Shown here: in pieces, positions 1-64,000 of the stretch | Layout: every line of letters starts with the position of its first letter | Numbering within the stretch: position 1 is the stretch's first letter | Origin: an uncultured SAR86 cluster bacterium | GTDB lineage: Bacteria > Pseudomonadota > Gammaproteobacteria > Magnimaribacterales > D2472 | Direction of reading: 5' to 3' | Length of the DNA stretch: 64,000 nucleotides | Assembly: GCA_902512655.1 (NCBI GenBank) | Contig: CABXJR010000001.1 | Coordinates: 51,896-115,895 of the forward strand | Translations under genes and position numbers: made by a program | The notes under the pieces: model-generated | Seen by the model: the letters and a program-made list of their open reading frames with translations, nothing else | Told to the model about the DNA's origin: nothing | The model's database searches: none

Positions 1-600
1 AGCATTAGGTAAATTAAATGCTGCAATTGGCATCATCATTAAACCACCAAAAAGCATAGACCAACCGATTAGAACTTTTTTATTTGAATTAGAGTGATAT
101 TTTTGTAAATAAGTTGCATTAAAGGCATAACAGATAGAACCAATTAAGGCGCATATGCTTGCAAGAATCGTCGTTGATCCATTGGCAGGATTAACTAATA
201 TTAATATTCCGATAAATCCAAGACCTAGACCAATCACCTGCTTTGTTGAAATAGATTCATTTAACCAAAAATACGCAATGACAGTTGTAATGAATGCAGT
301 GGTCCCATTCAATATGCCAAGCATATTAGATGTGGCACCAAGAGAAGCAAATGCAAAAAGCGTAAATGGCAAAGCATTACTAATTATTGCAATAATAAAA
401 ATTCCAGGTAAGTGAGATTTAAACAATAATCTATATTTACGCCTTAATAAAAGCGGCATGAATACTAAACCTGCTATAAGTAATCTTAAAGTGACTAATA
501 AAATAGGCCCAAAATCTACAGCTGAGATTTTAATAAACATAAAAGCGCTTCCCCAAATTGCTGCCAAGGCAATAAGCAAGATCCAATCTTTGAATTCCAT
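1..600 (-). CDS. DMT/EamA-family transporter (partial; C-terminal part runs off the window)
   Basis: Not in the ORF track because no stop lies in the window. My manual minus-strand translation from ATG at 600-598 gives MEFKDWILLIALAAIWGSAFMFIKISAVDFGPILLVTLRLLIAGLVFMPLLLRRKY..., open to position 1. The hydrophobic repeat pattern is typical of EamA domains. The + strand ORFs 155-415 and 458-655 are its antisense shadows. Confidence 0.75.
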   Translation of the reverse strand, partial: MEFKDWILLIALAAIWGSAFMFIKISAVDFGPILLVTLRLLIAGLVFMPLLLRRKYRLLFKSHLPGIFIIAIISNALPFTLFAFASLGATSNMLGILNGTTAFITTVIAYFWLNESISTKQVIGLGLGFIGILILVNPANGSTTILASICALIGSICYAFNATYLQKYHSNSNKKVLIGWSMLFGGLMMMPIAAFNLPNA

Positions 601-680
601 AATCAAATTTAGAGGTAAAAAGTTTGTGAATTTTAAACTAATAGAAAAAGTTTAGGGGAATAATTTAAATATAAATTACT

Positions 681-708
681 AAAAAAGAAGCCTCTCGAAA
701 GAGGCTTC
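681..708 (-). terminator. Rho-independent terminator (GAAGCCTCT-ttcg-AGAGGCTTC followed by T6 on the minus strand)
   Basis: Perfect 9-bp GC-rich stem (687-695 / 700-708) with a 4-nt loop. The A6 run at 681-686 is a U-tract only on the minus strand. It lies about 80 nt upstream of the transporter ATG. Confidence 0.7.
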
Positions 709-892
709 AAACTATCAGAGTTAGATAAGTCTGATAGGCGAATTCGGAAATTCACCTCTTGTCAAAAGGCGAACCCTCCGTTTCCTAATTTAATATAAAT
801 ACTAATAAGATCACCTCCTGCGCAAGGGTATTAAAACAAGCACAAACAAATCCCCTTAGTAATCTGTGTATGCGACATTTAATTAAATTATA
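709..892 (-). promoter_or_regulatory. Candidate structured 5' leader (attenuator or riboswitch-like) of the DMT transporter gene
   Basis: Minus strand carries a TATAAT hexamer (892-887), a 15-codon uORF (878-831), AGGAGGTGATC (819-809), and a perfect 8-bp hairpin CTATCAGA-N10-TCTGATAG (737-712) directly before the terminator. The class is not recognised. Confidence 0.35.
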
Positions 893-943
893 TAGTGAAA
901 TCCTTTAAATTTAATACTGTTTTAATGGGATAAATGTATCTAT

Positions 944-1177
944 TTAATGCAATAATTCTGGTTGATAATATTCAGCACTCTCAACCAAGCTAAGATTGAT
1001 AGATTCACTCTCTTTTGACTCTTGAATGCTATTAATATCTAGATATTGAATGGCTTTTTGTAAATCTGCACCGAAATATTTAAATGCTATAGTTTTCAAG
1101 CCTGCACTTTTATCTACAAACGCCTCATACTCGTTAAAGATTGGATCTAAAGGGTTTAAATATATTAAATTATTCAT
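944..1177 (-). CDS. Hypothetical 77-aa acidic protein
   Basis: ORF track. No family recognised. A LexA-type box lies 11 nt upstream of its ATG. Confidence 0.45.
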   Translation of the reverse strand: MNNLIYLNPLDPIFNEYEAFVDKSAGLKTIAFKYFGADLQKAIQYLDINSIQESKESESINLSLVESAEYYQPELLH

Positions 1178-1187
1178 AATATTATAT

Positions 1188-1207
1188 TACTGTATATTTA
1201 TACAGTA
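1188..1207. promoter_or_regulatory. LexA (SOS) box, TACTGTATATTTATACAGTA
   Basis: Perfect CTGT-N8-ACAG palindrome with an AT-only spacer and the flanking TA/TA of the 20-bp gammaproteobacterial consensus TACTGTATATATATACAGTA (19/20 by eye). It sits in the divergent intergenic region between the genes starting at 1177(-) and 1276(+). Confidence 0.7.
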
Positions 1208-1275
1208 TTAAATAACATTATTAAAACTAAGTCAACTATTGGCTAAAAATGATTAATCAACCAAAATAGTTATAA

Positions 1276-1788
1276 ATGAGTGGTAGCACCAACATCAACG
1301 AAAGAATTGAAAGAATTCAGGCAATAAACAATATTAAAAATTTAAAATTCAAATATTGGAATGCCTGCGATTCAAAAAAACCTGCTGATATCCTTGACTG
1401 TTTTTACTCTGAAAATATTTATATAAATTTTGAAGATTTTGGTATCTTCTCTTCAGCACAAGACATGGTGAAAAAATATGAATTTTATTCCTGTCATCCC
1501 CATCTGATTGAGCAACACACAGGCAAAAACCCAATTATTAAATTATTATCAAGCAACGAAGCTTCAGGATTTTGGTCTATGTCATATAGTTTAATCGATA
1601 CTCTTAAAAATATAGGCTTAAATATTACTGGTACATACGAAGACCTATATGTTTGTAATGAAAATAACAATTGGCTCATTAAGGAGACGGTTTTTAAAAA
1701 AAGAACCAGTATGTATAGATCAGTATCTTCTGGCCAATGTTCCAACCCGAGGCTTGCAAGAAGCCTAGGAGCTAAAAAGACTATCTAG
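1276..1788 (+). CDS. SnoaL-like / NTF2-superfamily protein
   Basis: The N-terminal pattern [33 protein letters not shown] is typical of SnoaL_4/NTF2-like domains. The C-terminal 8 codons overlap the convergent VOC gene. Confidence 0.55.
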
Positions 1789-2178
1789 GTTTTTAAAGGC
1801 TTTAAATTCAAGGGCGTTTCCACAAGGGTCTCTAAGGAACATGGTTCGCTGTTCCCCTGATTCACCAGCAAAACGAATTTTAGGTTCGATAACAAAAGAT
1901 TGATTCTTCTTCTTTAACTGGTCGGCAAGAATTTCAAATTGATCGAAACTCAAGATAACTCCAAAATGTGGGACTGGAACGTCATCTCCATCAACGGGGT
2001 TTGTATTTACTGATGGAGTTTTTTCAACATAGTGACAAACTAGTTGATGACCGAATAAGTTAAAATCAATCCAATGATCACTTGCTCTGCCTCTCTGACA
2101 CCCAAGTATGTTTTCATAAAAGTCAGTTGCTTTAACTAAATCATTGACAGGTATAGCTAAGTGAAATGGATTCTTCAT
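1765..2178 (-). CDS. VOC (glyoxalase/bleomycin-resistance/dioxygenase) family protein
   Basis: [31 protein letters not shown] and a C-terminal [12 protein letters not shown] are the characteristic VOC beta-alpha-beta-beta-beta module motifs. Confidence 0.8.
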
Positions 2179-2241
2179 GCTTAAATGTTTGGTTGACTGG
2201 TAAAATCAATATACTACATTAGGCAAATGAATATTATCTAC

Positions 2242-2820
2242 TTAGCTTTTAGATTGAGATTGCTGCAAAACTGGTTTAAGAAACGTTGCTAAGAAGATAA
2301 AAACAACCAAAACTCCAAGCATATCTCCAACAAAAAATCTAAGAACCTGGTTTATGTCTGCATCCACTGGCTCAAAATTTGCGTGAATTTGAGATAAGTA
2401 AACATTTACCAGCAATGCATTAAAAAATGCAGAGATCATTGTTATCAAACCTATGTGTTTATAATTTCTTTTATTTAGAGGACTTTGAATGGTTGTTCCA
2501 AGCGGGAATCCGAAAAATTTTAAAGCATATAATGCAGCTGAAACTGATAAAACGCTTATAGCTGATGGAATCCATAATGCAAAATTATATGCATCTTCTG
2601 CCAAATAATATGGGCCCCACAGCTCTGCCAAATAGAGACCAGGTATAGATCTCCAGCCAAAATATACCACCATCAAAACTCTTGCAGCATGGGGTAAATA
2701 CATAAGGCTTCCCATCCAGTTGGGAACAATTCCAGATTGAACCGTAAAAAAAGACCACATAATCCATAACACTGATGAAAAAACAAAAGCTGTTAGAGAA
2801 TAAATAAATAAATTTTTCAC
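2242..2820 (-). CDS. Hypothetical polytopic inner-membrane protein (about 6 TM)
   Basis: ORF track. Hydrophobic segments throughout. No family recognised. Confidence 0.55.
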   Translation of the reverse strand: MKNLFIYSLTAFVFSSVLWIMWSFFTVQSGIVPNWMGSLMYLPHAARVLMVVYFGWRSIPGLYLAELWGPYYLAEDAYNFALWIPSAISVLSVSAALYALKFFGFPLGTTIQSPLNKRNYKHIGLITMISAFFNALLVNVYLSQIHANFEPVDADINQVLRFFVGDMLGVLVVFIFLATFLKPVLQQSQSKS

Positions 2821-2847
2821 TCTTGCACTTCTATTAAAGTGATATTC

Positions 2848-3144
2848 TTAAGGAAAGCTATTTAAAACTACCAATGACTCGCGACCATCTTCTTCAGATT
2901 TATAGAGATTGATAACTCCTTCTGTAGATAATTTCTTTAAGGTTTTATAGACAGTAGAGCGTGACATACCAGAATTTTGAACAATTTCGCTGATATTTTA
3001 GCCCTCTTCATTATCCGCTGAGCGAAGAATAATTGTATGAAAAACCTTTAGCTCATTTGGGGTGAAATGCCTTATATTTAGATCTTTCTCCATACCAGAA
3101 AGCATGTTAAGGGCATCACTGATATTTTTATAAAATTCTTCCAT
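2848..3144 (-). pseudogene. MarR-like winged-helix regulator interrupted by one in-frame TAA
   Basis: Manual translation: MEEFYKNISDALNMLSGMEKDLNIRHFTPNELKVFHTIILRSADNEEG*NISEIVQNSGMSRSTVYKTLKKLSTEGVINLYKSEEDGRESLVVLNSFP*. The stop codon is at 3000-2998 (codon 49). The HTH (ISEIVQNSGMSRSTVYKTLKKL) lies after the stop and stays in frame. Both halves are under 60 aa, so they are absent from the ORF track. Confidence 0.6.
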
Positions 3145-3234
3145 AATTAGCTATGATAATTTATTTACTTTAATGTAATGCAAGAAATTTGTCACATGAT
3201 TATCATCTTTTGAAGATAGAATGTCTTAGATAAC

Positions 3235-3324
3235 TGGCGGAGAGACGGGGATTCGAACCCCGGAACCAGTTGCCCAGTTACTACCTTTCCAAGGTAGCGC
3301 AATCGACCACTCTGCCATCTCTCC
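3235..3324 (-). tRNA. tRNA-Ser (anticodon GGA)
   Basis: The reverse complement GGAGAGATGGCAGAGTGG...CTACCTTGGAAAGGTAG...CGGGGTTCGAATCCCCGTCTCTCCGCCA has a 7-bp acceptor stem, anticodon loop TTGGAAA, a long variable arm, a T-arm and an encoded CCA. Confidence 0.95.
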
Positions 3325-3405
3325 TGCGATTGGTAAAGCATTTTACATTAACTACAATTTTTTGGGTGTAAGTTAGGGGGTAAGTTTTTTCTAGATGAAG
3401 TAAGA

Positions 3406-3696
3406 TTGAATCAACTTTATTTTTTAGGAGAGATTATGGGGCGGTTATTAAAAACATTAAGTAAATTATTAAGTGTGATAACTCTAATTTTAATTTTACT
3501 GATAATTCTTGGTTCAATATTTTCAGATCAAGTTAGAAGTAATGTTGTGACTCTGGTTGATATTCTTGGTTCTTCTGGATTACAAGGATTGGCAGTTGCT
3601 ATCTTCCTTTTGTATATGATGAGAGAAGTCCCAAGTCAATTTGGCAAGCTTATAAAAGCAAAGGGATTTAATAAGAAATTTTGGGACAGTCTATAA
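3406..3696 (+). CDS. Small hypothetical membrane protein
   Basis: ORF track. Two hydrophobic helices. The listed start is TTG; an ATG 10 codons in (3436) is an alternative. Confidence 0.4.
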   Translation: MNQLYFLGEIMGRLLKTLSKLLSVITLILILLIILGSIFSDQVRSNVVTLVDILGSSGLQGLAVAIFLLYMMREVPSQFGKLIKAKGFNKKFWDSL

Positions 3697-3845
3697 AATA
3701 GATGATCATGGTAATTGGAATAACAATTTTCTTAGTTGGCACTGCCCTATAGTTGATTCGATGTATTATTAAGACATAAAGGAGAGATTATGGATGAAGA
3801 AGATAAAGCTCTTGCAGAAGATCTTAACTCTATTAGATTAGATAA

Positions 3846-4577
3846 TTACTGGCTAAAATCTCTAAAATTTTTAAATATCAGATTTTTTGAAGTTGATCTT
3901 ATTGGATTGATATCAATACCACCTCTTCTTAGAAATTTTCCATACACAGTCAAATCATCAATTTCAAAATCATCTCTTAATGATATAAAAATAGACTCAA
4001 TACAAGCTTCATGAAATTCACCTTTGTTTCTATATGATTTCAAAAATTTAATTAATTTCTTTGAATCCATGGGGTCAGACATGGAGTGAATATAAATATT
4101 ACCCCAGTCGGGTTGAGACGTCACAGGGCATATAGATCTAAAACCTTGAAAGTGCATAACCTTATTCTTTGGCACTTTATTTCTAAATTTTGAAATATGG
4201 GTGGAATTCGGAGCATCATCAAATCTATTTAGTTTTCTAACTGTAACTGAGGAATTTAAAAGTTTACTTAAATCTTTTTTAATTAACTTATATGCGTTAG
4301 CAGAATTACTAAATTTTTTATTATAAAAAGATGCTAAATAAAGTTTTAAAGATTTTGATTCAACCGTAAGTGCAGAGTGCATTGAAATTTTAATTTCTAA
4401 TGCTTCGATTATTGGAAGATTCCTTGAATTAAGATATGAGAATTCGTAAGCATTCCAATAATCCAATCCAAAAAATTTATTTAAGTGCTGATTATTTCTA
4501 GGAATAGAGTCTAGAAAATCTGGAGAGTAAGAATCAAGTTTTGGTGTAGATTGCTGTCCTAGATATTTAATCTTCAC
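3846..4577 (-). CDS. queF: NADPH-dependent 7-cyano-7-deazaguanine (preQ0) reductase
   Basis: QueF motif VESKSLKLYL (E-S/L-K-S-h-K-L-Y), catalytic Cys context ICPVTSQPDWG, and C-terminal GEFHEACIE. Confidence 0.9.
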   Translation of the reverse strand: MKIKYLGQQSTPKLDSYSPDFLDSIPRNNQHLNKFFGLDYWNAYEFSYLNSRNLPIIEALEIKISMHSALTVESKSLKLYLASFYNKKFSNSANAYKLIKKDLSKLLNSSVTVRKLNRFDDAPNSTHISKFRNKVPKNKVMHFQGFRSICPVTSQPDWGNIYIHSMSDPMDSKKLIKFLKSYRNKGEFHEACIESIFISLRDDFEIDDLTVYGKFLRRGGIDINPIRSTSKNLIFKNFRDFSQ

Positions 4578-5353
4578 TGGCGAGTTCCAACCCCTCTATG
4601 CAAAAGAAATAAACATGCTGAGGTGAGACCAGCTATAAAAAAAATAATCATTGATAATGCAAATGGAATAGATACATCGCTTACTCCTAGCATACCTTCC
4701 CTAAAGGTATTGACAACATATAGCATTGGATTTGCCATAGAGATATTTCTCCAAAGATCAGGGAGTATGTTGATAGAATAAAATACACCCCCCAGGTAAA
4801 TTAAGGGCGTAAGGACAAAAGTGGGGATGATAGAAATATCATCAAAACTATCTGCAAAAATAGCATTGATAAAACCCATCAATGAAAACAATATAGCTGT
4901 TAAAAACAAAACTGAAATCGTTAGCAATGGGTTAACAATTGTGAAAGATGGGTAAAAGAAAAGGCTGACACAAAAAACTATACAACCAATTAAGACGCCG
5001 CGAGAAACTCCACCCATTATAAAACCAACCAATATAGCCCAATTTGGCATTGGAGACACAAGCAATTCTTCAATAGATTTTTGAAATTTAACAGAGTAAA
5101 AAGAAGAAACAACATTTGCATATGAATTTGTGATGACAGACATCATGATTAGCCCAGGTATCATAAACTGAATATAATCGAGTCCGTCCATGGTTCCAAT
5201 TCTAGGACCAATTAGGGATCCAAAGATTACAAAATACAGGGACATGGTAACTGCCGGTGGCACCAATGTTTGCACCCAAATCCTTAAAAAGCGTTTAATC
5301 TCTTTTCTAATAAGAGTGATCAGAGAAACTAATATTTCATTTCTTCTTTTCAT
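4574..5353 (-). CDS. ABC-2 type transporter permease (YadH-like)
   Basis: 259 aa, six hydrophobic segments, ABC-2 family look. A 4-nt overlap with the upstream ATPase gene. Confidence 0.8.
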   Translation of the reverse strand: MKRRNEILVSLITLIRKEIKRFLRIWVQTLVPPAVTMSLYFVIFGSLIGPRIGTMDGLDYIQFMIPGLIMMSVITNSYANVVSSFYSVKFQKSIEELLVSPMPNWAILVGFIMGGVSRGVLIGCIVFCVSLFFYPSFTIVNPLLTISVLFLTAILFSLMGFINAIFADSFDDISIIPTFVLTPLIYLGGVFYSINILPDLWRNISMANPMLYVVNTFREGMLGVSDVSIPFALSMIIFFIAGLTSACLFLLHRGVGTRQ

Positions 5354-6273
5354 GTTAAATTCTTTTTCACCATTTCAATAAACATTTCTTCGAGCCTATT
5401 TGATTCATTTCGCATCGACGAAACATTTATGCCAAGGGCTGATAATTGGTCAAAGAGATGATTGATGGATTGATCTTTTTTAATCGCAACATTTAGGGTT
5501 GTTGGATCTTCAAGTGTGATTTGAAAATTAGGAATAGAAGGTGGTTGATCAAGAGATCTATCTATATCTAAAAGAAATCCTTGAACGTCCAACCTGCTTA
5601 AAAGATCTTTCATTGAAGTGTTTTCAATTAGCTCACCATGATCAATGATGGCGATGTTCTTACATAATTGTTCTGCTTCTTCCAGGTAGTGAGTGGTTAA
5701 AATAATAGTAGTGCCCTGAGCATTGATCTCTTTTAAAAACTCCCACATCTCTCGCCTAAGTTCGATATCAACACCTGCTGTAGGCTCATCAAGTATTAAG
5801 AGTTTTGGTTCATGAATTAATGCCTTTGCAATCATTAGCCTGCGCTTAAACCCGCCAGATAATGTTCGTGCTTGTTCATTGCGCTTTTCCCACAAACCAA
5901 GACGCTTGAGAGTAATCTCAGTTTTTAGCTTAGAATCTTTTAGTGGAATACCGTAAAAACCTGCTTGAGTGGTAACAATATCAATAACTTTCTCAAAATT
6001 ATTAAAATTTATTTCTTGTGAAACAACACCAAGCAAGCGTTTTGCTTCTGCAAAATTTTCATCAGTATCAATATCAAAGATTTTTACTTTACCAGCGCTC
6101 TTAGTGACCAACGATGCGATAATTCCAATTGTGGAAGATTTTCCGGCTCCATTTGGTCCTAGCAATGCAAAGAAATCTCCTTCTTTTACAGAAAGATTAA
6201 TCCCTTTTAAGGCAACAACATCAGAATCATATGTTTTTTTAAGATCAGTGATCTCAAGAGCAAATTGACTCAT
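5350..6273 (-). CDS. ABC transporter ATP-binding protein (YadG-like)
   Basis: Walker A GPNGAGKSS, signature LSGGFKRRL, Walker B LLILDEPTAGVD, H-loop TTHYLEEA. Confidence 0.9.
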   Translation of the reverse strand: MSQFALEITDLKKTYDSDVVALKGINLSVKEGDFFALLGPNGAGKSSTIGIIASLVTKSAGKVKIFDIDTDENFAEAKRLLGVVSQEINFNNFEKVIDIVTTQAGFYGIPLKDSKLKTEITLKRLGLWEKRNEQARTLSGGFKRRLMIAKALIHEPKLLILDEPTAGVDIELRREMWEFLKEINAQGTTIILTTHYLEEAEQLCKNIAIIDHGELIENTSMKDLLSRLDVQGFLLDIDRSLDQPPSIPNFQITLEDPTTLNVAIKKDQSINHLFDQLSALGINVSSMRNESNRLEEMFIEMVKKNLT

Positions 6274-7655
6274 GCGCCCTCTTCTTCAAATCCATCGACA
6301 AAAACTGCCAACAACAAACCTATGAGAAGACCCACCCAAGCACTATAAAAAGTAATGAAGAAAGCTATAAGCAGAGCTGTTGCCATTTCAGAATTCTTTT
6401 TTGGAATTGCCATGGCGACATAAGCACAGGCAAAACCAGTTAAGATTAATGTCAAGGTGAGAGCCATGACCATCAATGGCTGCATAAGAGTTACAAAAGG
6501 AAGAGTAAAATACAAAAATGGTATGCCCATTAAATAGTATGAGCCAATTCCATCAAAGATTGATGGCATGTGTTTATATCCTTTTTTCCATTGCTCGGCT
6601 ACAACAACATGAACTCCTGTCCATAGAGCTCCTTGAGTTGGAAAAAAAGGATTGATCAATGAGGCCAATAAATTTCTAATCCCAACAGAAAGATGTGACC
6701 TGTTAAGGTCAATAGGCAGTATCTCATCATCTCTGTGCTTTTGGGCATCTTTTAAGACTTCAGTTGCGGTAACTAGGTCTCCAAAAAGAAGCATGTAACC
6801 AATAATCACTAGTGGCAATGCATCGATATACATCTGCAATGAAGGTAAGCCAATATAAAGAGGGGAAGTTTTCTCAATTAAGCTAATAATTGCTGGGATT
6901 TTAAAACCCCACTCAATATTAAAAGTAAGTTCTCCTAGAAGGAAAGCTACCAAACCAGCTACTACAAATCCCGGTAATAACCCCAAAGAACCAATGACTT
7001 CAAAAAATTTATTTTTGGCTGCAATTCTTTTAAATGGATTAGAAAAAGTGGTGATGACGCAAAGAACAATTGCAACAGTCATGGATACAGGTTGCATAAG
7101 ATATGCTTCAAAATCCTCGAAAAATACTTGATAAAATGCTGCCAAGGCAGCTCCTAAGATAATTCCAGCTTTTAAGCCATTTGGTATTCTTTCAACCAAT
7201 AATTTACCCCAGCCAGTTAATCCAAGAATTAAAATTAAAGCAGTAAATTCAAAACACATTGCTGCCATGAATTGAAAGGCTTCTGGGTTGTATCTACAAA
7301 CACCATCAACACAAATATCTGATCCTTCGGTAGGAACTCCATAATAACCAGCTGCAGCCAATGCGCCCATTACGATAGGCACTGCTGGCGTAACCCATCC
7401 AGGTGCCATAGGCTCTCCAAAAATTAAAGGGCCAGCTGAAATAAAAGTTCCTGCAACCATACTGAGGGCTACCGCTTCTTCAAAGCTTAAGCCAAGCTTC
7501 ATAGCTAAAGGAGCAGCCGCAAACGCAGTAGCTCCAGAAATTACAAGTCCTTGAAGGAATTCTGGTGCTCTAAATTTAATGTGAATAAAGGGAATTCTTA
7601 GAGTAAATGGGCCCCATTTAATTCCATTGCTTTGCGAAGTGTTAATTGTATTCAT
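6270..7655 (-). CDS. Polytopic membrane protein, permease-like, function unknown
   Basis: 461 aa, at least 10 hydrophobic segments. 4-nt overlaps with both neighbours. No family recognised. Confidence 0.6.
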   Translation of the reverse strand: MNTINTSQSNGIKWGPFTLRIPFIHIKFRAPEFLQGLVISGATAFAAAPLAMKLGLSFEEAVALSMVAGTFISAGPLIFGEPMAPGWVTPAVPIVMGALAAAGYYGVPTEGSDICVDGVCRYNPEAFQFMAAMCFEFTALILILGLTGWGKLLVERIPNGLKAGIILGAALAAFYQVFFEDFEAYLMQPVSMTVAIVLCVITTFSNPFKRIAAKNKFFEVIGSLGLLPGFVVAGLVAFLLGELTFNIEWGFKIPAIISLIEKTSPLYIGLPSLQMYIDALPLVIIGYMLLFGDLVTATEVLKDAQKHRDDEILPIDLNRSHLSVGIRNLLASLINPFFPTQGALWTGVHVVVAEQWKKGYKHMPSIFDGIGSYYLMGIPFLYFTLPFVTLMQPLMVMALTLTLILTGFACAYVAMAIPKKNSEMATALLIAFFITFYSAWVGLLIGLLLAVFVDGFEEEGA

Positions 7656-8827
7656 TTTGATAGCTCTGACATCCCCTCTTCTAGTCCCTTTAAAGTTAAT
7701 GGAAACATTCGATTGCCCATCAACTCTCTAATAATACATAAAGAAGAGGTATAGTCCCAATGGTCATCAGGAACGGGGTTTAACCATGCCACTCTATCAA
7801 AATGATCACATAAACGTTTGATGGTTGCGCCACCAGGCTCTTCATTCCAATGCTCTATACTTCCTCCAGCGTTAGTAATTTCATAAGGAGCCATGGTGGC
7901 ATCACCTACAAAAATAACTTTATAGTCAGCGCTGTATTTATTAATAATATCTTGCACTAAGAATCTCTCTTGAGTTCTCCTTCTATTGTCTTCCCAGACT
8001 GATTCATAGACACAATTATGAAAGTAGAAATATTTTAAATGCTTAAATTCGGTCTTAAGAGCTGAAAAGAGCTCTTCACATAATTTAATATAAGGATCCA
8101 TTGATCCACCAACATCAAAAAAAATCAAAACCTTAACATGATTGGTTCTTTCAGGAATCATATTGATATCTAGTATTCCTGCATTTCTAGCAGTAGATTT
8201 GATTGTGCCATCCATGTCCAACTCATAATCTGTACTTTGGCGAGCAAACTTTCTTAATCTTCTGAGAGCCACTTTAATATTTCTGGTACCTATCTCAACC
8301 GAATCATCTAGATTCTGATACTGTCTTTGCTCCCAAACTTTAACAGCTTTTTTTTGACCGCCCTCTCCGCCTACTCTGACACCCTCTGGATTTTGACCAT
8401 TGTTACCAAAAGGTGAAGTGCCATTAGTTCCAATCCACTTATTTCCTCCCTCGTGCCTTTCTTTTTGCTCTTCAAGTCTTTTTTTAAATTCTTCGAGGAG
8501 TTTCTCTAAGCCACCCAAAGACTTAATTTTTTTTATTTCTTCGGGGTCCAATTCTTTTTCAAATGCTTTACGTAACCAATCTTCAGGTATCAGCGCTTCA
8601 AAAATATCCTCTAGGGTTTCGATGCCCTTAAAATAAATCTCAAAGGCTCGATCGAACTTATCATAATTCTTTTCATCTTTAACAAGAGTTGTTCTTGAAA
8701 GAAAATAAAAATCTTCCATATCAGCAAATGCAAGATTTTTTTCAAGTGCACCCAATAAATCAAGCAGCTCTCTTAGGGTGCAAGGAACACCAGAGGATCG
8801 GACAGTATGGAAAAGATTGATTAACAT
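7652..8827 (-). CDS. VWA domain protein, CoxE-like
   Basis: The N-terminus LFHTVRSSGVPCTLRELLDLLGAL..FDRAFEIYF resembles CoxE/COG3552. The C-terminal VWA region has a MIDAS-like FFDVGGSMDP. Confidence 0.75.
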   Translation of the reverse strand: MLINLFHTVRSSGVPCTLRELLDLLGALEKNLAFADMEDFYFLSRTTLVKDEKNYDKFDRAFEIYFKGIETLEDIFEALIPEDWLRKAFEKELDPEEIKKIKSLGGLEKLLEEFKKRLEEQKERHEGGNKWIGTNGTSPFGNNGQNPEGVRVGGEGGQKKAVKVWEQRQYQNLDDSVEIGTRNIKVALRRLRKFARQSTDYELDMDGTIKSTARNAGILDINMIPERTNHVKVLIFFDVGGSMDPYIKLCEELFSALKTEFKHLKYFYFHNCVYESVWEDNRRRTQERFLVQDIINKYSADYKVIFVGDATMAPYEITNAGGSIEHWNEEPGGATIKRLCDHFDRVAWLNPVPDDHWDYTSSLCIIRELMGNRMFPLTLKGLEEGMSELSK

Positions 8828-9676
8828 TTACTTGGTTTGTTCTCTCCTAGACATGAATGCAAGTCGTTCTAGCAGCTGAACATCCTGTTCATTTTTTAGT
8901 AATGCGCCATATAAAGGCGGTATGGCTTTTGAAGTATCAGCATTCTTTAGAATTTCGTCTGGTAACTCATCAGACATAAGCAATTTCAACCAATCAATTA
9001 ATTCAGAAGTTGAAGGTTTTTTCTTCATTCCAGGAATTTTTCTAATATCAAAAAATAAATCTAAGGCATCTTTAACAAGAGTCTTTTTAATTTTAGGATA
9101 ATGAACTTTAACAATTCCTTCCATGGTTGGACGATCTGGGAACTGAATATAATGAAAGAAACATCTTCTTAGAAATGCATCAGGTAACTCTTTTTCATTA
9201 TTAGAAGTAATAATTATTAAAGGTCTTTTTTTAGCTTTTATAGTTTCTCCAGTTTCATAGCAATAAAACTCCATACGATCGAGCTCTTGCAACAAGTCAT
9301 TTGGAAATTCAATATCTGCTTTATCTATTTCATCTATAAGCAGAACTACTTGCTTGTCTGATTCAAAAGCCTCCCATAACTTCCCTTTTTTTATGTAATT
9401 CTTTATATCTTTTACTCTCTCATCACCAAGTTGAGAATCACGAAGTCTTGTTACGGCATCGTATTCATAAAGTCCTTGTGAGGCTTTCGTCGTCGATTTA
9501 ACATGCCACTCAATTAAATCCATGCCTAGAGATTCAGCAACCTCAATAGCAAGCAATGTTTTTCCTGTTCCTGGCTCTCCTTTAATAATTAGAGGTCTCT
9601 CCAGTGCAATAGTTGCATTTACTGCCATACTGAGATCTTCAGTAGACACATAATTTTTAGTACCAGTAAATTTCAT
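8828..9676 (-). CDS. MoxR-family AAA+ ATPase (CoxD-like)
   Basis: Walker A GEPGTGKTLLA, Walker B LLIDEIDKA, LYEYDAVTRLRD motif. It directly abuts the VWA gene, the usual MoxR-VWA pairing. Confidence 0.85.
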   Translation of the reverse strand: MKFTGTKNYVSTEDLSMAVNATIALERPLIIKGEPGTGKTLLAIEVAESLGMDLIEWHVKSTTKASQGLYEYDAVTRLRDSQLGDERVKDIKNYIKKGKLWEAFESDKQVVLLIDEIDKADIEFPNDLLQELDRMEFYCYETGETIKAKKRPLIIITSNNEKELPDAFLRRCFFHYIQFPDRPTMEGIVKVHYPKIKKTLVKDALDLFFDIRKIPGMKKKPSTSELIDWLKLLMSDELPDEILKNADTSKAIPPLYGALLKNEQDVQLLERLAFMSRREQTK

Positions 9677-9693
9677 TAGGTTTCCTTTTTTTA

Positions 9694-10536
9694 TTATGAA
9701 GAAATTTTTTCTTCTGATTTTAAGATTTTTGCGAGCTGTCTGCTAGTGGCAACCAAATTACCATTTAAATCCCATATGTAACAATCTTGCTCAAAATACC
9801 CATTGTTAATGTCTTTGGCATGACCGTCGATAAATAGTTTACTTGTTTGAGGCAGTTGACGAATATTACAAGTTAATGAAAGCGTGGGAACCCAACCTAA
9901 TGGACCATATTTATTTTGAACAACTGGCGGCAAAATATCTGCTAAGTATGAAAGAATCAATGTATCTGCGATTCCTCCTTTTAATTCTAGATAAGCAGAG
10001 CATCTAGCTTCAGCAACATCATGGGAAATTTCCCTATCCCACCAAGCATGATCTGGATGAACTGACATATCTAATTGCTGAATAAATGAGGGAGTAGAGC
10101 CTAATTTAAAATTCTCATAATTCATCACTTTAAAATCTTCTTCTGGAAATGAATCAATGATCGTTGGCAATGGAGTAGAAAGACCGGAATGACCTTTCAT
10201 ATATTCAAAATCTGAAAATAATGCGGAGTAAAGACATGTTAATTTATCATTCTGAATCAATTTAACTTGACCCATTGATGAACCTCTTGAGGTCCTAAGC
10301 ACTTCAACGTGTAACTCAGCTTGCTCAGGTTCAGTCCTATCTAGATAATATATATTTGAGTTAATTGCGCTAGAATGAGGTAAGAGTAATTTCATCGCTT
10401 TATTCGTCAATGCCAAAAGATATCCTCCATGAGGAGTATTGCCAACAAAATATTTTGGGTCGGGTGTGAAAGAGAAAACAGTGTCTGAGAGTTTTGTCAG
10501 ATCTAAAGCTGCTTGAAATTGTTCAAATTGATTCAT
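9694..10536 (-). CDS. Acyl-CoA thioesterase-like (double hot-dog, TesB-like superfamily)
   Basis: 280 aa. The N-terminal NTPHGGYLLAL motif and overall size fit the thioesterase-like superfamily. Recognised by eye only. Confidence 0.55.
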   Translation of the reverse strand: MNQFEQFQAALDLTKLSDTVFSFTPDPKYFVGNTPHGGYLLALTNKAMKLLLPHSSAINSNIYYLDRTEPEQAELHVEVLRTSRGSSMGQVKLIQNDKLTCLYSALFSDFEYMKGHSGLSTPLPTIIDSFPEEDFKVMNYENFKLGSTPSFIQQLDMSVHPDHAWWDREISHDVAEARCSAYLELKGGIADTLILSYLADILPPVVQNKYGPLGWVPTLSLTCNIRQLPQTSKLFIDGHAKDINNGYFEQDCYIWDLNGNLVATSRQLAKILKSEEKISS

Positions 10537-10581
10537 ATTGATAGATAATTACATCATTATTGTAATTGATAGAAAATAAAA

Positions 10582-11367
10582 ATGGCTGGATTTGTAGACA
10601 TTGCATGTAATTTTACTCACGATTCTTTTAAAGATAATTTAGAGGAAATAATAGCTAATGCAGAGCTTGAGGGTGTAGAAAAATTTGTTTTACTTTGCGC
10701 AAGTTTAAACGATCTAAAACCAATAAAAATAATACAAAATAAATCACCTGAAAAATATTTTGTTTCAGCAGGGATCCATCCCCACCATGCAACTGAAATA
10801 CGTGAAATTAATTATGATGATCTTCTTGCTAAGCTATGTTCAATCAACCCAAATGTCATTGGGGAGACTGGATTAGATTACTTTAGAAATATTTCCCCAC
10901 CAGATGTTCAAAGAAAATCCTTCAAAATACATATAGAAATTGCAAAGGAGCTAAACCTACCTCTCTATCTTCATCAAAGGGATTCACATAAAGATTTCAT
11001 AAATATTATAAAAGAAAATAGAAACAACTTTCCTAAATTCGTAGTGCACTGCTTTACTGGCACACAAGAAGAATTAAATGATTATTTAGATTTAGGTGCT
11101 TATATTGGTCTTACTGGATGGATCTGTGATGCAAAGAGAAATATTGAACTACGCAAATCAATTAAAAATATTCCTATTGATAGGATGATGATAGAAACTG
11201 ACTGTCCATACCTTATTCCTAAAAACCTTCCCAATAAACCAAAAAAAAATATCAATGAGCCTAAATATCTTCCCCATATAGCCAATGAAATAGCTGAGCT
11301 AATAGGTATGAAAATAGAGGAATTAAAATTAGCAACGCGAAGCAATGCTATTGAGTTTTTTAGCTAA
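10582..11367 (+). CDS. tatD: TatD-family metal-dependent hydrolase/DNase
   Basis: GIHPHHA, GETGLDYFR, YLHQRD, HCFTG and IETDCPYL are the TatD metal-ligand motifs. Confidence 0.85.
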   Translation: MAGFVDIACNFTHDSFKDNLEEIIANAELEGVEKFVLLCASLNDLKPIKIIQNKSPEKYFVSAGIHPHHATEIREINYDDLLAKLCSINPNVIGETGLDYFRNISPPDVQRKSFKIHIEIAKELNLPLYLHQRDSHKDFINIIKENRNNFPKFVVHCFTGTQEELNDYLDLGAYIGLTGWICDAKRNIELRKSIKNIPIDRMMIETDCPYLIPKNLPNKPKKNINEPKYLPHIANEIAELIGMKIEELKLATRSNAIEFFS

Positions 11368-12466
11368 AACAAGATCTATCTAGATTATATTTAGCACAGA
11401 TTTCATCATTGTTTGCTCCAGCCTTAACAGAAGAATGTTTGATCTGTGGGTTTGTATCTGAGAATCTAGGTGCCGGAGCTGGCTGAATAACTCCATCAAC
11501 CTCAATAAAAGAATTTCTTGCTTTCATGTGATGATGCTCAGGGGCCTCAGACAAACTCAGTACTGGTGCAACACAAGCATCAGACCCATCAAATATATCT
11601 GCCCATTCATCACGAGTCTTTTCTTTTATCTTATCTCCAATAATAGCTTTTAACTCTGGCCATAATTCTTTATTGTGCTGATCTTGGAACTTTTTGTCAG
11701 AGATCTCTAACTTTTCTAAAAGAACTGAATAAAATTGAGGTTCAATTGAACCAACTGCAAGAAATTTTTGATCAGCACATTCATAGGTATCATAAAAATG
11801 TGCCGCTCCATCAAGTAAATTAGACTCTCTTTCCTCCAACCAAAAACCAGAAGCTTTAAATGCATAAAACATTGACATTAGCACTGAGGCACCGTCTACC
11901 ATTGCAGCATCAACAACTTGTCCTTTTCCACCTTGTTTAATATTAAGCAAAGCAGAGACGATACCTAAAGCTAGAAACATGCCTCCACCACCAAAGTCAC
12001 CAACCAAATTTAAGGGAGGCGGAGGCGTCTGCCCCTTCCTTCCCATTGACTCAAGGGCGCCAGTAAGTGCAATGTAATTTATATCATGGCCAGCAGTTTT
12101 AGCTAATGGGCCATCTTGTCCCCACCCTGTCATCCTGCCATAAACTAGATTTGGATTTATCTTCAAACATTCATCAGGACCCAACCCTAAACGCTCCATA
12201 ACACCTGGCCTAAAACCTTCAATCAATCCATCTACGCTTTGTAGAAGCTTTTTAATCTCATCAATAGTTTCTGTATTTTTTAAATCTGCAGTCAATGATG
12301 ATTTGGACCTATGCTGAAAATCAATTGTGTTGCCATGACCATGTTGAGATGACCTATCAATTCTTATAACTTCAGCTCCTAAATCAGCCAGAATCATTCC
12401 ACAGAAGGGTCCAGGACCTATGCCAGCAAATTCTACAAGTGTAATTCCATTTAAAGGTCCAGCCAT
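11360..12466 (-). CDS. Family III CoA-transferase (CaiB/BaiF; alpha-methylacyl-CoA racemase-like)
   Basis: N-terminus GITLVEFAGIGPGPFCGMILADLGAEVIRIDR and RMTGWGQDGP are typical of the family. Confidence 0.85.
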   Translation of the reverse strand: MAGPLNGITLVEFAGIGPGPFCGMILADLGAEVIRIDRSSQHGHGNTIDFQHRSKSSLTADLKNTETIDEIKKLLQSVDGLIEGFRPGVMERLGLGPDECLKINPNLVYGRMTGWGQDGPLAKTAGHDINYIALTGALESMGRKGQTPPPPLNLVGDFGGGGMFLALGIVSALLNIKQGGKGQVVDAAMVDGASVLMSMFYAFKASGFWLEERESNLLDGAAHFYDTYECADQKFLAVGSIEPQFYSVLLEKLEISDKKFQDQHNKELWPELKAIIGDKIKEKTRDEWADIFDGSDACVAPVLSLSEAPEHHHMKARNSFIEVDGVIQPAPAPRFSDTNPQIKHSSVKAGANNDEICAKYNLDRSCFS

Positions 12467-14926
12467 CTATAGCTCCTGAGATGAAAAAGCATTAAAAGAT
12501 TTTAGTAGAAATGGTAACAAAGTTAATGATGCAAAAAAAGAAACAATCAAGGCAAAAGCTGTAAATAAGCCAAAGAGAACGGTTGGAGTGAAATTCGAAA
12601 GAGCAAAAATAGAGAATCCCGCAGCTATGGTTGTTGCTGTATAAAAAACAGCTCTTCCTACTGAGTCATGGGAGTTTAAGATTCTTTGATCGTTGGTTAT
12701 ATTTTTGTTCTCAACCTCAGTTTTATATCTATAAAGATAATGGATTGTATTATCTACTGCCATGCCAACACTTATTGCGGCTACAGTAATTGTCATGATA
12801 TCTAATGGAATGTTTAAAATTCCTAATAAGCCCAACACAGAACCTGCTGTTATTAAATTTGGAATTAGTGCAATTAATGTTATTTTTATTGATCTAAATA
12901 TCATCAACAACATCAAACCAATCGCAGTGAAAACTAATCCCAAAGATTTAATTTGTGATGAAAATAAAGATTGAAGCATATTGTTATATAAAACAGCTAA
13001 GCCGGTTACTTGAAATTGATCTTTTTCTAAATTAAATTTATTAACTAGATCATAGTTAATTTTTTTAAGTAACTCATTTCTATTCAACGTTTGGGCAGAC
13101 TCAAGAACTCTTGCTGAAATCCTTACTTTTGAATCATCTTGATTTATATAAGAATAGAGCAAGGTTTCTTTTATATCTTCTGGTAATACTGATCGCAATA
13201 AGGCTAACTCTAGATCATTTAAGTCATTATCATCATTAATCATTCTAGCTAATTTTATTCCGCTAGCAACGCTCAAAACCTTTCCCATTTCAGGAATGTC
13301 ATTCAGGTAGTCATGGATTTCTTCGATTTTACCTAGAGATGACTTATTCCACCAATAACCAGATGCATCGCTTGACTCATCTTCGAATAAGTCATCTTCA
13401 AATAACTCGTCTCCATCAAATTCTGATTCATCAAAAATTTCTTCAGGCGGCTGGTCAATCATAATATCTAATGTCGCGGTGCCACCTAATTCTTGGTCCA
13501 GCAACAACATACCCTGATATATTTCGGTTTCAGGAGAAAAATAATCTATGAATCTGTTTTCAATCTCAAGTTTTGAAATTCCATAAATCATAGTGACGGT
13601 AACGATAAGAAAAAAGACACTAATCTGCTTTCCTTTATTTACGGTAAACGTACCTAATCTTATAGGTATTTTATTTATAAATTCTTGTGAATGTGTGGTT
13701 GTTGATTTAATTGCAAGTTTCATGGCACTCGGTAAAAAGGTAAATGTAAAAATAAACGCAAAAAACATTCCAACTGACATCATCTTCCCAAATTCAATAA
13801 CAGGTTTGATGTCACCCATAATCAACGAAAGAAAAGCTATCGCAGTAGTTAATGCTGCCAATAAACAAGGCATAACCATCTGATTTAAGGTTTTATAAAT
13901 AGCTTCATCGACAGAATCTGAGTCACGTGAGATCTCAGTAAACCTAACTAGTATATGAACAGTTAATGAAATAGTTAGAATCAACAAAAGAGCAATAAAA
14001 TTAGAGGAAATAACGCTTATTTTCCAATTCATTAACCCAAGTACGCTGGCTGTAAAAGCTGTTGTAACAAATGCATTGCCTAATGGGAGAATTACAAACC
14101 AAATATTTTGAAAAAATATAAACAGCATTAAACAGAAGACTATCGCAACACCTCCACCAAAAACAGCTAAATCTGATTTAATAAAACTCATCATGTCTGT
14201 GGCTATCATTGATGCGCCGCCTAAAAATAAAGTCCCTTTCTCACTATTTGCTTTTAAAAGCTGTCTAACTTTAGTAATTAGATCTGCTCGTTGAATTGAT
14301 TCTTCATCATTGATCTGAGAAATCTGTTGATTAATTTCACGAAGATCTGAATTCTGTGTGGATGAAAGGCCTTTTAAATTTAGCAAGTCGTATCTTTTAT
14401 TAATTAAATCTCTATACAAAGGGTTCTCGCGCAAAGTAATCTGTATTGCAGTGGTATTGCCAGAGGGGCTAATAATAAGTTCTGAGTAAACTGGATTATT
14501 TATGATTTCTTCTTTAGCTGAGTTAAGATCGATACCCTCAGTTTCTAGTGTTTTTAGATTATCCATTAAATCAGCAAGTGGGACTTTTGGTTGAAAAAAG
14601 ATTGGGGCATCTAGGATAGATAAAACAGAATCAACGGTGGGTAGTTTCTCAAGTGCAGTAGTAAGATTTTTAATAGTTGCTAAAGATTCAGATGCGAATA
14701 AATCAGATTCTGGAGTAAAAGTAATAATTAAGAAATCTGAATTGCCAAATATTTCACCTGTTTCTCTATAAATTTTAAAGGCTTCATCCCCTTCTATAAC
14801 CAAAGCATCAGAAGATGCATCAAGCTTGAAGTTCTTAAGACCAATTGCAGCTGAGAAGAAAATAGCAACTATAAAAACCATTACAACTAGTGGTTTTTTT
14901 AAGATAAATTGGAAAATCTTCTTCAT
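12467..14926 (-). CDS. MMPL/RND-superfamily exporter (HpnN-like architecture)
   Basis: 819 aa. Two blocks of about 6 TM helices each follow a large soluble loop, a sterol-sensing/MMPL-like arrangement. Confidence 0.75.
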   Translation of the reverse strand: MKKIFQFILKKPLVVMVFIVAIFFSAAIGLKNFKLDASSDALVIEGDEAFKIYRETGEIFGNSDFLIITFTPESDLFASESLATIKNLTTALEKLPTVDSVLSILDAPIFFQPKVPLADLMDNLKTLETEGIDLNSAKEEIINNPVYSELIISPSGNTTAIQITLRENPLYRDLINKRYDLLNLKGLSSTQNSDLREINQQISQINDEESIQRADLITKVRQLLKANSEKGTLFLGGASMIATDMMSFIKSDLAVFGGGVAIVFCLMLFIFFQNIWFVILPLGNAFVTTAFTASVLGLMNWKISVISSNFIALLLILTISLTVHILVRFTEISRDSDSVDEAIYKTLNQMVMPCLLAALTTAIAFLSLIMGDIKPVIEFGKMMSVGMFFAFIFTFTFLPSAMKLAIKSTTTHSQEFINKIPIRLGTFTVNKGKQISVFFLIVTVTMIYGISKLEIENRFIDYFSPETEIYQGMLLLDQELGGTATLDIMIDQPPEEIFDESEFDGDELFEDDLFEDESSDASGYWWNKSSLGKIEEIHDYLNDIPEMGKVLSVASGIKLARMINDDNDLNDLELALLRSVLPEDIKETLLYSYINQDDSKVRISARVLESAQTLNRNELLKKINYDLVNKFNLEKDQFQVTGLAVLYNNMLQSLFSSQIKSLGLVFTAIGLMLLMIFRSIKITLIALIPNLITAGSVLGLLGILNIPLDIMTITVAAISVGMAVDNTIHYLYRYKTEVENKNITNDQRILNSHDSVGRAVFYTATTIAAGFSIFALSNFTPTVLFGLFTAFALIVSFFASLTLLPFLLKSFNAFSSQEL

Positions 14927-14933
14927 ACTAATA

Positions 14934-15242
14934 TTATTTTTTAGAACAATCTGGTGATTCTAATATCACTGGATTATTTTTAAATTCATCGATTGTAAAT
15001 ACTTGAATTGATAAAGCATGAATTTTATTCATTACATTATTGAGTGCGGAGTATACAGCTTGATGCCTTTGAACATTTGACATGTCATTAAAATTGTTTG
15101 AAATAATAACAAGTTTAAAGTGAGATTCAGAATCAGGAGGAGCATTATGCATAGAACTCTCATTCTCTAAGAATAAATGCTCGACAGCAAATTCTCTATT
15201 CAGGCATTCAATAATAGTCTCATAGATAATCATATTAGACAC
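14934..15242 (-). CDS. BolA-family protein
   Basis: The ENESSMH...SHFKLVIISNNF...RHQAVYSAL pattern matches the BolA fold signature. Confidence 0.8.
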   Translation of the reverse strand: MSNMIIYETIIECLNREFAVEHLFLENESSMHNAPPDSESHFKLVIISNNFNDMSNVQRHQAVYSALNNVMNKIHALSIQVFTIDEFKNNPVILESPDCSKK

Positions 15243-15675
15243 CCTCCATATTCAGCAAGTATCTTTTGTTATGAACGCCTAATGCAAATTGCCCAACAGA
15301 TTGATCTTGCTTGATCACTCTATGACATGGAACAAATAGAGGGATTGGGTTCAATTTGCATGCAGTACCTACTGCTCTTGAAGCATTTGGCGAACCAATT
15401 TTTTTTGCAATCGCTAAATATGACGCTGTTCTTCCTCGTGGTATAGAGCATAAAGCATCCCAAACTAATAATTGAAAATCTGTACCCTGAAGATCAATTG
15501 GCGGCAGATATTTCAGACCCTTTAAAGAGAAAAAACCATTTATGCTTTTTTGTAATTTTAGATCACTTGGATGCCTAGATCGATTCCGACCAAGAAAGGA
15601 TAATTTTCTAAGCCCTTTGTTGCTATAAAAAGCATCGAAGAAACCAATGGGCGATGAAACGCTTTTAATAAACAT
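15235..15675 (-). CDS. ogt: Methylated-DNA--protein-cysteine methyltransferase
   Basis: Active site VPCHRVI, RAVGTACKLNP, and the TASYLAIAKKIG HTH. An 8-nt overlap with bolA. Confidence 0.85.
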   Translation of the reverse strand: MFIKSVSSPIGFFDAFYSNKGLRKLSFLGRNRSRHPSDLKLQKSINGFFSLKGLKYLPPIDLQGTDFQLLVWDALCSIPRGRTASYLAIAKKIGSPNASRAVGTACKLNPIPLFVPCHRVIKQDQSVGQFALGVHNKRYLLNMEGV

Positions 15676-15715
15676 TGGTATATTTTAGCATTTGAGTTAG
15701 ATAAAAAATCTTATA

Positions 15716-15749
15716 TTAAAAAAAAGAGAGGCTAGCCTCTCTTTTTTTT
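15716..15749. terminator. Bidirectional Rho-independent terminator
   Basis: A-run, then AGAGAGG-ctag-CCTCTCT, then T8. It sits after the ogt stop. Confidence 0.7.
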
Positions 15750-15763
15750 GAAGTACTCTTTTT

Positions 15764-16534
15764 CTAATTACTTGTATCGTAAATCCATTCCATAGCATAA
15801 AGATTATTTGGCGAGCATGATTCAATATTTTCTCTCCATCTCTCCCCAAAACCATTGTCCCTTCTATAGTCTCGAATTGCTGGATAAGTTTTTGTTGCTT
15901 CCGCTCTTTTGCCTCGATGATAATAATGAGTCATTGTCATCATATCAAAAGGATTACCATCTGCGAATCCACGATATGGTCTCAGATAATGAACCCCAAA
16001 ACCATCCCTGCCAAGCTTAATATTTGCTTCTTCATTATCAACAGCAAGCTTCAGAATTTTTTCCCAAGAGGCATTCTCAGTGAATTTGCATGATCTAAAG
16101 TCAACCATCTGAATTTTATCTCGCTCATCAAGAGGGATTCTCATGTGTAATGCAGCTGTATTAAAAAAAGCAACATTGCGGTCACATATACCAGGATTCT
16201 GAGAACCCTTCGCATCGTAATCATTTAAAAATGCCCCATACTCTTTGTACATCTCCTCTCCATTGGGCCAAGTGCCCCATAAAACATAATCATGATCACT
16301 GGTAAGCCCAGCAATGACAGGGGTAAAGATTGTTTTAGAGTATTGAAGGCCATTAGCTCTTAAAAATTTTTCATATTTCTTTGCGTGCTTAATTACATCG
16401 TCATAACCTTTTCCAGGTTTATACTTACAAAACGTTGCTTCGGTTCTAACAACATATTGCTCAGATGTAGCAAACGATGATGAAGCAAAAATTAGCAAAG
16501 GTATTAATATTAGATATCTCATATCATTCTCCAT
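15764..16534 (-). CDS. Secreted hypothetical protein (two-module)
   Basis: Signal peptide MRYLILIPLLIFASSSFA. Two roughly 110-aa halves each begin with an F/SxCK motif (ATFCKYKPG / FRSCKFTEN). Confidence 0.6.
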   Translation of the reverse strand: MENDMRYLILIPLLIFASSSFATSEQYVVRTEATFCKYKPGKGYDDVIKHAKKYEKFLRANGLQYSKTIFTPVIAGLTSDHDYVLWGTWPNGEEMYKEYGAFLNDYDAKGSQNPGICDRNVAFFNTAALHMRIPLDERDKIQMVDFRSCKFTENASWEKILKLAVDNEEANIKLGRDGFGVHYLRPYRGFADGNPFDMMTMTHYYHRGKRAEATKTYPAIRDYRRDNGFGERWRENIESCSPNNLYAMEWIYDTSN

Positions 16535-16588
16535 ATTTATACCTTATAGACTAACACAGAGGAAAAAATTAATTGAATAATTAAAAAA

Positions 16589-16663
16589 TGGTGCGGCATC
16601 CGAGATTCGAACTCGGACCATCTGCTTGGAAGGCAGATATACTAGCCATTATACTAATGCCGC
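16589..16663 (-). tRNA. tRNA-Gly (anticodon UCC)
   Basis: The reverse complement GCGGCATTAGTATAATGG...TCTGCCTTCCAAGCAGA...CCGAGTTCGAATCTCGGATGCCGCACCA has an acceptor stem of 7 bp, anticodon loop CTTCCAA and an encoded CCA. Confidence 0.95.
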
Positions 16664-16770
16664 TCTTTGAAGAGATCGTATATTACACTATCTTTGAATT
16701 AATCTTAAGGGAATTAAATGCTCTTTTAGATTTTCATAAACATTTTTATTTAATTGGTTTAAGATTAATC

Positions 16771-16965
16771 ATGATATTTGATTTTCATCATCTAAAAAAA
16801 GCAAACATCAATTATATTGCTCATGGAATAAGAGTAATGAAGGTATCAATCATTCTCATTACACTTGGGATCATGGGAATCATTCATGGCCTTCTTCCAT
16901 TTACTTTTGTTGAGACAGTAAGCAATGGAGTTAAAAAGATTGCTGACGAGATGTCACACTTTTAG
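16771..16965 (+). CDS. Small membrane protein, DUF6356-like
   Basis: Internal ATG of track ORF 16588-16965, whose N-terminus is tRNA antisense. MIFDFHHLKKANINYIAHGIRV...IIHGLLPFTFVETVSNGVKKI resembles the H-G-L-L-P-F...T core I recall for DUF6356. Confidence 0.45.
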   Translation: MIFDFHHLKKANINYIAHGIRVMKVSIILITLGIMGIIHGLLPFTFVETVSNGVKKIADEMSHF

Positions 16966-16966
16966 A

Positions 16967-17701
16967 TTACAAAACTTTATATCGACGATAGGTTTTAGAT
17001 GACTGACAAGTGGATTGCTCTAATAATAATTCTTGGATCTCCTTGCTAACTTCTAATGCCTGCCAAGATTCAACAAAACCTTTTTGAGACTCAAGAGATG
17101 AAAATACATTAGTCCATTGAAAACTATTGTTGGATCCCCCTTCTTCAGAATAAAGTATATCTACAGGTGAATTATTTTTTATCAATGAATCGGTGAATTG
17201 CTCAAGAACAAGTTTCATTGTTGCGTAATTAAATCCATCTTTATATTCACACTCTAATATCTCGGAAATTACAGGAGAAGCAGTAATAGTGTGACTTGTT
17301 AATCGCAAAGAACTGTTAGGAACCTTAGAACTTTCACAATTAGCAATATCATCAAAACTTAAGGCCGCAAGTGTAAGATTAAATCTATCCAAGGAATTAG
17401 TTTCAGAATACTTCAGCAATAGATCAAAGAATTGTATTTCTGTTTTATCTTCTGTGACTGGAAATAAGAAATATAATTCCTCGGCATCGCCTCCCATCTT
17501 TTGGAAGCCATTAACAAGCTTTGGTATAAATTTTTCAACAGAGTTAAGGGTTATACCTGCTACTAACTTACAATTAAATGATGATTCTTTAGAAGAATAT
17601 TCTGGTTTAATAAAATTACTTAATTCTAAATTAGAGTTTTTGGAATCTCCCCCGCAGCTTGCAAGAAAAACAATACAAATAAGTTTAATATAGCGTTTCA
17701 C
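16967..17701 (-). CDS. Hypothetical lipoprotein (two-module)
   Basis: Lipobox FLASC-GG. Two halves have a conserved Cys context (SFNCKLVAG / ILECEYKDG), reminiscent of 15764-16534. Confidence 0.6.
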   Translation of the reverse strand: MKRYIKLICIVFLASCGGDSKNSNLELSNFIKPEYSSKESSFNCKLVAGITLNSVEKFIPKLVNGFQKMGGDAEELYFLFPVTEDKTEIQFFDLLLKYSETNSLDRFNLTLAALSFDDIANCESSKVPNSSLRLTSHTITASPVISEILECEYKDGFNYATMKLVLEQFTDSLIKNNSPVDILYSEEGGSNNSFQWTNVFSSLESQKGFVESWQALEVSKEIQELLLEQSTCQSSKTYRRYKVL

Positions 17702-17740
17702 TTTAGAATTAAAATATTTAAATAATGAGATAATAATATT

Positions 17741-18724
17741 ATGAAAAATTATATATGCATACCAGTTATATCGTTGTTCCTTTTGTTAATTATCCCCACA
17801 AAGGTTTATGCATATAAATATGGGCTAGGCTCATGCCTTGATCAAGATCGGGAACAGAGTATTTGGTCATCTATTGAAAAAGAGGATCTCGATGGATTTA
17901 TATTTCTAGGAGATAACGTCTATGGAGATATGCCAAGTGGGAAACTATCCAAGATGGAGAAAGCTTATAAAACTCAAAAAACTAGATTGCCTAAATGGCT
18001 GATGAATGAGAAAGAGATATTAGCAATATGGGACGATCATGATTTTGGTTTGAATGATGGAGGTGGGGATTATTCTTTAAAAAAAGTAGCTGAAAAAATG
18101 TTTTTGAATTTCTGGAATATCCCTAATTCAGATCCAAGAAGAGTTAGAGAAGGTATTTATTTCAAAAAATCCAAAAATATCGAAGGGGTTGAGATAGAGA
18201 TAATTGGCTTAGATACGAGATACTTTAGATCAAAGCTAAAGGGTAAAAAAAATGCTTATAAACAAAATAAGGATTTTGAAGCAACTATTCTTGGTAAAGA
18301 TCAATGGATTTGGTTGGAATCATCAATATCTAACTCTAATGCGGATATCATTGTGATTCTTTCTTCCATTCAAATTTTAGCTACCAATCACCCATATGAA
18401 AAATGGAATAATTTTCCTATAGAGCGAAACAGATTGCTGAAATTCATCGCTAACGCTGCAAAAAAAAGGACAGTTATTGCAATCACTGGTGACAGACATA
18501 AATCAGGAATTTATCAAAATAAAGATTTTGTTGAAATTACGGCTTCATCATTAAATAAATCTGGATCAAAAACCAAAGAAACCGATCCTTTGCTAATAGA
18601 TAAAATATATCCTGTTAAAAATTTTGGGGTTCTAAATATTGAGCCTAGTAAAAATAAAATTACTGTCTCAATTCATGATAAAAATGGACTAGAGCTAAAT
18701 TCAAAAATAATTGATATCCATTAA
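17741..18724 (+). CDS. PhoD-like metallophosphatase (secreted)
   Basis: Signal peptide. FLGDNVYGD and WDDHDFGLNDGG are metallophosphoesterase/PhoD motifs; also ITGDRH. Confidence 0.75.
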   Translation: MKNYICIPVISLFLLLIIPTKVYAYKYGLGSCLDQDREQSIWSSIEKEDLDGFIFLGDNVYGDMPSGKLSKMEKAYKTQKTRLPKWLMNEKEILAIWDDHDFGLNDGGGDYSLKKVAEKMFLNFWNIPNSDPRRVREGIYFKKSKNIEGVEIEIIGLDTRYFRSKLKGKKNAYKQNKDFEATILGKDQWIWLESSISNSNADIIVILSSIQILATNHPYEKWNNFPIERNRLLKFIANAAKKRTVIAITGDRHKSGIYQNKDFVEITASSLNKSGSKTKETDPLLIDKIYPVKNFGVLNIEPSKNKITVSIHDKNGLELNSKIIDIH

Positions 18725-18807
18725 ATAAATGATTATTTTTAATAATCTTTTAAGATTTTTCAAAAGATAGTATTGTTAAATATCAACAAAATATAAAAAA
18801 TGAAAAA

Positions 18808-20085
18808 ATGAAAAAAATTGATTTATTGTTCCTTCTGTTAATCTCTGGCCTTACCAATGCAGATACTTTTTTGCATGTTGGAAACTTGCTAGATACGAAT
18901 AATGGAGAGATCAATAAAGCTGTAACCATTAAAATTGCAGGCAATAAAATATCTGAAATTACTAAAGGTTATGCAACACCAAAAAAGGATGATGAAGTTG
19001 TTGACTTAAAGCAATCCTATGTTTTGCCAGGGTTTATGGATATGCATGTACATTTGGCTCAAGAATATGTTCCAAAAGCAGAAAGGCAATCAAAAATTGA
19101 GCCTGAATATAGGGCACTATTTGCTGCAAATGCAGCAACAAAAACTTTAATGGCTGGGTTTACATCGGTAAGAAATCTTGGTGATGGTGGTATGGAAACT
19201 ATTTCACTCAGAGAGGCAATTAAGCAAGGTTTAGCAATTGGTCCGAGAATTTTTACATCAGGCAAAACTATCGCTACTACTGGCGGCCATGGAGATCCAA
19301 CCAATGGAATGCCAAAAGATAACTACGCACCCCCTACTCCTGAAGAAGGTGTTATCGATAGTCCAGAAGAAGCTATAAAAGCTGTAAGACAGAGATACAA
19401 GGATGGAACAGATGGAATAAAAATTACTGCTACTGGAGGTGTCTTGAGCGTTGCTAAATCTGGTGAAAACCCTCAATTCACGGATGCAGAGCTCGTTGCT
19501 ATTGTAACCACAGCCAATGATTACGGTCTATGGACAGCGGCTCACGCCCATGGAAAAGAAGGCATGAAAAGAGCTGTTATAGCAGGCATCAACTCAATAG
19601 AGCATGGAACCTATATGGATCAAGAGGTTATGGATTTAATGAAAGCTAGAGGCACCTACTATGTGCCTACTATTATGGCTGGTAATTGGGTGGCTGAAAA
19701 AGCTAAGATCCCTAATTTCTTTCCAGCACTTGTTAAACCCAAGGCAGAAAAAATTGGCCCTCAAATCCAATCAACCTTTGCTAAGGCATATAAAGCTGGT
19801 GTAAAAATAGCCTTTGGTACTGATTCGGGTGTTTCTGCACATGGAGATAATTGGCAAGAATTTATTCTCATGACAAATGCTGGGATGTCCAATAAAGATG
19901 CTTTAAAAAGCGCAACAATTGAAACCGCAAAACTCCTTAAGGTAGAAGATAAGTTGGGGCAAATAAAACCAGGGATGCTTGCAGATATAATAGCTGTACA
20001 AAAAAATCCTATTGAGGATATATCAACAGTTGATAATGTAACCTTTGTAATGAAAGATGGAGTCATCTATAAGCAAAGCTCTTAA
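18808..20085 (+). CDS. Amidohydrolase-family metallohydrolase (secreted)
   Basis: Signal peptide. PGFMDMHVHL (HxH), AHAHG, IEHG and FGTDSG are the amidohydrolase metal ligands. Confidence 0.8.
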   Translation: MKKIDLLFLLLISGLTNADTFLHVGNLLDTNNGEINKAVTIKIAGNKISEITKGYATPKKDDEVVDLKQSYVLPGFMDMHVHLAQEYVPKAERQSKIEPEYRALFAANAATKTLMAGFTSVRNLGDGGMETISLREAIKQGLAIGPRIFTSGKTIATTGGHGDPTNGMPKDNYAPPTPEEGVIDSPEEAIKAVRQRYKDGTDGIKITATGGVLSVAKSGENPQFTDAELVAIVTTANDYGLWTAAHAHGKEGMKRAVIAGINSIEHGTYMDQEVMDLMKARGTYYVPTIMAGNWVAEKAKIPNFFPALVKPKAEKIGPQIQSTFAKAYKAGVKIAFGTDSGVSAHGDNWQEFILMTNAGMSNKDALKSATIETAKLLKVEDKLGQIKPGMLADIIAVQKNPIEDISTVDNVTFVMKDGVIYKQSS

Positions 20086-20131
20086 CAATGATTTATAGGT
20101 CTAAGATTATCATCTTGGAACCTGGTATGAC

Positions 20132-21631
20132 ATGAAGCAAATTGGATTAATATTCCCAGACGATTTATCAACTAATAATAAAGTTCTCTCAATTATCAAA
20201 GGCTCAGATCCATTGCTGCTATATGAGCCCTGCGATACTTTTTATCAACTTAAACATCACAAGCATAAGTTAGTATTTCTTTTATCAGCTTTACGGCACC
20301 GGAAAAAAAATTTACAAAAAGATTTTAAAAATATTATCCATATAAAAATTACTAAAGATAGAAAGATTGATCTGATGCATGAGCTAGAAACTTTGCATAA
20401 AAAAATTGACTTTAATCTGCTGCATGTCACTCAACCAAGTGATCACGGCATCTTGACTCAACTTATCTTTTTTGGATCCAAGCATAATATTGAAATTAAG
20501 ATTCATCCAGATACGAAGTTCATTGATTCGATTGAAGGTTTTTTTGAATGGTCCAAAGATAAAAATTCTCTTGTTCAAGAATACTATTATCGCTGGTTAA
20601 GGAAAAAATATAGTCTCCTCATGGAGGGAAATAAGCCGCTAGGTGGAAAGTGGAATTTTGATAAAGAAAATCAGAAAAGCATCTTACAGTTAAAAGAACG
20701 GCCAGAGCTGAGGAGAAAACTTAAATCAGATGAGTTAACAATATTAACAATGGTTGATGTTGAGAATTGCTTTCCAGATTCAGCAGGAAATTTAGAAAAT
20801 TTTAATTGGGCGGTAACTCATGGTGAGGCTAGGAAACAATTGAAGAATTTTTTAGATAATTATTTTCAATCATTTGGTGATTTTCAAGATGCAATCGATA
20901 AAGAAAATACCACTCTCTTTCACTCACTGCTCTCTCCATATATAAATTCTGGATTACTAGATCCAATGGAATGCATAGTTGATGCTATTAGTCACTTCAA
21001 TAAAAAAGAACATGAGATACCAATAAATGCATTAGAAGGCTTTGTCAGACAAATTCTTGGCTGGAGAGAGTTTATTAGAGGAGTCTACTGGCAGAACATG
21101 CCACAATACAAAGAAATGAACTTTTGGTCTCATAGTAATAGCCTAAACGAAAATTGGTATTCAGGCGAAACTGGAATTCCTTTGCTTGATGATGCAATTA
21201 AAGAATCTGCAAATACTGGCTATACTCATCATATTAATAGGCTAATGATAATTTCTAATTTAATGAATCTATCAAATATCAAACCAAATGAAATGTATAA
21301 ATGGTTTATGGAAATGTACGTCGACTCAGCAGACTGGGTCATGGTTCCAAATGTATATGGAATGGGTACATATGCTGACGGAGGAATATTTTCAACTAAA
21401 CCCTATATCTGTGGATCAAGTTACATGCTCAGAATGTCAAATTATAAAAAAGGTGAATGGTGTGATGAAGTGGATGGTCTATATTGGAGGTTTATAGAAA
21501 ATAATAGAGAGTTTTTTGCTAAAAATCCTAGACTAGGATTGATGCTAAAGTCCCTTGATAGAATGAATGAAGATAGAAAGATCAAAATTTATAGAGCAGC
21601 TGACGCATTCATTGATAGGAATATTGCCTAA
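20132..21631 (+). CDS. Cryptochrome/photolyase-related protein (COG3046, PhrB/CryB-like)
   Basis: N-terminus LIFPDDLS, GGKWNFDKEN, GWREFIRGVYW, HHINRLMIISNL and KPYICGSSYMLRMSNY resemble the (6-4)-photolyase-related bacterial class. Confidence 0.75.
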   Translation: MKQIGLIFPDDLSTNNKVLSIIKGSDPLLLYEPCDTFYQLKHHKHKLVFLLSALRHRKKNLQKDFKNIIHIKITKDRKIDLMHELETLHKKIDFNLLHVTQPSDHGILTQLIFFGSKHNIEIKIHPDTKFIDSIEGFFEWSKDKNSLVQEYYYRWLRKKYSLLMEGNKPLGGKWNFDKENQKSILQLKERPELRRKLKSDELTILTMVDVENCFPDSAGNLENFNWAVTHGEARKQLKNFLDNYFQSFGDFQDAIDKENTTLFHSLLSPYINSGLLDPMECIVDAISHFNKKEHEIPINALEGFVRQILGWREFIRGVYWQNMPQYKEMNFWSHSNSLNENWYSGETGIPLLDDAIKESANTGYTHHINRLMIISNLMNLSNIKPNEMYKWFMEMYVDSADWVMVPNVYGMGTYADGGIFSTKPYICGSSYMLRMSNYKKGEWCDEVDGLYWRFIENNREFFAKNPRLGLMLKSLDRMNEDRKIKIYRAADAFIDRNIA

Positions 21632-22470
21632 AGATCTTCTAGCAAAAACTCAGATGCAGCTAAACTCATACCCGCATTATCATGAGCAATACTAGGAACA
21701 GTCTGATATCTCCATCGAAATGGAAGATCTTTTTCTACTCCAAGTTTTATCAAATCGTTAAAAAAATTAGTTCCTCGTTCAAATCGGTGCTTGCCTTGTT
21801 TTTTTGCTTTGCGCATAGAGGGCAGTGAATGATGCTTGGGATCATTATCAGCATCACCTAGAAAGACCCCTCCTTTTAGCCGAAGAAACCACTCAAGTCT
21901 TTCATTGGAAACATTCATATTTTTAATACCAAATGGATAAGAAATACGATCATCTACAAAAGTATAAAATCCTGCATTTGCCATAGCTGCTTTTTCAACC
22001 CTTGTTTCATCACTTAGTAAAAGATACCTATGAACAAATTGAGATCCTCCAGAGTGACCGTATAACCTAAAAGATGTAGTTGAGAGTTTTAATTTAGCTT
22101 TAAAATAATCAAAAAGCAGTCCTAGAGAATCAGTTAAGTAAAGTGATTCATTTTTTAGAAGCTTACCTTTTTGCGTGCTCATCATTAGGTATATGTACTC
22201 AGGATAAAATTCTTCAGAAAATTCTGGAGCAATTAGAACCGCATTTCTGTTATTTACTATTGGTAGCCAGTCATTTAAATATTTTTTAGCTATTCTTGAT
22301 GCGCCATGCATGATAAAAATAATTTTTGTATTAGCGTTTATAGAATCTGGCATTGAATAAAAAATCTTTGCATCAGGTTTATCCCAATACGAAAAAGTAG
22401 TTTCTTCTATTTGCCGAGCAAATAACTCACAGGTAAAGAGAATTAAGAAAAATAGAAATAATTGTTTCAT
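21628..22470 (-). CDS. Secreted alpha/beta hydrolase (esterase/depolymerase-like)
   Basis: Signal peptide MKQLFLFFLILFTCELFA. Nucleophile elbow LYGHSGGSQF (GxSxG). Confidence 0.65.
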   Translation of the reverse strand: MKQLFLFFLILFTCELFARQIEETTFSYWDKPDAKIFYSMPDSINANTKIIFIMHGASRIAKKYLNDWLPIVNNRNAVLIAPEFSEEFYPEYIYLMMSTQKGKLLKNESLYLTDSLGLLFDYFKAKLKLSTTSFRLYGHSGGSQFVHRYLLLSDETRVEKAAMANAGFYTFVDDRISYPFGIKNMNVSNERLEWFLRLKGGVFLGDADNDPKHHSLPSMRKAKKQGKHRFERGTNFFNDLIKLGVEKDLPFRWRYQTVPSIAHDNAGMSLAASEFLLEDL

Positions 22471-24104
22471 TAATGTGGATGAGTTTCAGGTTTTTCTGGA
22501 GCTTTGCATCTTCCACGTTCCCAATCCCCAGGCTTACAATCATAAACTATTCTTCCATGATCCTTGATTAAATAATCTAGTATCTGGTGAGCGTGAGCGC
22601 CAAAACCCAATGATGCATCTTCTTGTAGCTCTTCAATGGGTATAGTGTAACTGGTCCAATCTTTTGGGGCCCTCCATCCTGGAGGAGGAACTAATTGAGC
22701 TCTAACACCTGAAATAGGATGCAGAGCTCGCCACTCTCTAATCTTGTTAGCCATAATTTCAACTAACTTTGGATATTCATCTGCTAAATTATTATATTCA
22801 TTTGGATCAACGGTGATATCAAATAATTTATTTTCTACATTAATCTCTAGCAATGAACTTGTTATAACTTGAACTAACTTCCATTTATCATTAAAAACCG
22901 TTGTGTGAAATTCTCCATAATTAGGAGTCTCGGAGGCAAAAAAAACTTCTTTATTAAGCTTTACATCTTTTCCATTTTTTATTGCGGGCCACATATTTCT
23001 TCCCCAAATTTCTTTTGTATTCAACATCGCTATTCCAGAAGCACTTGCAAGGGTTGGAAAAACATCCATTACGGTCATTATTGATTCAAAGTTTTTTCCA
23101 GCTTCTAGCTTACCTTTCCACTTCATGGCGGCTATCACTCTGATTCCTCCCTCATATGTATCTCCTTTACCTCCGCGTAATGGAAAGTTATCAGCCCCCC
23201 CGCCAGCATAGGCAGCTCCTCCATTATCGCTGCTAAATAATATTAAGGTCTCCTCTTCAATACCTTCAGTTACTAAGGTATTTAATACTTGACCTATCGC
23301 CTGATCTAAAGCATCGACAACAGCAGCATAAATAGGTCTTGCGCTAGGAAGAAAGCCACCCAATGTTCTAGTGCGATCAATTGCAACGCTTCTTGTAAGC
23401 TCTCTAGTATCTTCTAAATTTTTATATTTTTGGACAAGATCATCCGGAGCTTCTAAAGGAGTATGAGGTGCAATAAATGGCATGTATAGAAAAAAAGGTT
23501 TTTCTTTATCTCTGGCTTCAATCCACCTAGAAGCCTCATCTGCTAAAAGAAATGTTTCATAGCCTTCATCTGAAATAGTTACGCCATTTCTCTGAAAATC
23601 AATTCCTCCTTGATTTGCAAATGGCGGGAAATATCCTACCTCTGTATGCATATGGCCATAAAAATTTTCAAAACCTCTTGCATTGGGATGGAATATCTCT
23701 TGAGAGTGGCCTAAATGCCATTTGCCAACCATGGCAGTTTGATAGCCTGACGCTTTGAATGATTCTGGCATAAAATGCTCATCTGGATGAACTCCATTAT
23801 TCATCCAGGGCATGACAACAGAATATGAGATACCTAACCTCAATGGGTCACGCCCTGTCATTAAAGCTGCCCTGGTTGGGCTACATATAGGAGTTGTATA
23901 AAATCTACCTAAAGTTAAACCCTCTGTAAATAATGAGTCTATTGCTGGGGTATCAATGGGAGCGCCTCTTAATGAAATATCAGCCCAGCCTAAATCGTCG
24001 ACTAAAAATATAATTACATTCGGCCTTTTTTCTTCTGCATTGGTAATAGCGCTAAAGGTGATCAGCCAGATAAGAAATAGTTTAAAAATCATACTCATCT
24101 CCAT
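22470..24104 (-). CDS. Cys-type sulfatase (arylsulfatase family), secreted
   Basis: VIIFLVDDLGW, formylglycine motif CSPTRAALMTGR, GKWHLG, SDNGG. Signal peptide present. Confidence 0.9.
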   Translation of the reverse strand: MEMSMIFKLFLIWLITFSAITNAEEKRPNVIIFLVDDLGWADISLRGAPIDTPAIDSLFTEGLTLGRFYTTPICSPTRAALMTGRDPLRLGISYSVVMPWMNNGVHPDEHFMPESFKASGYQTAMVGKWHLGHSQEIFHPNARGFENFYGHMHTEVGYFPPFANQGGIDFQRNGVTISDEGYETFLLADEASRWIEARDKEKPFFLYMPFIAPHTPLEAPDDLVQKYKNLEDTRELTRSVAIDRTRTLGGFLPSARPIYAAVVDALDQAIGQVLNTLVTEGIEEETLILFSSDNGGAAYAGGGADNFPLRGGKGDTYEGGIRVIAAMKWKGKLEAGKNFESIMTVMDVFPTLASASGIAMLNTKEIWGRNMWPAIKNGKDVKLNKEVFFASETPNYGEFHTTVFNDKWKLVQVITSSLLEINVENKLFDITVDPNEYNNLADEYPKLVEIMANKIREWRALHPISGVRAQLVPPPGWRAPKDWTSYTIPIEELQEDASLGFGAHAHQILDYLIKDHGRIVYDCKPGDWERGRCKAPEKPETHPH

Positions 24105-25956
24105 TAAAATTATTTGTCCAATTCCAATATTCTACCAATCTCCATGGAGATGTGGTGACAACCTTACCTTTTGAATTTTGATACCAACTTGAGACTTTTG
24201 GATGTTGCCAGACCATTTTACTATGCCTCTTTTCAAAGCTGTTTTGATATTGATTTTCAATCTCAGGCTTAACACTAATTTTTTTTAGATTACGCTCAAT
24301 CATATGCTCAAGTGCTGAGCAAATATAATTAATTTGGCATTCAGAATTAAAGATTATACTTCCTGCATGAGCAAGATTAGTGCCTGGACCATACATAGAA
24401 AAAAAATTTGGTATTGATGAAAACGTAATTCCTAAATAGGATTTGGGCGAATCTTCATAAATCTCATGAAAGCATCCTGAGCCTCCATCGATATTAATTG
24501 GATGAAAAAAATCTTGCGCTTTGAAACCAGTAGCAAAAATTATCGTATCAAACTCAAGTTCTTTTTTAGAAGTAACGATTCCTTTAGCATTCATACATTC
24601 AACTCCTTCTGGAAGCAAGGTGACGTTTGGAAGATGTAGTGCACTCAACCATGCACCATTATCTTGCAACATTCGCTTGCCAAAAGGGGGATAATTTGGA
24701 ATGACCTTTTCAACAAGAGATTGATCATAAATTTGCATTAGCATAGCTTCTGTAAACAACTCTCTCATCGCATCATTTTCTTTATTAATAGAATCATCTC
24801 TTTCATTCCAAGCCGGATCAATAAAGAGTGAGTTAAGAAGCTGATCTGAACCAGGATAGAAGAGTAAGAACCTGTACCATCTTGAATAGAAAGGTAAATT
24901 TTCTAACAACCATTTTTTTCCCTCATCAACCTCCTCATGATATTTGGGATTTGGAAACATCCAGGGGGGTGATCGTTGAAAAATTGTTAATTCTTCACAA
25001 GAATTTGCAATGCTTGGAACTATTTGAAAGGCGCTTGCGCCACTTCCAACTACAGCAACTTTTTTGCCAGAGATAACATCATAATCTGGCCATTGTGCAG
25101 AATGAAACATATCGCCTTGAAATTCATCTAAATCTTTAATTTCTGGAACTTTAGGTTGGTTCAGCTGACCCACGCAAGAGATGACGATATTTACCACTTC
25201 CTTATTTATATTCCCATTACATATTGATTCCACATCCCATGATTTAGTTAATTCATCAAATTTCATGTTTGTTACTTGGGTTTCAAAATAGGTATGCCGC
25301 TGAATATCATATTTATCAAAACATTTCCTAAAATAATTTAATAATTCTGGTTGTTGCGAGAAATGTTCTGACCACTGGTGGTTTTCTTCAAATGAATAAG
25401 AATAAAAATGATTTGCAATATCAACTCGAGATCCTGGATATTTGTTTTCATACCAAGTGCCACCAAGGTCAATATTCTTTTCATAAATTTTAAATTTAAT
25501 GCCTCTTTCAGCTAATTTAATAGCAGCAAGAATTCCAGACATCCCTGCACCAATGATCAGTACCTCTAGGCTTGATTTTGTATTTTTAAGATTTAACTTT
25601 GAGTCTTGAGAATTAATGTTTAAATCTCTCAACATCATGGGAATATAATCTGATGTAACTCTCTCGCCCACTATAAAATCCATCATCTCATTAAGTTCTT
25701 CATTGCTGGGAATGTATAGATCTTCAATCTGAGAGTTAGAAAAAAATTTATCAATCTCGTTGAGGGCTATTTGTTTAATTATTTTCTTGTCTTGATTGGA
25801 TAAAAATCCCTGAATTTCTCCTAAAACAGCTTGATTAGGCTTGGGTAATTTATCTAATATTGAAATATCTCCTGTAAAATGAACTAACAATGCTGCTACA
25901 ACAGGAAAACTGGCTGAGTCCAACGCCTTATCTAGAGTGTGCTTGCTAATATTCAC
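24082..25956 (-). CDS. Baeyer-Villiger-type flavin monooxygenase with about 130-aa N-terminal extension
   Basis: FAD Rossmann motif VLIIGAGMSGILAA, BVMO fingerprint FQGDMFHSAQWP (FxGxxxHxxxWP), second Rossmann motif VAVVGSGASA. Confidence 0.85.
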   Translation of the reverse strand: MNISKHTLDKALDSASFPVVAALLVHFTGDISILDKLPKPNQAVLGEIQGFLSNQDKKIIKQIALNEIDKFFSNSQIEDLYIPSNEELNEMMDFIVGERVTSDYIPMMLRDLNINSQDSKLNLKNTKSSLEVLIIGAGMSGILAAIKLAERGIKFKIYEKNIDLGGTWYENKYPGSRVDIANHFYSYSFEENHQWSEHFSQQPELLNYFRKCFDKYDIQRHTYFETQVTNMKFDELTKSWDVESICNGNINKEVVNIVISCVGQLNQPKVPEIKDLDEFQGDMFHSAQWPDYDVISGKKVAVVGSGASAFQIVPSIANSCEELTIFQRSPPWMFPNPKYHEEVDEGKKWLLENLPFYSRWYRFLLFYPGSDQLLNSLFIDPAWNERDDSINKENDAMRELFTEAMLMQIYDQSLVEKVIPNYPPFGKRMLQDNGAWLSALHLPNVTLLPEGVECMNAKGIVTSKKELEFDTIIFATGFKAQDFFHPINIDGGSGCFHEIYEDSPKSYLGITFSSIPNFFSMYGPGTNLAHAGSIIFNSECQINYICSALEHMIERNLKKISVKPEIENQYQNSFEKRHSKMVWQHPKVSSWYQNSKGKVVTTSPWRLVEYWNWTNNFNGDEYDF

Positions 25957-26008
25957 ATTAATTTAATTATGCACTCAAAAACATTTAGATATATAACGAA
26001 AATTTAAA

Positions 26009-27115
26009 ATGTCTCAATATTTAGAAATAATTGAAAAAATTCACTCATCTCCATATAGATTTGTTTTGGTTTCAAGTGGTGGCGGAACTAATGCAATTTC
26101 AGAAGTCTTAAAAGTTCCTGGAGCAAGTAAATCAGTTTTAGAGGCATATGTGCCCTATGCCAAGGAATCCTTAGATTATTATCTGCTCAAACAGCCCGAT
26201 CATTACTGCAGTCTAAGCACTACTCTAAGTATGGCTGCAAAGGCCTATAGCGCAGCTAAAAAAATTGATCCGAATATAAACCCTAAAAATCTATTAGGTG
26301 TTGCAGTTACTGCTTCTCTAGCAACAAATTACTCAAAAAAAGGAGAGCATAAATTTTTTATCGCTATACAAACTTATAAATATTCCTCCAGCTTATCTTA
26401 TTCATTTGTAAAGGGAGAGCTAACTCGGGAAGAAGAAGAGCAGATAGTGACTCACCATATAATTAACGCAATTGCTCAATCATGCGAAGTTCAAAACAAC
26501 ATAATATCTGAAAGTTCATCTCTGAAAATTAAGACCGTTAAAGCTGAAAAAAGTTGGATTAAATTGATCGATAGTAAGATTGACTTCGTATCATCATCAA
26601 ATCGTATTCCTGAATTAATTTTTCCTGGATCATTCAACCCTTTTCATTCTGGGCATAACTCTATGAGCGAATTAGCTGAGAAAAAAACTGGATTGGGTCT
26701 TGCATATGAGATATGTATTCAAAATGCAGACAAGCCTCCGCTTTCATATCATGAAATTGAAAAAACACTTAATCAGTTTAATGATGGGCACGAATGGGTA
26801 TTAACCAAAGCAGGAAAATTTACTGATAAGGCGGCTCTATTTCCAAATTCTGTTTTTATTATTGGTACAGATACGTTAACAAGAATATTAGATGAGAAAT
26901 TTTATCTAAATCGTCAAGATATGCTCAATCAGTTAGATTTATTTAATAGCCATAACATCAATTTCTTGGTGTTTGGACGCAAAATTCAGAAAAACTTTAT
27001 TAGCCTTGACTCTGTCACGATACCTGAACATATAGCTAAAAGATTTTCTGGATTTGACGAAGAAATTTTTAGAGATGATATTTCTTCAACCTTGATCAGA
27101 AAAGAACAAGAGTAA
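26009..27115 (+). CDS. Fusion protein: CinA-C/PncC-like N-domain plus HxGH nucleotidyltransferase (NMN/NaMN adenylyltransferase-like) C-domain
   Basis: N-terminal VSSGGGTNAISEVLKVPGASKSVLEAYVPY resembles the CinA C-terminal domain. C-terminal FPGSFNPFHSGH is the (T/H)xGH nucleotidyltransferase motif, with ISSTLIR near the end. Confidence 0.5.
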   Translation: MSQYLEIIEKIHSSPYRFVLVSSGGGTNAISEVLKVPGASKSVLEAYVPYAKESLDYYLLKQPDHYCSLSTTLSMAAKAYSAAKKIDPNINPKNLLGVAVTASLATNYSKKGEHKFFIAIQTYKYSSSLSYSFVKGELTREEEEQIVTHHIINAIAQSCEVQNNIISESSSLKIKTVKAEKSWIKLIDSKIDFVSSSNRIPELIFPGSFNPFHSGHNSMSELAEKKTGLGLAYEICIQNADKPPLSYHEIEKTLNQFNDGHEWVLTKAGKFTDKAALFPNSVFIIGTDTLTRILDEKFYLNRQDMLNQLDLFNSHNINFLVFGRKIQKNFISLDSVTIPEHIAKRFSGFDEEIFRDDISSTLIRKEQE

Positions 27116-27175
27116 AATCTGTAAAAATAGGTATACTAATTTTAGTTTGCTTATTTATAAAACTGGGGAGTTTTT

Positions 27176-28318
27176 ATGAAGGGTTTCTTACCCAAAAAAG
27201 CGCCGGCTACTTCATTCTCAATTGAATCTAAATCTTGTTCAAGAATAGAAGAAATATGTAACAACCTGCCAAAATTATTATTGACTGGAAAAGTTCAGCA
27301 AACAATTAATAAGCTTTCTAAGAAAGACTTATCCATTAAGCAACTATTGGTTAATCAAATGGGGCAGGACTTAAAACTTGCGATGTCTCAACTGAGTTTT
27401 ATTGCTCATGCATACATCTGGGGTGATATTAAACCTAATGGTAAACTGCCAGAAGCCCTTGCAAAGCCATGGGTTGAAGTTGCCAAACATCAAGGAAGAC
27501 CTCCAATTTTAAGTTATGCAAGTTATTGTTTAGATAATTGGTTTTTAATAAATCAAGATGAAGGAATATCTTTAGAGAATGTTGGCTTGATAAATAACTT
27601 TTTAGGTGGAGTTGATGAGGATTGGTTTGTGACAATTCATGTTTGTATAGAAGATGCTGCCTCAGGAGCCATAGAAGCCTGCAAAAAAATATCTCAATGT
27701 GATAAAAATTCATCTGAAAAAGAAATATTAAAATTATTAAAACAAATAGTAGATTCAATGCAAAAAGTTAATTCAATTTTTGCAAGAATGCCTGAGAAAT
27801 GCGATCCATATATTTACTATCATCGTGTGCGCCCATTTATTTTTGGTACGAAAGATAACCCTGATCTTAAAAAAGGTCTTATATATGAAGGTCAGTTTGA
27901 TAATAAACCCCAATTTTATAGAGGGGAAACAGGGGCTCAAAGCGGCATCATTCCATCTTTAGATGGCGCATTGCAAATTTCACATACAAAAGATCATCTA
28001 AGACATTACTTAAATGAGATGAGGGATTATATGCCCCCTAAACATCGCAACTTTATTGCCTCACTTGAAAAAACCTCAATGATTAAAAATCTTTTACAAA
28101 ATTCTAAGAAACTTACTGATAAATACAATGACTGCCTTGAAGAAATCAGAGTATTCAGAGCAATGCATCTTGAATATGCAGGGACCTACATTCACAAGCA
28201 ATCTCAAATTAAAAATCCTTTTGGCAGAGGTGGCTCTTCAATCACGGGAACTGGCGGGACTCCTTTTATGACCTACCTAAAAAAGCATCGGGATGAAACG
28301 GAGCAACAGAAGAAATAA
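27176..28318 (+). CDS. Indoleamine 2,3-dioxygenase family protein
   Basis: Block-wise match to my memory of human IDO1: LIYEGQFDNKPQFYRGETGAQSGIIPSLD (vs [28 protein letters not shown]), YLNEMRDYMPPKHRNFI (vs FLQDMRRYMPPAHRNFL), and GTGGTPFMTYLK (vs GTGGTDLMNFLK). Confidence 0.8.
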   Translation: MKGFLPKKAPATSFSIESKSCSRIEEICNNLPKLLLTGKVQQTINKLSKKDLSIKQLLVNQMGQDLKLAMSQLSFIAHAYIWGDIKPNGKLPEALAKPWVEVAKHQGRPPILSYASYCLDNWFLINQDEGISLENVGLINNFLGGVDEDWFVTIHVCIEDAASGAIEACKKISQCDKNSSEKEILKLLKQIVDSMQKVNSIFARMPEKCDPYIYYHRVRPFIFGTKDNPDLKKGLIYEGQFDNKPQFYRGETGAQSGIIPSLDGALQISHTKDHLRHYLNEMRDYMPPKHRNFIASLEKTSMIKNLLQNSKKLTDKYNDCLEEIRVFRAMHLEYAGTYIHKQSQIKNPFGRGGSSITGTGGTPFMTYLKKHRDETEQQKK

Positions 28319-28323
28319 AGAGA

Positions 28324-28527
28324 TTACTTGCTGTGAGGCGGCAGTTTAGCTTCAATAAACCACTCGTGGATTTGCTTGGCAGGATTAAATTTTTTTAATC
28401 TAAGCTTTTGATTTTCAATAACAAGCTTCTTTGTTTTAATAGCCAAGTAATGATAAGTGTGGCTGTCCCTTGATTCACTCTCGGGAATTAAGTAAACCTT
28501 AGTCTGTTTTTTTTTGCTGTCTGCCAT
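28324..28527 (-). CDS. Divergent ribosomal protein L33-like protein (Cys-less)
   Basis: The C-terminal KLRLKKFNPAKQIHEWFIEAKL aligns with E. coli L33 [22 protein letters not shown]. I prefer the MADSKKK start (28527) to the track start (28566). Confidence 0.45.
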   Translation of the reverse strand: MADSKKKQTKVYLIPESESRDSHTYHYLAIKTKKLVIENQKLRLKKFNPAKQIHEWFIEAKLPPHSK

Positions 28528-28646
28528 AATGATGGTGATTATACCGAAATCATTACAATTTCCCATGAATTTTGCAAAAAATCATATGAAATATCTATGT
28601 TATTAGTGCGCTATTTGCCCTAAAATTAGGCTCTTAAAAAAATTCC

Positions 28647-30857
28647 ATGTTAATAAAACTTACATCAATTAGATTTAGCTATTTTGTAAAGCCAAAGTCA
28701 TTAATTCTTTTAGCGCTCAGCTTATTAGGGTCTGAAGTTTTAAGTAATGGCATCGTACTTGATGGATCTCTTTCATTGGGTGAATGGGATAAAGCCATTA
28801 CTTTTGATTTAGAGTACGAATTAATGCCTTCTCGTAATACTCCTGCAGAATTAAAAACAACTGCCTACGTCAAGTATGATAAAAAATTTTTGTACATTGG
28901 AATCAAAGCCTATGGAGATCCAAAAAAAATTAGAGCCACTCTAAAAAATAGAGATGAAACATGGAATGAGGATTATGTTGCGCTTATGACTGATCCATTC
29001 AGAGATGGCAGATATGGAATATTAATTGGTGTTAATGCGCTGGGCGTTCAATTAGATGAAAAACATATTAGCAATGCTGAACCAGATGATTCTTGGGATA
29101 TATTGTTTCTATCAGCAACTGCATTTCAAGATGATGGTTATTCTGCTGAATTAATAATTCCCTTCTCCGAACTTCAATTGCCTGATGTAGAAGTACAAAA
29201 GTGGAAAATGGGGTTTATTAGAAAATCATACCAAGCTGGCATCCAAACCGTGTTTGGGTCCTTTAAAAATTTACCTGCTGAAACTTGTTACGCATGCCAA
29301 GCAGATGAAGAAATTTTGTTAGGGTCACCGGAAAAAATTTATAGAAATTATATTTATCCCTATATTTTTTTAAATCAAAATGGTGGCAGACCTGTAAAAG
29401 ATTTTAAATTGCAGAATCCTGACTATGAAATTGGTATAACTGGTCTATATGATCTATCAAAATCTTCATCTATTGAGTACACAATCAATCCAGACTTTTC
29501 TCAGATTGAATCTGATGTTCCAATGATTATGGCTAATCAAACTTTTGCCATATCATATCCTGAAAAAAGAACTTTTTTTCTTGAAGGCTCTGAATTGCTT
29601 AAATCAGATACGCAAACCGTTTATACCCGATCAATTACCAATCCTTTGGGTGCAATTAAGTACATCAATCAGGGTGAAAATAATACGATATATTTATTAC
29701 AAGCCACAGATACTGATTCACCATACTTAGCAGCTGGGCAATATAGATCATATAAAGGTAATGCTGGCAAAAGCAAAGTAACAATAGGAAGGCTTAAGAG
29801 AAATTTAGGAAATAAATCACATGTTGGATTGATTGCAACAAATAGAGATTACCATGTTGGCGGATCTGGTTCAGTGGTTGAATTCGATAGTCTTATTAAC
29901 TTCTTGGATGATTATATTTTAGATCTAAATTATGCAAGGAGTGATACCCAAGAAGGAAATATTAATTTTATTGACACAAATGATACTTTTGCAGGTAGAA
30001 CTTATGCAATGGATGGAGAATCATTTTCGGGGGTTGCAAAAAATTTTCGTTTACGGTGGGCTATTGATAAAGCGAATGCGGGTGTAAGATTTTCAGATGT
30101 TTCTCCAACTTACAGAGCTCATGTTGGGTTTGTTGGCAGGAATGATTACCAGTATCGTAATTATTGGTATGGCAGAACTTATAGATCTCAAGGAACCATT
30201 AGAAAAATAAATTTTAATTTAAATAATAGAAATAGATTAAATTCTAAAAATGAAAAAATTTTGGAATTTTATGAGTTTCAAATTTATCTTGAAACAAATT
30301 TTAATTTTACTGGAACGATTGAATGGCAATATAAACCTAGCGAAAAATTTAATGGCATTCGATATGGTGAGCAAAGAGATATTGAAATAAGGGGTCAATA
30401 CCACCCTTCAGAAAGTTTTTTTACTAGTTTTAAGATAGAAAAAGGTGAATCTATAGCTTATAGAATTGACAACCCAGAAATTGGAGATTCAACGGAATAC
30501 AATCTCTATAATGTCTTTAGATTCTCAGATAAATTTAAGATTTCGCTAGGTCATAGGTACTCAGAATTAAAAAATAAAGTTACCAATGAAGAATTCTATG
30601 GGGGTGAAATTAATAGATTTGAGGTGGATTATCAAATTGATGGCGCTTTATCGACAAAAACCATTATTGAAAAAAATGACTTTAGTGATGACTACTTTCT
30701 TGAGGCTTTAATTCAATGGAAGCCTAACCCATACACAATTTTTTATGCAGGCGGTACTCAATTCTACAAAGAGCCAAACCCTTTTAGTGATAATCTCAGG
30801 CTTGAAACTTCACAAATTTATGCAAAGTTTCAATATTTTTACAATCCAAATCAGTAG
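28647..30857 (+). CDS. CBM9-like / DUF5916-type outer-membrane protein
   Basis: The N-terminal DGSLSLGEWDKAITFDL..YVKYDKKFLYIGIKAYGDP resembles CBM9/DOMON-like modules that precede a large beta-rich DUF5916 region. Aromatic-rich C-terminus. Confidence 0.55.
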   Translation: MLIKLTSIRFSYFVKPKSLILLALSLLGSEVLSNGIVLDGSLSLGEWDKAITFDLEYELMPSRNTPAELKTTAYVKYDKKFLYIGIKAYGDPKKIRATLKNRDETWNEDYVALMTDPFRDGRYGILIGVNALGVQLDEKHISNAEPDDSWDILFLSATAFQDDGYSAELIIPFSELQLPDVEVQKWKMGFIRKSYQAGIQTVFGSFKNLPAETCYACQADEEILLGSPEKIYRNYIYPYIFLNQNGGRPVKDFKLQNPDYEIGITGLYDLSKSSSIEYTINPDFSQIESDVPMIMANQTFAISYPEKRTFFLEGSELLKSDTQTVYTRSITNPLGAIKYINQGENNTIYLLQATDTDSPYLAAGQYRSYKGNAGKSKVTIGRLKRNLGNKSHVGLIATNRDYHVGGSGSVVEFDSLINFLDDYILDLNYARSDTQEGNINFIDTNDTFAGRTYAMDGESFSGVAKNFRLRWAIDKANAGVRFSDVSPTYRAHVGFVGRNDYQYRNYWYGRTYRSQGTIRKINFNLNNRNRLNSKNEKILEFYEFQIYLETNFNFTGTIEWQYKPSEKFNGIRYGEQRDIEIRGQYHPSESFFTSFKIEKGESIAYRIDNPEIGDSTEYNLYNVFRFSDKFKISLGHRYSELKNKVTNEEFYGGEINRFEVDYQIDGALSTKTIIEKNDFSDDYFLEALIQWKPNPYTIFYAGGTQFYKEPNPFSDNLRLETSQIYAKFQYFYNPNQ

Positions 30858-30871
30858 AACTAAATTAAAGC

Positions 30872-31978
30872 TTAGTTAAGATTTTGGTTTAAGTTGTTTA
30901 TGAAATTCAAGCTGCCATGCAAACAAGTCATTTCTTTTTCAACTAATGCTATGGGCATTTGAGCTAGGATATCTCTATGGACTGATCTTCTATTGATTAA
31001 AAAATTATCCATAAAAATACTAACATCAATAAATTGATAAAGAGTACGCATTAGACTTCCTATAATATATATTCCCTTTCCAGGCATGTATATCAAAGCT
31101 AGTTCAGAAAGAATTTGCGAAAAAGCTACTAAAAATATATCTATGCTCTTTTGAGAATATTGATTCTGATTATATGTTGCAACTATCTCTTCTGCTGACT
31201 TCTTGGTTGTATCAAAGTATGAATAAATTCTTGACAATCCTCTCCCAGAGATTAAGTCCTCAACAGTATTAAAAGTTGAATTATTCAAGATTCCAAGCTC
31301 ATCTAACAATCCGGGAATTCTAAATAAGCTGTTACCAATTTCAGTTGGAAGAACAATCTCTTTTCCAACAATCTGAGCGGCCCCCAACCCAGTACCTGGG
31401 CCAATAATTAATGCCACATCATTAAAAGATTTTCCTGGATTAATTATTTTCATCTCATTCTTTTCTAAATGATAAAAAATATGGCCTATTGACTCCCAAT
31501 CATTAAGAATATGGCATGAATCTAAAGAAAATTTTCTTAAAATATTACTTTTATCTATAGTAAATTTTCTATTTGTCATCGAAATAGAGTCATTCAGTTT
31601 TGGACCAGCAATTGAGAAAACTATGTTTTTAATATGTGGATATTTATCCAGAAAATTTTGCAAGATCTTATCAAATGAATCCAGGGAATCTATTTTTTGT
31701 TTTTTTACATCTTTTATTTCATTTGAACCAATATCAGCAATCGCTGATCTAATATTTGTTCCACCAATATCAATTAATAAAACACCCCCCTCAAGATATA
31801 ATTTTTTCTTTCTTAAGTTTTGAGCGCTCTTATTGGGTTTAAAGCCAAGCTTATCTATTGAAACGAAAACTTTACTTTTAGTAGAATCGGCAACATTTAC
31901 TTCATTATTAATTACTCTTGATACAGTTTTAATGGATACGCCTGCATCTATAGAAACATCTTTTATGGTAACTGTCAT
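30872..31978 (-). CDS. LacI-type HTH fused to a glucokinase-family (Glk) domain
   Basis: Residues 1-60 are a LacI HTH: TIKDVSIDAGVSIKTVSRVINN...KLGFKPNKSAQNLR. The rest matches Glk: LLIDIGGTNIRSAI, MTNRKF, ILNDWES, IIGPGTGLGAA, LISGRGL. Confidence 0.8.
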   Translation of the reverse strand: MTVTIKDVSIDAGVSIKTVSRVINNEVNVADSTKSKVFVSIDKLGFKPNKSAQNLRKKKLYLEGGVLLIDIGGTNIRSAIADIGSNEIKDVKKQKIDSLDSFDKILQNFLDKYPHIKNIVFSIAGPKLNDSISMTNRKFTIDKSNILRKFSLDSCHILNDWESIGHIFYHLEKNEMKIINPGKSFNDVALIIGPGTGLGAAQIVGKEIVLPTEIGNSLFRIPGLLDELGILNNSTFNTVEDLISGRGLSRIYSYFDTTKKSAEEIVATYNQNQYSQKSIDIFLVAFSQILSELALIYMPGKGIYIIGSLMRTLYQFIDVSIFMDNFLINRRSVHRDILAQMPIALVEKEMTCLHGSLNFINNLNQNLN

Positions 31979-32055
31979 AATGTATTGGATTTAATTAATT
32001 TATCTTAATATGTTCTTATATTTGATTAAATACATTTAATGGAATTTTGTTGAGA

Positions 32056-32312
32056 CAAAAAAAAACAGAGCCAGGCTCTGTCTTTTCAGTTCGAGATTGG
32101 AAGGGGTCTAAAGTGAGAATCTCTTTAGCTCCTTGGAGGCTTTCTCTTTCCTCCTTGGTGGGTTACTAAGCTCTTTTTTATCGTCGACTCTTAGTATCGC
32201 TTTCGCCCTTCGTCTCTTCCTTCTCTTTCTCTCTTACTCCCGTCTGCAGTTGTTTGTAAGTCGGTCCGAGTTGGTCTATTAAATATACGCCTTTAGGAAA
32301 TAGAGTCAACAC
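32056..32312. repeat. 257-bp direct repeat, copy 1 (100% identical to 35427-35683)
   Basis: Base-by-base comparison of the two stretches at a constant offset of 3371 nt found no mismatch. Similarity resumes weakly (AAAAAAATATAACTA) after 8 diverged nt. Confidence 0.95.
32057..32275 (-). ncRNA. Candidate sRNA or leader RNA of about 220 nt (copy 1), purine-rich, GGA-containing
   Basis: Minus strand carries -35 TTGACT (32309-32304), a 16-nt spacer and -10 TATATT (32287-32282). The terminator is ACAGAG-ccugg-CUCUGU plus U9 (32081-32057). There is no ATG on either strand. Confidence 0.5.
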
Positions 32313-32433
32313 CTCTATATAAAAAAATATAACTAATTAAAAAATGAACAGGAAATGAGTTACTTATATGATAAAAACTAATCAAAAATGTTACTTGAAT
32401 GAATTACATCAGCATACTTTTAAAAATTACGAA

Positions 32434-33276
32434 TTACAAATTTTTTTTAAGAAATTTCTGACCAGCCTGCATGCCAATCAAATAGTCTGCTTTCATAATT
32501 TTGCGATTAGTTGTTGCTCGCTTTGTGCTTAGTCGATTTGGGGGACAGATTTGTTGAATCGTACAATCACTTGGTGGCTTATTGATAAACTCAAGTGCGG
32601 AATTATATGTTGCCGCATTAGATAATAAGGCTCTAGAAATATTTGGATACGATCTTGTTGCAATAGCAGCTAAGTGGTTTTCAAACTTAGTTTTTCTTAC
32701 AAAAGTTTGCTCATAGGTTCGAATAATAGTTATGTCTCGAGCCCCCATTTCATAAGCTTTTTTTACAGGTAGTGGATCGGTAATACCTCCGTCATATTTT
32801 CGCTTACCATTAAGCATTACTGCATTCTTCATCAACAAAGGTAAAGAGCCAGTTGCAAGCATTTCATTTATGTAATTTTTTTTGGATAGTTCGATATATT
32901 CCGGTTTAGCAGTTGTAGCATCGGAAATTACTACATAAAATTTTTTTCTTTCTAAATTTTGTTGCAATCGATCAAAATCTATTGGAAAAACCTTATTTGC
33001 ATCCTGGTAAAGCTTCTCGAAATTCATAATGCTTTTATTAAATAGAATATTTGAATATCTGACATATTTTTTTGAAGCAGAAAAAAGCATTTTGTCTAAA
33101 TTATAATCAGCAACTTTTAATAGATACCAAAGCTGAACCACTGCTCCGTTAGATACACCTAAATGAAGATCGAATGGGTTATACGATGCCTGAATAAATG
33201 AGTCTGTTACTCCAAACGAAAAGACCCCTCTGCTTCCGCCACCTTCAACAATTAATGCTCTTTTGGTTGATTGCAT
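32434..33276 (-). CDS. Patatin-like phospholipase
   Basis: Oxyanion motif VEGGGSRGVF, nucleophile GVSNG (GxSxG), catalytic Asp context YDGGITD. Confidence 0.85.
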   Translation of the reverse strand: MQSTKRALIVEGGGSRGVFSFGVTDSFIQASYNPFDLHLGVSNGAVVQLWYLLKVADYNLDKMLFSASKKYVRYSNILFNKSIMNFEKLYQDANKVFPIDFDRLQQNLERKKFYVVISDATTAKPEYIELSKKNYINEMLATGSLPLLMKNAVMLNGKRKYDGGITDPLPVKKAYEMGARDITIIRTYEQTFVRKTKFENHLAAIATRSYPNISRALLSNAATYNSALEFINKPPSDCTIQQICPPNRLSTKRATTNRKIMKADYLIGMQAGQKFLKKNL

Positions 33277-33312
33277 AAATTAATAGTTATAAGTAATAAA
33301 ATTTTAGAAAAT

Positions 33313-33939
33313 TTATAATTTAAAAGATTCAATAATGCCTGCAACTACAAACTCTATAGCAAGAGCCCCAAGCAATATCCCAAAGATCTTTTGCACAACG
33401 ATAATAATGGTAGGGCCAACTTTTTTTGAAAGACTGGCAGACAGCCACATTGCGAAAGCAACTAAAATAATAATTATTAAAATCGGAGTAAAATTTATTA
33501 GTATCTCAGTTGGGTCATTTGTATTCGATTCAGCTATAAGTAAAGCAGTAGTCATTGCACCAGGACCTGCTATCAAGGGAATTGCTAAAGGAAAAATTGC
33601 AAGAGATTGAATAGATTCATCATCAAGAGCTACTTCAGCTGTATTCTGTCGCCTAGTTTGTCTTTGCTCTAGAACCATTTGAAATGCAATTGCAACCAGA
33701 AATAAGCCTCCAATTATTTTAAATGAGCTCATAGAAATACCCATAACATCTAATATTGCAGTTCCAAATAAGTAAAATAAAGATAGTATAAAAAAAGAGA
33801 CTATGGTTGCTTGGATATAGATTTTCTTAATATCATTTTTATTTAAGCCTTGAGTAAGACTTGCAAAAATAGGAACCAGTGCAATTGGATCAACCGCAAC
33901 AAATAGTAAAATTGTATTTTCAAGTAACTGATCAAACAT
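33313..33939 (-). CDS. MarC-family (UPF0056) integral membrane protein
   Basis: 208 aa, 6 TM. The N-terminal LLFVAVDPIALVPIF and PLAIPLIAGPGAMTT motifs are typical of MarC/UPF0056. Confidence 0.8.
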   Translation of the reverse strand: MFDQLLENTILLFVAVDPIALVPIFASLTQGLNKNDIKKIYIQATIVSFFILSLFYLFGTAILDVMGISMSSFKIIGGLFLVAIAFQMVLEQRQTRRQNTAEVALDDESIQSLAIFPLAIPLIAGPGAMTTALLIAESNTNDPTEILINFTPILIIIILVAFAMWLSASLSKKVGPTIIIVVQKIFGILLGALAIEFVVAGIIESFKL

Positions 33940-33940
33940 T

Positions 33941-35353
33941 TTAGGTAGCTATTATTTGAATTGAGTCAGTGTGAGATGCAGAATACACCCCCGCTATTAA
34001 TACAAATTTTAGTGATTTTTTAGACTTCTTGCCAGACATTAAAATTGATTTGATCTTTGAGATTGTTTTTTTTTGATTGATTATTGATTTTATAAAATGC
34101 GGCTTCATTCCACCGATTATGCTTAAATGACAGTATGTATCATGATTATTTGTAAATGCATAAACAGGCATTCGAAATGGTTTTGTGTTTGAAACTACAT
34201 TTGCCGTCTGACCTGACCGAGTGATGACAACTATTCCATCTGCATTTATTCTTTCTGCAAGATCCCGAGCTCCTTGTGCAATATTTTGCCAGTCTGAATT
34301 ATCTTGAAGAAATTTTTCATAACCCAGAGTTCTAAATAGTTCTGTTCTAACAGCTATTTTCTTCAGCATTTTGATGCATTGAACGGGATATTTACCAACG
34401 CTGGTTTCACCTGAAAGCATTACAGCATCAGCTCCCTCATATATTGCGTTTGCAACATCAGTAACTTCTGCTCTTGTTGGAGTTGGATGATGGATCATAG
34501 ACTCCAATAAATGCGTTGCAACAACAGATCTTCTCCCCCATTTTGCAGTTGCATACATAATTCTTCTTTGTATATTAGGCAAATCAGCAAGGTCGGTCTC
34601 AATTCCCAAATCACCTCTTGCAACCATAACAATATCTGCAGCCTGCGTAATTTCATGAATATTATCTAGCCCCTCTTGATTTTCAATCTTTGCAATAATT
34701 TTTATTAATGATTTTTTTCTTTTCAATATGGATCTAAGATTAGATATATCTTGAGCAGATCTTACAAAGGACAAAGCAACGAAACTAACGTTGTGCTTGA
34801 TTCCAAAATTAATGTCCTTGCGATCTTTTTTAGTTATCGATGGTAAATCGACTCTAACTCCTGGAAGGTTAACATGACGTTTGCTACCAAGAGTTCCACC
34901 ATCAAGAACTTTGCACTTCAAACTTTCATTATCTTTTGCTAAGACTTTAAAATTAAGCAAGCCATTATCTATACTTATTTTGGAACCCTTATCTACACTT
35001 TTTATAAGGCCTTTGTAATTAATTTTAATTGAAGAAGTTTCCACATCAATATCATCTCTTATTGTAAGATTAACTATGTCACCTGTTTGGAGATCAATAT
35101 CCGATTGGTTAATACCTGTTCTAATTTCTGGCCCTTGTGTATCTAACAATATGCCTATTGGACCAAATGATTGTGACTGTTTTCTATTGACCCTTTGAAT
35201 TGACTCAATAATTTTTAATGCGTCAGTCTGTGATGCATGAGACATGTTTATTCTTGCTACATTCATGCCAGCAGCATGCAAGTCTTTTAACGACGAATAT
35301 TCGTTTGTGCTAGGGCCAATTGTTGCAATAATTTTTGTTTTAGTAATAAGCAT
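33941..35353 (-). CDS. pyk: Pyruvate kinase
   Basis: KIIATIGP, MNVARINMSH, IIAKIENQEG, IMVARGDLGIE and MLSGETSVGKYP are canonical pyruvate kinase motifs. Confidence 0.95.
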   Translation of the reverse strand: MLITKTKIIATIGPSTNEYSSLKDLHAAGMNVARINMSHASQTDALKIIESIQRVNRKQSQSFGPIGILLDTQGPEIRTGINQSDIDLQTGDIVNLTIRDDIDVETSSIKINYKGLIKSVDKGSKISIDNGLLNFKVLAKDNESLKCKVLDGGTLGSKRHVNLPGVRVDLPSITKKDRKDINFGIKHNVSFVALSFVRSAQDISNLRSILKRKKSLIKIIAKIENQEGLDNIHEITQAADIVMVARGDLGIETDLADLPNIQRRIMYATAKWGRRSVVATHLLESMIHHPTPTRAEVTDVANAIYEGADAVMLSGETSVGKYPVQCIKMLKKIAVRTELFRTLGYEKFLQDNSDWQNIAQGARDLAERINADGIVVITRSGQTANVVSNTKPFRMPVYAFTNNHDTYCHLSIIGGMKPHFIKSIINQKKTISKIKSILMSGKKSKKSLKFVLIAGVYSASHTDSIQIIAT

Positions 35354-35426
35354 GGGCAGGATGATACTCCATTAAAATTTAAAATGAAGCAATGGTATTG
35401 ATTTATGTATGTTAGCTTATATAAGG

Positions 35427-35683
35427 CAAAAAAAAACAGAGCCAGGCTCTGTCTTTTCAGTTCGAGATTGGAAGGGGTCTAAAGTGAGAATCTCTTTAGC
35501 TCCTTGGAGGCTTTCTCTTTCCTCCTTGGTGGGTTACTAAGCTCTTTTTTATCGTCGACTCTTAGTATCGCTTTCGCCCTTCGTCTCTTCCTTCTCTTTC
35601 TCTCTTACTCCCGTCTGCAGTTGTTTGTAAGTCGGTCCGAGTTGGTCTATTAAATATACGCCTTTAGGAAATAGAGTCAACAC
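35427..35683. repeat. 257-bp direct repeat, copy 2 (100% identical to 32056-32312)
   Basis: See copy 1. Offset 3371 nt. Confidence 0.95.
35428..35646 (-). ncRNA. Candidate sRNA or leader RNA of about 220 nt (copy 2)
   Basis: Same promoter and terminator as copy 1, shifted by 3371 nt. The terminator ends 74 nt upstream of the pyk ATG (35353). Confidence 0.5.
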
Positions 35684-35718
35684 TTTTTATTAAAAAAATA
35701 TAACTATTTTAATAAAAA

Positions 35719-37731
35719 TTATTTATTCCATTTATTTTCATAAAAATCAGCTAAAACATCGAAGGCTGCTTTTTTATTTCCATTCTCATCAATTAAACCT
35801 TTCCTATTATAAAAATCTTGAATACCAGGCAACGGTCTTAACATAGCTCTGAAATCTTTGAAGACCCATGGGCTAATTCCTTTAATTTGAGGGTTATTGG
35901 AAAGCATTTCTAATTGATGCCTGTAGAGTCTAGCTTGATATTCTTCGGACCAGATTTTATTTGAATGATTTCCATATTTTGCTCCAGCACCAAATTCAGA
36001 TATATGGATAGGCTTATTAAAAACCGAGCTTATTTTGATATTAGGCAGAACCTCGAACATTAATTTCCTAAGCGTTCCTTCAGGAATCATCATTTGATCT
36101 GTAAAAAATGTTACGTAATACCAACCAAAGTATTCATTGTAAGAAATTAGATCAACACTCTTGCCAAGCGGATCATCAATTGAGATAGAAAAATTTAATT
36201 CACTATCAATTGGTATATTTGCTTGATCTAGGATGAATTGAAAAATAGCTTTTTCTTGCGGATTAACCCATTGAGATTTAACTCCCTGCAATGCTAACAC
36301 TAATACCAATGCTTTAAACTGTTCCTCGCTACCTGACAAAAGAGCTGCTGTTGTTAATCGCGTTGAATCAATAGCTTCTATCTCTGAGAGAAGTGTATTT
36401 AAAAATTTCATTCTTGATGAGGATAATGGAGTTTCATTTGCTACAGACCAAACCACTACAGATGCTCTATTTTGATCTCTTTGCACTAATCTTTTAATTT
36501 GGTTTATTGCGATATTCAGTGTTTCAGAATTATCCCAGTCAATATTCCAATAAACAGGAACCTCTTCCCACAACATTAAACCTAATCTGTCTGCAACCTT
36601 TGCTAGATGGCGAGTATATGGATAATGAGCTGCTCTTATAAAATTAATATTAAGATCTTTAGCCATTAAAAGAAGGTCTTGAAAATGCTCTTTTGAAAAG
36701 GCTGGGCCTGGAATTCCAATAGGCTCAGAGTGCATAGCGATTCCCTTAAACTGAATCTCACTATTATTTAGATATATATTTTGACCTTCCACTTTGATGG
36801 AACGAAATCCTATTTCATCAGAAATAATTTCTTGATCAGAAGAAATGATTACCTTGTAAAGTTTTGGATCAGTTGGCGACCAAAGTCTAGGAGCAATTAT
36901 TATACTTTCTCTAATAAATCCGACAGTATTGGTTATAAATTCATCTTTAAATTGGAGCTCAGGAATTTCAAGCACAATCCTTTGCCCTGAAAGCTCCTGG
37001 TTCATTTCAAGTTTAAATAGAGCTTCGAAGAAGTTTTCTGGATTTAACTGCAGATATGCATTTTGTATAAATTTTTTCGGAGTTTCGACTATGTATACAT
37101 CGCCAACAATCCCTCCCCAAGGCCACCAATCAGTTTTTTGCGTAGGAACAGAGGACTGATTAAGCGTATTGTCAGTTTGCACTAGTAGAATATTCTCTCC
37201 ATTTTTTAAATGTTTGGAAATATCAAAATTAAATGGGACGTAGCCACCTTCAAATTCTCCAATGATTGAACCATTTATAAATATCTTAGTAGTGAAGTTG
37301 CTGCCTTCTATATAGAGATGAGTTATAGCTTCTTTTTTAGGCTGATAATTAAACTTTTTGTAGAGCCAGACAGGTCCTCTATAAAAAAATAGTTTTTTAT
37401 CTATAGCATTCCAAGCACCAGGAATTTGAATTTTTGCTGCAGTATCGAAATTGTATTCAATCAATTCCATGCCTGTTTTTTGGGTTTTATTTTTAGGAAA
37501 TCCTCCAAAAAATGATGACTCTGGCAAGCCGTTATTCATAGGGTCAACTATGTAACTCCATTCACCGTTTAAAGTAGTAATTTGACGTGAATCTATCCAG
37601 CCAATTAAATTATCTGGAGAAGGATAATTGGGAGCCTCTCTTTCAAAAAAACTATCTGCATCAGATTTATCTTCAGAGTATAAACTGATTGTAAAAACTG
37701 CTAAAAAGAAAAAGAAAATTCTTGAAATCAT
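35719..37731 (-). CDS. Glycoside hydrolase family 2 enzyme (beta-glucuronidase/galactosidase-like), secreted
   Basis: Signal peptide. Sugar-binding, Ig-like and TIM-barrel order. IRAAHYP, the acid/base WSVANE, and the SEFG nucleophile context. Confidence 0.8.
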   Translation of the reverse strand: MISRIFFFFLAVFTISLYSEDKSDADSFFEREAPNYPSPDNLIGWIDSRQITTLNGEWSYIVDPMNNGLPESSFFGGFPKNKTQKTGMELIEYNFDTAAKIQIPGAWNAIDKKLFFYRGPVWLYKKFNYQPKKEAITHLYIEGSNFTTKIFINGSIIGEFEGGYVPFNFDISKHLKNGENILLVQTDNTLNQSSVPTQKTDWWPWGGIVGDVYIVETPKKFIQNAYLQLNPENFFEALFKLEMNQELSGQRIVLEIPELQFKDEFITNTVGFIRESIIIAPRLWSPTDPKLYKVIISSDQEIISDEIGFRSIKVEGQNIYLNNSEIQFKGIAMHSEPIGIPGPAFSKEHFQDLLLMAKDLNINFIRAAHYPYTRHLAKVADRLGLMLWEEVPVYWNIDWDNSETLNIAINQIKRLVQRDQNRASVVVWSVANETPLSSSRMKFLNTLLSEIEAIDSTRLTTAALLSGSEEQFKALVLVLALQGVKSQWVNPQEKAIFQFILDQANIPIDSELNFSISIDDPLGKSVDLISYNEYFGWYYVTFFTDQMMIPEGTLRKLMFEVLPNIKISSVFNKPIHISEFGAGAKYGNHSNKIWSEEYQARLYRHQLEMLSNNPQIKGISPWVFKDFRAMLRPLPGIQDFYNRKGLIDENGNKKAAFDVLADFYENKWNK

Positions 37732-37744
37732 GATTTCACGGACA

Positions 37745-38032
37745 TTAATTAATCCCTTGAACCAAAACTACATGACGGTTAGAAGAGTTTTTGGAATACT
37801 GTAAAGCCTCTTGATAATCGATTGACTCGTAGCAAAGCTTCGCCTCATTCATTGAATTGAATTCAACTAATACTGTTCTTTCATATTGGCCACCTTCTAA
37901 TTCTATTTGTTCTCCACCTCTGACTAAGAATTTACCTCCATGCTTGCTAATGGCGGGACCGGCTAATTTAATGTATTCATCATATTCTGCTGCATTATGA
38001 ACATGGCATCTTGTGATCCAGTAGGCTTTCAT
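37745..38032 (-). CDS. DUF1330 domain protein
   Basis: 95 aa. [18 protein letters not shown]...GGKFLVRGG...[11 protein letters not shown] is the DUF1330 (dimeric alpha-beta barrel) pattern. A 4-nt overlap with glcB. Confidence 0.8.
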
Positions 38033-40224
38033 GAACTTTTAAATTTTAATCTCATTTCATGCAAGATTGGTTCAGTGTATCCACTAGGCTGAACTCTTCC
38101 TTGTATTGCAAGATTACATGCTGCTTTGAAAGCAATACCATTGTAGGATGGGCCCATTGGCAGATATGAAGGATCACCAGAGTTCTGTTGATCGACAATA
38201 AGAGCCATTCGCTTCATGGTATCTATGACTTGCTCCTCAGAGCAAATAGAATGATGGAGCCAATTAGCAATATGCTGACTTGATATTCTGCAAGTTGCCC
38301 TATCCTCCATCAGCCCTATATTATTTATGTCGGGTACTTTTGAGCACCCTACTCCTTGATCTACCCATCGCACAACGTAACCAAGAATTCCCTGAGCATT
38401 GTTATCTAACTCATTCTGTATGGTATCAGGGGAGAGTGATTCTAAATCGTCTATTACGGGAATTGTTAAAATATCATCTAAACTTGCTTTTGCTCGTTCT
38501 GACAAAGCCTCTTGACGATCTGATACCAAGATTTGATGATAGTGCATAGCATGTAGAGTGGCGCCCGTAGGAGAAGGAACCCACGCACAATTTGCTCCAG
38601 ATTCAGGATGCATAGTTTTAGTCTTATACATATTCAACATTTCATCAGGCATTGGCCACATGCCTTTACCAATTTGCGCATTTCCTTTAAAGCCTGTCTC
38701 AAGACCACAATCAACATTCCAGTCTTCATATGCAGAAATCCATGGTTGCTGCTTCATTTCTGCCTTTGGAATCATTGGACCAGCTTCCATACTTGTATGA
38801 ATTTCATCTCCAGTTCTATCTAAAAAACCTGTATTAATAAATATCACTCTATCCCTAGCAACACGAATACACTCTTTTAAATTAACAGTGGTCCTTCTTT
38901 CCTCATCCATAATTCCAACTTTTGCCGTAAGTGGATTAATATTTAATGATTTTTCAACTGCTGAAAATAAATCACAAGTAAATTGAACCTCATCAGGGCC
39001 ATGCATTTTAGGTTTAACGATATATATACTTCCTGACTGAGAATTTTTAACATTGCTGTTACCATTCAAGTCATGCTTGGCAATACAAATTGTAAACATC
39101 GCATCCAAGATTCCTTCTGGAACTTCATTACCATCTTGATCGAGAATTGAGGGATTAGTCATTAAATGGCCGACATTTCTTATAAGCATAAGACTTCTAC
39201 CAGAGAGCTTGAGATGAGATCCATTTGCTGAAATATAATCTCTATCAGCATTAAGGGTTCGCGTCATCTCAGTTCCACCCTTGATGAAAGTTTCTTTTAG
39301 ATCACCTTTCATAAGCCCTAGCCAATTTCTATATACAACTACCTTATCTTCACCATCAACTGCTGCAACAGAATCCTCGCAATCTTGAATAGTTGTTATC
39401 GCAGACTCAAGCAAAACATCCTTGATGCCAGCTGGGTCAGTGCCCCCAACTGAATGAGTTGGATCTATTTGAATTTCAGCATGAAGGTTATTATTTAATA
39501 ATAAAATTCCAGACGGCTCATCCGATAAACCCATATAACCCCGAAACTGATCATTGTTTTTTAAACTTGTTTTTTCTCCATTAATAAGACCAATCTCCAA
39601 AAGACCATCCTTAACACAGAAAGAATTTACATCATTAAAAGTAGCATTAATAATCGCAAAATTGTTATCTAAGAAATTCTTTGAAAATTCAATTACCTTG
39701 TTTCCACGCACAGGGTTATATGAACCTGCTCTAGAAGCGCCATCTTCTTCAGAAATCATGTCAGTGCCATACAAGGCATCATAAAGGCTACCCCATCTAG
39801 CGTTGGCAGCATTTAAAGCAAATCTTGCGTTCATAACTGGGACAACAAGTTGAGGCCCAGCAATGGATGAAATTTCTGGATCGACGTTCTGTGTATTGAT
39901 CTTAAAATCTTCGCCTTCTTCTTGCAAATAACCTATTTTTTTTAAAAAATCCTTATAAACATCTAAATTTTTTTCTTTTCCAGGATTGTCTATATGCCAA
40001 GCATCGATTTGTTCCTGCATAGACTCTCTAATATTAAGTAATTCTTTATTTCTAGGACTAAATTCATTAATAATCATTTCTAGACTTAACCAAAAATGAT
40101 CTTCTGAAATCTCTAAGCCAGGTAAGACCTCTGTTGATAAAAAACTTGATAGCTCTTCTGCAACTGAAATCGATCCTTTTGTAATATAATTTTTAGACAA
40201 TTTTTTTCTCGGTTTATTTAACAA
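38029..40224 (-). CDS. glcB: Malate synthase G
   Basis: 731 aa. [47 protein letters not shown] and [15 protein letters not shown] are malate synthase G motifs. The listed start is TTG. Confidence 0.95.
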
Positions 40225-40325
40225 TTTAAAAATCTAAACATAGTCTAACAAAATAAAATAGAGCTAAATATGAGAAATTGCGCAATTTTAAGAAAATGTT
40301 TTTTAACTTTTTAGAAAAATAATAT

Positions 40326-42785
40326 ATGAAAAAGTTTCTGAAGAAATTTAGATATCAAAGACTCATCCAACCTCATTATCTTATAATAATTTTACCCATC
40401 TTGTGTGCATGTTCTGGAGGGGGAAGCAAGATGTTGCCACCCCCTGTGATTCAAGAAGTAACTTCACAAGAAGAAATTGATAAACGATATGAATTTAGCG
40501 AATTCTCTAATGTCATGGTATCTCCATGGGGTGAGGTTGAATTTACCTACTCGTTAAGCGCATATTCTCCCTCAATAGATTTTCCATCAAATGAAAAATA
40601 TAAAATAGAAGATTATGGATTTTTGCAGGTTGAAACCAAAGGCACGCATCCTGGCGATGATGCTAACAAAGACGAAATCTCCCCCCCAGGCCCTTGGACA
40701 CCAAATGGTCAATGGTTTGAAGCAAATCTTAATGGCGATGATTTTTCTGATCTAATATATGTTGGTAATACCGTTGGAACAAGAGAGTTTGTTCCGGAAG
40801 ATTTAATGATTACATTTATTAATGATGGTCAAGGTCACTTTCGAATTGCACCTGAATTATTTGCAAGTCAGGCCTTCCCATGCGTGAACGGTGGTGCAAA
40901 TTGGCTCAGCACTGAAAATAATGATCCTAAAAAGGATTGTGGCAACCAAGCAGATTATACCAACGGAAAAATAGTTGTAGACTTTAATGGCGATGGGTTG
41001 AGTGATTATTATGACACCAGCATCTTATATTTAACTAATGAAGATGGTCAGCTCATTAATTCAAGTCAAACAAATTTACCTTCAATGTTTTTTGAAAAAG
41101 CTCATGGTCATATATTTGTTCATGACGCAACTTATGGAGACCTCGATGGAGATGGTGACCTCGATATTTTTGTTCCTATCAGTGATTACACCGAACATGG
41201 TTTTAAATTTGGAGGAGAGCCTGATGAATGTTCTGGTTGCACTTCACAGATACCTTATACAGCCCTCATCAATGACGGAAATGGGAACTTCTCTGCTAAT
41301 CATAGTATTCCCTTATATGATTATTGGGTTGATTATGAGCAAAAGTATGGGTATCCAGTGACTCAATTGTGGCCAACCACAACAACAATTGGTGACTTTG
41401 ATAATGATGGATTTGGAGATATAGCTCTGGGTTGGTTTAACCCTGAAGTTGCTCATTTATATGGTTTTAATGAAAATAGTGCTGGAGTTGTCTATCTTAA
41501 CAATGGTCAGAATGACTGGACTCAAAGAGAATTTATACAACTGCCATCAAATTATTTTGGATCAAATGGCAATGCAAATGATATGGAGGCATTTGACTTT
41601 AATAACGATGGTTACTTAGATATTGTCATGGCTTCAACAATACATGAGCCATATTATGAATCTAGGGTGGTGCAATTCTTTCAAAATAATTTAGGTACAT
41701 CATTTGGCGATGTTACCGAAACAGTAAATCCAAGCTTTTCAAAATATGCCAATGGCAACCCATATTCAAATTATGGGGTTGGCCAAGGAAAACTTCATAT
41801 TCTTGATTATGACCATGATGGAGACATGGATATTATAGATTCAACAACTCGAACATATGCTCTTATTAATAATAATGGTATTTTTGAATGGTACGAAAAT
41901 TTTGTAGATGTTGATGAGGATAGAATTTTATGGCCAATTGAAATAGATAATAATTTTCACTATGATTTTATTGGCTCAAATGTTAATTGTGGTCCAGACT
42001 CATGTACAACAAATTTTTTTCAAGTTCTAGACCCCTTAAATCAGGATTTACTAAACCAGTTTCTTGCAAAAACTGACAAGTATGAAGAAGCCGCATATCA
42101 ATCTCTTGGAAATCTGAGTCAGATCAGAAGATCAACTAGAGATCACAGATTTATATATAAAAATAACTTTAATGGAGCCCTATTTGGCTACAACTCAGAA
42201 AAAATAAACGATTTCAATTTATATGCTGGAAACAATAAGGGTATGTTAAAAGGAAACTTTTTGGGTTTTTCCAAGCATCATTCCAGCCTAAGATACGGTG
42301 TGATCTTTGCTGATAGTTACGTTAATCAGTTTAACCAAAGTGAAATATTTGGAACAAGCAATGCTCTTCTTGAGTTCAAATCCTCAAGTTTTTTTATTGA
42401 AATGCCTTTAAGTTATAAATTTTTAGTTATTAATTATGGATTAAGTTTGGATAATTTGGTTATTGATTCTTTTACAGAAAATATGCAGTTTGTAAAAAAT
42501 GCTTACAAAGGTATTGATAACAACAGTGTCAATTTATTTTTTGATTTTAATTATGCGTTTGAGTTTCTTGGATTTATAGGTGAGCTTGATGTGGGTATCT
42601 CAAATAATAAATCTATAAATTTATTTGGATTTGAGGACCGTGGATTTGTTTATCCCGCCAATCAATCAAAAAATAATTTTGATGGAGTGTTTAAATTATT
42701 CAAAGGTCCATTTTTTTTATCAGTCGATAAACAAAATGCATATGATCCAACAATAAATATAGGTTTTAATTACTGGATCAATTAA
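40326..42785 (+). CDS. FG-GAP/VCBS-repeat lipoprotein with beta-rich C-terminal domain
   Basis: Lipobox ILCAC-SGGG. At least 5 Ca-binding DxDxDG-type repeats: FNGDGLSDY, GDLDGDGDLDIF, GDFDNDGFGDIA, FDFNNDGYLDIV, LDYDHDGDMDII. Confidence 0.8.
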   Translation: MKKFLKKFRYQRLIQPHYLIIILPILCACSGGGSKMLPPPVIQEVTSQEEIDKRYEFSEFSNVMVSPWGEVEFTYSLSAYSPSIDFPSNEKYKIEDYGFLQVETKGTHPGDDANKDEISPPGPWTPNGQWFEANLNGDDFSDLIYVGNTVGTREFVPEDLMITFINDGQGHFRIAPELFASQAFPCVNGGANWLSTENNDPKKDCGNQADYTNGKIVVDFNGDGLSDYYDTSILYLTNEDGQLINSSQTNLPSMFFEKAHGHIFVHDATYGDLDGDGDLDIFVPISDYTEHGFKFGGEPDECSGCTSQIPYTALINDGNGNFSANHSIPLYDYWVDYEQKYGYPVTQLWPTTTTIGDFDNDGFGDIALGWFNPEVAHLYGFNENSAGVVYLNNGQNDWTQREFIQLPSNYFGSNGNANDMEAFDFNNDGYLDIVMASTIHEPYYESRVVQFFQNNLGTSFGDVTETVNPSFSKYANGNPYSNYGVGQGKLHILDYDHDGDMDIIDSTTRTYALINNNGIFEWYENFVDVDEDRILWPIEIDNNFHYDFIGSNVNCGPDSCTTNFFQVLDPLNQDLLNQFLAKTDKYEEAAYQSLGNLSQIRRSTRDHRFIYKNNFNGALFGYNSEKINDFNLYAGNNKGMLKGNFLGFSKHHSSLRYGVIFADSYVNQFNQSEIFGTSNALLEFKSSSFFIEMPLSYKFLVINYGLSLDNLVIDSFTENMQFVKNAYKGIDNNSVNLFFDFNYAFEFLGFIGELDVGISNNKSINLFGFEDRGFVYPANQSKNNFDGVFKLFKGPFFLSVDKQNAYDPTINIGFNYWIN

Positions 42786-42811
42786 AAAGTATGACACTTA
42801 TAAAGTCATAC

Positions 42812-42841
42812 AAAAAAAGCCCCGAATAATCAGGGCTTTTT
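42812..42841. terminator. Bidirectional Rho-independent terminator between convergent genes
   Basis: A7, then GCCCCGA-ataa-TCAGGGC (one mismatch), then T5. Confidence 0.7.
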
Positions 42842-42859
42842 ATAGACTAAGACTTTGGC

Positions 42860-45760
42860 TTAAAAATTATAAGTCCATCTAACACCATAAGTTGCCTGCT
42901 CCCTTGCCCAGATACTTTTATTAAATCCAAGAGGTGCTGTGGCCTCACCTATGTGCATAATATTTTCTTCATCAGTGATGTTTTGACCATAAATATCAAC
43001 ACGCCATTTAGGATCATCAACTGAAGGGGTAATAGAAATCATGGCATTATACTCAGTCCATGATGGAACTTTATCCCACTCAAGATCAAATAAACTGGTA
43101 TAGCGCTCATCTTGCTTGTAGGCATCTAACCTAAAATTAACATTATAATTTTCAGTGACCATGGTGTACTGAATTCCTAGATTCATTGAAAGCTCAGGAT
43201 GTGTTAATGAATTGCCGCTAATATCTGAGAGCAATCCATCTTTGATTACATCAGCCGGATTACAACCAAGCGACGCACAAACAGCGCTTACCATTACAGA
43301 AGAATAAAGATCTCTTGATGCAGTGAGCGATGGCAAATGACCAGGTGTCACATTAGGCAAGAAACTTACAGGTGTTGGTTGCCCGGATACCCTGTCACCA
43401 TGAAACTCAGCGGGCACAATAAGTGCCTGAGCTGGCCCCCATAATCCGCCCTGCCATATGTTCCAGATTGCAGTTGCAATATCTTTTCTTACAACAAAAA
43501 CCTCGCCATCTGCAGCATTTTTCATTAAGTGCCAATTACCGCAACCTGTTGTTAAGCAAAGATCAGCATTGGCTGGGTTCATAATCATCTCACCGCTAGC
43601 AATTTCTGAATCCTCCCAAGCAATACCCACATTAATTTGCCATTGAGGGGCGTTAACTGGAACCCAGATGAATTCACTTTCAAAGCCCATCATGTCGACA
43701 TCAATACCCTCATTTACACGAGTTTTATTTTGAATTTTTGTGACTTGATAATCCTCAGCATCATACATATAGGCTGCTGCATTCCATCGCATTCCTTGTG
43801 CAGGAAAATCAGCCTTAAAACCAACTTCAAATGCAGTTAATTCTGTAGATGGAAATACTTGGGGAGTGTCAGGATATTTTACAGGATCTAGCGCTGGGTT
43901 AAATCCACCACCTTTAAATCCTTTAGAGATTGATCCGTAAACAAGCGTATTGTCATTCAAAACATAATCAACAACAAAACGGCCTGTATTATTTGCATAT
44001 TCTGTTTCAGGATCACCAACTGCTCCTGAGGCATACCATGACTGACCAAATGCAGGAATTTCATTACCTGGCATTGGGATTGCAGTAAATCCATTGCCTT
44101 GACTACCAAAGCCAACAACGCTTAAAAATGGTGAACGACCATATTGTTCTTTGTAGTCTTCAGTTCTTCTTAAGCCCACGGTGTATTTCAACCTATCATT
44201 GGCTTGATAATAGATCTCACCAAATATAGCTGAACTTCTTGTAGCAGCAATACTAGAGGTTCTGTATAAAGGAGCATAAAGTTGCACAGCACCTTGAGGA
44301 TAGTTAGTTAAAACGGTGGGTGGGAATAATGCTAATGCATCTAATCCGTTGGCTGCAATATCATATACACTCAAGCCAGAAGCTTTAGAATGAATTGCTC
44401 CCAATAAATAATTCCAGCTTCCATCTAAACTTGATTGCAGTCTTATCTCAGTGACTTCATTTTCAGTTTCTGGATTATATTGACGATCATAGCCGTCTGG
44501 GTAATTCATAGTGTCAACAAGACAGCCGCCGTATGATCCCAAAGTACCATCTTCAAGTTTACAGTTTGGGCCATAACCTGTCATAGGAACATTTCCTCCA
44601 GGAAAAAAGGGGTTATCTTTGAATCTAAGTCGATCATACTCTTCCGATTCATACACTCCTGTTCGATCATAAAGTCGATCTTTTCTAGAGTGAGATATGG
44701 TCATATCCCAGTTATCATTAATTGAATGATGAACAATCAGCTGCGTAATGTCTTGATCAATAATATATCGCGGATTACCTCTATTATTTGATTGCCAAAA
44801 GCCCTTGGGTGCACCAGACATATCTGTCACTGGCGTATAATCCAATATCCCGCTTAAAATTGCTAAATTTTCTACATAAGTTGCCATGGGATGGGTCAAC
44901 TCATGCACTTGAGGACCGCCTGGAGTACAACCTACTGCAACAGATGGATCACGCTTACAATATCGATTATTTACATAGTGACGAGTAGAGTCCTCTTCAT
45001 AATGATCATGTACAAATAAAATATCGGTATCATCACTTAGCTGCCATGCAAAAGAAAATCTATATGCGGATGAGTCTCTATTATTAATGTGAGAAGTTGG
45101 AGCCTTTGAATAAATGTTTTTAATATCGCCATCGCGCTCAACAGACATGAGAGCAAACCTTGCAGCCATAGTATCGCTTAATGGGTAGTTTAATGTGTAT
45201 CTCAATTTCTCTAGGTTGAAGTCACCGAGATCAATAGAAACCATTTGAGTCATTTCATCAAATTTTGGTCTTCCCGTAATTAAATTAATAGCTCCTCCAA
45301 CAGAATTTTTACCATAGAGTGTGCCTTGAGGGCCTCTAAGAACCTCAATACGCTCCATGTCCAAAAACTCGCCGTCTTGCATGGTTGTAGAACCAACTGG
45401 TAGGTCATTAACATGTATTTCAACTCCAGATTCAGCAGTTTGGGATACAGCTAGGTTTGTAATACCTCGAATATTGAATGCTCCACCTCCAGAATCATTC
45501 CCTTGAAAATTTAAACTTGGGGTAATAAGTTGCAAATCAGAGCCAGATTGGATTTGCTGATCCTCAAGCATTTCTGCTGTTAGAGCTGTCACAGCAATAG
45601 GAACATCTTGTAAACTCTCTTCAACTCTTTGCGAAGTAACAATCACTTCTTCAATTGTGTTGACTGCCTCATCTTGTGCTGATGCAGGATTAATTAAAAA
45701 CAAAAAACTACCTGCGATTGCAGCAGCTTTTATACCAAAAGCCAATCTTGTAAGCTTCAT
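42860..45760 (-). CDS. TonB-dependent receptor
   Basis: Signal peptide. Plug region EEVIVTSQRVEESLQDVPIAVTAL..RIEVLRGPQGTLYGKNSVGGAINLIT. C-terminal YGVRWTYNF with a terminal Phe. Confidence 0.9.
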   Translation of the reverse strand: MKLTRLAFGIKAAAIAGSFLFLINPASAQDEAVNTIEEVIVTSQRVEESLQDVPIAVTALTAEMLEDQQIQSGSDLQLITPSLNFQGNDSGGGAFNIRGITNLAVSQTAESGVEIHVNDLPVGSTTMQDGEFLDMERIEVLRGPQGTLYGKNSVGGAINLITGRPKFDEMTQMVSIDLGDFNLEKLRYTLNYPLSDTMAARFALMSVERDGDIKNIYSKAPTSHINNRDSSAYRFSFAWQLSDDTDILFVHDHYEEDSTRHYVNNRYCKRDPSVAVGCTPGGPQVHELTHPMATYVENLAILSGILDYTPVTDMSGAPKGFWQSNNRGNPRYIIDQDITQLIVHHSINDNWDMTISHSRKDRLYDRTGVYESEEYDRLRFKDNPFFPGGNVPMTGYGPNCKLEDGTLGSYGGCLVDTMNYPDGYDRQYNPETENEVTEIRLQSSLDGSWNYLLGAIHSKASGLSVYDIAANGLDALALFPPTVLTNYPQGAVQLYAPLYRTSSIAATRSSAIFGEIYYQANDRLKYTVGLRRTEDYKEQYGRSPFLSVVGFGSQGNGFTAIPMPGNEIPAFGQSWYASGAVGDPETEYANNTGRFVVDYVLNDNTLVYGSISKGFKGGGFNPALDPVKYPDTPQVFPSTELTAFEVGFKADFPAQGMRWNAAAYMYDAEDYQVTKIQNKTRVNEGIDVDMMGFESEFIWVPVNAPQWQINVGIAWEDSEIASGEMIMNPANADLCLTTGCGNWHLMKNAADGEVFVVRKDIATAIWNIWQGGLWGPAQALIVPAEFHGDRVSGQPTPVSFLPNVTPGHLPSLTASRDLYSSVMVSAVCASLGCNPADVIKDGLLSDISGNSLTHPELSMNLGIQYTMVTENYNVNFRLDAYKQDERYTSLFDLEWDKVPSWTEYNAMISITPSVDDPKWRVDIYGQNITDEENIMHIGEATAPLGFNKSIWAREQATYGVRWTYNF

Positions 45761-45920
45761 AAGTTAACTCCCCATATGTAAGTAAATATAAATATTTCGT
45801 ATACTTAATAGTAAACATAATTAATGTGATGAATGCAATAAAAAAAATTTATTTTGATTTCATCATTAAAAATCTATATTTAGTAATACAATAATTAGAG
45901 AATTTATTACCTAATTGAAT

Positions 45921-47591
45921 ATGCAATATTTATTTTTCTTTTTGCTGATTAGTTCATGTTCCTATGATCAAAATGTAAAGGAAGCCGACTTAATCATTAG
46001 TTCAAATAAAGTAATTCTAATGACAGGCAACGAGCAAGCTGAGCGTTTGTCTGTTGCAGTTAAAAATAAAAAAATTATCTGGATAGGGCCTCAAAAGAAG
46101 GCAAAACATATTCAAGGCAAGCATATAGATTTTGGAAATCAGGCAGTTCTTCCAGGCTTTATTGATGCCCATGGTCATGCTTCTTATTTAGCATTTGCCA
46201 CTCAAGTTGCAAACATTGCCTCCCCTCCTGTAGGCACCATCAATAATATCAAAGAGCTCCAAGCTGAACTAAAGAAATTTATCAATGGCTCTAATCTGAA
46301 ACCTGGCGAATGGGTAATGGGTCTTGGTTATGATGACTCGCTTCTGGCAGAACAAAGGCATCCCACTAAAGATGATCTGGATGAGGTGAGCACTGAACAT
46401 CCTATATATCTCATTCATGTGTCGGCCCACCTTGGCGCAGCTAATTCCTTGGGCTTGTCTTTGGCAAACATTAGCTCGGAAACTCAAGATCCGCCTGGAG
46501 GGAAAATTCGAAGATATGAGAACTCATCAGAACCAAATGGGGTTTTTGAAGAGACGGCAGCATACCCTTTGCAACAATTAGCTATGAGTGCGTACAAAGA
46601 TCCAATTGGTAGTGTCAAAAAAGCCATGAATATTTATGCAAGAAATGGAATTACCACCGCTCAAGATGGAGCCTCTAGCCCAGAAACAATTAGCTTGATG
46701 CAGGCAGCTGATGCGCAAGGTATGATCAATCTGGATATTATTAGTTATCCCATAGGGCAAAATGGATTAGATAAAAATCTAGATTCAATTAATTTTGGTA
46801 ACTATGAGGGAAGATTAAAAATTGGTGGCATTAAGCTAATTTTAGACGGCTCACCTCAGGGGAAAACTGCTTATTTAACTGAGCCATATTACAAGCCGCC
46901 TCACAGCGAATCAGATTCATACAAAGGATACCCCCTTATTCCTCAATCAGAAGTTTCAAAATGGATAAAGAAGTATGCTGATCTAAACATTCCCATTATG
47001 GCCCATGCCAATGGCGATGCTGCAGCAGATATGCTTATCAAGGCTGTAAAAGATGCAGATATCAATTCTGATCATCGAACCATCATGATTCATGCGCAAA
47101 CAGTTAGAGAAGATCAACTAGATCAAATGAAAGAACTAAAAATTATTCCCTCTTACTTTTCAACACATACATTCTACTGGGGAGACTGGCATAGAGATTC
47201 AGTGTTTGGAGAAGATCGTGCCATGCGCATAAGTCCTACGAAATCCACTCTCAATAGAAACATGCCCTTTACTGTCCATAATGATGCCCCAGTGGTTCCA
47301 CCGGATATGATCAGACTACTTTGGTCAACAACTAATAGAAAAACTAGATCTGGTAAAGTTCTTGGTGAAGAGCAAAAAATTTCTACTTATTCAGCTCTAG
47401 AGGCAATGACAATCAATGCAGCCCATCAGCACTTTGAAGATGATAACAAAGGTAGTATTGAGGTTGGTAAACTTGCTGATTTAGTCGTTCTATCTGAGGA
47501 TCCCTTAAGCATCTCGCCAGATCAACTACTGACCTTAAAAGTTATAGCAACCTACTCTCATGGAAAGGAGATCTTTAAAAATGAAAAATAA
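45921..47591 (+). CDS. Amidohydrolase-3 family (YtcJ-like) metallohydrolase, lipoprotein-like
   Basis: PGFIDAHGH (HxH), LILDGSPQG, AHANGD, IHAQT and FTVHNDAP ligand motifs. I use the ATG at 45921; the track starts at TTG 45915. Confidence 0.85.
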   Translation: MQYLFFFLLISSCSYDQNVKEADLIISSNKVILMTGNEQAERLSVAVKNKKIIWIGPQKKAKHIQGKHIDFGNQAVLPGFIDAHGHASYLAFATQVANIASPPVGTINNIKELQAELKKFINGSNLKPGEWVMGLGYDDSLLAEQRHPTKDDLDEVSTEHPIYLIHVSAHLGAANSLGLSLANISSETQDPPGGKIRRYENSSEPNGVFEETAAYPLQQLAMSAYKDPIGSVKKAMNIYARNGITTAQDGASSPETISLMQAADAQGMINLDIISYPIGQNGLDKNLDSINFGNYEGRLKIGGIKLILDGSPQGKTAYLTEPYYKPPHSESDSYKGYPLIPQSEVSKWIKKYADLNIPIMAHANGDAAADMLIKAVKDADINSDHRTIMIHAQTVREDQLDQMKELKIIPSYFSTHTFYWGDWHRDSVFGEDRAMRISPTKSTLNRNMPFTVHNDAPVVPPDMIRLLWSTTNRKTRSGKVLGEEQKISTYSALEAMTINAAHQHFEDDNKGSIEVGKLADLVVLSEDPLSISPDQLLTLKVIATYSHGKEIFKNEK

Positions 47592-47693
47592 TATTAAATT
47601 TACTTGGCCTTTTATTTTGGCACAAAAGTCTTTTCTAGCTTTTTTATTGATGTTTACATTAAGTTCTTTCTGAATAAGAATTAACAAAGCAAC

Positions 47694-47734
47694 TGGAGCG
47701 GGAAACCAGGTTCGAACTGGCGACCTCAACTTGG
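47694..47734 (-). other. Degenerate 3' fragment of tRNA-Gly(GCC), fragment a
   Basis: 37 nt are identical to 50305-50341 (CCA end, T-arm, through CCTCAAC). One base is then missing and similarity is lost after TTGG. There is no 5' acceptor strand. Confidence 0.85.
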
Positions 47735-47762
47735 GAGAGTTGTGCTCCACCCTGAATTGTTT

Positions 47763-48977
47763 TCACAACTCACTCCACTTCATCACTTGCAATTCTGGCT
47801 TGGGAACCTTTGCACCGATAGCATCTAACCATCGCAGGGTAATAAAACCAAAATTATGTCCACTTGTATCCAACCAATTAGGGTGCCCGGGGTCTTGGTG
47901 AGCAACCACAAATTCTACCGAACCATCTGCAGAGTACTCTACCTCATCTAATGTAAGTGACCTTGATCGGTGAAGGTAATCTGCGGTTTCATGCCAACGA
48001 GATTCTAAAGCAATATTCCAGTAACGAGTATCAGGCGGCTGCACCCGCATCAGCAAGGCCTCATCATCAGCAATCTGATAACTGCCAATCATATATAGGT
48101 TGTCATTTCCAGCAATCGCCCCTCCCAAGGTATCTGAGGTAGCCTCAATAAATACATTGGTTTTCTCCATCAATTCTGGCAAAACCCTATGATGCAAAGT
48201 TGTCAAACTTAAAAAGGCAAAACTAGTACCAATAATTGCATCTGCAATCTCTTGATCAGTGACGGGGTTATACGGAATTGGGGAGCCCAAGACTTCAATA
48301 TTTAAGGTAGGTAATTCCTCTGTCTCTCGCGTCGCAATATATTGCCGCACTAAAATACCTGACGCATCATCTGGAATTTGAACCCATTGGCCTGGTATAT
48401 CAATCGCTTCTTGACTAAGAATCAAAGTGAAGTTTCCGTCTTGGTCAAGTTCAAGCGTCTTATCGCTAAGATATGCAAACTGGCGCCGAGGTGTATTTCC
48501 TTGACCAGCATTGAATGTCAAACCTAAATAGCGAACGGTACCTATATTACCTGTAATTTTATAGTTGTACTGTCCATCAATTGCTGCAAATTCATATTCA
48601 GCATCTGGATTATCCCCTCCAACCTTACGCACCAAAGTATCCATTCTTTGAAAATGTGGCATACGGGGATTTGCATCGGCAGCTACTTCTACACTCATTG
48701 CTATCACACGCAATAGCCAACGCATGCCTTCAATAGCTTCCTGCTCAGTTCTAGCATCACTGAGCACCATCTTACGAGCAGCTGATAGCATTTCCTCAAA
48801 ATCTAATAATGCTTGATGAGATTCAAGCTTTGAATAGCTTTGATTTGAACTTGCTCCAAAATTCGTAAGAGTTGAATATAAGGCTGGGCCACGAGGAGCT
48901 TGATAGCCTACAAATCCACCAATAATGAAAATTATTATCGCAATAAGCGCAATAACAAACTTTTTAAGCATGGTCAC
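47763..48977 (-). CDS. Membrane-anchored hypothetical protein, DUF1214-like
   Basis: N-terminal TM helix. VGGDNPDAEYEFAAIDGQYNYKITG resembles the NPD-x-x-Y core I associate with DUF1214. The family call is weak. Confidence 0.5.
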   Translation of the reverse strand: MTMLKKFVIALIAIIIFIIGGFVGYQAPRGPALYSTLTNFGASSNQSYSKLESHQALLDFEEMLSAARKMVLSDARTEQEAIEGMRWLLRVIAMSVEVAADANPRMPHFQRMDTLVRKVGGDNPDAEYEFAAIDGQYNYKITGNIGTVRYLGLTFNAGQGNTPRRQFAYLSDKTLELDQDGNFTLILSQEAIDIPGQWVQIPDDASGILVRQYIATRETEELPTLNIEVLGSPIPYNPVTDQEIADAIIGTSFAFLSLTTLHHRVLPELMEKTNVFIEATSDTLGGAIAGNDNLYMIGSYQIADDEALLMRVQPPDTRYWNIALESRWHETADYLHRSRSLTLDEVEYSADGSVEFVVAHQDPGHPNWLDTSGHNFGFITLRWLDAIGAKVPKPELQVMKWSEL

Positions 48978-49153
48978 TATTCCTATTTTCCATTTCAGAT
49001 TTTATATAAATAATACACTGAAACATTACACAAAATACCGTACCTACTTCGTACCTACAAATAAATAATTGAAACATAGCAATAAGCACTAAAGCCTTCT
49101 ATGGGGTATTAGCTATAAAGCCTGTTCTAATGGGGTTAAAGTCTTGGTGGAAG

Positions 49154-49202
49154 TGGAGCGGGAAACCAGGTTCGAACTGGCGACCTCAACCTTGGCAAGG
49201 TT
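49154..49202 (-). other. 3' fragment of tRNA-Gly(GCC), fragment b
   Basis: 49 nt are identical to 50305-50353 (CCA end through the anticodon loop and 4 nt of the 5' anticodon-stem strand), followed by unrelated sequence. Confidence 0.9.
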
Positions 49203-49240
49203 CTATTCCGAAAAAGCTGAGTCCCAGCTCGATAGGTACA

Positions 49241-50137
49241 CTATTTATCATCTCCCCAAACAATTACGTAATTACCTGGAAACGTAAGTGGATTTTCTTC
49301 AATTTGTCGAAACTTTGGAAGCATTTCTTCAAGTTCTTTAATATGCAAAGGTTTGTCATTCCATCTAGGGCTTCCTTTGGTAAAAACAGAGTTATCATTT
49401 CCACTATTCATTACCAAATAACCTCGTTTTGATTTCGATAGTACTTTTTCAACATATTTAATTTGCAGATCTCTTGGAAGTTCAGAAAATGCAAAATTTG
49501 AAATGACTAAATCAAAATTATGCTCAGAGCCTAATTGATTTAATGTTGAATATTTATAATATGAATTCAAAACAAAGCTCTCTAAATACTTTACGTTAAG
49601 TTCTAAAACTTCATTAAGATCCATGAGCGTATAATTTGAAAAATTTATAGCCCTATCAAGAATTAAATATTGACCACCATATCCTGTTCCAATTTCAACA
49701 ATATTTTCTCCTATCCTGTTTTGAAATAAACTAATGATATCTGAAGCTACCTTCATATAGCGAATAGTTGATGGGCTAATCATCCCTAACCCATCAAATT
49801 CAACACATCTTGCTCCGCCAACAGAATCATTAATACGAAAATCATTTATATTAGTTATAAGCTCAGGAGTCTGATTCTTTATAATCTCAATACTTGCAAG
49901 AGCTTCTTCGTGACTGGCATGTTCAAGAATCTCGTTGTATGCAGGATCTCTCTTGAAGTTACTAAAAGCTTTTCTATTGTTAGTAGCTTTAATTACAGCT
50001 TGCAGGTAATAATGATTTCCATCGCTAATTGAAGATGCGCTTTCCAAAGAATAGCTTTTGGGACTAATAAATTTCTTTTTTATTGCATACCTCACATATG
50101 CGGGATCTTTAAATAATTGACTGAAGAAATATTTCAT
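49241..50137 (-). CDS. Class I SAM-dependent methyltransferase (putative sugar O-methyltransferase type)
   Basis: Motif I IVEIGTGYGGQYLIL, an acidic residue after beta-2 (LMDLN), and DLVISNFAFSE. Confidence 0.7.
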   Translation of the reverse strand: MKYFFSQLFKDPAYVRYAIKKKFISPKSYSLESASSISDGNHYYLQAVIKATNNRKAFSNFKRDPAYNEILEHASHEEALASIEIIKNQTPELITNINDFRINDSVGGARCVEFDGLGMISPSTIRYMKVASDIISLFQNRIGENIVEIGTGYGGQYLILDRAINFSNYTLMDLNEVLELNVKYLESFVLNSYYKYSTLNQLGSEHNFDLVISNFAFSELPRDLQIKYVEKVLSKSKRGYLVMNSGNDNSVFTKGSPRWNDKPLHIKELEEMLPKFRQIEENPLTFPGNYVIVWGDDK

Positions 50138-50304
50138 AACTTTCCCACCTGTATAAAGTTTCTAAAAATTTTTAAATGTAAAAATAAAAACAATTATGAC
50201 GCTTTGTCTAAACAGTTGCTAATTTTTAAACTCCTAACTTCATCATCTATTTTTAAAAAGTGCTACGAAAGTACTTAGTTAAAATCGTGAGAAAAGCTTT
50301 AAAT

Positions 50305-50380
50305 TGGAGCGGGAAACCAGGTTCGAACTGGCGACCTCAACCTTGGCAAGGTTGCGCTCTACCAACTGAGCTATTCCCGC
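50305..50380 (-). tRNA. tRNA-Gly (anticodon GCC), intact
   Basis: The reverse complement is GCGGGAATAGCTCAGTTGGTAGAGCGCAACCTTGCCAAGGTTGAGGTCGCCAGTTCGAACCTGGTTTCCCGCTCCA: a full cloverleaf with anticodon loop TTGCCAA. Confidence 0.95.
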
Positions 50381-50468
50381 TTTTGAGTTGGATAATATAC
50401 ATCCAAGGGAATATGCATTCAAGCTTAAAAAGACTGATATTTAGCAGCTTTTAAAAATGTAAAAATTT

Positions 50469-50482
50469 TTGACATAAATCAA
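50469..50482 (+). promoter_or_regulatory. FNR/Dnr/NnrR-type box TTGAC-ATAA-ATCAA upstream of the nor operon
   Basis: 9/10 match to TTGAT-N4-ATCAA. The centre is at 50475.5. A -10-like ATAATT at 50505-50510 is exactly where a class II (-41.5) promoter would place it. Confidence 0.5.
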
Positions 50483-50533
50483 TTTTTAAATATTTCTTCT
50501 ATGAATAATTAATTTTATGGGAGGAAAATAGAA

Positions 50534-50845
50534 ATGGGCGTTTCAATGCTGCAAATTGATCTTTTAGGCTCGGCTATATCTGGAGCCTTGGTGGTTTTAT
50601 TTGGAGCAGGCTATGCTCTATTGTTTGCATTTTCTCAATTAAAAAAAAGCAAGGGTATGCTGGCCTCCTCTTTTGCTTCTTACCTTTGCTTGGTCATAGC
50701 AATCAATTACTTGCTTAACGCTTTACAGATGTCCGGATGGGGTATTGGTTTAATTTGGTTTGTAATTCTTGGATATTTCTTGGGACCCATATTTATTTGG
50801 TATCTCACTTTACAAACTCACAGTGAGGACCTTAACAATGAATAG
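50534..50845 (+). CDS. Small 3-TM membrane protein, unknown function (first gene of the nor operon)
   Basis: ORF track. Hydrophobic. Its stop overlaps the norC ATG by 8 nt. Confidence 0.5.
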   Translation: MGVSMLQIDLLGSAISGALVVLFGAGYALLFAFSQLKKSKGMLASSFASYLCLVIAINYLLNALQMSGWGIGLIWFVILGYFLGPIFIWYLTLQTHSEDLNNE

Positions 50846-51437
50846 AGAAAACTACTGGGCATCTCAAACTTTTTGGAAAAAGTGTGCCATTTGGGTTACT
50901 GCAGTCATGTTTGTTATTTTAATATTTTTAACATTTGATTCAGTCTCAAAAATCACCGCCGGAACGGAGCGCGTTCCAGAATATAGCGTTATTAATAAAA
51001 AAGTGTTTTACAAATATAGCGAAGCCAGGGATATCCTTGTACCAGAAATTTGCTGCGAAGCACCTCTGTTTGGTAAAAAGCTCTCAAATGATGAGGCTGC
51101 AGATTTAATAGATTTAGGGAAGCTAACAATTCAGGCTAAAAACTGTATGAATTGTCACACCCTTCTAGGAAATGGCGCATATTACGCACCTGACCTAACA
51201 AAAGCTTGGCTTGACCAAGGCTGGATTAACGAATCGATAAGAGAAAATTTGATGGTTGATTTTCTTCTAGATCCAGAGGCAAATGCTAGATCTTTTGGTA
51301 CAAATAGAAAAATGCCAAATCTTGACTTAACCGAGGACGAAGCCAAAGCGGTAGTTGCTTACCTTAAGTGGATGTCAGCCATCGATACCAATGGTTTTCC
51401 AGCTTGGTTTAAACCTATCTATCAGAAGGAAGAATAA
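50838..51437 (+). CDS. norC: Nitric oxide reductase subunit C (membrane-anchored mono-haem cytochrome c)
   Basis: NCMNCHTLLGNGAYYAPDLTK matches the NorC NCxGCHTLLGEGAYFAPEL. There is an N-terminal TM anchor and YLKWMSAIDTNGFP near the C-terminus. Start moved to MNRENYW (the track ORF starts at 50769). Confidence 0.85.
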   Translation: MNRENYWASQTFWKKCAIWVTAVMFVILIFLTFDSVSKITAGTERVPEYSVINKKVFYKYSEARDILVPEICCEAPLFGKKLSNDEAADLIDLGKLTIQAKNCMNCHTLLGNGAYYAPDLTKAWLDQGWINESIRENLMVDFLLDPEANARSFGTNRKMPNLDLTEDEAKAVVAYLKWMSAIDTNGFPAWFKPIYQKEE

Positions 51438-52846
51438 TGGCATTTGCAAACTTAAATCTTGGGCAGAAAGTTTCTGTAAAATATTTTATAGGAGCAATGG
51501 TTTTATTTATTGCTCAAATGGTTTTTGGTCTTCTTGCGGGTATTCAATTTATACAGCCAGAATTTCTTTACCAGATATTAGATTTTAATGTCACCAGGAT
51601 GGTGCATATCAATGCCATGATTATCTGGCTATTGTTTGGTTTTTTAGGATCAGTGTATTGGTTGGTAGAAGATGAATCAGGAACCTCTTTGGTTGGTTAT
51701 AAATTAGCCAATATTGGATTTTGGGTATTGTCGATCGCTGTCACAATAGTGGTTTTAGTGTATTTATTTGTTCAAGTTGGATCTGGAACCCAGGCTTCAC
51801 TTTGGTTGATTAATGAGGGCAGAGAATACATAGAAGCTCCTCGATGGGCTGACATTGGCATAGTGCTAGTAATGCTAGCTTTTTTTTACAACATTGCTGC
51901 AACCTTTATGAAGGGAAAGTGGAGCGGTATTTCCGGTGTGTTAGTACTTGATTTGTTGGCCTTGGCAGGCATTTATTTAGCGGGAATGTTCTATTCTCCA
52001 AACATTTCGATGGATCAATTTTGGTGGTGGTGGGTCGTGCACCTATGGGTTGAAGCAACATGGGAAGTTTTGGTGGCTTGCATCATGGCTTGGGGTCTTA
52101 TGAAAACAATCAACGCAAGACGTGAGATTGTTACGACTTGGCTGTATGTCGAAGTTGCGTTAATGTTTGGATCAGGAATTCTTGGTCTGGGCCACCATTA
52201 TTTTTGGATAGGCACTCCAGAATACTGGCTTACGATAGGTGGATTCTTTTCTGCACTTGAACCTGTACCCCTTGTGGCAATGCTTGTTCATGCTGTTTAC
52301 GATACGGGAACGAAAAACTTAAAAGTATCCAATCACCCTGCTTTTGCCTGGTTTATCGCACATGTTTTTGGAAATTTTCTCGGCGCTGGTGTGTGGGGAT
52401 TTTTTCAAACCCTGCCTCAAATCAATTTATATACACATGGAACTCAATGGTCAGCCTCTCATGGTCATCTAGCTTTTTTTGGAGCCTACGTGACAATAAA
52501 TGTGGCTATGTTCTATATGGCCATTCAAAAAATAAGAGGTGGCCAGATCTTTGGATCAGCTCTTGTAAATAAATACAGATGGAAAACATCATTAGCGCTT
52601 CTAAACATTGGTGCCATGGGTATGACAATAGCTTTATTGGTTGCAGGCTATCAGCAAGCTTTTATTGAAAGAGCTGTCGAAGGATCAACCTGGAGCGGTT
52701 TCTTTGAAGCTCAAACCAATTTAACATTTATTGCATCAATGAATTGGAGACTTTTATTTGGTGTCTTAATGACAATAGGAACCTTTGTTCTTGCATGGGA
52801 TTTACTGACAATTGGAAAAACTAATGACTCAAAAAATACAACATAA
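51437..52846 (+). CDS. norB: Nitric oxide reductase subunit B (cNOR, haem-copper oxidase family)
   Basis: All ligand contexts are present: RMVHINAM, HLWVEATWE, LGHHYFWIG, ASHGHLAFFGAY. 12 TM, 469 aa. The ATG overlaps the norC stop. Confidence 0.9.
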   Translation: MAFANLNLGQKVSVKYFIGAMVLFIAQMVFGLLAGIQFIQPEFLYQILDFNVTRMVHINAMIIWLLFGFLGSVYWLVEDESGTSLVGYKLANIGFWVLSIAVTIVVLVYLFVQVGSGTQASLWLINEGREYIEAPRWADIGIVLVMLAFFYNIAATFMKGKWSGISGVLVLDLLALAGIYLAGMFYSPNISMDQFWWWWVVHLWVEATWEVLVACIMAWGLMKTINARREIVTTWLYVEVALMFGSGILGLGHHYFWIGTPEYWLTIGGFFSALEPVPLVAMLVHAVYDTGTKNLKVSNHPAFAWFIAHVFGNFLGAGVWGFFQTLPQINLYTHGTQWSASHGHLAFFGAYVTINVAMFYMAIQKIRGGQIFGSALVNKYRWKTSLALLNIGAMGMTIALLVAGYQQAFIERAVEGSTWSGFFEAQTNLTFIASMNWRLLFGVLMTIGTFVLAWDLLTIGKTNDSKNTT

Positions 52847-53165
52847 AGCTATAAGCTTTTGCAGGCCTTTAAAATTTTACTTATTAGTAGCCCTCTTTTC
52901 TATAAATACACAGGCAAATGATGTAGAAAGTGGAAAAAGTAAATCATCTATGTGCATCAGCTGTCATGGTGTTTCAGGCATAAGCTCAAACCAAATGTGG
53001 CCAAATTTAGCAGGGCAAAAGAGAGGGTATTTAATTAAAGCTTTGCAGGACTACAAGAGTGGTGAAAGAAAAAACGCCATGATGAACTCTATCTTAAAAG
53101 GTTTAAGTGAAGAAGATATCCAAGATATCTCCTCATATTTTTCATCTCTATCTGAATCAAACTAG
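52824..53165 (+). CDS. Soluble class I c-type cytochrome (c4/c5/c553-like monohaem)
   Basis: Signal peptide. CISCHG haem motif, PNLAGQKRGYLIKALQDYKSGERKNAMM with the distal Met. Start at ATG 52824. Confidence 0.8.
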   Translation: MTQKIQHKAISFCRPLKFYLLVALFSINTQANDVESGKSKSSMCISCHGVSGISSNQMWPNLAGQKRGYLIKALQDYKSGERKNAMMNSILKGLSEEDIQDISSYFSSLSESN

Positions 53166-54220
53166 GAAGCCTTATCTTTAAATAGAGGTGTTTCAAGAGA
53201 TGCCAGGCTTAACTCATCTGCATTCTCAAAATCAACATATTTCATAATGCCTAATTTTGAGAACCTCTTTTCTAAAGATGCAGAAAGCAACCCAACTCGT
53301 TTTAAGTTAGGGACAATATTTGCAAAAAGTATTTCTCGAAATTCTCCCATGACTACATTACAAAGCACTATATCTCTCGCTTCTGATTCTGGAATATGAA
53401 GAAACTCTGAAGGGACTTGAGAATTGACCAGTCTCTCTCGCATAACAACACATGCTTCATAAGCAAAATTTTCTCTTTCTTTGATTTGAGAAGGCGACAA
53501 ATTTGGTGTGTAATCCTGTAAGTAATTGACACCAAAAGTTACATGCCTTGCTTCGTCCCTTTTAACCAATCTAAGAATTTCTTTTAAAAGGGGATCTTGA
53601 GCCGTATTTTTAAGCGATTCAAATGCTGCCAATGCCAAGCCTTCAATGATTATCTGCATGCCAAGAAATTTTATATCCCAGCTTGGGTGAGTCAAAATGC
53701 TGTCTAATAGCTTTTTTAAGTTACTATCTATTGGGTACATCACCCCTATTCGCTTTAAGTACTGATTAAAAACTTCAACATGCCTTGCCTCATCAAATGC
53801 TTGAGATGCAGCGCATAGTTTTGCCTGATGGGTAGGAGCGCAATTAACCAACTGTGAAGCAACCATTAATGCTCCTTGCTCACCATGCAAAAATTGACTC
53901 AATGTCCATGCTAATGTGTGATGATCCATCGCAAGCCTTGCTTCTGAGCTAAGTTTTTTAAACTCAACTGTGTCTTTAAATGGATTTAATGAAGGGTCTA
54001 AATAATATTTCTTTTCAGAAAATTTGGAAGACCAATCTAGATCAATGGTGCTATTCCAATTTAGGATTTTTCCTAATTCGTATATTTTTCTTATTCGATT
54101 ATCAACAACCTGATAATCCCAGTTATAACTTCCGGTCAGTGGAACGGTAAAAGTTTCTGACATATAACCAATCTCAACTGGGGACACCGGCCCATCTCTA
54201 GTCTCAAAAATATCATTCAT
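53162..54220 (-). CDS. Ferritin-like di-iron oxygenase (AurF-like family)
   Basis: Four-helix-bundle ligand pattern: FLHGEQGA, FDEARHVEVF, IIIEGLALAAFE, KRDEARHVTFG (E, ExxH, E, ExxH). Confidence 0.6.
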   Translation of the reverse strand: MNDIFETRDGPVSPVEIGYMSETFTVPLTGSYNWDYQVVDNRIRKIYELGKILNWNSTIDLDWSSKFSEKKYYLDPSLNPFKDTVEFKKLSSEARLAMDHHTLAWTLSQFLHGEQGALMVASQLVNCAPTHQAKLCAASQAFDEARHVEVFNQYLKRIGVMYPIDSNLKKLLDSILTHPSWDIKFLGMQIIIEGLALAAFESLKNTAQDPLLKEILRLVKRDEARHVTFGVNYLQDYTPNLSPSQIKERENFAYEACVVMRERLVNSQVPSEFLHIPESEARDIVLCNVVMGEFREILFANIVPNLKRVGLLSASLEKRFSKLGIMKYVDFENADELSLASLETPLFKDKAS

Positions 54221-54354
54221 AATTTACTTAAAGTATTTAATTTACATACTAAATTAATATAATTTATTAAGTGATGTTTTGATTAATATCAAATAAAGTA
54301 ATTAAAAACCACTGCAAAATTTATCTTATTAACAGTTAATTTATAGGAGAAATA

Positions 54355-54807
54355 ATGTCAGTTAAAAAAGTTCTGATTGCAATAGACTCGTCAATGGATG
54401 CAGATTTTATATTAGAAAAAAGTGATCAATATTTGCCAAAAGAAGGTGCGGAAATCTCTATGATCTCTGTTGTGGAGCCCATGCCACTTTTTTACGCAGA
54501 TATTTACTGGTCAAATGAAACTTACGAGGTTGAAAAAAATTTAGTTCGAGAAGGCATTGAAAAGGCAAAAGAGAAATTAATGGAGTTTGGTCGACTTTAC
54601 GGCATTCAAACTAGTAACTGTCATGTAAAAAAAGGGGATATAGTGACAGAGATTCACAGAATGGCCGAAAATCTAAATATAGACTTGCTGGTAATGGGCA
54701 GTCACTGTCGCAAAGGTTTCCAGCGGTTTCGTATGGGCTCAACAGCTGCAGCAGTGATACATGGTGCTAAATACGATTTACATATTGTAAGGCTTAAAGA
54801 GAGCTAA
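54355..54807 (+). CDS. Universal stress protein (UspA family)
   Basis: 150 aa. VLIAIDSS..., C-terminal LLVMGSHCRKG...GSTAAAVIHGAKYDLHIV ATP-binding-type motif. Confidence 0.85.
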   Translation: MSVKKVLIAIDSSMDADFILEKSDQYLPKEGAEISMISVVEPMPLFYADIYWSNETYEVEKNLVREGIEKAKEKLMEFGRLYGIQTSNCHVKKGDIVTEIHRMAENLNIDLLVMGSHCRKGFQRFRMGSTAAAVIHGAKYDLHIVRLKES

Positions 54808-54957
54808 GTTTTTATCTGCAATAGGTTTCTACTTAAAAATTAGCGTAACTTCACCGTAACTTAAAAAAAACTAGATAGACGAAAGAATGCTGGCTAGATT
54901 AAACTTCACTTAAAACCTTTTTGCTTGATTGATAGGGTTTTAAGATGCGATTTAAGG

Positions 54958-54997
54958 CCTTGGCAAGGTTGCGCTCTACCAACTGAGCTATTCCCGC
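54958..54997 (-). other. 5' fragment of tRNA-Gly(GCC), fragment d, with diverged upstream flank
   Basis: 40 nt are identical to 50341-50380 (anticodon stem-loop, D-arm, 5' acceptor strand). The adjoining 43 nt (54998-55040) match the flank of the intact gene (50381-50423) at about 35/43 positions by manual alignment. Confidence 0.85.
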
Positions 54998-55049
54998 TTT
55001 TGAGTTGGTTAATGTACATCCATGACATAAAGCATTCAAGAGAATTCTG

Positions 55050-56186
55050 CTAGTTGAATTTTCTTAAGATTTCTTCTGTATCTTCCCCAAGAGATGGAGC
55101 CGTTTTGGTAACTTCAAGTCTTTCCCCATCAAAGATTGCTGGATGAGACACTGCATTCATTTTGCCTTGATGCGGGCTATCCATTTGAAAAATTGTTTTA
55201 CTCGCTATAACTTGAGGCTGATTAATCACTTCTTCTCTTGGAGTAAAAGGCGCACAAGGCACATCATTTGCTCTTAATGCTTGAATGGCTTCTTCTACAG
55301 TTAAATCAAGAAATGAGAATATTGCCTCGGCAACTAAATCAGACATATTTTCACTTCTAGCTGATGCGTCTATAAAACGAGGATCAGTTTTATATTCAGG
55401 TTTATTAATTGCATCAAATATTCCATACCACTGAGCATCTGTCATAGCTGCAATGGTAAAAAAACCATCTTTTGCATGGATTAAACTTGAATAGCTAGCT
55501 GACAACGGGGGAAGTTTTTTTACATCCTTATCTAACAAAGTCTCATTCATCATCCCATCAGGCCATAAGAAGAAGATGGCTGAATCAAGCATGGATAATT
55601 TTATATGACTTGCAATACCAGTTCTTTCTCGTTGAAAGAGAGCAGCAGTTAGAGCCTGACAAGCAGTGTATCCAGTGATTTTGTCACATATTAATGTTTT
55701 CATATAAGCAGGCTGATCACCATTAGCCTGAATGCTTGTTGCTCCAGACATACCCTGAATTACATGGTCGTAAGCTGGCGCAGAAGCTAATGGACCTTCA
55801 TCACCAAAACCAGAAATTGATACATATATAATCTTTGGGTTAACTTTTCTAATATCTTCCAACCCTAACCCTAATTTTTCATTAACTCCGGGACGATAAT
55901 TGCTAATAAAAACATCGGCTTCTTTTACCAGTTTTAATAATTTTTTAACTTCTTTTTGATCTTTGAGATTAAGGTTGATTGACTTCTTGCCTCTATTACA
56001 ATTTGCAAATATTGCAGAAAAACCTCCCTTCTGAGTTCCTAAATAGCGCATTGAATCTCCTATCCCAGTTGGCTCTACTTTAATTACTTCTGCGCCTTGA
56101 TCACACAAAATCATTGTTGCTAAGGAGGCCGTTACTATGCTTGAAAGTTCTAAAATTTTTATTCCATCTAAAGGTTTTTGTTGCAT
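55050..56186 (-). CDS. Family III CoA-transferase (CaiB/BaiF)
   Basis: GIKILELSSIVTASLATMILCDQGAEVIKVE, ISGFGDEGP. Second paralogue in the window. Confidence 0.85.
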   Translation of the reverse strand: MQQKPLDGIKILELSSIVTASLATMILCDQGAEVIKVEPTGIGDSMRYLGTQKGGFSAIFANCNRGKKSINLNLKDQKEVKKLLKLVKEADVFISNYRPGVNEKLGLGLEDIRKVNPKIIYVSISGFGDEGPLASAPAYDHVIQGMSGATSIQANGDQPAYMKTLICDKITGYTACQALTAALFQRERTGIASHIKLSMLDSAIFFLWPDGMMNETLLDKDVKKLPPLSASYSSLIHAKDGFFTIAAMTDAQWYGIFDAINKPEYKTDPRFIDASARSENMSDLVAEAIFSFLDLTVEEAIQALRANDVPCAPFTPREEVINQPQVIASKTIFQMDSPHQGKMNAVSHPAIFDGERLEVTKTAPSLGEDTEEILRKFN

Positions 56187-56192
56187 AAGTTT

Positions 56193-56603
56193 TTAACTCC
56201 CTTGGTTAGAGAATAACTCTAATGATTCGACCATCTTTTCTTTTACCTTCTCAATTGCCTGAATAGGTCGAATCATTACTTTAAATTCTACAATCTTCCC
56301 TTCATTATTCCATGAGATGATATCTGCTCCATTCACAGAAACATCATCAATAAATGTTTCAAATTCAAGTACACAAAATAAATCTTGAATAACTTCTTTT
56401 GTATATTTAAAACGATTCATATTAAAAGATTGCCCTGCAGACATTAAATATAATTTTGCTAAATCCTTTCCTTCAATTGGTTTAAAAACTACCGGGGAAT
56501 AAAAAACTACTGATTCATCAAGAATCTCATCTAAAAAACTAGGATCTTCAGATTTATAATTATCTAACCATTTTTGAAGATATTTTTTTGTGTTCATAGG
56601 CAT
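56193..56603 (-). CDS. NTF2-like / SnoaL-like small protein
   Basis: 136 aa. The alpha+beta cone pattern (WLDNYKSEDPSFLDEILDESVVFYSPV...) is recognised by eye only. Confidence 0.5.
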   Translation of the reverse strand: MPMNTKKYLQKWLDNYKSEDPSFLDEILDESVVFYSPVVFKPIEGKDLAKLYLMSAGQSFNMNRFKYTKEVIQDLFCVLEFETFIDDVSVNGADIISWNNEGKIVEFKVMIRPIQAIEKVKEKMVESLELFSNQGS

Positions 56604-56844
56604 TCAGAATGAAATTTAGATTAAAGGGATCCCTGAAAATAGAATTTCTTAAAATTTGCAACTACTAGATTATTTTTGCTTTCTTAGTTTTCGTAAACGT
56701 CGGTACTCATTTAATTTCTTTTTCTCAACTAATTCACGATTAAGATGACGTTTTTTTCTAGCAGCTTCAGATTTTTTAATTCTGACGGCTTTATTCATTC
56801 TTCTTTAATAGTCTCATAAAGAAAAAATAAATGCAAAAAGATGG

Positions 56845-58134
56845 TTATTTTGTTTTAGTGAGTTGTTTTAGTCTGGATTTAAGAACTTTTAAATCTAAAT
56901 TATATGCTGAACCAGATGAAGAATTTTTTCTCGACAAACCTTTCGCAATAAACTCTTTGCCTTGATTAGACTTAATTTTTAAATAAGCTTCTCTAAAAGG
57001 TACGCCTGATTGTACTAATTCATATGTACGATCTGTCATTAACATCCCCTTATCAATAAATTCACTTGATCTAGATAGGTTAACTTTTATTGATTTCACC
57101 AAATCAGGTAATAGATCTAATGTCTTTAAGACGCAATGGATAGAATAAATAAGAGATCTCTTGGTAAGTTGCAGATCACGATGATATCCACTAGGTAGAG
57201 ATATTAAATTCTCTAATTCTGCATAATGCCCAGCCACCACAGCATAGTTAGCTCTCATTATCTCTATTGCATCTGGATTAGATTTATTAGGCATGATAGA
57301 TGAGCCAGTTAAATACTTTGATGCGACACTCAATAAATTAAACTCCTGAGAAAAAAAAATACTTATATCCCAAGAAAATTTTCGAACATCCAGCATGGGT
57401 TGTTTCAATGAACCTATTAACTCTAATTCAAACTTACCTCTACTATTTTGGACATATAGGCTGTTTAATTGTTTTCTTTTAAAGTTTAACTCTTTGGTTG
57501 ATATGTCACGCTTAATGGGAAGGTTGACCCCATATCCAGCCGCTGAACCCAATGGATTGGTATTCATCCACGACTGAGTATTTGATATCAAATTGACATT
57601 ATCAAGAAAAGACTCAGCAAAAGCTCCAAACCACAAACCCCATGTAGATGGCATGGCTCTTTGCAAGTGAGTATAGCCTGGCATGGGATCCGATGAATGC
57701 TTTTCAGCCTTATCCAAAAATGATTTAGCAATCTTTAAATTAATTGATTGAATCTCATCTAATTTTGCTCTTGCATAAAGACGCATAGCTACCATTACCT
57801 GATCATTCCTACTTCTTCCAGTATGAATTTTCTTACCCACTGAACCAAGCTCTTTAGTTAAGAAATCCTCAATAGCAGAATGGCAATCTTCGTATCTGGA
57901 AGTTAGTTTAAATTTCTTTGCCTTAAATAGCTTTGCAAGCTTCTTCAAAGAAGAAATAACTTTCTTAGCCTCAGATTTATTTAAAATATTAATATTCTCT
58001 AATTCATGCGCATGAGCAATAGATGCCTCAATGTCATACAGGAATATCTCTTGATCTAGAGTTATATCCTCACTCGATAAAAAATTATCGATTGCAGAAT
58101 TTTTATCTTTTGAGTCTTGATTCCAAATTTTCAT
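56845..58134 (-). CDS. argH: Argininosuccinate lyase
   Basis: Fumarate-lyase signature GSSIMPNKSNPD, TGRSRNDQV, GYTHLQRAMP. Confidence 0.9.
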   Translation of the reverse strand: MKIWNQDSKDKNSAIDNFLSSEDITLDQEIFLYDIEASIAHAHELENINILNKSEAKKVISSLKKLAKLFKAKKFKLTSRYEDCHSAIEDFLTKELGSVGKKIHTGRSRNDQVMVAMRLYARAKLDEIQSINLKIAKSFLDKAEKHSSDPMPGYTHLQRAMPSTWGLWFGAFAESFLDNVNLISNTQSWMNTNPLGSAAGYGVNLPIKRDISTKELNFKRKQLNSLYVQNSRGKFELELIGSLKQPMLDVRKFSWDISIFFSQEFNLLSVASKYLTGSSIMPNKSNPDAIEIMRANYAVVAGHYAELENLISLPSGYHRDLQLTKRSLIYSIHCVLKTLDLLPDLVKSIKVNLSRSSEFIDKGMLMTDRTYELVQSGVPFREAYLKIKSNQGKEFIAKGLSRKNSSSGSAYNLDLKVLKSRLKQLTKTK

Positions 58135-58136
58135 AA

Positions 58137-59066
58137 TTACATTATCCCCAAGTTATCTTCCCATCCAAATGCAGAATTTAAATTTTGAACAGCTTGGGTT
58201 GCTCCACCTTTAAGGAGGTTATCAAGAGCGCAACAAAAAGTCAGCCTATTAATTTCATTATCAATTTCAAATCCTCCAATTATTACATTTGAAGTCTTTT
58301 GAACCTCTTGCATGTTAGGAAGTGTTTCATGAATAGAAATTAATTTATTCTCTTTATAAAAATCAAAAAATAAGTTGTATATTTCCTTAGTATTTTTAGT
58401 CTCAGAAAGCATAAAATTTCCTGTCATCAGGATACCTCGAAAGAAATTACCAACATGTGGGGTAAATAGAATCTTTGAGTAGCTATGTGCTTTAGCTTCT
58501 CTTTCATGAAGATGCGAGACAAGTGAGTATGGAAGAATATTATCTTTAAGAACTTTTTGATCATTTCTATCATTGGGAGATGCGCCTGCGCCACTATACC
58601 CAGAGACACCATACAAATTTACTGAACCTTTTAAAATATTTTTAAGAGGAGTTAGCATGAATTGTATTGCGGACGCATAGCATCCAGGATTACTTATTCT
58701 GTTCGATCTAACCTGCTTTGATAGTTCAGGGATTCTATACTCCCACGCATCATCAAAACGATGATCTGAGCTCAAGTCAATAATGATTGAATTTGCATTA
58801 TGGCGTTGGATTAAATTAATATATTTTTCGGATTCATTATCTGGCAAAGCTAAAATGAAGGCATCTTCATCAGCCAAAACTATATTATCTATGCTTAGAT
58901 CTTGATATAACAAAGCAACATCAGCATCAAGATTCACTGGCTGACCAACTTTTGATGAAGAAAAAACTGAGCTAATGTTTATATGCTCATGATTAGCCAG
59001 AAGCTCTATGATTTCTTGACCAACATAACCCCTTCCACCTAACAAACCTACTTTTTTAATATCCAT
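58137..59066 (-). CDS. argC: N-acetyl-gamma-glutamyl-phosphate reductase (short form)
   Basis: GGRGYVGQE Rossmann motif and active-site ISNPGCYA. 309 aa. Confidence 0.9.
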   Translation of the reverse strand: MDIKKVGLLGGRGYVGQEIIELLANHEHINISSVFSSSKVGQPVNLDADVALLYQDLSIDNIVLADEDAFILALPDNESEKYINLIQRHNANSIIIDLSSDHRFDDAWEYRIPELSKQVRSNRISNPGCYASAIQFMLTPLKNILKGSVNLYGVSGYSGAGASPNDRNDQKVLKDNILPYSLVSHLHEREAKAHSYSKILFTPHVGNFFRGILMTGNFMLSETKNTKEIYNLFFDFYKENKLISIHETLPNMQEVQKTSNVIIGGFEIDNEINRLTFCCALDNLLKGGATQAVQNLNSAFGWEDNLGIM

Positions 59067-60377
59067 TTAAATCACACTTTTAGGTTTATTGATAGCATAC
59101 TCAATGCAATCTTTAAGAGCGCCATAATCAGATATACCAATCCAAAAAATATGCCACTCATCTTGCTTCTGACAACCTTCACAAATTGATGTGTAAAAAC
59201 TATTAATGGGATTATTAGGTCGCGATCGCCAAAAAACTTGGGGATAGACTTTTCGCATTTCATGCCAGATACCTGCTCCCAAACCTTCACCTTTTGCTTC
59301 AGGGATAACTCCAAACTTATCCATGTATGGAATTGAAAAGTCATTTGAAATAGCAATCGTAGCTCGCTTGCATGAGGTCATGAAAATCTTTAGATTATTG
59401 GAATTATCAAAAAAATTATCTGCTAACTTTCCGCTAAATGAAGTTTCTATAATATTTTTAAATTGCTTCTCTGTTTCTTGGTTGGGTAATTCATGCTGAA
59501 CAACACTATAACCGTGCTTAATTAAGGTGCCTGACCCAGAATCGGTAAAAAGTTCTTTTGGAAGATTAACTGGCTCTGTAATGGAAACAGAGGCGGTCTT
59601 TGGTAAATAATCTAGTAAAGACTTAATTTGCTCAAGCTTTAACTTCATCCCAGAATGAAGCCACTCTTCCTGCATAAGCTCATCATACTCAAGGGCTAAG
59701 TTAATAGTCGGAATAAGCTGACCATTTTTATTAAATATCCCTCCGGTTTCTGATAAAAATATAGCTTTGTAAGGATTGATAGATTTTACTAATTCAACAG
59801 TGGCAATATCAGCATTAATATTGAGCATCTCGTTTTCTTGATGACCTATTGGTGCTATTACTGGTATAGAGTCTGATTCTAATGTTTCATTAATTAACTT
59901 AATGTTAATTGTTTGAATTGCACCCACATAACCTAGATCAGAATTCTCCTGCGTACATTCAAATATGTTAGAAATAAGGCTTGTTGCAGTTGCTCCTTGG
60001 GCTTCTAAGGCTTGGACAATCTTCTTGTTTGTTTCGCTGAATACTGAGTGGGCAACATCTCTAACTTTTGATGAAGTAACTCTCTGGCCATCAATAAAAG
60101 AAAAATCAATTTTCTGATCTTCTAAAGCTGCTGATAGCATTGGACCAGCACCATGGAGTATTACAGGTTTGAGGCCTACCTGGTTTAGAAATATCAATGA
60201 TGAGATGAGATTTTTGAGATCATTTTCAATTACCGATCCCCCGACCTTAATTACTGCAAAACGTTGTTCTGGAGAGGAGAATTTTTCAATATATTTTTTA
60301 ATCTCTTTCTCAGAACCTATAGCGCCAAGGAGTTTTAAAATAGTATCTTTTATAAAGTTATTAGATAAATTGCTCAT
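59067..60377 (-). CDS. argB: Bifunctional N-acetylglutamate synthase/kinase type protein (AAK domain plus C-terminal acetyltransferase-like domain)
   Basis: N-terminal amino-acid-kinase motifs (VIKVGGSVI, PVILHGAGP, LNINADIA) are followed by about 150 aa of extra C-terminal domain. Position and size match the Xanthomonas-type ArgA/B. Confidence 0.75.
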   Translation of the reverse strand: MSNLSNNFIKDTILKLLGAIGSEKEIKKYIEKFSSPEQRFAVIKVGGSVIENDLKNLISSLIFLNQVGLKPVILHGAGPMLSAALEDQKIDFSFIDGQRVTSSKVRDVAHSVFSETNKKIVQALEAQGATATSLISNIFECTQENSDLGYVGAIQTINIKLINETLESDSIPVIAPIGHQENEMLNINADIATVELVKSINPYKAIFLSETGGIFNKNGQLIPTINLALEYDELMQEEWLHSGMKLKLEQIKSLLDYLPKTASVSITEPVNLPKELFTDSGSGTLIKHGYSVVQHELPNQETEKQFKNIIETSFSGKLADNFFDNSNNLKIFMTSCKRATIAISNDFSIPYMDKFGVIPEAKGEGLGAGIWHEMRKVYPQVFWRSRPNNPINSFYTSICEGCQKQDEWHIFWIGISDYGALKDCIEYAINKPKSVI

Positions 60378-61441
60378 TGAATTATCTTCTTAAAATCAAT
60401 TAATGCTTGATTTAGCTCCTCAAGGTCTACTGATTCATTAGGTTGATGAGCATTAGCAATATCACCCGGACCATAAACAATTGCTCTATAACCTGCTTCA
60501 CTAAATAAAGAAGCTTCTGTCCAGAAATTTACAGGTGGAGATAAATTCAAACCCAATTCACTTGCAAATAATTCTAAATCAGCAATATCTCCATTTGCAG
60601 GCAATGCAGGAGCAACGAATCCAGAAGTAAATTTTGAATTATTTTGAGTTGATTCAGCATTTAATTCTTGCAATAACTCATCAAAAGACTGTCCTGGCAA
60701 AGGCCTCATGCCAAATTTAACTTGAGCATGGTCAGCAATAATATTGGGCTTAATACCCCCTTCAACTAAACCTAGATTAAAAGCAATGCCTTTTAAATCC
60801 TTAAATGATGTCTCGTCGTGTGATTGAGCAACCTTCAGGGCTGCATCCGACCACCGTGTTAATTTATGAATTGCATTATCGCTCATGGCTCTTTGCTCTG
60901 AGCTATGCCCAGCAAGACCAAAAAATTCCTGTGTACCAGTCACAATACCTCTATGACATGTTACGGCCATATTTTGAGTAGGTTCTGCAACAATCACGCC
61001 CTCAAAAGCTGGTCTTGTTTTTATATATTCCTTGATACAAGTACTTTGACCAGCCTCTTCATCTGTCGAAAATAAGATTGCGTAATCCTTCAAACCATTC
61101 TCGATCAATGTCAATAAACATGCTGCGGCTCCTTTAATATCACAAGCACCAAGCCCAATGGCTTTTCCTTTCTTGGTGATTAAATCATAAGGGTTAGATT
61201 GCCAACCATCGCCAGCTGGAACTGTATCTAAATGAACATTAACGAGATATTTTGGTGAACCTGAGGCAATAAGAATGTTAAATGAGCCATCTCCTAAATC
61301 TATTACCTTAGGATCAATAAAATCTAATGAGTCTAAATATTTAATTAGGCCTGATTGCTCTATCCTTCGCGGAGGGTTTGAGGTGTCGCATGCAACTAGA
61401 GCTTTTAAATGTTTTAAAGTTAGCTCTAGGTCTGCATTCAT
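60374..61441 (-). CDS. argE: Acetylornithine/acetylcitrulline deacetylase (M20 peptidase family)
   Basis: HLDTVPAG, GACDIKGAAA, STDEEAG: M20 metal-ligand and catalytic motifs. Confidence 0.8.
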   Translation of the reverse strand: MNADLELTLKHLKALVACDTSNPPRRIEQSGLIKYLDSLDFIDPKVIDLGDGSFNILIASGSPKYLVNVHLDTVPAGDGWQSNPYDLITKKGKAIGLGACDIKGAAACLLTLIENGLKDYAILFSTDEEAGQSTCIKEYIKTRPAFEGVIVAEPTQNMAVTCHRGIVTGTQEFFGLAGHSSEQRAMSDNAIHKLTRWSDAALKVAQSHDETSFKDLKGIAFNLGLVEGGIKPNIIADHAQVKFGMRPLPGQSFDELLQELNAESTQNNSKFTSGFVAPALPANGDIADLELFASELGLNLSPPVNFWTEASLFSEAGYRAIVYGPGDIANAHQPNESVDLEELNQALIDFKKIIQ

Positions 61442-62634
61442 TTTTTCTTATGAATAGAAGACCAAGTTGATGTGCTTTGACCAATTAACTTAATAAATCC
61501 TTTAGATTCTACCTCTGACCAAGTTGCAGACTGAGCATAAGCTCCCTCCGGACTCTTTAGAATATTCTTTGATTTCACAGCAACTGCATCAACTCGACCT
61601 GGAGTAAGATTCAAAGTAACTTCGCCAGAAACAGTTTTTTGAGAATCAAACAAAAATGCCTCTAGGTTTTCTCTTAATGGCTCAAAATAAAACCCTCGAT
61701 ATACAAGGTTTACCCATTCCTGACCAACCTGAGTCTTCACAACATTTTGTTTGTCAGTTAATACTGCCTCTTCTAAGGCTCTGTGAGCAGACATCAAAAT
61801 AGTTATGCCAGGTGCTTCAAATACAAATCTACCCTTTAACCCAATAATTGTATCGCTTGAAAAAACTGATCGCCCTATTCCAAATGAACCTCCGAGAATA
61901 TTTAAAGTTCTTAAAAAATCAGCTCCTTGCATTTTCTTACCATTGATAGAAACAACTTTTCCTCTAAGAAATTTGATTTTTAGGGTTTTTGGTCTTTTTG
62001 GATATTGATGAGGTAACTTGCACAAAACAAAACTTTCGCTTGATGGTTCTTCCCATTCATCAATTTCACTTCCTGAAATTGTTGCTCCCATGAGGTTTTC
62101 ATTGATGCTGTATTTTTTATGCAATGAGGAAACCTTAAAGCCTTTTTCTTGCAAATAATCCTCTTCGTATCCTCTAACATTTTTTGTAATATTTTGAATC
62201 TCTCGTATTGGGGTGATAATGTTGTAATTCCCATGAGCCCTAATAGATAGATCAAATCTAATTTGATCATTGCCCATGCCTGTGCACCCATGAGCGATAT
62301 CTTTGGTTTTTAATTTTTTACATAATTTAATTGATTCTTTAACTATTAAGTATCTATCTGAACAAAGTGCTGGATACTTATTTTGATACAGAGCTCCAGA
62401 TTGAACTAATGGGATTAAAATTTCAGACCACAAGCTCTTTTCTACATTAATGTTGATATGTTTTTTTGCCCCTAATTCATTGGCTCTTTTTGTTATTGCT
62501 TGCTCCTCTTTAACAGAGATGCCTCCTGTGTTTACGAATAAAGTGTGAACTTCATAACCTTGATCAATTAGATATGGAATACAAAAACTTGTATCTAAAC
62601 CCCCTGAAAATGCTAATACTACTTTCTTGCTCAT
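61438..62634 (-). CDS. argG: Argininosuccinate synthase
   Basis: VVLAFSGGLDTS P-loop, AHGCTGMGNDQIRF, 398 aa. Confidence 0.95.
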   Translation of the reverse strand: MSKKVVLAFSGGLDTSFCIPYLIDQGYEVHTLFVNTGGISVKEEQAITKRANELGAKKHININVEKSLWSEILIPLVQSGALYQNKYPALCSDRYLIVKESIKLCKKLKTKDIAHGCTGMGNDQIRFDLSIRAHGNYNIITPIREIQNITKNVRGYEEDYLQEKGFKVSSLHKKYSINENLMGATISGSEIDEWEEPSSESFVLCKLPHQYPKRPKTLKIKFLRGKVVSINGKKMQGADFLRTLNILGGSFGIGRSVFSSDTIIGLKGRFVFEAPGITILMSAHRALEEAVLTDKQNVVKTQVGQEWVNLVYRGFYFEPLRENLEAFLFDSQKTVSGEVTLNLTPGRVDAVAVKSKNILKSPEGAYAQSATWSEVESKGFIKLIGQSTSTWSSIHKKK

Positions 62635-62643
62635 TATTTATAC

Positions 62644-63636
62644 CTATAAAATTTTACTTAACATGGACTTTTGAACATGCTTTCTATTTGCTGCTTCTTT
62701 TACTGCTAGGCAATAGTCAGCATCCATGACAGCATCAGTTGCTTTAATATTTCTTCTTAAGGGCAGGCAATGACTAAATACAGCATTGTTAGTGAGGCTC
62801 ATCTTTGATTCATCAACAATAAAGCGCTTGTATTGATTATTGCTTGCTATCTGCTCATCTTCTCTTCCATAGTGACTGAGGCAACCCCAGCTTTTTGCAT
62901 AAACAATATCGGCATTTAAATAAGCGCTATCAATATCATAAGAAATATCAAATAAAGCTCCCTCAGATTCACAATTATCTTTTGCCGCTTTAAGGTATCT
63001 ATCATCGAGATGGTAGTTTTCAGAGGGGCATAATAATTTAACATTCATGCCAAATTTACTAGCTATCAAAAGACTTGAATTAGCTACTGCTGTGTTTAAT
63101 GGTTTAGGGTGGTAAGTCCAAGTAAGCAAATAATCTTTGCCCTGCAAATCATCAAAATGTTCTTGTAAAGTTAAAAGATGAGCGAGTTCTTGGCATGGGT
63201 GTTCAATCGTCTCCATGTTAACAACAGGCACAGATGAATATTTTGCAAAACTATTAATAACAGAGTCTGTTCTATCTTGATCCCAATCCTGAAACTTAGG
63301 AAAAGCTCTAATTGCAATACAATCACAGTAGGATGAAAGCACTTGCGCAACCTCTTTTACATGTTCTTCTGACTCTCCATCCATGACAATATTTTCTTCA
63401 AATTCAATCGGCCAGGCATCCTTTCCAGGCTGAAGGATAACTGCAGTACCAGAAAGCTCACTAATGCCTACTTCAAAACTAGTTTTTGTTCTTAGAGAAG
63501 GGTTAAAAAACAGCATTGCAATTGATTTATTCTTTAGGAGAGGTTGATAGGGATTTTTTTTAAGCTCAATTGCAAAATCAATAATATCCTGAAGCTCTGA
63601 TCGGGACCAATGTTGAGTTGTAATAAAATTCTTCAT
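62644..63636 (-). CDS. argF': N-acetylornithine carbamoyltransferase (AOTCase-type transcarbamylase)
   Basis: Near-colinear with my memory of X. campestris AOTCase: FFNPSLRTKTSFE, LQPGKDAWPIEFE, VVNMETIEHPCQELAHLLTLQEHF, LTWTYHPKPLNTAVANS, FSHCLPLRRNIKATDAVMD. Confidence 0.85.
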   Translation of the reverse strand: MKNFITTQHWSRSELQDIIDFAIELKKNPYQPLLKNKSIAMLFFNPSLRTKTSFEVGISELSGTAVILQPGKDAWPIEFEENIVMDGESEEHVKEVAQVLSSYCDCIAIRAFPKFQDWDQDRTDSVINSFAKYSSVPVVNMETIEHPCQELAHLLTLQEHFDDLQGKDYLLTWTYHPKPLNTAVANSSLLIASKFGMNVKLLCPSENYHLDDRYLKAAKDNCESEGALFDISYDIDSAYLNADIVYAKSWGCLSHYGREDEQIASNNQYKRFIVDESKMSLTNNAVFSHCLPLRRNIKATDAVMDADYCLAVKEAANRKHVQKSMLSKIL

Positions 63637-64000
63637 CTTAATTTATAAAACCACGCCATTTCTGGGGGTTATTAGATAGATCTTCGTCTTCTATTGATTG
63701 GGGTTGGAGATGAAACAAATGCACCCATGCAACATAGCTTATTTAGCCATATTGCTTGGTTAGACGATCTTGTTGACCTTATTGCTTTGTTCATAGTGAT
63801 GGAAGTATGCAAGAAAAAACCTATAAATCCAATATTATTCATAAAAAAATGGGTCTTATACTCCCTTCAAAATTAAAAATTTTTATTATTTTGCGCCCGA
63901 ATGAAAACCTTCATTTAACTTAAATTGCGCTATTTAAAATTTCAAAAGATAATATCAATATGACACTCAAAGATTTAATTGATGAAGCCCATGCAATAGT

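Follow-up and report, generated by a model that had tools for sequence, protein, structure and literature searches.

Two IMES-1 (RF02034) RNA genes beside carbon-metabolism genes in a SAR86 cluster genome

IMES-1 is a structured bacterial RNA that has been catalogued since 2009 without an assigned function. It is reportedly very abundant in ocean metatranscriptomes, and is said to have been known at the time of its description from environmental sequence only. SAR86 ranks among the bacterial groups that are most abundant in the surface ocean. In the carbon-assimilation region of SAR86 (glycolysis, glucose uptake, pyruvate), an "abundant non-coding RNA" was described by Dupont et al. 2012 (PMC3358033), the first sighting being that of Shi et al. 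2009. Among other large bacterial RNAs, GOLLD, ROOL and OLE form homo-oligomeric, RNA-only complexes (PMC12286853).

The 64-kb window (the whole stretch of DNA that was analysed) contains two matches to RF02034 in an Rfam covariance-model search, at 32081-32270 and 35452-35641 on the minus strand, with 198.1 bits each (E ~1e-45) against a gathering score of 81 bits. Both cover model positions 1-191 of 191. The window element is one of two identical IMES-1 RNA genes; the earlier note on this DNA, which recognised no Rfam family in it, was wrong on this point. Two sub-threshold matches over the terminator and spacer, AgrB (28 bits, threshold 40) and sraA (25 bits, threshold 56), were taken as chance. 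In the SAR86 loci, 22 full-length IMES-1 copies scored 181-200 bits and one truncated copy scored 106 bits. The gene is a rediscovery of a catalogued SAR86 small RNA, and nothing in the window is new as an element. What is added to the description of IMES-1 is its SAR86 host, an invariant promoter and terminator, its copy number (one or two per genome, identical in sequence) and the genes that surround it.

On the SAR86A scaffold of Dupont et al., IMES-1 was located between IDO and pyruvate kinase with a score of 199.7 bits. The RNA of Dupont et al. and IMES-1 both belong to SAR86 and share a region of genes for glycolysis, glucose uptake and pyruvate, and we infer that they are one and the same. 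The identification has to be drawn in this indirect way because PMC3358033 does not use the name. An open-literature search for the name matched nothing but an unrelated chemistry paper, and the motif goes unmentioned in Weinberg 2010. Given this equivalence, Dupont et al. 2012 (PMC3358033) had already placed IMES-1 among genes of glycolysis and the pyruvate node.

The features of the two modules and of the genes 3' of them are collected in Table 1.

Table 1. Coordinates of the IMES-1 modules, their parts and the genes 3' of them in the window
Feature	Position	Strand	Basis or remark
IMES-1 module copy 1 (promoter, RNA and terminator)	32053..32344	-	Limits from direct repeat; copy-copy alignment
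A/T-rich tract 5' of -35 box, UP-element-like	32320..32332	-	T-run then A-run, at least 90% conserved in 107 copies
-35 box TTGACT	32304..32309	-	TTGAC invariant in 107 distinct copies; promoter scan
-10 box TATATT	32282..32287	-	TA...T invariant in 107 copies; promoter scan
IMES-1 RNA core, RF02034 positions 1-191	32081..32270	-	198.1 bits; fold supported by covariation
CUGCAG, self-complementary hexamer, terminal loop of first hairpin	32244..32249	-	Invariant in 107/107 copies
GUCGAC, self-complementary hexamer, terminal loop of helix P3	32183..32188	-	Variants all self-complementary
Helix P4 ("SD-like" hairpin): GGAGG, loop AAAGAGAAAG, CCUCC	32135..32154	-	5 bp, 100% paired
Junction CAAGGAGC between P4 and P5, single-stranded	32128..32135	-	GGA here in 94% of copies
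Helix P5: CUAAAG, loop, CUUUAG	32108..32128	-	6 bp, 97-98% paired, compensatory changes
Intrinsic terminator: 7-bp stem ACAGAGC/GCUCUGU, loop CUG, U9	32057..32081	-	Stem and U-tract invariant in 107 copies
IMES-1 module copy 2	35424..35715	-	-35 box 35680-35675, -10 box 35658-35653, core 35452-35641, terminator 35428-35452
Gene 3' of copy 1: LacI-type HTH fused to glucokinase-family domain	30872..31978	-	PF00356 residues 4-49, PF02685 residues 67-359
Gene 3' of copy 2: pyruvate kinase	33941..35353	-	Pfam PK and PK_C

The sequence features described in the earlier note were all borne out. The minus-strand promoter that it read, TTGACT and TATATT separated by 16 nt, is present and was the top sigma70-like match (10/12) in a promoter scan of 31900-35800. 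The hairpin of 6-7 bp with U9 was found as a stem at 32081-32065 and a nine-U run at 32065-32057, the first U of which doubles as the last stem base; the hairpin also scores as a terminator on the plus strand. The stretch free of ATG on either strand, put at about 220 nt, is longer, ATG and CAT both being absent from 32345 to 32042 (~300 nt). The next ORF starts 78 nt downstream of the module as stated, and its assignment as a LacI-HTH::glucokinase gene was confirmed by Pfam. The same arrangement of IMES-1 and this gene was also observed in SAR86 locus L019; the gene is a neighbour and lies outside the RNA. A recount returned six GGA triplets (2.6 expected) and 44 purines in the 49 nt of 32197-32245, the transcript as a whole being 62% purine compared with 50.5% for that strand across the window. 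The pairing of AAGGAGG (32156-32150) with CCUCC (32139-32135) and that of CUAAAG (32128-32123) with CUUUAG (32113-32108) were likewise verified, and the second module implied by the label "copy 1" was found as a direct repeat. The two 292-nt units are 97% identical overall and do not differ at any position from the start of the -35 box to the end of the terminator. The element is far beyond chance; a scan for its conserved core pattern gave two occurrences in the window and none in 100 shuffles.

Transcription is predicted to start at about 32276-32274 and to yield an RNA of ~215 nt, and the A/T tract upstream would act as an UP element. In RNA-derived assemblies, three chimeric contigs carried IMES-1 fragments fused to RNA-virus genomes. 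Along with the account of Dupont et al. 2012, these fragments are an indirect sign of expression and abundance. Their junctions fall inside IMES-1, and the virus contigs thus do not define the transcript ends.

Further copies were gathered by an exact-pattern scan of genomes and metagenomes, a pattern which limits the comparative sets. IMES-1 was found in 57 genome loci, nearly all of them from single-cell or metagenome-assembled genomes of SAR86. Marine metagenomes contributed more than 120 contigs that carry it. Each genome or contig carried one or two copies, including a closed 1.3-Mb chromosome, and the copies within one genome were identical. Alignments of 62 SAR86 copies with nhmmer gave the same module limits as the direct repeat. 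The window is syntenic with SAR86-cluster (Magnimaribacterales) loci at 82-88% identity over 2.4-6.4 kb, whereas the module itself is 97-98% identical. This excess of conservation over the flanks and the identity of copies within a genome point to selection on the RNA. The -35 box, -10 box and terminator were invariant in 107 distinct copies and were present in 66 of 66 metagenome modules. The promoter consensus over the copies (A/T tract, TTGAC, 16-17 nt, TAnnnT) has near-consensus boxes and looks constitutive.

Two other explanations for such an element, a mobile repeat of the MITE or REP type and a small protein-coding gene, were rejected and have a negligible chance of being correct. The element is repeated within the window and many contigs end inside IMES-1, as might be expected of a mobile repeat; however, in place of the dozens of copies in random contexts envisaged in the earlier note, only one or two per genome were found, in the same few recurrent syntenic slots across SAR86, and the 292-nt unit has no terminal inverted repeats. 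With respect to coding, there is no ATG in ~300 nt, the ORFs are of only 30-49 amino acids with GTG or TTG starts, the sole ORF on the RNA strand begins within the -35 box, and substitutions track base-pairing and not codons.

The genes next to IMES-1 include those for pyruvate kinase, PDH E1, oxaloacetate decarboxylase beta, KDPG aldolase, a Na:solute symporter and glucokinase. Pyruvate kinase is the commonest same-strand neighbour, being downstream of 20 of the 64 copies in genomes and 17 of the 131 in metagenomes, 37-75 nt past the terminator. About 60% of the copies sit 5' of a co-oriented gene, so that terminator read-through could contribute to expression of that gene. Such an arrangement would suit a cis-acting attenuator or riboswitch, the second of two readings in the earlier note. 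IMES-1 would then respond to a metabolite or a protein by gating read-through into the adjoining gene, be it that for pyruvate kinase, for glucokinase, for PDH E1 or for the symporter; the co-oriented downstream genes all come from one pathway area, and the complex conserved fold is riboswitch-like. Against this, among copies whose neighbour could be determined, a convergent gene follows 21 of 59 in genomes and 42 of 101 in metagenomes (e.g. oadB, eda and an oxidoreductase, with only ~10 nt to their stop codon). The distance from terminator to next gene varies from 15 to 290 nt, and tandem units repeat the promoter as well as the terminator. Pyruvate kinase has -35/-10-like boxes of its own, similar to TTGCAA and TATCAT, between the IMES-1 terminator and its ATG. 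The terminator arms ACAGAG/CUCUGU are invariant, and inspection of the copy alignments revealed no conserved upstream complement, in agreement with the failure of the earlier note to find an antiterminator; the nearest candidate, AAAAAAGAGC, varies without a matching change. A cis-acting leader is therefore very unlikely.

Based on the invariant promoter and terminator, the completeness of each tandem unit, the 36-42% of copies which face a convergent gene and the promoter-like boxes of pyruvate kinase, IMES-1 is very probably an autonomous, stand-alone RNA gene and not the leader of the glucokinase-like gene. The earlier note had described a self-contained promoter-to-terminator module and leaned slightly towards a stand-alone RNA, both of which agree with these results.

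The RNA fold was examined in the copy alignments. In the Rfam fold 90.8-91.9% of cells were paired, compared with 27-49% in slid controls, and compensatory changes were observed in 20-23 pairs. For the 107-copy alignment the figures were 91.9% paired, 30-45% in its slid controls, and 23 pairs showing changes on both sides. P3, P4, P5 and the terminator were recovered independently by RNAalifold. The single-sequence fold energy only mildly beats that of shuffles (z = -1.76), and support for the structure thus comes from covariation and not from energy. Conservation and covariation in relatives, proposed in the earlier note as a check on its module, were accordingly found. Four of the five P4 pairs showed compensatory changes and the loop AAGAGAAAG is invariant. 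In other copies GGAGG/CCUCC is replaced by GAAUUC/GAAUUC, AGUUC/GAACU or AUUUC/GAAAU, so that GGAGG is one variant of a covarying helix. Of the "perfect SD" AAGGAGG, the pairing with CCUCC is consequently real while the Shine-Dalgarno mimicry is not conserved.

CsrA classically regulates carbon flux, and the Csr/Rsm RNAs present GGA motifs in apical loops. The other reading in the earlier note was that IMES-1 is a sponge of this type, with its GGA motifs titrating a CsrA/RsmA homolog and thereby controlling glycolysis. The transcripts contain 3-8 GGA triplets (median 5, ~2.6 expected), CAAGGAGC is shared by 94% of copies and 97% have ACGG(G)A, and the RNA is multi-copy, reported to be abundant and adjoined by glycolysis genes. 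However, the CsrB, CsrC, RsmX, RsmY and RsmZ models were unmatched both at gathering score and with the cut-off relaxed to E<=1. Conservation of at least 90% is restricted to two GGA sites, namely the P4-P5 junction CAAGGAGC, which is the best conserved, and ACGG(G)A at the 3' edge of a loop, and neither is apical; the SD-like GGAGG sits in a covarying stem arm. The conserved long-range structure and long invariant blocks devoid of GGA are atypical of Csr/Rsm sponges, and no exact match to the GacA/UvrY box (TGTAAG-N6-CTTACA) was present in the window or genome loci. A Csr/Rsm sponge is thus unlikely.

Still less credible is a catabolite-repression sponge for Hfq/Crc similar to CrcZ of Pseudomonas. 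In its favour are the purine richness of the RNA, (ARN)n runs that reach 3-6 triplets and the carbon-metabolism gene context, but any 65%-purine RNA should show ARN runs, and the AAnAAnAA motif of the CrcZ type is essentially absent (median 0 per transcript). No hfq or crc gene was found in the window and sampled loci, a locus-biased sample. More generally, CsrA, Hfq, ProQ and Crc gave no tblastn match in the 64-kb window, the genome loci (~1.1 Mb) or the metagenome loci, a result that says nothing on whole genomes; it was rejected as evidence because the sample consists of the same few loci and is small and locus-biased. A search of the literature and supplements for csrA or hfq in SAR86 also found nothing.

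The explanation which we prefer, and which on balance is probably correct as a whole, is that of an autonomous IMES-1 gene with an abundant product RNA that binds a partner in trans and is linked to carbon metabolism. A strong, invariant sigma70-type promoter would drive synthesis of a purine-rich, highly folded RNA ended by the intrinsic terminator, and this RNA would be a product made in large amounts. It could work in trans, as a folded and stable particle that binds a partner through invariant loops and purine-rich single strands. That partner may be a protein which is titrated or scaffolded, or other IMES-1 molecules recognized through the two self-complementary loops. The activity would be tied to sugar-to-pyruvate metabolism, whose genes always adjoin. 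Taken separately, the proposal of a trans-acting, partner-binding RNA linked to carbon metabolism is plausible, although a little short of probable; the association with carbon genes may reflect one inherited ancestral locus and not function.

The variant of this explanation in which IMES-1 molecules pair with one another would involve kissing of two loop hexamers, giving dimers or larger assemblies; it is compatible with the preferred reading of a trans-acting product RNA, and is a tentative suggestion. CUGCAG in the first hairpin is invariant in 107 of 107 copies, and since it never varies it yields no covariation evidence; the RF02034 consensus gives its two central bases in lower case. The P3-loop hexamer occurs as GUCGAC, GUCGAU, GUCGGC or GUGCAU and is self-complementary in all 107 copies (321 of 321 cells); a further variant, GUGCGC, seen once in a wider set of 174 sequences, is self-complementary too. 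A double change from CG to GC was found in seven copies, the single changes all preserve wobble pairing, and each of the two major sequence backgrounds shows recurring variants. Among the 134 hexamer windows that vary, only the P3 loop reached 100% self-complementarity (mean 4.2%). Three of the four variants in the alignment are not palindromic as DNA, which places the constraint on the RNA. The homo-oligomers of GOLLD, ROOL and OLE lend the idea precedent. On the other hand, the independent substitution events are few, and chance would be expected to give about one Watson-Crick palindromic hexamer per sequence in ~60 loop windows. The self-complementary loop hexamers are possibly a new observation and hint at RNA-RNA kissing. 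It is conceivable, if doubtful, that self-association and not titration of the CsrA type would underlie the abundance and function of IMES-1, with RNA-only assemblies in SAR86 cells.

In a form sharpened for testing, IMES-1 is a gene of SAR86 whose strong promoter and terminator are invariant, which occurs once or twice per genome in identical form beside sugar-to-pyruvate genes, and whose RNA has two loops that look self-pairing. A SAR86 isolate, HIMB1674, is available (PMC11582366), which makes these points directly testable.

The window copies match the IMES-1 motif (Weinberg et al. 2009, Nature 462:656) over its full length, with the same covarying helices and marine origin, and there is no structural difference. 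CsrB, RsmX, RsmY and RsmZ are, like IMES-1, stand-alone, multi-copy and abundant small RNAs that carry several GGA motifs and are linked to carbon metabolism, but IMES-1 matches none of their models, has few conserved GGA sites and none that is apical, and lacks a GacA box. 6S RNA is also a very abundant RNA of ~200 nt, with a protein, RNA polymerase, as the target that it binds; 6S is a rod with a central bubble, whereas IMES-1 forms a multi-hairpin junction, and neither window copy gave a 6S match in the Rfam search. With GOLLD, ROOL and OLE it shares the status of a structured bacterial RNA without known function, although it is much smaller (~190 nt) and its putative oligomers are deduced from sequence alone. 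The dimerisation of HIV-1 RNA is mediated by the DIS, a self-complementary sequence of 6 nt in a hairpin loop, and in this respect the two loops of IMES-1 resemble the HIV-1 kissing loop.

A search of Rfam 15 with the whole window, under curated thresholds, identified the element at 32053-32344 on the minus strand (copy 1) and its second copy as IMES-1 (RF02034). The two matches (32081-32270 and 35452-35641, both minus strand) scored 198.1 bits each against a gathering score of 81 and covered model positions 1-191 of 191, so the earlier note was wrong in recognizing no Rfam family. No Csr/Rsm or riboswitch family was found at E<=1, and the only two further matches, sub-threshold ones over the terminator and spacer, were taken as chance. 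What the earlier note had observed in the sequence of copy 1 was confirmed on re-reading the minus strand. The near-consensus sigma70 promoter was also the best-scoring match within 31900-35800, the stretch 32345-32042 carries neither ATG nor CAT, and the 7-bp terminator stem is followed by nine U, the first doubling as the last stem base. The recount gave 44 purines in 49 positions at 32197-32245 and six GGA triplets (2.6 expected), and the AAGGAGG/CCUCC and CUAAAG/CUUUAG pairings were both present, as was the claimed distance to the ATG at 31978. The downstream gene has an unusual architecture, a LacI-type helix-turn-helix (residues 4-49) fused to a complete glucokinase-family domain (67-359), and could encode a DNA-binding sugar kinase or sensor; such a fusion also adjoins IMES-1 in database locus L019.

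Features of the two IMES-1 modules and other repeats and genes in the window
Feature	Position	Strand	Remarks
-35 box TTGACT	32309-32304	-	direct reading
-10 box TATATT	32287-32282	-	direct reading; 16-nt spacer from -35
Loop hexamer CUGCAG	32249-32244	-	invariant, 107/107 copies
P3-loop hexamer GUCGAC	32188-32183	-	self-complementary variants across alignment
Intrinsic terminator	32081-32065, U run to 32057	-	ACAGAGC, loop CUG, GCUCUGU
LacI-HTH/glucokinase-family fusion	30872-31978	-	starts 78 nt downstream of copy 1
IMES-1 copy 2	35424-35715	-	same sequence as copy 1, -35 box through terminator
Pyruvate kinase	33941-35353	-	74 nt downstream of copy 2
IDO-family gene	27176-28318	+	about 4 kb from IMES-1
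tRNA-Gly(GCC)	50305-50380	-	
tRNA-Gly(GCC) 3'-half repeats	47691-47742, 49151-49202, 50302-50353		three repeats, 87-98% identity
tRNA-Gly(GCC) 5' part plus flank	50341-50423 and 54958-55040		one repeat, 90%

A search with an exact pattern taken from the conserved core and validated on the window gave 57 stretches in contigs representing one genome per species. Almost all carry a SAR86 cluster label, among them SAR86A, SAR86E and a 1.3-Mb closed chromosome. Within these loci nhmmer aligned 62 copies across the entire module, and Rfam's own model gave 181-200 bits on the 22 full-length copies tested. A metagenome search revealed at least 131 copies on at least 120 marine contigs. IMES-1 was reportedly found by Weinberg et al. 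in 2009 in marine environmental sequence only, and its read counts in Pacific metatranscriptomes are said to have been very high. Over stretches of 2.4-6.4 kb the window aligns collinearly with single-cell genomes of SAR86 at 82-88% nucleotide identity, and it therefore belongs to a SAR86-cluster genome outside the set of species representatives. Genomes carry one or two identical copies (the window pair; L014 and L025; L038 and L046), and divergence between SAR86 lineages reaches 35%. Module identity of 97-98% in relatives with flanking DNA at 82-88%, together with the identical same-genome copies, indicates purifying selection and the kind of concerted evolution seen in rRNA operons. Numerous contigs begin or end within IMES-1; since the repeat breaks assemblies, copy numbers are lower bounds. 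The only "viral" matches, on IMG/VR contigs L058 (1927-2009), L059 (1-172) and L060 (1949-2060), were IMES-1 fragments joined internally to other sequence. L059 is a picorna-like RNA virus that encodes an 892-aa capsid protein and, with a YGDD polymerase motif, a 1634-aa polyprotein. All three are chimeric assemblies from RNA-derived libraries. They indicate, indirectly, that samples of this kind were rich in IMES-1 RNA.

The promoter-to-terminator unit is conserved. In 107 distinct copies (alignments A2 and A3) the -35 TTGAC, the -10 TA...T and the terminator stem ACAGAG/CUCUGU with a U-tract of at least eight were invariant, as were the core blocks CCGAC, AACUGCAGAC, AGGG.GAAAGC, AAGAGU, AAAAAA.AGCUU, CCACCAAG, AAGAGAAAG, UCUCAC and GACCCCU. 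Promoter and terminator were both present in each of the 66 full metagenome modules among the matches listed. No coding potential was detected in the module. Transcription would start near 32275, giving a product of about 215 nt. The Rfam structure paired 90.8% (A2) and 91.9% (A3) of cells, versus 27-49% with slid partners, and 20 and 23 pairs, respectively, had changed on both sides. RNAalifold run without that structure recovered helices P3, P4 and P5 and the terminator. A conserved G-Y-C-U follows the U-tract.

The earlier note had proposed a Csr/Rsm-type sponge on the strength of multiple GGA triplets and Shine-Dalgarno mimics. Transcripts are indeed 61-66% purine and hold three to eight GGA (median five); only two GGA sites are broadly conserved, namely CAAGGAGC in the P4-P5 junction (94% of copies) and ACGG(G)A at the 3' edge of the first loop (97%). 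GAAGGAAG was present in 60% of copies and CUAAGGAA in 79%, the latter missing from the window's own clade. The "perfect" AAGGAGG is present and pairs in the window, but it is the covarying 5' arm of P4 (GGAGG/CCUCC, GAAUUC/GAAUUC, AGUUC/GAACU, AUUUC/GAAAU), so Shine-Dalgarno mimicry is not conserved. No GacA box was found in the window or genome loci, CrcZ-type AAnAAnAA motifs were absent from the transcripts, and no CsrA or Hfq gene was found in the window or the IMES-1 loci, a sample of those few loci only; the literature and supplements searched held nothing on either protein in SAR86. Membership of the Csr/Rsm families is not supported, and IMES-1 may possibly be a sponge-like RNA for some protein other than CsrA.

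The second proposal, a cis-acting attenuator or riboswitch leader of the downstream kinase gene, was weighed against the neighbours of 64 genome copies and of 131 metagenome copies among the matches listed, which recurrently belong to the pyruvate node.

Neighbours of IMES-1 (metagenome counts are among the matches listed)
Neighbour	Arrangement	Genome copies	Metagenome copies
Pyruvate kinase	downstream, same strand	20	at least 17
PDH E1	downstream, same strand	6	at least 3
Na:solute symporter	downstream, same strand	5	at least 2
Patatin-like lipase	downstream, same strand	1	at least 11
LacI-glucokinase	downstream, same strand	2	0
LacI-glucokinase	downstream, convergent		1
Oxaloacetate decarboxylase beta	downstream, convergent	11	at least 25
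KDPG aldolase	downstream, convergent	2	at least 9
NADP oxidoreductase	downstream, convergent	3	not counted separately
Indoleamine-dioxygenase-family gene (IDO)	upstream, divergent	26	at least 25

Where the neighbour could be determined, no co-oriented gene was available for regulation in 21 of 59 genome copies (36%) and 42 of 101 metagenome copies among the matches listed (42%). Tandem units in four loci (L012, L020, L048, L052) repeat the promoter along with the terminator, and TTGCAA/TATCAT-like boxes lie between the IMES-1 terminator and the pyruvate kinase ATG. The terminator arms never vary, and no conserved upstream segment complementary to them was found on inspection of the aligned copies. 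Taken together, this argues against an attenuator and for a product RNA gene, in line with the slight preference of the earlier note for a stand-alone RNA.

Several observations concern the surroundings. In the window spacer (35354-35427) and those of L007, L020, L021, L024, L048 and L052, the -35-like TTGCAA is immediately 3' of the U-tract and a TATCAT/TAATAT box lies just 7-13 nt ahead of the pyruvate kinase ATG, which suggests an mRNA leaderless or nearly so, lacking a Shine-Dalgarno sequence. In most SAR86 lineages the divergent neighbour met most often upstream of IMES-1, at 45-78 nt, is the IDO-family gene (380 aa); in the window it lies farther off instead. The IMES-1 hairpin (32057-32081, 35428-35452) has a terminator score on the other strand as well and is about 10 nt from the stop of the convergent oxaloacetate decarboxylase beta gene in L006, L027, L029-L031, L041, L045 and L046, and so probably ends both transcripts. 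A recurrent slot with tRNA-Ala(GGC) within about 65 nt after IMES-1 (L005, 1-2000; L049, 617-1029), beyond which L005 has a 518-aa serine recombinase, suggests an integration hot spot adjoining IMES-1. Elsewhere in the window, the tRNA-Gly(GCC) repeats resemble the scars that a succession of insertions at this tRNA would leave; between them are DUF1214, an unknown 298-aa ORF, cytochrome c/COX1-like genes, an AurF-like gene, Usp and CoA-transferase, and no integrase was found in these segments.

Both the element and its genomic context were already known. SAR86 carbon assimilation was placed under RNA-based regulation by Dupont et al. (PMC3358033), whose paper does not carry the name IMES-1. 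Because IMES-1 occurs on their SAR86A scaffold (L010) at 199.7 bits, flanked by the IDO gene and pyruvate kinase, we infer that the two are the same RNA. The interest lies not in novelty of the element but in what this RNA, very abundant in the ocean, may do, and in testable self-pairing loops.

Two terminal loops bear self-complementary hexamers, possibly a new detail. Among the 107 copies the P3 loop reads GUCGAC (52), GUCGAU (40), GUCGGC (8) or GUGCAU (7), with GUGCGC once in the wider set. Read as self-pairs, 321 of 321 cells pair (G-C 60, G-U 47; U-A 99, U-G 8; C-G 100, G-C 7), the seven G-C cases being a double change. Of the transcript's 159 hexamer windows without gaps, only these two were at least 90% self-complementary, and among 134 windows with at least three variants (mean 4.2%) the P3-loop hexamer alone reached 100%. 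Both major sequence backgrounds include copies with GUGCAU and copies with GUCGGC. Of the four variants in the alignment only one is a DNA palindrome, so the constraint acts on RNA; and because self-pairing of a hexamer is impossible inside a single molecule, pairing between molecules is the simplest reading. That IMES-1 molecules pair through kissing loops is nevertheless a tentative and rather doubtful proposal, as the independent events are few and the CUGCAG loop never varies.

The earlier interpretation is partly supported. IMES-1 would be expressed constitutively at a high level and act in trans, its invariant single-stranded segments binding a partner (a protein, or IMES-1 itself), and may be functionally tied to sugar-to-pyruvate catabolism. 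Kissing loops would be compatible with a high IMES-1 concentration, and likewise with the homo-oligomers lately reported for GOLLD, ROOL and OLE RNAs (PMC12286853).

Follow-up and report, generated by a model that had tools for sequence, protein, structure and literature searches.

Two direct copies of the IMES-1 RNA gene in a sugar and pyruvate catabolism locus of an uncultured SAR86 bacterium

The repeated transcription unit and its neighbours

The window (that is, the entire 64-kb stretch of SAR86 DNA that was analysed, with a G+C content of approximately 34%) contains, on its minus strand, a series of genes of sugar and pyruvate metabolism among which a short RNA gene is present twice. Following the direction of transcription, a gene for a GH2 glycoside hydrolase (35719 to 37731; Pfam GH2) ends 12 nucleotides upstream of the A/T-rich element that introduces the RNA gene described here as copy 2. 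The pyruvate kinase gene pyk (33941 to 35353) comes next, with its ATG 74 nucleotides from copy 2 and a product that matches Pfam PK and PK_C and scores 472 bits against TIGR01064 (cut-off 306), and is succeeded by a marC-family gene (33313 to 33939; Pfam MarC) and a patatin-like gene (32434 to 33276; Pfam Patatin and DUF6363). These three genes form a 3.4-kb cassette between the two RNA copies, beyond which lie copy 1 (32056 to 32335, including its promoter and A/T-rich element) and, 78 nucleotides past that copy, a gene (30872 to 31978) encoding a LacI-type helix-turn-helix (HTH) domain (Pfam LacI, residues 4 to 49) fused to a glucokinase fold (Pfam Glucokinase, residues 67 to 359). A first-pass annotation of this DNA had placed the two copies, in the same orientation and at distances of 74 and 78 nucleotides, in front of the kinases of the exit and entry steps of glycolysis. 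The orientation and both distances are correct and the identity of pyk was confirmed, but the other gene, which is the LacI-HTH fusion, falls below all NCBIfam cut-offs for glucokinase, and the label of an entry kinase of glycolysis is for that reason not secure. Elsewhere in SAR86, lacI and glk form two separate genes.

The RNA encoded by copy 2 (35427 to 35648, minus strand), purine-rich in sequence, would be approximately 220 nucleotides in length, and would extend from a transcription start near 35646 to 35648, as judged from the position of its promoter, to the end of a U-run. That promoter, which is of the sigma-70 type (35653 to 35680), consists of a -35 hexamer TTGACT (35680 to 35675), a 16-nucleotide spacer and a -10 hexamer TATATT (35658 to 35653); a promoter scan found this arrangement, which agrees with the consensus at 10 of 12 positions, at both copies (32282 to 32309 in copy 1), and the strength of both promoters, like the start sites of their transcripts, is a prediction from sequence. 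Further upstream lies an A/T-rich element that resembles an UP element and may work as one (TAGTTATATTTTTTT on the transcribed strand; 35692 to 35706 in copy 2 and 32321 to 32335 in copy 1). At the opposite end, the intrinsic terminator of copy 2 (35427 to 35452) is composed of the hairpin ACAGAGCC-UGG-CUCUGU (35436 to 35452) followed by U9. The terminator hairpin was located at both copies, and its stem is lengthened to 13 base pairs in the minimum-free-energy fold, through pairing of an A-tract with a U-tract.

Direct comparison of the two copies demonstrated that positions 35427 to 35683 and 32056 to 32312, both on the minus strand, are the same over 257 nucleotides with zero mismatches, and that this identity ends abruptly, with not one further base matching on either side. 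The earlier report of a 257-bp identity that takes in the promoter hexamers and the terminator thus proved exact on recomputation, and its account of an RNA module running from promoter to terminator, present twice in direct orientation, is supported. It had also noted 8 differing nucleotides upstream of the -35 hexamer, followed by sequence that is shared again; these nucleotides are indeed partly different (TTTTTATT versus CTCTATAT on the plus strand), and past them the 15-mer AAAAAAATATAACTA is common to both copies, at 35692 to 35706 and at 32321 to 32335. A repeat search of the 64-kb window returned the pair, whose members are spaced 3.37 kb apart, as a match of 292 nucleotides at 97% identity (32053 to 32344 and 35424 to 35715). 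That search detected three repeat families in total, of which the other two derive from tRNA-Gly, in agreement with the previous description of the window as otherwise non-repetitive; an exact repeat of 257 nucleotides, in a window otherwise without long repeats, is far beyond chance.

Family membership, hosts and conserved structure

Both copies match the IMES-1 RNA motif of Rfam (RF02034) with a score of 198.1 bits (gathering score 81; E = 5.7e-45), and the matches cover model positions 1 to 191 of 191 (35452 to 35641 in copy 2 and 32081 to 32270 in copy 1). The window copies share the helices, the conserved loops and the marine origin of that family, with no difference at the level of the RNA, and we regard it as virtually certain that the element at 35427 to 35706 is a copy of the IMES-1 gene. 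Rfam assigns RF02034 the entry type of a gene, and not of a cis-regulatory element. What had been annotated simply as an 'RNA module' is therefore a genuine RNA unit, but one whose membership in a catalogued family had gone unrecognised. Taken by itself, the second, identical copy ahead of pyk is ordinary, a paralogous gene of a catalogued small RNA; what is added here is its context, namely the SAR86 host, the two copies that evolve in concert, the sugar and pyruvate locus, and the rearrangement of a cassette between the repeats.

To our knowledge, IMES-1 was defined from metagenome fragments, and no organism or function was assigned to it in 2009; it was reportedly described in that year from marine metagenomes and metatranscriptomes by Weinberg et al. 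and by Shi et al., both in Nature, and is said in those papers to be exceptionally abundant, ranking among the top non-ribosomal RNAs of surface-ocean metatranscriptomes. Relative to that description, the present analysis assigns the family to SAR86 genomes, in which it typically occurs as a pair of direct copies within a sugar and pyruvate locus. While IMES-1 is already known as an RNA family, the genomic setting in which it is found here seems to be novel, and full-text literature searches (for IMES-1, and for SAR86 together with IMES, sRNA, CsrA or Hfq) returned no paper that links IMES-1 to SAR86. An isolate of SAR86 now exists, in a study in which non-coding RNAs are not mentioned (PMC11582366), and its existence renders the function of IMES-1 experimentally approachable.

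The distribution of the family was established from two scans. In the first, one genome per GTDB species was searched with an 18-mer derived from loop 1 of the RNA, and of the 30 loci obtained, 23 were confirmed by nhmmer to contain IMES-1; nearly all of these are SAR86 SAGs or MAGs. The non-SAR86 exceptions look mis-binned, as in the case of a 'Methanobacteriota' contig that displays SAR86 synteny at approximately 80% nucleotide identity. When the window was aligned with SAR86 contigs, identities of 81 to 88% were found over 2 to 7 kb, and no contig was identical to it. The second scan, of metagenomes, used a pattern anchored in helix P3 and added at least 120 marine contigs. At least 156 IMES-1 hits were obtained in total, among which 104 are near full length and 93 are distinct, and their origin is marine planktonic, as they derive from SAGs and MAGs of SAR86 or from marine metagenome contigs. 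IMES-1 is thereby tied to SAR86 (Magnimaribacterales), where it is usually encoded twice, in copies that evolve in concert.

Comparison of the homologues delineated the same unit that had been recognised in the window. All homologues preserve both promoter hexamers with little or no change, the intervening spacer is variable, and a T-run at the position of the A/T-rich element is conserved across SAR86 lineages; at the downstream end, the terminator stem and a run of U8-9 are invariant in an alignment of 57 sequences. Conservation accordingly takes in the A/T-rich element and the hexamers, skips the spacer, covers the whole RNA from just past the -10 hexamer, stops at the U-run and does not extend into the flanks, a pattern that argues for an autonomous transcription unit.

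The RNA itself is composed of the outer and inner helices of P1, a closing helix, P2, P3, P4 and the terminator, which give it the overall shape of a 5' hairpin with an 18-nucleotide invariant loop and a multi-helix 3' domain; its 5' and 3' ends are unpaired with each other. This Rfam-type structure was tested on an alignment of 57 distinct sequences (234 columns), in which 94.3% of the cells are paired and double changes are present in 16 of the 40 pairs. The covariation score was 0.289, versus at most 0.087 when the pairing partners were slid, and none of 500 shuffles reached the observed value. The minimum-free-energy fold of the window sequence alone reproduces the structure of the family (-54.5 kcal/mol; z = -2.3). 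Approximately 120 of the 234 columns are invariant, and these are mostly unpaired; the core of loop 1, CAACUGCAGACGGGA, is invariant in 93 of 93 distinct sequences, and was absent from the pattern used in the metagenome search. The combination of covarying stems with loops and junctions that never vary is characteristic of RNAs whose tertiary fold is defined or whose partners are fixed, and is not typical of antisense sRNAs of the seed type. A protein-coding reading of the element was rejected, as the sole open reading frame on the same strand begins upstream of the transcription start, within the promoter, and the changes in the stems are compensatory.

Candidate modes of action

The overall reading that we consider likely is that IMES-1 is, in SAR86, a two-copy stand-alone gene for a highly expressed, structured RNA that acts in trans by binding a partner. 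Each copy would constitute an autonomous unit, in which an A/T-rich element and a sigma-70 promoter close to the consensus precede an RNA of approximately 220 nucleotides and a strong intrinsic terminator. The resulting RNA would be very abundant, for which the near-consensus promoter, the UP-like element and the two gene copies are indirect pointers, and would contact its partner through its loops and junctions, as is suggested by stems that covary and by unpaired bases of which nearly every one is invariant. The partner would most likely be a protein, which the RNA might sequester or with which it might form a ribonucleoprotein, and could possibly be another IMES-1 molecule. IMES-1 would be neither an antisense regulator nor a leader of pyk, and its two genes, the products of an old duplication within the sugar and pyruvate locus, would be held identical by purifying selection and gene conversion. 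As to the separate question of how such an RNA engages its target, we lean towards a structured RNA that binds a partner rather than an sRNA that acts by base pairing. In being abundant, structured, protein-binding and approximately 200 nucleotides in length, 6S RNA resembles the molecule envisaged here; IMES-1, however, forms no rod with a central bubble, its ends remain unpaired and it has no match to RF00013. A 6S-like RNA was rejected on the grounds of that missing match and of the wrong fold, with its 5' hairpin and multi-helix 3' domain.

An unlikely, though not negligible, alternative is that IMES-1 is an Hfq-type sRNA that base-pairs with carbon-metabolism mRNAs, or a sponge of Hfq comparable to CrcZ, in either case by way of its U-tail and of single strands composed of A-R-N triplets. 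Sponge RNAs that exist in several copies and are linked to carbon control, such as CrcZ/CrcY and CsrB/CsrC, are known from Gammaproteobacteria, and an invariant run of U8-9 following the terminator, together with A/G-rich loops in P2, P3 and P4, would suit such a function. The purine tract AGAAAGAGAAGGAAGAGA of the window copy can be read as six A-R-N triplets, but that register is broken in many homologues, where alignment column 70 varies between A, U and C. Base pairing through a short seed also fits poorly with conservation that spans the whole RNA, and within the window the invariant loop had no antisense match above the level of chance, the only matches to loop 1 being the gene itself and one chance-level site with 3 mismatches. 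Searches by tblastn of the 64-kb window and of 0.99 Mb of IMES-1-bearing SAR86 loci, which is a sample of those genomes, detected no hfq, proQ or csrA.

A more speculative idea, and one to which we give little credence, is that IMES-1 self-assembles, either as a symmetric kissing-loop dimer or as a higher-order assembly made of RNA only. GOLLD, which came out of the same discovery programme as IMES-1, resembles it, as do OLE and ROOL, in having a highly conserved and complex fold. These three ornate RNAs are presented as homo-oligomeric assemblies by Kretsch et al. 2025 (PMC12286853); IMES-1, in contrast, is far smaller, at approximately 220 nucleotides, and its oligomers are an idea drawn from sequence. 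That idea derives from the two largest and most conserved hairpin loops, each of which holds a self-complementary hexamer: CUGCAG in loop 1, which is invariant, and GUCGAC in loop 2, which is replaced in some homologues by GUUGAC, GUCGGC, GUCGAU or GUGCAU and is self-complementary in 342 of 342 cells (57 of 57 distinct sequences). The variants of the second hexamer include a swap of its central CG to GC, and the independent events that they represent are few. RNAalifold offers an intramolecular alternative for this segment, with pairs 102-117 and 103-116. The RNA as a whole contains no excess of palindromes, as its 2 palindromic hexamers compare with a mean of 1.96 in dinucleotide shuffles; their placement in loops yields a statistic of approximately 0.0025, which was computed post hoc. 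Were self-assembly nevertheless to occur, IMES-1 would serve SAR86 as a structural or scaffolding molecule and not as a classical gene regulator.

The position of both window copies, 74 to 78 nucleotides upstream of co-oriented genes of carbon metabolism, invites the interpretation that IMES-1 is a cis-regulatory leader or attenuator, comparable to a riboswitch, that governs pyk and glk through its terminator. A census of the nearest downstream gene at 103 copies with at least 600 nucleotides of downstream sequence, among the matches listed, renders that interpretation very improbable. A co-oriented gene is located downstream in 50 of these copies, and in many genomes the next gene begins only 20 to 80 nucleotides past the terminator, which leaves scant room for a promoter of its own. 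These co-oriented genes are, however, heterogeneous (patatin-like in 26 copies, pyk in 10, marC in 4, HTH-glk in 2 and others, such as the Na+/solute symporter gene ssf, in 8), and in 47 of the 103 copies the neighbour is instead a convergent gene, encoding OadB or the KDPG aldolase (eda), that ends only 1 to 17 nucleotides from the terminator; in the remaining 6 copies, the 400 nucleotides downstream are free of genes. The question raised by the first-pass annotation, of whether the module is always paired with pyk or glk, is thereby answered in the negative, with pyk or a glk-like gene following IMES-1 in only 12 of the 103 copies. On the strength of this scarcity, and of the convergent genes at 47 copies, a role as cis-leader was rejected. 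It is further disfavoured by the terminator, in which stem and U8-9 run are strong and invariant, by the lack of any conserved alternative pairing able to disrupt it among the pairings found, and by the Rfam classification of the family as a gene. IMES-1 is, in our judgement, very probably stand-alone and trans-acting. Where a patatin-like gene or marC is co-oriented, the gap between the terminator and that gene is only 20 to 35 nucleotides, and such genes are probably fed by read-through or by internal transcription; some side-effect of IMES-1 in cis on its co-oriented neighbours may therefore occur.

A sponge of the CsrB or RsmZ type, which would sequester CsrA through GGA motifs, is the least probable of the regulatory models, and we consider it highly doubtful. 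CsrB/CsrC, RsmY/RsmZ and CrcZ/CrcY are, as IMES-1 appears to be, stand-alone and highly expressed sRNA genes that end in an intrinsic terminator, often exist in two or three paralogous copies and are connected with central carbon metabolism, and an abundant two-copy RNA from a carbon-metabolism locus of a gammaproteobacterial host would suit that company. The resemblance does not extend to the RNA itself: the Rfam scan returned no match to CsrB, CsrC or Rsm, neither sequence nor covariance-model similarity to these sponges or to the Crc RNAs is apparent, and in place of a string of similar hairpins IMES-1 adopts a complex multi-helix fold with invariant junctions and imperfect A-rich motifs. 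GGA is found within ACGGGAG of hairpin loop 1 and within the single-stranded AAGGAGC, but these two, in loop 1 and at the P3-P4 junction, are the only conserved GGA motifs, and the others vary (GGA to GGU or GGC; AAGGAGG to AAGAAGG or AAGAGUU). No palindrome resembling a GacA box is located upstream, and csrA was not encountered in the window or in the 0.99 Mb of IMES-1-bearing loci.

Duplication, homogenisation and gene order

Two direct copies of IMES-1 were found on one contig at 13 loci, and in 3 further genomes both copies are on one contig at separate loci (in one of these, the 18-mer has precisely two matches on a 1.19-Mb contig). There are never more than two copies per locus, these always occupy the same chromosomal region, and their spacing is usually either 1.0 to 1.8 kb or more than 8 kb. 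The degree to which the paralogues of a genome resemble each other differs: they are 100% identical in the window and at loci L019 and L021, and 98.4% (L042), 97.7% (L015), 97% (L004) and 93% (L027) identical elsewhere. The first-pass annotation had offered three explanations for the perfect identity of the window copies, namely very recent duplication, gene conversion or strong selection. The first does not hold, as the two-copy layout is common to SAR86 lineages whose flanking DNA is only 70 to 88% identical, and in some genomes the paralogues differ by 3 to 7% and group by position; at L004, L015 and L027 the copies in second position are closer to each other than to their own paralogues, which indicates that the duplication predates these species.

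The two remaining explanations are both supported. Within the close clade, IMES-1 is 97 to 99% identical between genomes and the flanking DNA 75 to 88%, a difference that points to strong purifying selection on the RNA gene. In addition, both paralogues at L021 carry the same private variants (a C in the promoter spacer and an A in a loop), and both paralogues at L015 carry a private ATCG in the spacer; private variants that are common to the paralogues of one genome point to gene conversion. On this comparison of homologues, the duplication is taken to be old, and the perfect identity of the window copies to be a product of homogenisation and constraint rather than of recency. The behaviour of the pair corresponds to that of rRNA operons and of tRNA and sRNA paralogues, in which the copies within a genome are closer than orthologues and private variants are shared. 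It departs from those precedents in that homogenisation is incomplete in several SAR86 genomes (93 to 98%), and in that the IMES-1 repeats are direct, lie 1 to 10 kb apart and also mark a cassette that can be deleted and shuffled. The two copies probably serve gene dosage.

The contents of that cassette vary between genomes. In the window, pyk, marC and the patatin-like gene lie between the copies; at L021, marC and the patatin-like gene do; and at L019, L004, L015 and L027 the patatin-like gene alone is enclosed, with the second copy then followed by pyk-marC, by marC or by ssf-glk. In a single-cell genome (SAG AG-457-D18; L008), the order is simply GH2, IMES-1 and HTH-glk, and the alignment of that locus joins window position 32342 to position 35424. 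This is the exact product expected if the order found in the window lost its cassette by recombination between the repeats. The direct repeats thus also mark a region of permuted gene order, from which a cassette of pyk, marC and the patatin-like gene can be lost.

Despite many such local rearrangements, IMES-1 lies in every lineage inside one region devoted to sugar and pyruvate catabolism, which comprises GH2, GH3, ssf, glk, pgl, zwf-edd-eda, pyk, oadAB and malate synthase. Upstream of the first IMES-1 copy, no anchor is better conserved than the GH2 gene, which precedes IMES-1 in 30 copies; the order MalSynG-DUF1330-(M20)-GH2-IMES-1 is recurrent. Several further blocks recur across lineages: IMES-1, patatin, isochorismatase-like gene and IMES-1; eda-edd-zwf or oadB-oadA, convergent on IMES-1; pyk-marC; lacI; and ssf-glk-pgl-GH3. 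The association with carbohydrate genes that had been proposed in the first-pass annotation consequently holds in a looser form than was envisaged: while a strict pairing with pyk or glk fails, the gene always remains within the glucose, Entner-Doudoroff and pyruvate region. Such residence may hint at a functional tie, or may be merely inherited synteny; a functional tie of IMES-1 to carbon catabolism is conceivable on the basis of this gene order, and we would advance it only tentatively.

Two explanations that would deny the repeat the status of a gene, namely duplication during assembly and a mobile or selfish element, can be dismissed, in spite of a perfect identity that is suspicious in itself and of many metagenome contigs that break inside IMES-1, given that each copy in the window is bordered on either side by unique sequence, that the same two-copy architecture (with paralogue identities of 93 to 100%) is present in independent SAGs, MAGs and metagenome contigs, that copies number at most two per locus in a constant chromosomal region, that no terminal inverted repeats, target-site duplications or transposase genes were noted, and that the covarying structure reflects selection on the RNA. 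The artefact that the first-pass annotation had itself named as a possible refutation, an assembly duplication, is ruled out by those independent assemblies. Three IMG/VR contigs carry a partial IMES-1 at the contig end, adjoining sequence unlike any SAR86 locus that was compared; a phage origin was rejected, as a partial copy, a contig end and a foreign flank give these cases the appearance of chimeric assemblies. In practical terms, metagenome assemblies break at the IMES-1 repeat, which also gives rise to chimeric contigs.

Gene order around the IMES-1 copies and the adjoining glk-type gene

Comparison of positions 32056-35683 of the window with other SAR86 loci (L004, L008, L015, L019, L021 and L027) demonstrated that these genomes permute the order of the genes lying between and after their copies of the small RNA IMES-1, and that the inter-copy content consists of pyk-marC-patatin, of marC-patatin, or of patatin alone. 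In the single-cell genome AG-457-D18 (L008), only one IMES-1 copy is found, and its junction corresponds exactly to the product that loop-out recombination between the two repeats of the window would be expected to leave.

The 'glk' gene (30872-31978, minus strand) encodes a LacI-type HTH (residues 4-49) fused to a glucokinase-fold domain (residues 67-359), and its product falls under every NCBIfam glucokinase cut-off. Two other SAR86 contigs (L116 and L019) carry a full-length lacI as a separate gene, together with an ssf symporter and a 324-residue glk; the window lineage, like L021 and L008, has the HTH fused straight onto glk and has lost both ssf and the LacI sensor domain. The fusion may represent a regulator that employs a kinase fold as its sensor.

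Terminator, loops and pyk spacer

The IMES-1 terminator (35427-35452 and 32056-32081 in the window; 3126-3136 in L012 and 7070-7080 in L016) is symmetric, being composed of an A-run, a hairpin and a U-run, and its opposite strand was also scored as a terminator in the terminator scan. In those lineages in which a convergent eda or oadB gene is present, the stop codon of that gene lies 1-17 nt from the hairpin, which therefore probably terminates transcription in both directions.

The largest two of the conserved IMES-1 hairpin loops, those of helices P1 and P2 (35609-35626 and 35542-35563 in copy 2, minus strand), contain one 6-nt palindrome apiece, CUGCAG and GUCGAC respectively. The loop 2 hexamer differs in sequence across homologues, while its self-complementarity is retained in all of them.

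The 74-nt spacer preceding pyk (35354-35426, minus strand) and its homologues in L003, L011, L019 and L020 retain a TTCAYTTTAA ... GGAGTATCAT motif that ends approximately 9 nt 5' of the ATG. The motif could be pyk's own promoter, giving rise to a nearly leaderless mRNA, in which case pyk would not need read-through from IMES-1.

IMES-1 in assemblies

Among the matches listed, many metagenome contigs (L031-L150) start or end within IMES-1, and in three 'viral' IMG/VR contigs (L151-L153) IMES-1 is incomplete and confined to one contig end, beside sequence that matches no retrieved SAR86 locus. Broken or chimeric assemblies seem to result from the IMES-1 repeat or from a transcript of very high abundance. 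IMES-1 is also present on contigs binned outside SAR86 (L023; L026, a 'Woeseiaceae' MAG; and L030, UBA3413). The first of these, PAEE01000021.1, assigned to 'Methanobacteriota archaeon MED870', is likely mis-binned, because it displays the complete SAR86-type MalSynG-DUF1330-GH2-IMES-1 synteny at approximately 80% identity to the window.

Repeats of tRNA-Gly

The window also harbors a tRNA-Gly(GCC) gene (50305-50380, minus strand) with partial copies at 87-98% identity, two of its 3' half and one (83 nt) of its 5' half plus flank, the repeat segments occupying 47691-47742, 49151-49202, 50302-50423 and 54958-55040. No integrase was seen in this region, in which the repeats bracket small cassettes encoding a DUF1214 protein, an unknown 298-residue ORF, cytochrome c plus a COX1-like protein, an AurF-like di-iron protein, and Usp. 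The pattern suggests either scars left by successive integrations at a tRNA gene or a hypervariable island.

Follow-up and report, generated by a model that had tools for sequence, protein, structure and literature searches.

A norCB islet and stacked cassettes at the tRNA-Gly(GCC) gene of SAR86 bacteria

Why does a bacterium with one intact tRNA-Gly(GCC) gene carry a second copy of the 5' part of that gene, with an upstream flank of its own, on the far side of a norCB gene cluster? We asked this of the window, the whole stretch of 64,000 nt analysed here from an uncultured SAR86 cluster bacterium, in which ARAGORN and Rfam call a single intact copy of this tRNA. A first-pass annotation of the same DNA had proposed that an ancestral tRNA gene lay next to the CoA-transferase gene, and that a 4.6-kb element recombined with it in the anticodon stem-loop and supplied the present gene with a new 5' half and promoter. 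We compared the locus (Table 1) with those of SAR86 relatives, using the CoA-transferase family III gene as the anchor for finding them.

Table 1. Features of the tRNA-Gly(GCC) locus (coordinates in the window)
Feature	Position	Strand	Evidence or remark
CoA-transferase family III gene, conserved upstream neighbour of the tRNA	55050..56186	-	Pfam PF02515, E = 3e-99
Predicted native promoter of the original tRNA	54998..55040	-	-35 TTGAAT 55039-55034; -10 TACATT 55016-55011
Fragment d, 5' part (1-40) left behind from the original tRNA-Gly(GCC)	54958..54997	-	ends at G40, anticodon stem; 40/40 versus intact gene
norCB islet body	50424..54957	.	4534 nt; repeat-to-repeat unit 4617 nt; Pfam, NCBIfam, PDB
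Non-coding islet ends	50424-50533, 54808-54957		110 nt and 150 nt
Small membrane protein	50534-50845	+	islet gene
norC	50838-51437	+	islet gene, NorC-type cytochrome c
norB	51437-52846	+	islet gene, COX1-family
Second cytochrome c	~52824-53165	+	islet gene
AurF-like di-iron protein	53162-54220	-	islet gene
Usp	54355-54807	+	islet gene
Predicted islet-borne promoter, now driving the intact tRNA	50381..50423	-	promoter scan; -35 TTGAAT 50422-50417; -10 TATATT 50399-50394
Intact, regenerated tRNA-Gly(GCC), copy c	50305..50380	-	ARAGORN and Rfam
3'-replacing cassette, one gene	49203..50304	-	L142 lacks precisely this repeat-to-repeat unit of 1151 bp and otherwise matches the window
Putative sugar O-methyltransferase	49241-50137	-	TIGR04371, E = 4e-13
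Fragment b, 3' part (28-76) displaced from the previous tRNA copy	49154..49202	-	49/49 versus tRNA
Older 3'-replacing cassette	47743..49153	-	DUF1214 protein gene 47763-48977 (-); Pfam DUF1214; no integrase
Fragment a, oldest displaced 3' part	47691..47751	-	positions 41-76 intact; repeat search

The stranded 5' part and its promoter

A repeat search of the window paired 50341-50423 with 54958-55040 (repeat family D3, 83 nt, identity 75/83). Both parts of this repeat are as first described: fragment d is identical at 40/40 positions to tRNA positions 1-40, and the following 43 nt match the upstream flank of the intact gene at 35/43 positions. All eight mismatches lie in the flank and none in the tRNA part (8/43 versus 0/40, p = 0.0056, Fisher exact test), and a block of perfect identity extends over 51 nt, from promoter position -11 to tRNA position 40. 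Fragment d has no 3' half, as had been noticed; it ends at G40, where unrelated DNA (CCTTAAATCG...) follows. A 3' part (positions 28-76) is found as fragment b, which shares just 13 nt, AACCTTGCCAAGG, with fragment d, again in agreement with the earlier reading. Fragments d and b are two halves of earlier tRNA copies that overlap in the anticodon stem-loop.

The 43-nt flank is a tRNA promoter (TTGAAT-N17-TATATT), so its outer edge marks the limit of conservation and not a recombination junction. Beside fragment d this flank runs on without a break into the CoA-transferase gene; over 56839-54958 the window and the islet-free relative L001 share 97.5% identity. Against promoters of its own lineage (L142, L001) the promoter at this end shows 1-3 nt of difference, against the islet-borne promoter 8 nt; the TACATT form of its -10 element is confined to the window, and close relatives have TATATT. 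If this promoter still fires, its transcripts would be sense to the AurF-like gene and antisense to Usp. More generally, the flank of fragment d is lineage-specific and equal to that of islet-free relatives (0 differences between the d flank of L148 and L002, 2 between that of L142 and L001). Among islet copies of different lineages the flank of the intact gene varies by 0-1 nt, and all other tRNA-Gly promoters in the comparison are 4-13 nt away from it; since it is near-constant wherever the islet occurs, it travels with the islet. Thus the stranded copy holds the native promoter and the promoter beside the intact gene arrived with the islet, and these two flanks support the proposal of an islet-supplied 5' half and promoter.

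The proposed ancestral position is also found in relatives. In nine SAR86 relatives without norCB at this locus (L001-L007, L009, L010), the next gene position after the CoA-transferase is taken by an intact tRNA-Gly(GCC) in 7/9, and in L002 and L007 the intact tRNA comes after an intervening small lipoprotein gene. The empty site is represented by L001, which has an uninterrupted tRNA and is 97.5% identical over the adjoining CoA-transferase region.

The order of fragment d, islet and tRNA recurs in independent assemblies (L080, L084, L085, L142, L143, L145, L148 and L149), and the arrangement is therefore no assembly artefact. In all of these the junction between G40 and CCTTAAATCG is identical. 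The junction nucleotide stays constant across four native flank contexts, in which the neighbour is the CoA-transferase, a TonB receptor, NeuB, or a lipoprotein gene with a nucleotidyltransferase; such constancy between independent hosts is a mark of site-specific integrative elements. The fragment d of L080 carries an A26 variant, which may be native or a product of decay; the nearest relatives of the L080 TonB receptor (only 90% protein and ~80% DNA identity) have another tRNA promoter. Further tRNA polymorphisms are A10 in L085 and T16C in the L004 type.

Could fragment d instead be what is left of a second tRNA-Gly gene, once complete and in tandem with the first, after an unrelated deletion had cut it short? 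Promoter duplications do exist here, as two tRNA-type promoters flank the lipoprotein gene in L002, L007 and L150. We nevertheless consider such a remnant very improbable. The first-pass annotation had named intermediate genomes with two intact tandem genes as the sign of this history, and such a pair occurs in 0 of the ~35 SAR86 loci examined, which leaves tandem duplication plus deletion without support. In addition, four backgrounds that differ in their native flanks all have the truncation at one and the same nucleotide, and in the window fragments d (1-40) and b (28-76) are complementary and bear the native upstream and downstream flanks.

Cargo and horizontal spread of the islet

Pfam confirmed the cargo that had been read from the translations: a NorC-type cytochrome c, a COX1-family NorB, a second cytochrome c, an AurF-like di-iron protein and a Usp. 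NorB matches COX1 with E = 5e-63 and has P. aeruginosa cNOR (3o0r_B, E = 8e-98) as its best solved relative; NorC is a cytochrome c whose best solved relative is 3o0r_C of P. aeruginosa cNOR (E = 2e-12), and the norC and norB genes overlap by one base. With a haem-copper-oxidase-type NorB beside a membrane-anchored c-type cytochrome NorC, the predicted NorCB qualifies as a cNOR. Among all loci compared, the non-coding ends of the islet matched nothing except other islet copies, and exact-sequence look-up returned nothing for the Usp and the methyltransferase of the window.

The islet is 97-99% identical between genomes, whereas the flanking core genes are only 74-80% identical (flanks alignable in L080 and L144); the copies of the window and L080 share 97.2% identity over 4741 nt, and for L144 the figure is 98.3%. 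This bears out a horizontal origin: several lineages of SAR86 have received the same islet, at one and the same nucleotide. The GC content of the islet equals that of its surroundings and its composition is without anomaly, which is compatible with a SAR86-internal donor. The equal GC content would also suit an islet that SAR86 had at this site from the start and that most lineages then lost, with no insertion at all. We give this history almost no credence, as it is contradicted by the excess of islet identity over that of the adjoining core genes, by an islet promoter that is constant where native promoters differ, and by the uninterrupted tRNA of so close a relative as L001.

The nearest non-islet relatives of NorB (P0004 and P0005, 84-85% identical) were considered as a source. 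Their locus is conserved, has no tRNA-Gly in the vicinity and shows no match to the tRNA core beside the operon, and the donor role was rejected.

Stacked cassettes and the order of events

Two further cassettes lie on the other side of the intact tRNA. Comparison with L142, which is without the 1151-bp cassette, shows that the 3' part (28-76) of the intact copy c comes from the methyltransferase cassette; its 5' part is that of the norCB islet. Among the loci compared this cassette is present in the window only; it has no integrase, and its sugar O-methyltransferase gene gave no Pfam and no PHROG match. The downstream flank that the previous copy left at fragment b (cttccaccaagac...) matches the one after the intact tRNA in L002, L142 and L146. 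Beyond fragment b lies the DUF1214 cassette, which recurs in L007 in the order tRNA, DUF1214, 3' fragment, amidohydrolase. In fragment a the region of positions 24-40 is degenerate and holds an anticodon-loop-like CTCCCAA, and its downstream flank matches that after the intact tRNA in L003, L006 and L161.

Intermediate states are preserved in relatives: L007 and L002 have the DUF1214 cassette only, and L142 and L146 have the islet without the methyltransferase cassette. Read from these genomes, there were three successive insertions, of the DUF1214 cassette, then the norCB islet and then the methyltransferase cassette. The tRNA-identity blocks of these three independent elements end at positions 28, 40 and ~36-41, all in the anticodon stem-loop of the 76-nt gene. 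Upstream insertions without a tRNA fragment occur in L008, in the L150 lineage and as the lipoprotein gene of L002 and L007, so the anticodon loop is not the route of all variation at the locus. No fragments were found of the other two tRNA genes of the window.

Possible mechanisms and known systems

How did the islet and the cassettes enter? On balance we lean towards a hotspot at tRNA-Gly(GCC), at which islet insertion and cassette stacking would share one crossover point, the anticodon stem-loop, and in which a tyrosine integrase supplied in trans would act on a circular islet. The 4.6-kb, integrase-free norCB unit, bearing a tRNA promoter and tRNA positions 1-40 at one end, recombined with the resident tRNA within the anticodon loop; it would have done so as a circle, the crossover being made by the integrase of another element. 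The resident promoter and positions 1-40 were thereby left beside the CoA-transferase gene as fragment d, and the islet promoter and 5' part were joined to the resident 3' part, so that the gene remained intact. The DUF1214 cassette entered the same loop before the islet and the methyltransferase cassette after it, both with the usual polarity, leaving fragments a and b, respectively. What we infer in this scheme is the agent, an anticodon-loop-class tyrosine integrase provided by another element, and the circular islet on which it would act; the comparisons themselves show the anatomy, which flank is native and which imported, how the insertions followed one another, and the horizontal spread.

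With Pfam, NCBIfam and PHROGs, no integrase was detected in the islet, in either of the other cassettes, in the flanking genes (45.9-56.6 kb) or, outside this region, in ten further ORFs near other tRNAs and 292-nt repeats (the window has 43 ORFs of at least 180 aa). Each of the six islet ORFs is either assigned to another family or encodes a small membrane protein, with 0 Phage_integrase matches in the same searches. Likewise, no integrase was present in the examined parts of the variable regions of L001, L003, L004, L008, L009, L010, L085 and L148; L004, of which 10 kb (contig CACOPA010000005.1) were covered, carries a methylase/helicase element. A circular (attP) junction is expected to read islet promoter (...GGATGTATATTATCCAACTCAAAA), tRNA positions 1-40 and CCTTAAATCGCATC; among contigs this junction was absent, as 9/9 junction-bearing contigs had a native flank. 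The junction pattern had 0 matches in viral contigs and 2 in JGI metagenome contigs, both of the integrated form with native flanks. Viral contigs contained nothing related to the islet and no relatives of NorB or the methyltransferase. Two sets of viral contigs were rejected as carriers: L096, the only match to the tRNA 3' half, has a tRNA cluster Ala-Gly-Ser and another upstream flank, and the 45 contigs matching the 5' half all have complete tRNAs and are mostly GC-high.

The same structure and history could have arisen with the islet spread by RecA-dependent homologous recombination and with no integrase in the spread. The incoming DNA would be a circle formed via the 83-nt direct repeats, or a linear fragment, with short homology arms (the tRNA 5' part and promoter on one side, the tRNA on the other), and only the founding anticodon-loop junction would have been made by some other event. 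We regard this as a possible but less likely course. It agrees with the lack of both integrase and circular junction in the contigs and proteins searched, and the 51 nt of perfect identity are available for it and would give the same product; moreover, fragment-free gene swaps occur on both sides of the tRNA in SAR86 relatives (TonB receptor versus CoA-transferase, AurF-Usp in L150, TauD and a symporter in L008). However, homology alone does not explain why the identity blocks of three cassettes all end in the anticodon stem-loop, and arms of 40-50 nt are close to the shortest that RecA can use. None of five contexts has a mosaic promoter, which also weighs against RecA, although the perfect block would bias crossovers anyway.

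Recombination by a trans-supplied integrase has a parallel in the cis-mobilizable elements (CIMEs) of the Streptococcus ICESt literature and in other decayed islands, which are att-flanked and have no recombination genes. They resemble the islet in being cargo-only DNA between attachment-site repeats, in forming tandem arrays at a tRNA-type site and in a movement that presumably depends on the integrase of another element. In contrast to CIMEs, neither a helper element nor an integrase turned up in the parts of SAR86 searched, and the islet could instead spread by homologous recombination.

Islander islands offer a second comparison. Among them a 5' tDNA fragment is found in 159 and a 3' fragment in 3760 (159/3919, about 4%), so that replacement of the 5' part is the uncommon polarity, as had been remarked, and one that is already documented; the 'A' (anticodon) sublocation, in which the three identity blocks of the present locus also end, is used by 2083/3919 islands. 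In Islander an intact tDNA is accompanied by a cognate fragment that points the same way and, if it is a 5' fragment, lies on the upstream side, and fragment d has this placement. Islander also asks for an end fragment and a gene restored by the island; fragment d starts at position 1, and with the promoter and positions 1-40 from the islet the tRNA is a full one called by ARAGORN and Rfam. The repeat-to-repeat unit of 4617 nt is within the 2-200 kb range. As in the 5'-fragment class with an anticodon-centred attP, the tRNA gene is interrupted in its anticodon loop and made whole again by the inserted DNA, the 5' part is displaced upstream with its orientation unchanged, and tandem arrays form at one tDNA. 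Islander islands, of at least 2 kb, are required to contain a tyrosine integrase gene, whereas the norCB islet has none and shares its tRNA and core with cassettes of the opposite (3') polarity that are integrase-free as well. Such residence of a genomic island in a tRNA gene is real but uncommon and already on record, and the islet reveals no new mechanism.

In the tycheposon model of Prochlorococcus, as far as excerpts of the preprint describe it (Hackl et al., bioRxiv 10.1101/2020.12.28.424599), material accumulates beside a tRNA after element activity. The SAR86 locus resembles the tycheposon-seeded islands of these excerpts in that flexible genes are stacked at a tRNA of a streamlined marine bacterium with partial tRNA copies between the blocks, and most such islands are element-free at any time. 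Unlike in tycheposons, the hallmark genes (tyrosine recombinase, replication genes) were not seen in the SAR86 locus; the excerpts mention neither SAR86 nor 5' replacement.

A broader and more speculative idea, which we think unlikely, is that SAR86 might exchange cassettes in the manner of an integron, at the anticodon loop of tRNA-Gly(GCC) and with a recombinase supplied in trans, for example by a phage or satellite. If so, integrase-free cassettes carrying either the 5' part and promoter or the 3' part would be portable attachment sites and could stack on both sides of the tRNA gene. This would give a nitric-oxide reductase operon a route to sweep through diverged, streamlined SAR86 lineages without recognised mobile elements.

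Whatever the recombinase, the locus is a clear multi-step case of the entry of flexible genes into a streamlined, uncultured and globally abundant marine bacterium, with the intermediate states surviving in relatives. The functional tRNA gene here consists of imported parts only, its promoter and 5' part coming from one cassette and its 3' part from another. A complete predicted cNOR operon is being exchanged among SAR86 lineages, which bears on how these surface heterotrophs cope with nitric oxide or low oxygen.

Fragments of tRNA-Gly(GCC) and the state of the locus in relatives

Besides the intact tRNA-Gly(GCC) gene, the window contains three partial copies (fragments a, b and d; see the table), and the fragment and flank coordinates and counts of the first-pass annotation were all correct. 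Fragments b and d share only AACCTTGCCAAGG, i.e. most of the anticodon stem-loop. Of the 43 nt preceding d (54998-55040), 35 are shared with the corresponding stretch preceding the intact gene (50381-50423). This flank is the tRNA promoter: it begins at the -35 box TTGAAT, which is followed after 17 nt by TATATT (the promoter found for the intact copy), and at the d copy the -10 box carries a private change to TACATT (55011-55016). Between d and the intact copy we counted mismatches at 0/40 tRNA positions versus 8/43 flank positions (p = 0.0056), indicating that the two copies diverged in separate lineages, each with its tRNA under selection. A duplication in place would not leave such a tRNA-identical, flank-diverged pattern.

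Features of the tRNA-Gly(GCC) locus and the norCB islet
Feature	Position	Strand	Description
Intact tRNA-Gly(GCC)	50305-50380	minus	ARAGORN and Rfam; sole intact copy in the window
Fragment d	54958-54997		tRNA positions 1-40, 40/40 identical
Fragment b	49154-49202		tRNA positions 28-76, 49/49 identical
Fragment a	~47691-47751		positions 41-76 intact, preceded by a degenerate anticodon-arm copy
CoA-transferase gene adjoining d	55050-56186		Pfam PF02515
Islet membrane protein			103 residues
Islet NorC			closest solved relative 3o0r_C
Islet NorB			closest solved relative 3o0r_B, E = 8e-98
Islet second c-type cytochrome			
Islet AurF-like or R2-like di-iron protein		opposite	
Islet universal stress protein (Usp)			

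A search with the CoA-transferase gene yielded SAR86 single-cell and metagenome-assembled genomes with 79-99% protein identity. As the first-pass annotation had predicted for islet-free relatives, an intact tRNA-Gly(GCC) follows the CoA-transferase gene on the same strand in nine of ten of them (L001-L007, L009, L010), and norCB is absent from this site in all nine. The distance between the two genes is ∼55 nt in seven of these relatives and ∼400 nt in L002 and L007, where a small lipoprotein gene with a tRNA-type promoter on either side lies in between. Downstream of the tRNA, all relatives carry variable DNA (1.6-4.7 kb or more) ahead of a conserved amidohydrolase gene; the tRNA is thus a hotspot for flexible genes.

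Several other arrangements were observed at this locus. The tRNA-Gly promoter is doubled in some SAR86 lineages (L002 9437-9830, L007 11145-11530, L150 4400-4780), with one copy driving a lipoprotein gene of 80-93 residues and the other the tRNA; what remains of this insertion upstream is the extra promoter, with no tRNA fragment. The tenth relative, L008, has 3.9 kb (1881-5780) between the CoA-transferase gene and the tRNA, encoding a TauD-family dioxygenase, a sodium:alanine symporter and two other ORFs; no 5' tRNA fragment was detected there, and the upstream flank of its tRNA is unrelated. The L150 lineage (also L151-L157), which matches the window at 93.6% on the side of the CoA-transferase gene, has an AurF-like and Usp pair (L150 4794-6453) with 78% nucleotide identity to that of the islet. 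The pair separates the CoA-transferase gene from the first promoter and is accompanied by neither norCB nor a tRNA fragment, so that this module is found at the hotspot in a second, older arrangement too. Finally, L004 (SAR86 AH-324-F14) carries downstream of its tRNA-Gly a stretch of >10 kb (11260-21128) that looks like a mobile or defence element, with a PD-(D/E)XK nuclease, a multi-HTH/sigma-70 region 4 protein, an N6/N4 DNA methylase, an SNF2-type helicase and several unknowns; neither an integrase nor a 3' fragment was found within the available stretch.

Origin of the flanks and spread of the islet

We judged the origin of the flanks from aligned promoters and junctions. At d, the flank and the sequence preceding it run on without a break into the CoA-transferase gene, and 56839-54958 is 97.5% identical to the islet-free relative L001. 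Beside the intact gene, the flank plus the next 27 nt varies by 0-1 nt among the window, L080, L082, L142, L144 and L146; from every other tRNA-Gly promoter compared, the islet-borne flank differs by 4-13 nt. With a native flank at d and a constant one on the islet side, the promoter and 5' part of the intact tRNA arrived with the islet, and fragment d is, by these alignments, the stranded original. This agrees with the earlier proposal that the ancestral tRNA lay at d and that the islet supplied a new 5' half and promoter. Private changes occur in stranded d copies (the -10 change of TATATT to TACATT in the window; G26 to A in L080, at 13535; G10 to A in L085), unlike the regenerated tRNA copies, which are all unchanged; these changes fit a decaying remnant and may also be native lineage variants.

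The islet is present in other lineages as well. The single-cell genome L080 is 97.2% identical to window 50301-55041 over 4741 nt, compared with 80.1% and 75.8% for the core genes on either side. It has d followed by the same junction as the window (...CCAAGG|CCTTAAATCGCATC), a promoter before d with 9 differences from the window's d flank, and a TonB-receptor gene upstream in place of the CoA-transferase gene. Searches with the junction and with Usp homologues gave further copies and two additional contexts: in L085, NeuB, RmlC and RmlD genes lie upstream of the islet site, and in L148 and L149 a lipoprotein gene and a nucleotidyltransferase gene precede a d flank identical to the L002 tRNA promoter. 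In L144 and L147 the islet is 98.3% identical and the adjoining CoA-transferase gene only 74%. Vertical inheritance of the islet with loss in other lineages is excluded by this contrast between islet (97-99%) and flanking genes (74-80%). In L144 (4496-4940) and L147 neither d nor the promoter next to it is present, and the islet, shorter by its last 66 nt, directly abuts the lipoprotein gene; the stranded promoter and tRNA stub were probably deleted secondarily. The compositional check proposed in the first-pass annotation revealed no anomaly, as the GC content of the islet does not differ from its surroundings, which is consistent with a donor within SAR86.

Order and mechanism of the insertions

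The downstream flank of fragment a corresponds to that after the intact tRNA in L003, L006 and L161, and the downstream flank of b to that in L002, L142, L146 and L157. L007 has the order tRNA, DUF1214 gene, 3' fragment, amidohydrolase. L142, which belongs to the window's lineage (98.9% identity over 9.5 kb), contains d, the islet and the intact tRNA; missing from it is precisely the 1151-bp unit that separates b from the 3' part of the intact gene. These states indicate three steps: a DUF1214 cassette entered with the usual polarity, creating fragment a; then the norCB islet with 5' polarity, creating d; and last a cassette with a putative sugar O-methyltransferase (TIGR04371), again with the usual polarity, creating b. 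The last insertion was seen in this window only. After three insertions, the functional tRNA gene of this genome retains no original part. The degenerate part of fragment a (47730-47751) reads as an anticodon arm with another anticodon, CTCCCAA, and the matching part of the oldest 3' fragment in L007 (13586-13605) reads CTTCCAA; the DUF1214 cassette may thus owe its attachment site to a tRNA-Gly with the anticodon CCC or TCC, or the site may have decayed.

The d junction is identical in four native backgrounds. The aligned junctions show that recombination occurred within the anticodon stem-loop, as had been proposed, and that one integrase-less unit reached the same nucleotide in several backgrounds. 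The alternative raised in the first-pass annotation, a tandem tRNA duplication followed by a deletion, finds no support, as two complete tandem tRNA-Gly genes were present at none of the ∼35 SAR86 loci compared and the truncation falls at one and the same point in all backgrounds.

As to the means by which the crossover was made, we lean towards an integrase supplied in trans: the resident d-islet-tRNA arrangement has the structure of an attL-element-attR unit, from which such an enzyme could cut out the islet as a circle and reinsert it elsewhere. A site-specific enzyme is favoured because the tRNA-identity blocks of three independent elements end at the anticodon-centred sublocation (positions 28, 40 and ∼36-41 of the 76-nt gene). 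Against it count the lack of an integrase (no recombinase among the islet proteins, the DUF1214 protein and the methyltransferase, and no integrase in ten further window ORFs or the scanned parts of the relatives' variable regions), of a circular junction among nine junction-bearing contigs and of any related element in viral contigs, as well as the fragment-free upstream gene swaps at the locus (L008, the AurF-Usp pair of the L150 lineage, the lipoprotein gene). The missing integrase and circular junction and the fragment-free swaps also speak for homologous recombination, which we consider possible but less likely: the product would be no different if RecA had used the perfect 51-nt block (promoter -11 to tRNA +40). 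The data do not separate the integrase in trans from RecA. A 5.7-kb contig classed as viral (L096, IMG/VR 3300040856_003998) carries a tRNA cluster (Ala-UGC, Gly-GCC, Ser-GCU; 808-2596) whose tRNA-Gly is identical to the SAR86 gene and has a different upstream flank.

Relation to known elements

CIMEs are cargo-only elements bounded by att sites, and they are one of the two concepts to which the norCB islet comes closest. The other is the Prochlorococcus islands described with tycheposons, in which partial tRNAs separate the blocks (10.1101/2020.12.28.424599). No tycheposon hallmark genes were found at the SAR86 locus. Islander, a database of tDNA-integrated genomic islands, lists 3760 islands with a 3' tDNA fragment versus 159 with a 5' fragment, and 2083 of 3919 islands use the anticodon-centred sublocation (PMC4383910, Table 1 for the fragment counts). 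The polarity of the islet, rightly called uncommon in the first-pass annotation, is thus that of a known minority (∼4%). The islet conforms to the Islander rules on configuration, orientation, end fragment and length but breaks the integrase rule and would therefore go unreported by a search of the Islander type. A limited literature search found no description of the SAR86 locus or of norCB exchange in SAR86.

Elsewhere in the window, the IMES-1 RNA motif (Rfam RF02034) occurs twice at full length on the minus strand, at 32081-32270 and 35452-35641 (198 bits each, full model). The copies lie within 292-nt direct repeats (32053-32344 and 35424-35715, 97% identical), and between these repeats are encoded a patatin-like phospholipase, a MarC-family protein and pyruvate kinase. 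IMES-1 came originally from marine metagenomes and, to our knowledge, had no firm host when described; here it is located in a SAR86 contig.

Overall, the observation of the first-pass annotation is confirmed, including its cargo list, and its interpretation is supported. The insertion of the norCB islet is of a kind already known, and it is well documented. It gains some additional interest because no integrase is present, because a single core has received cassettes with either polarity, and because a cNOR operon has spread through SAR86.
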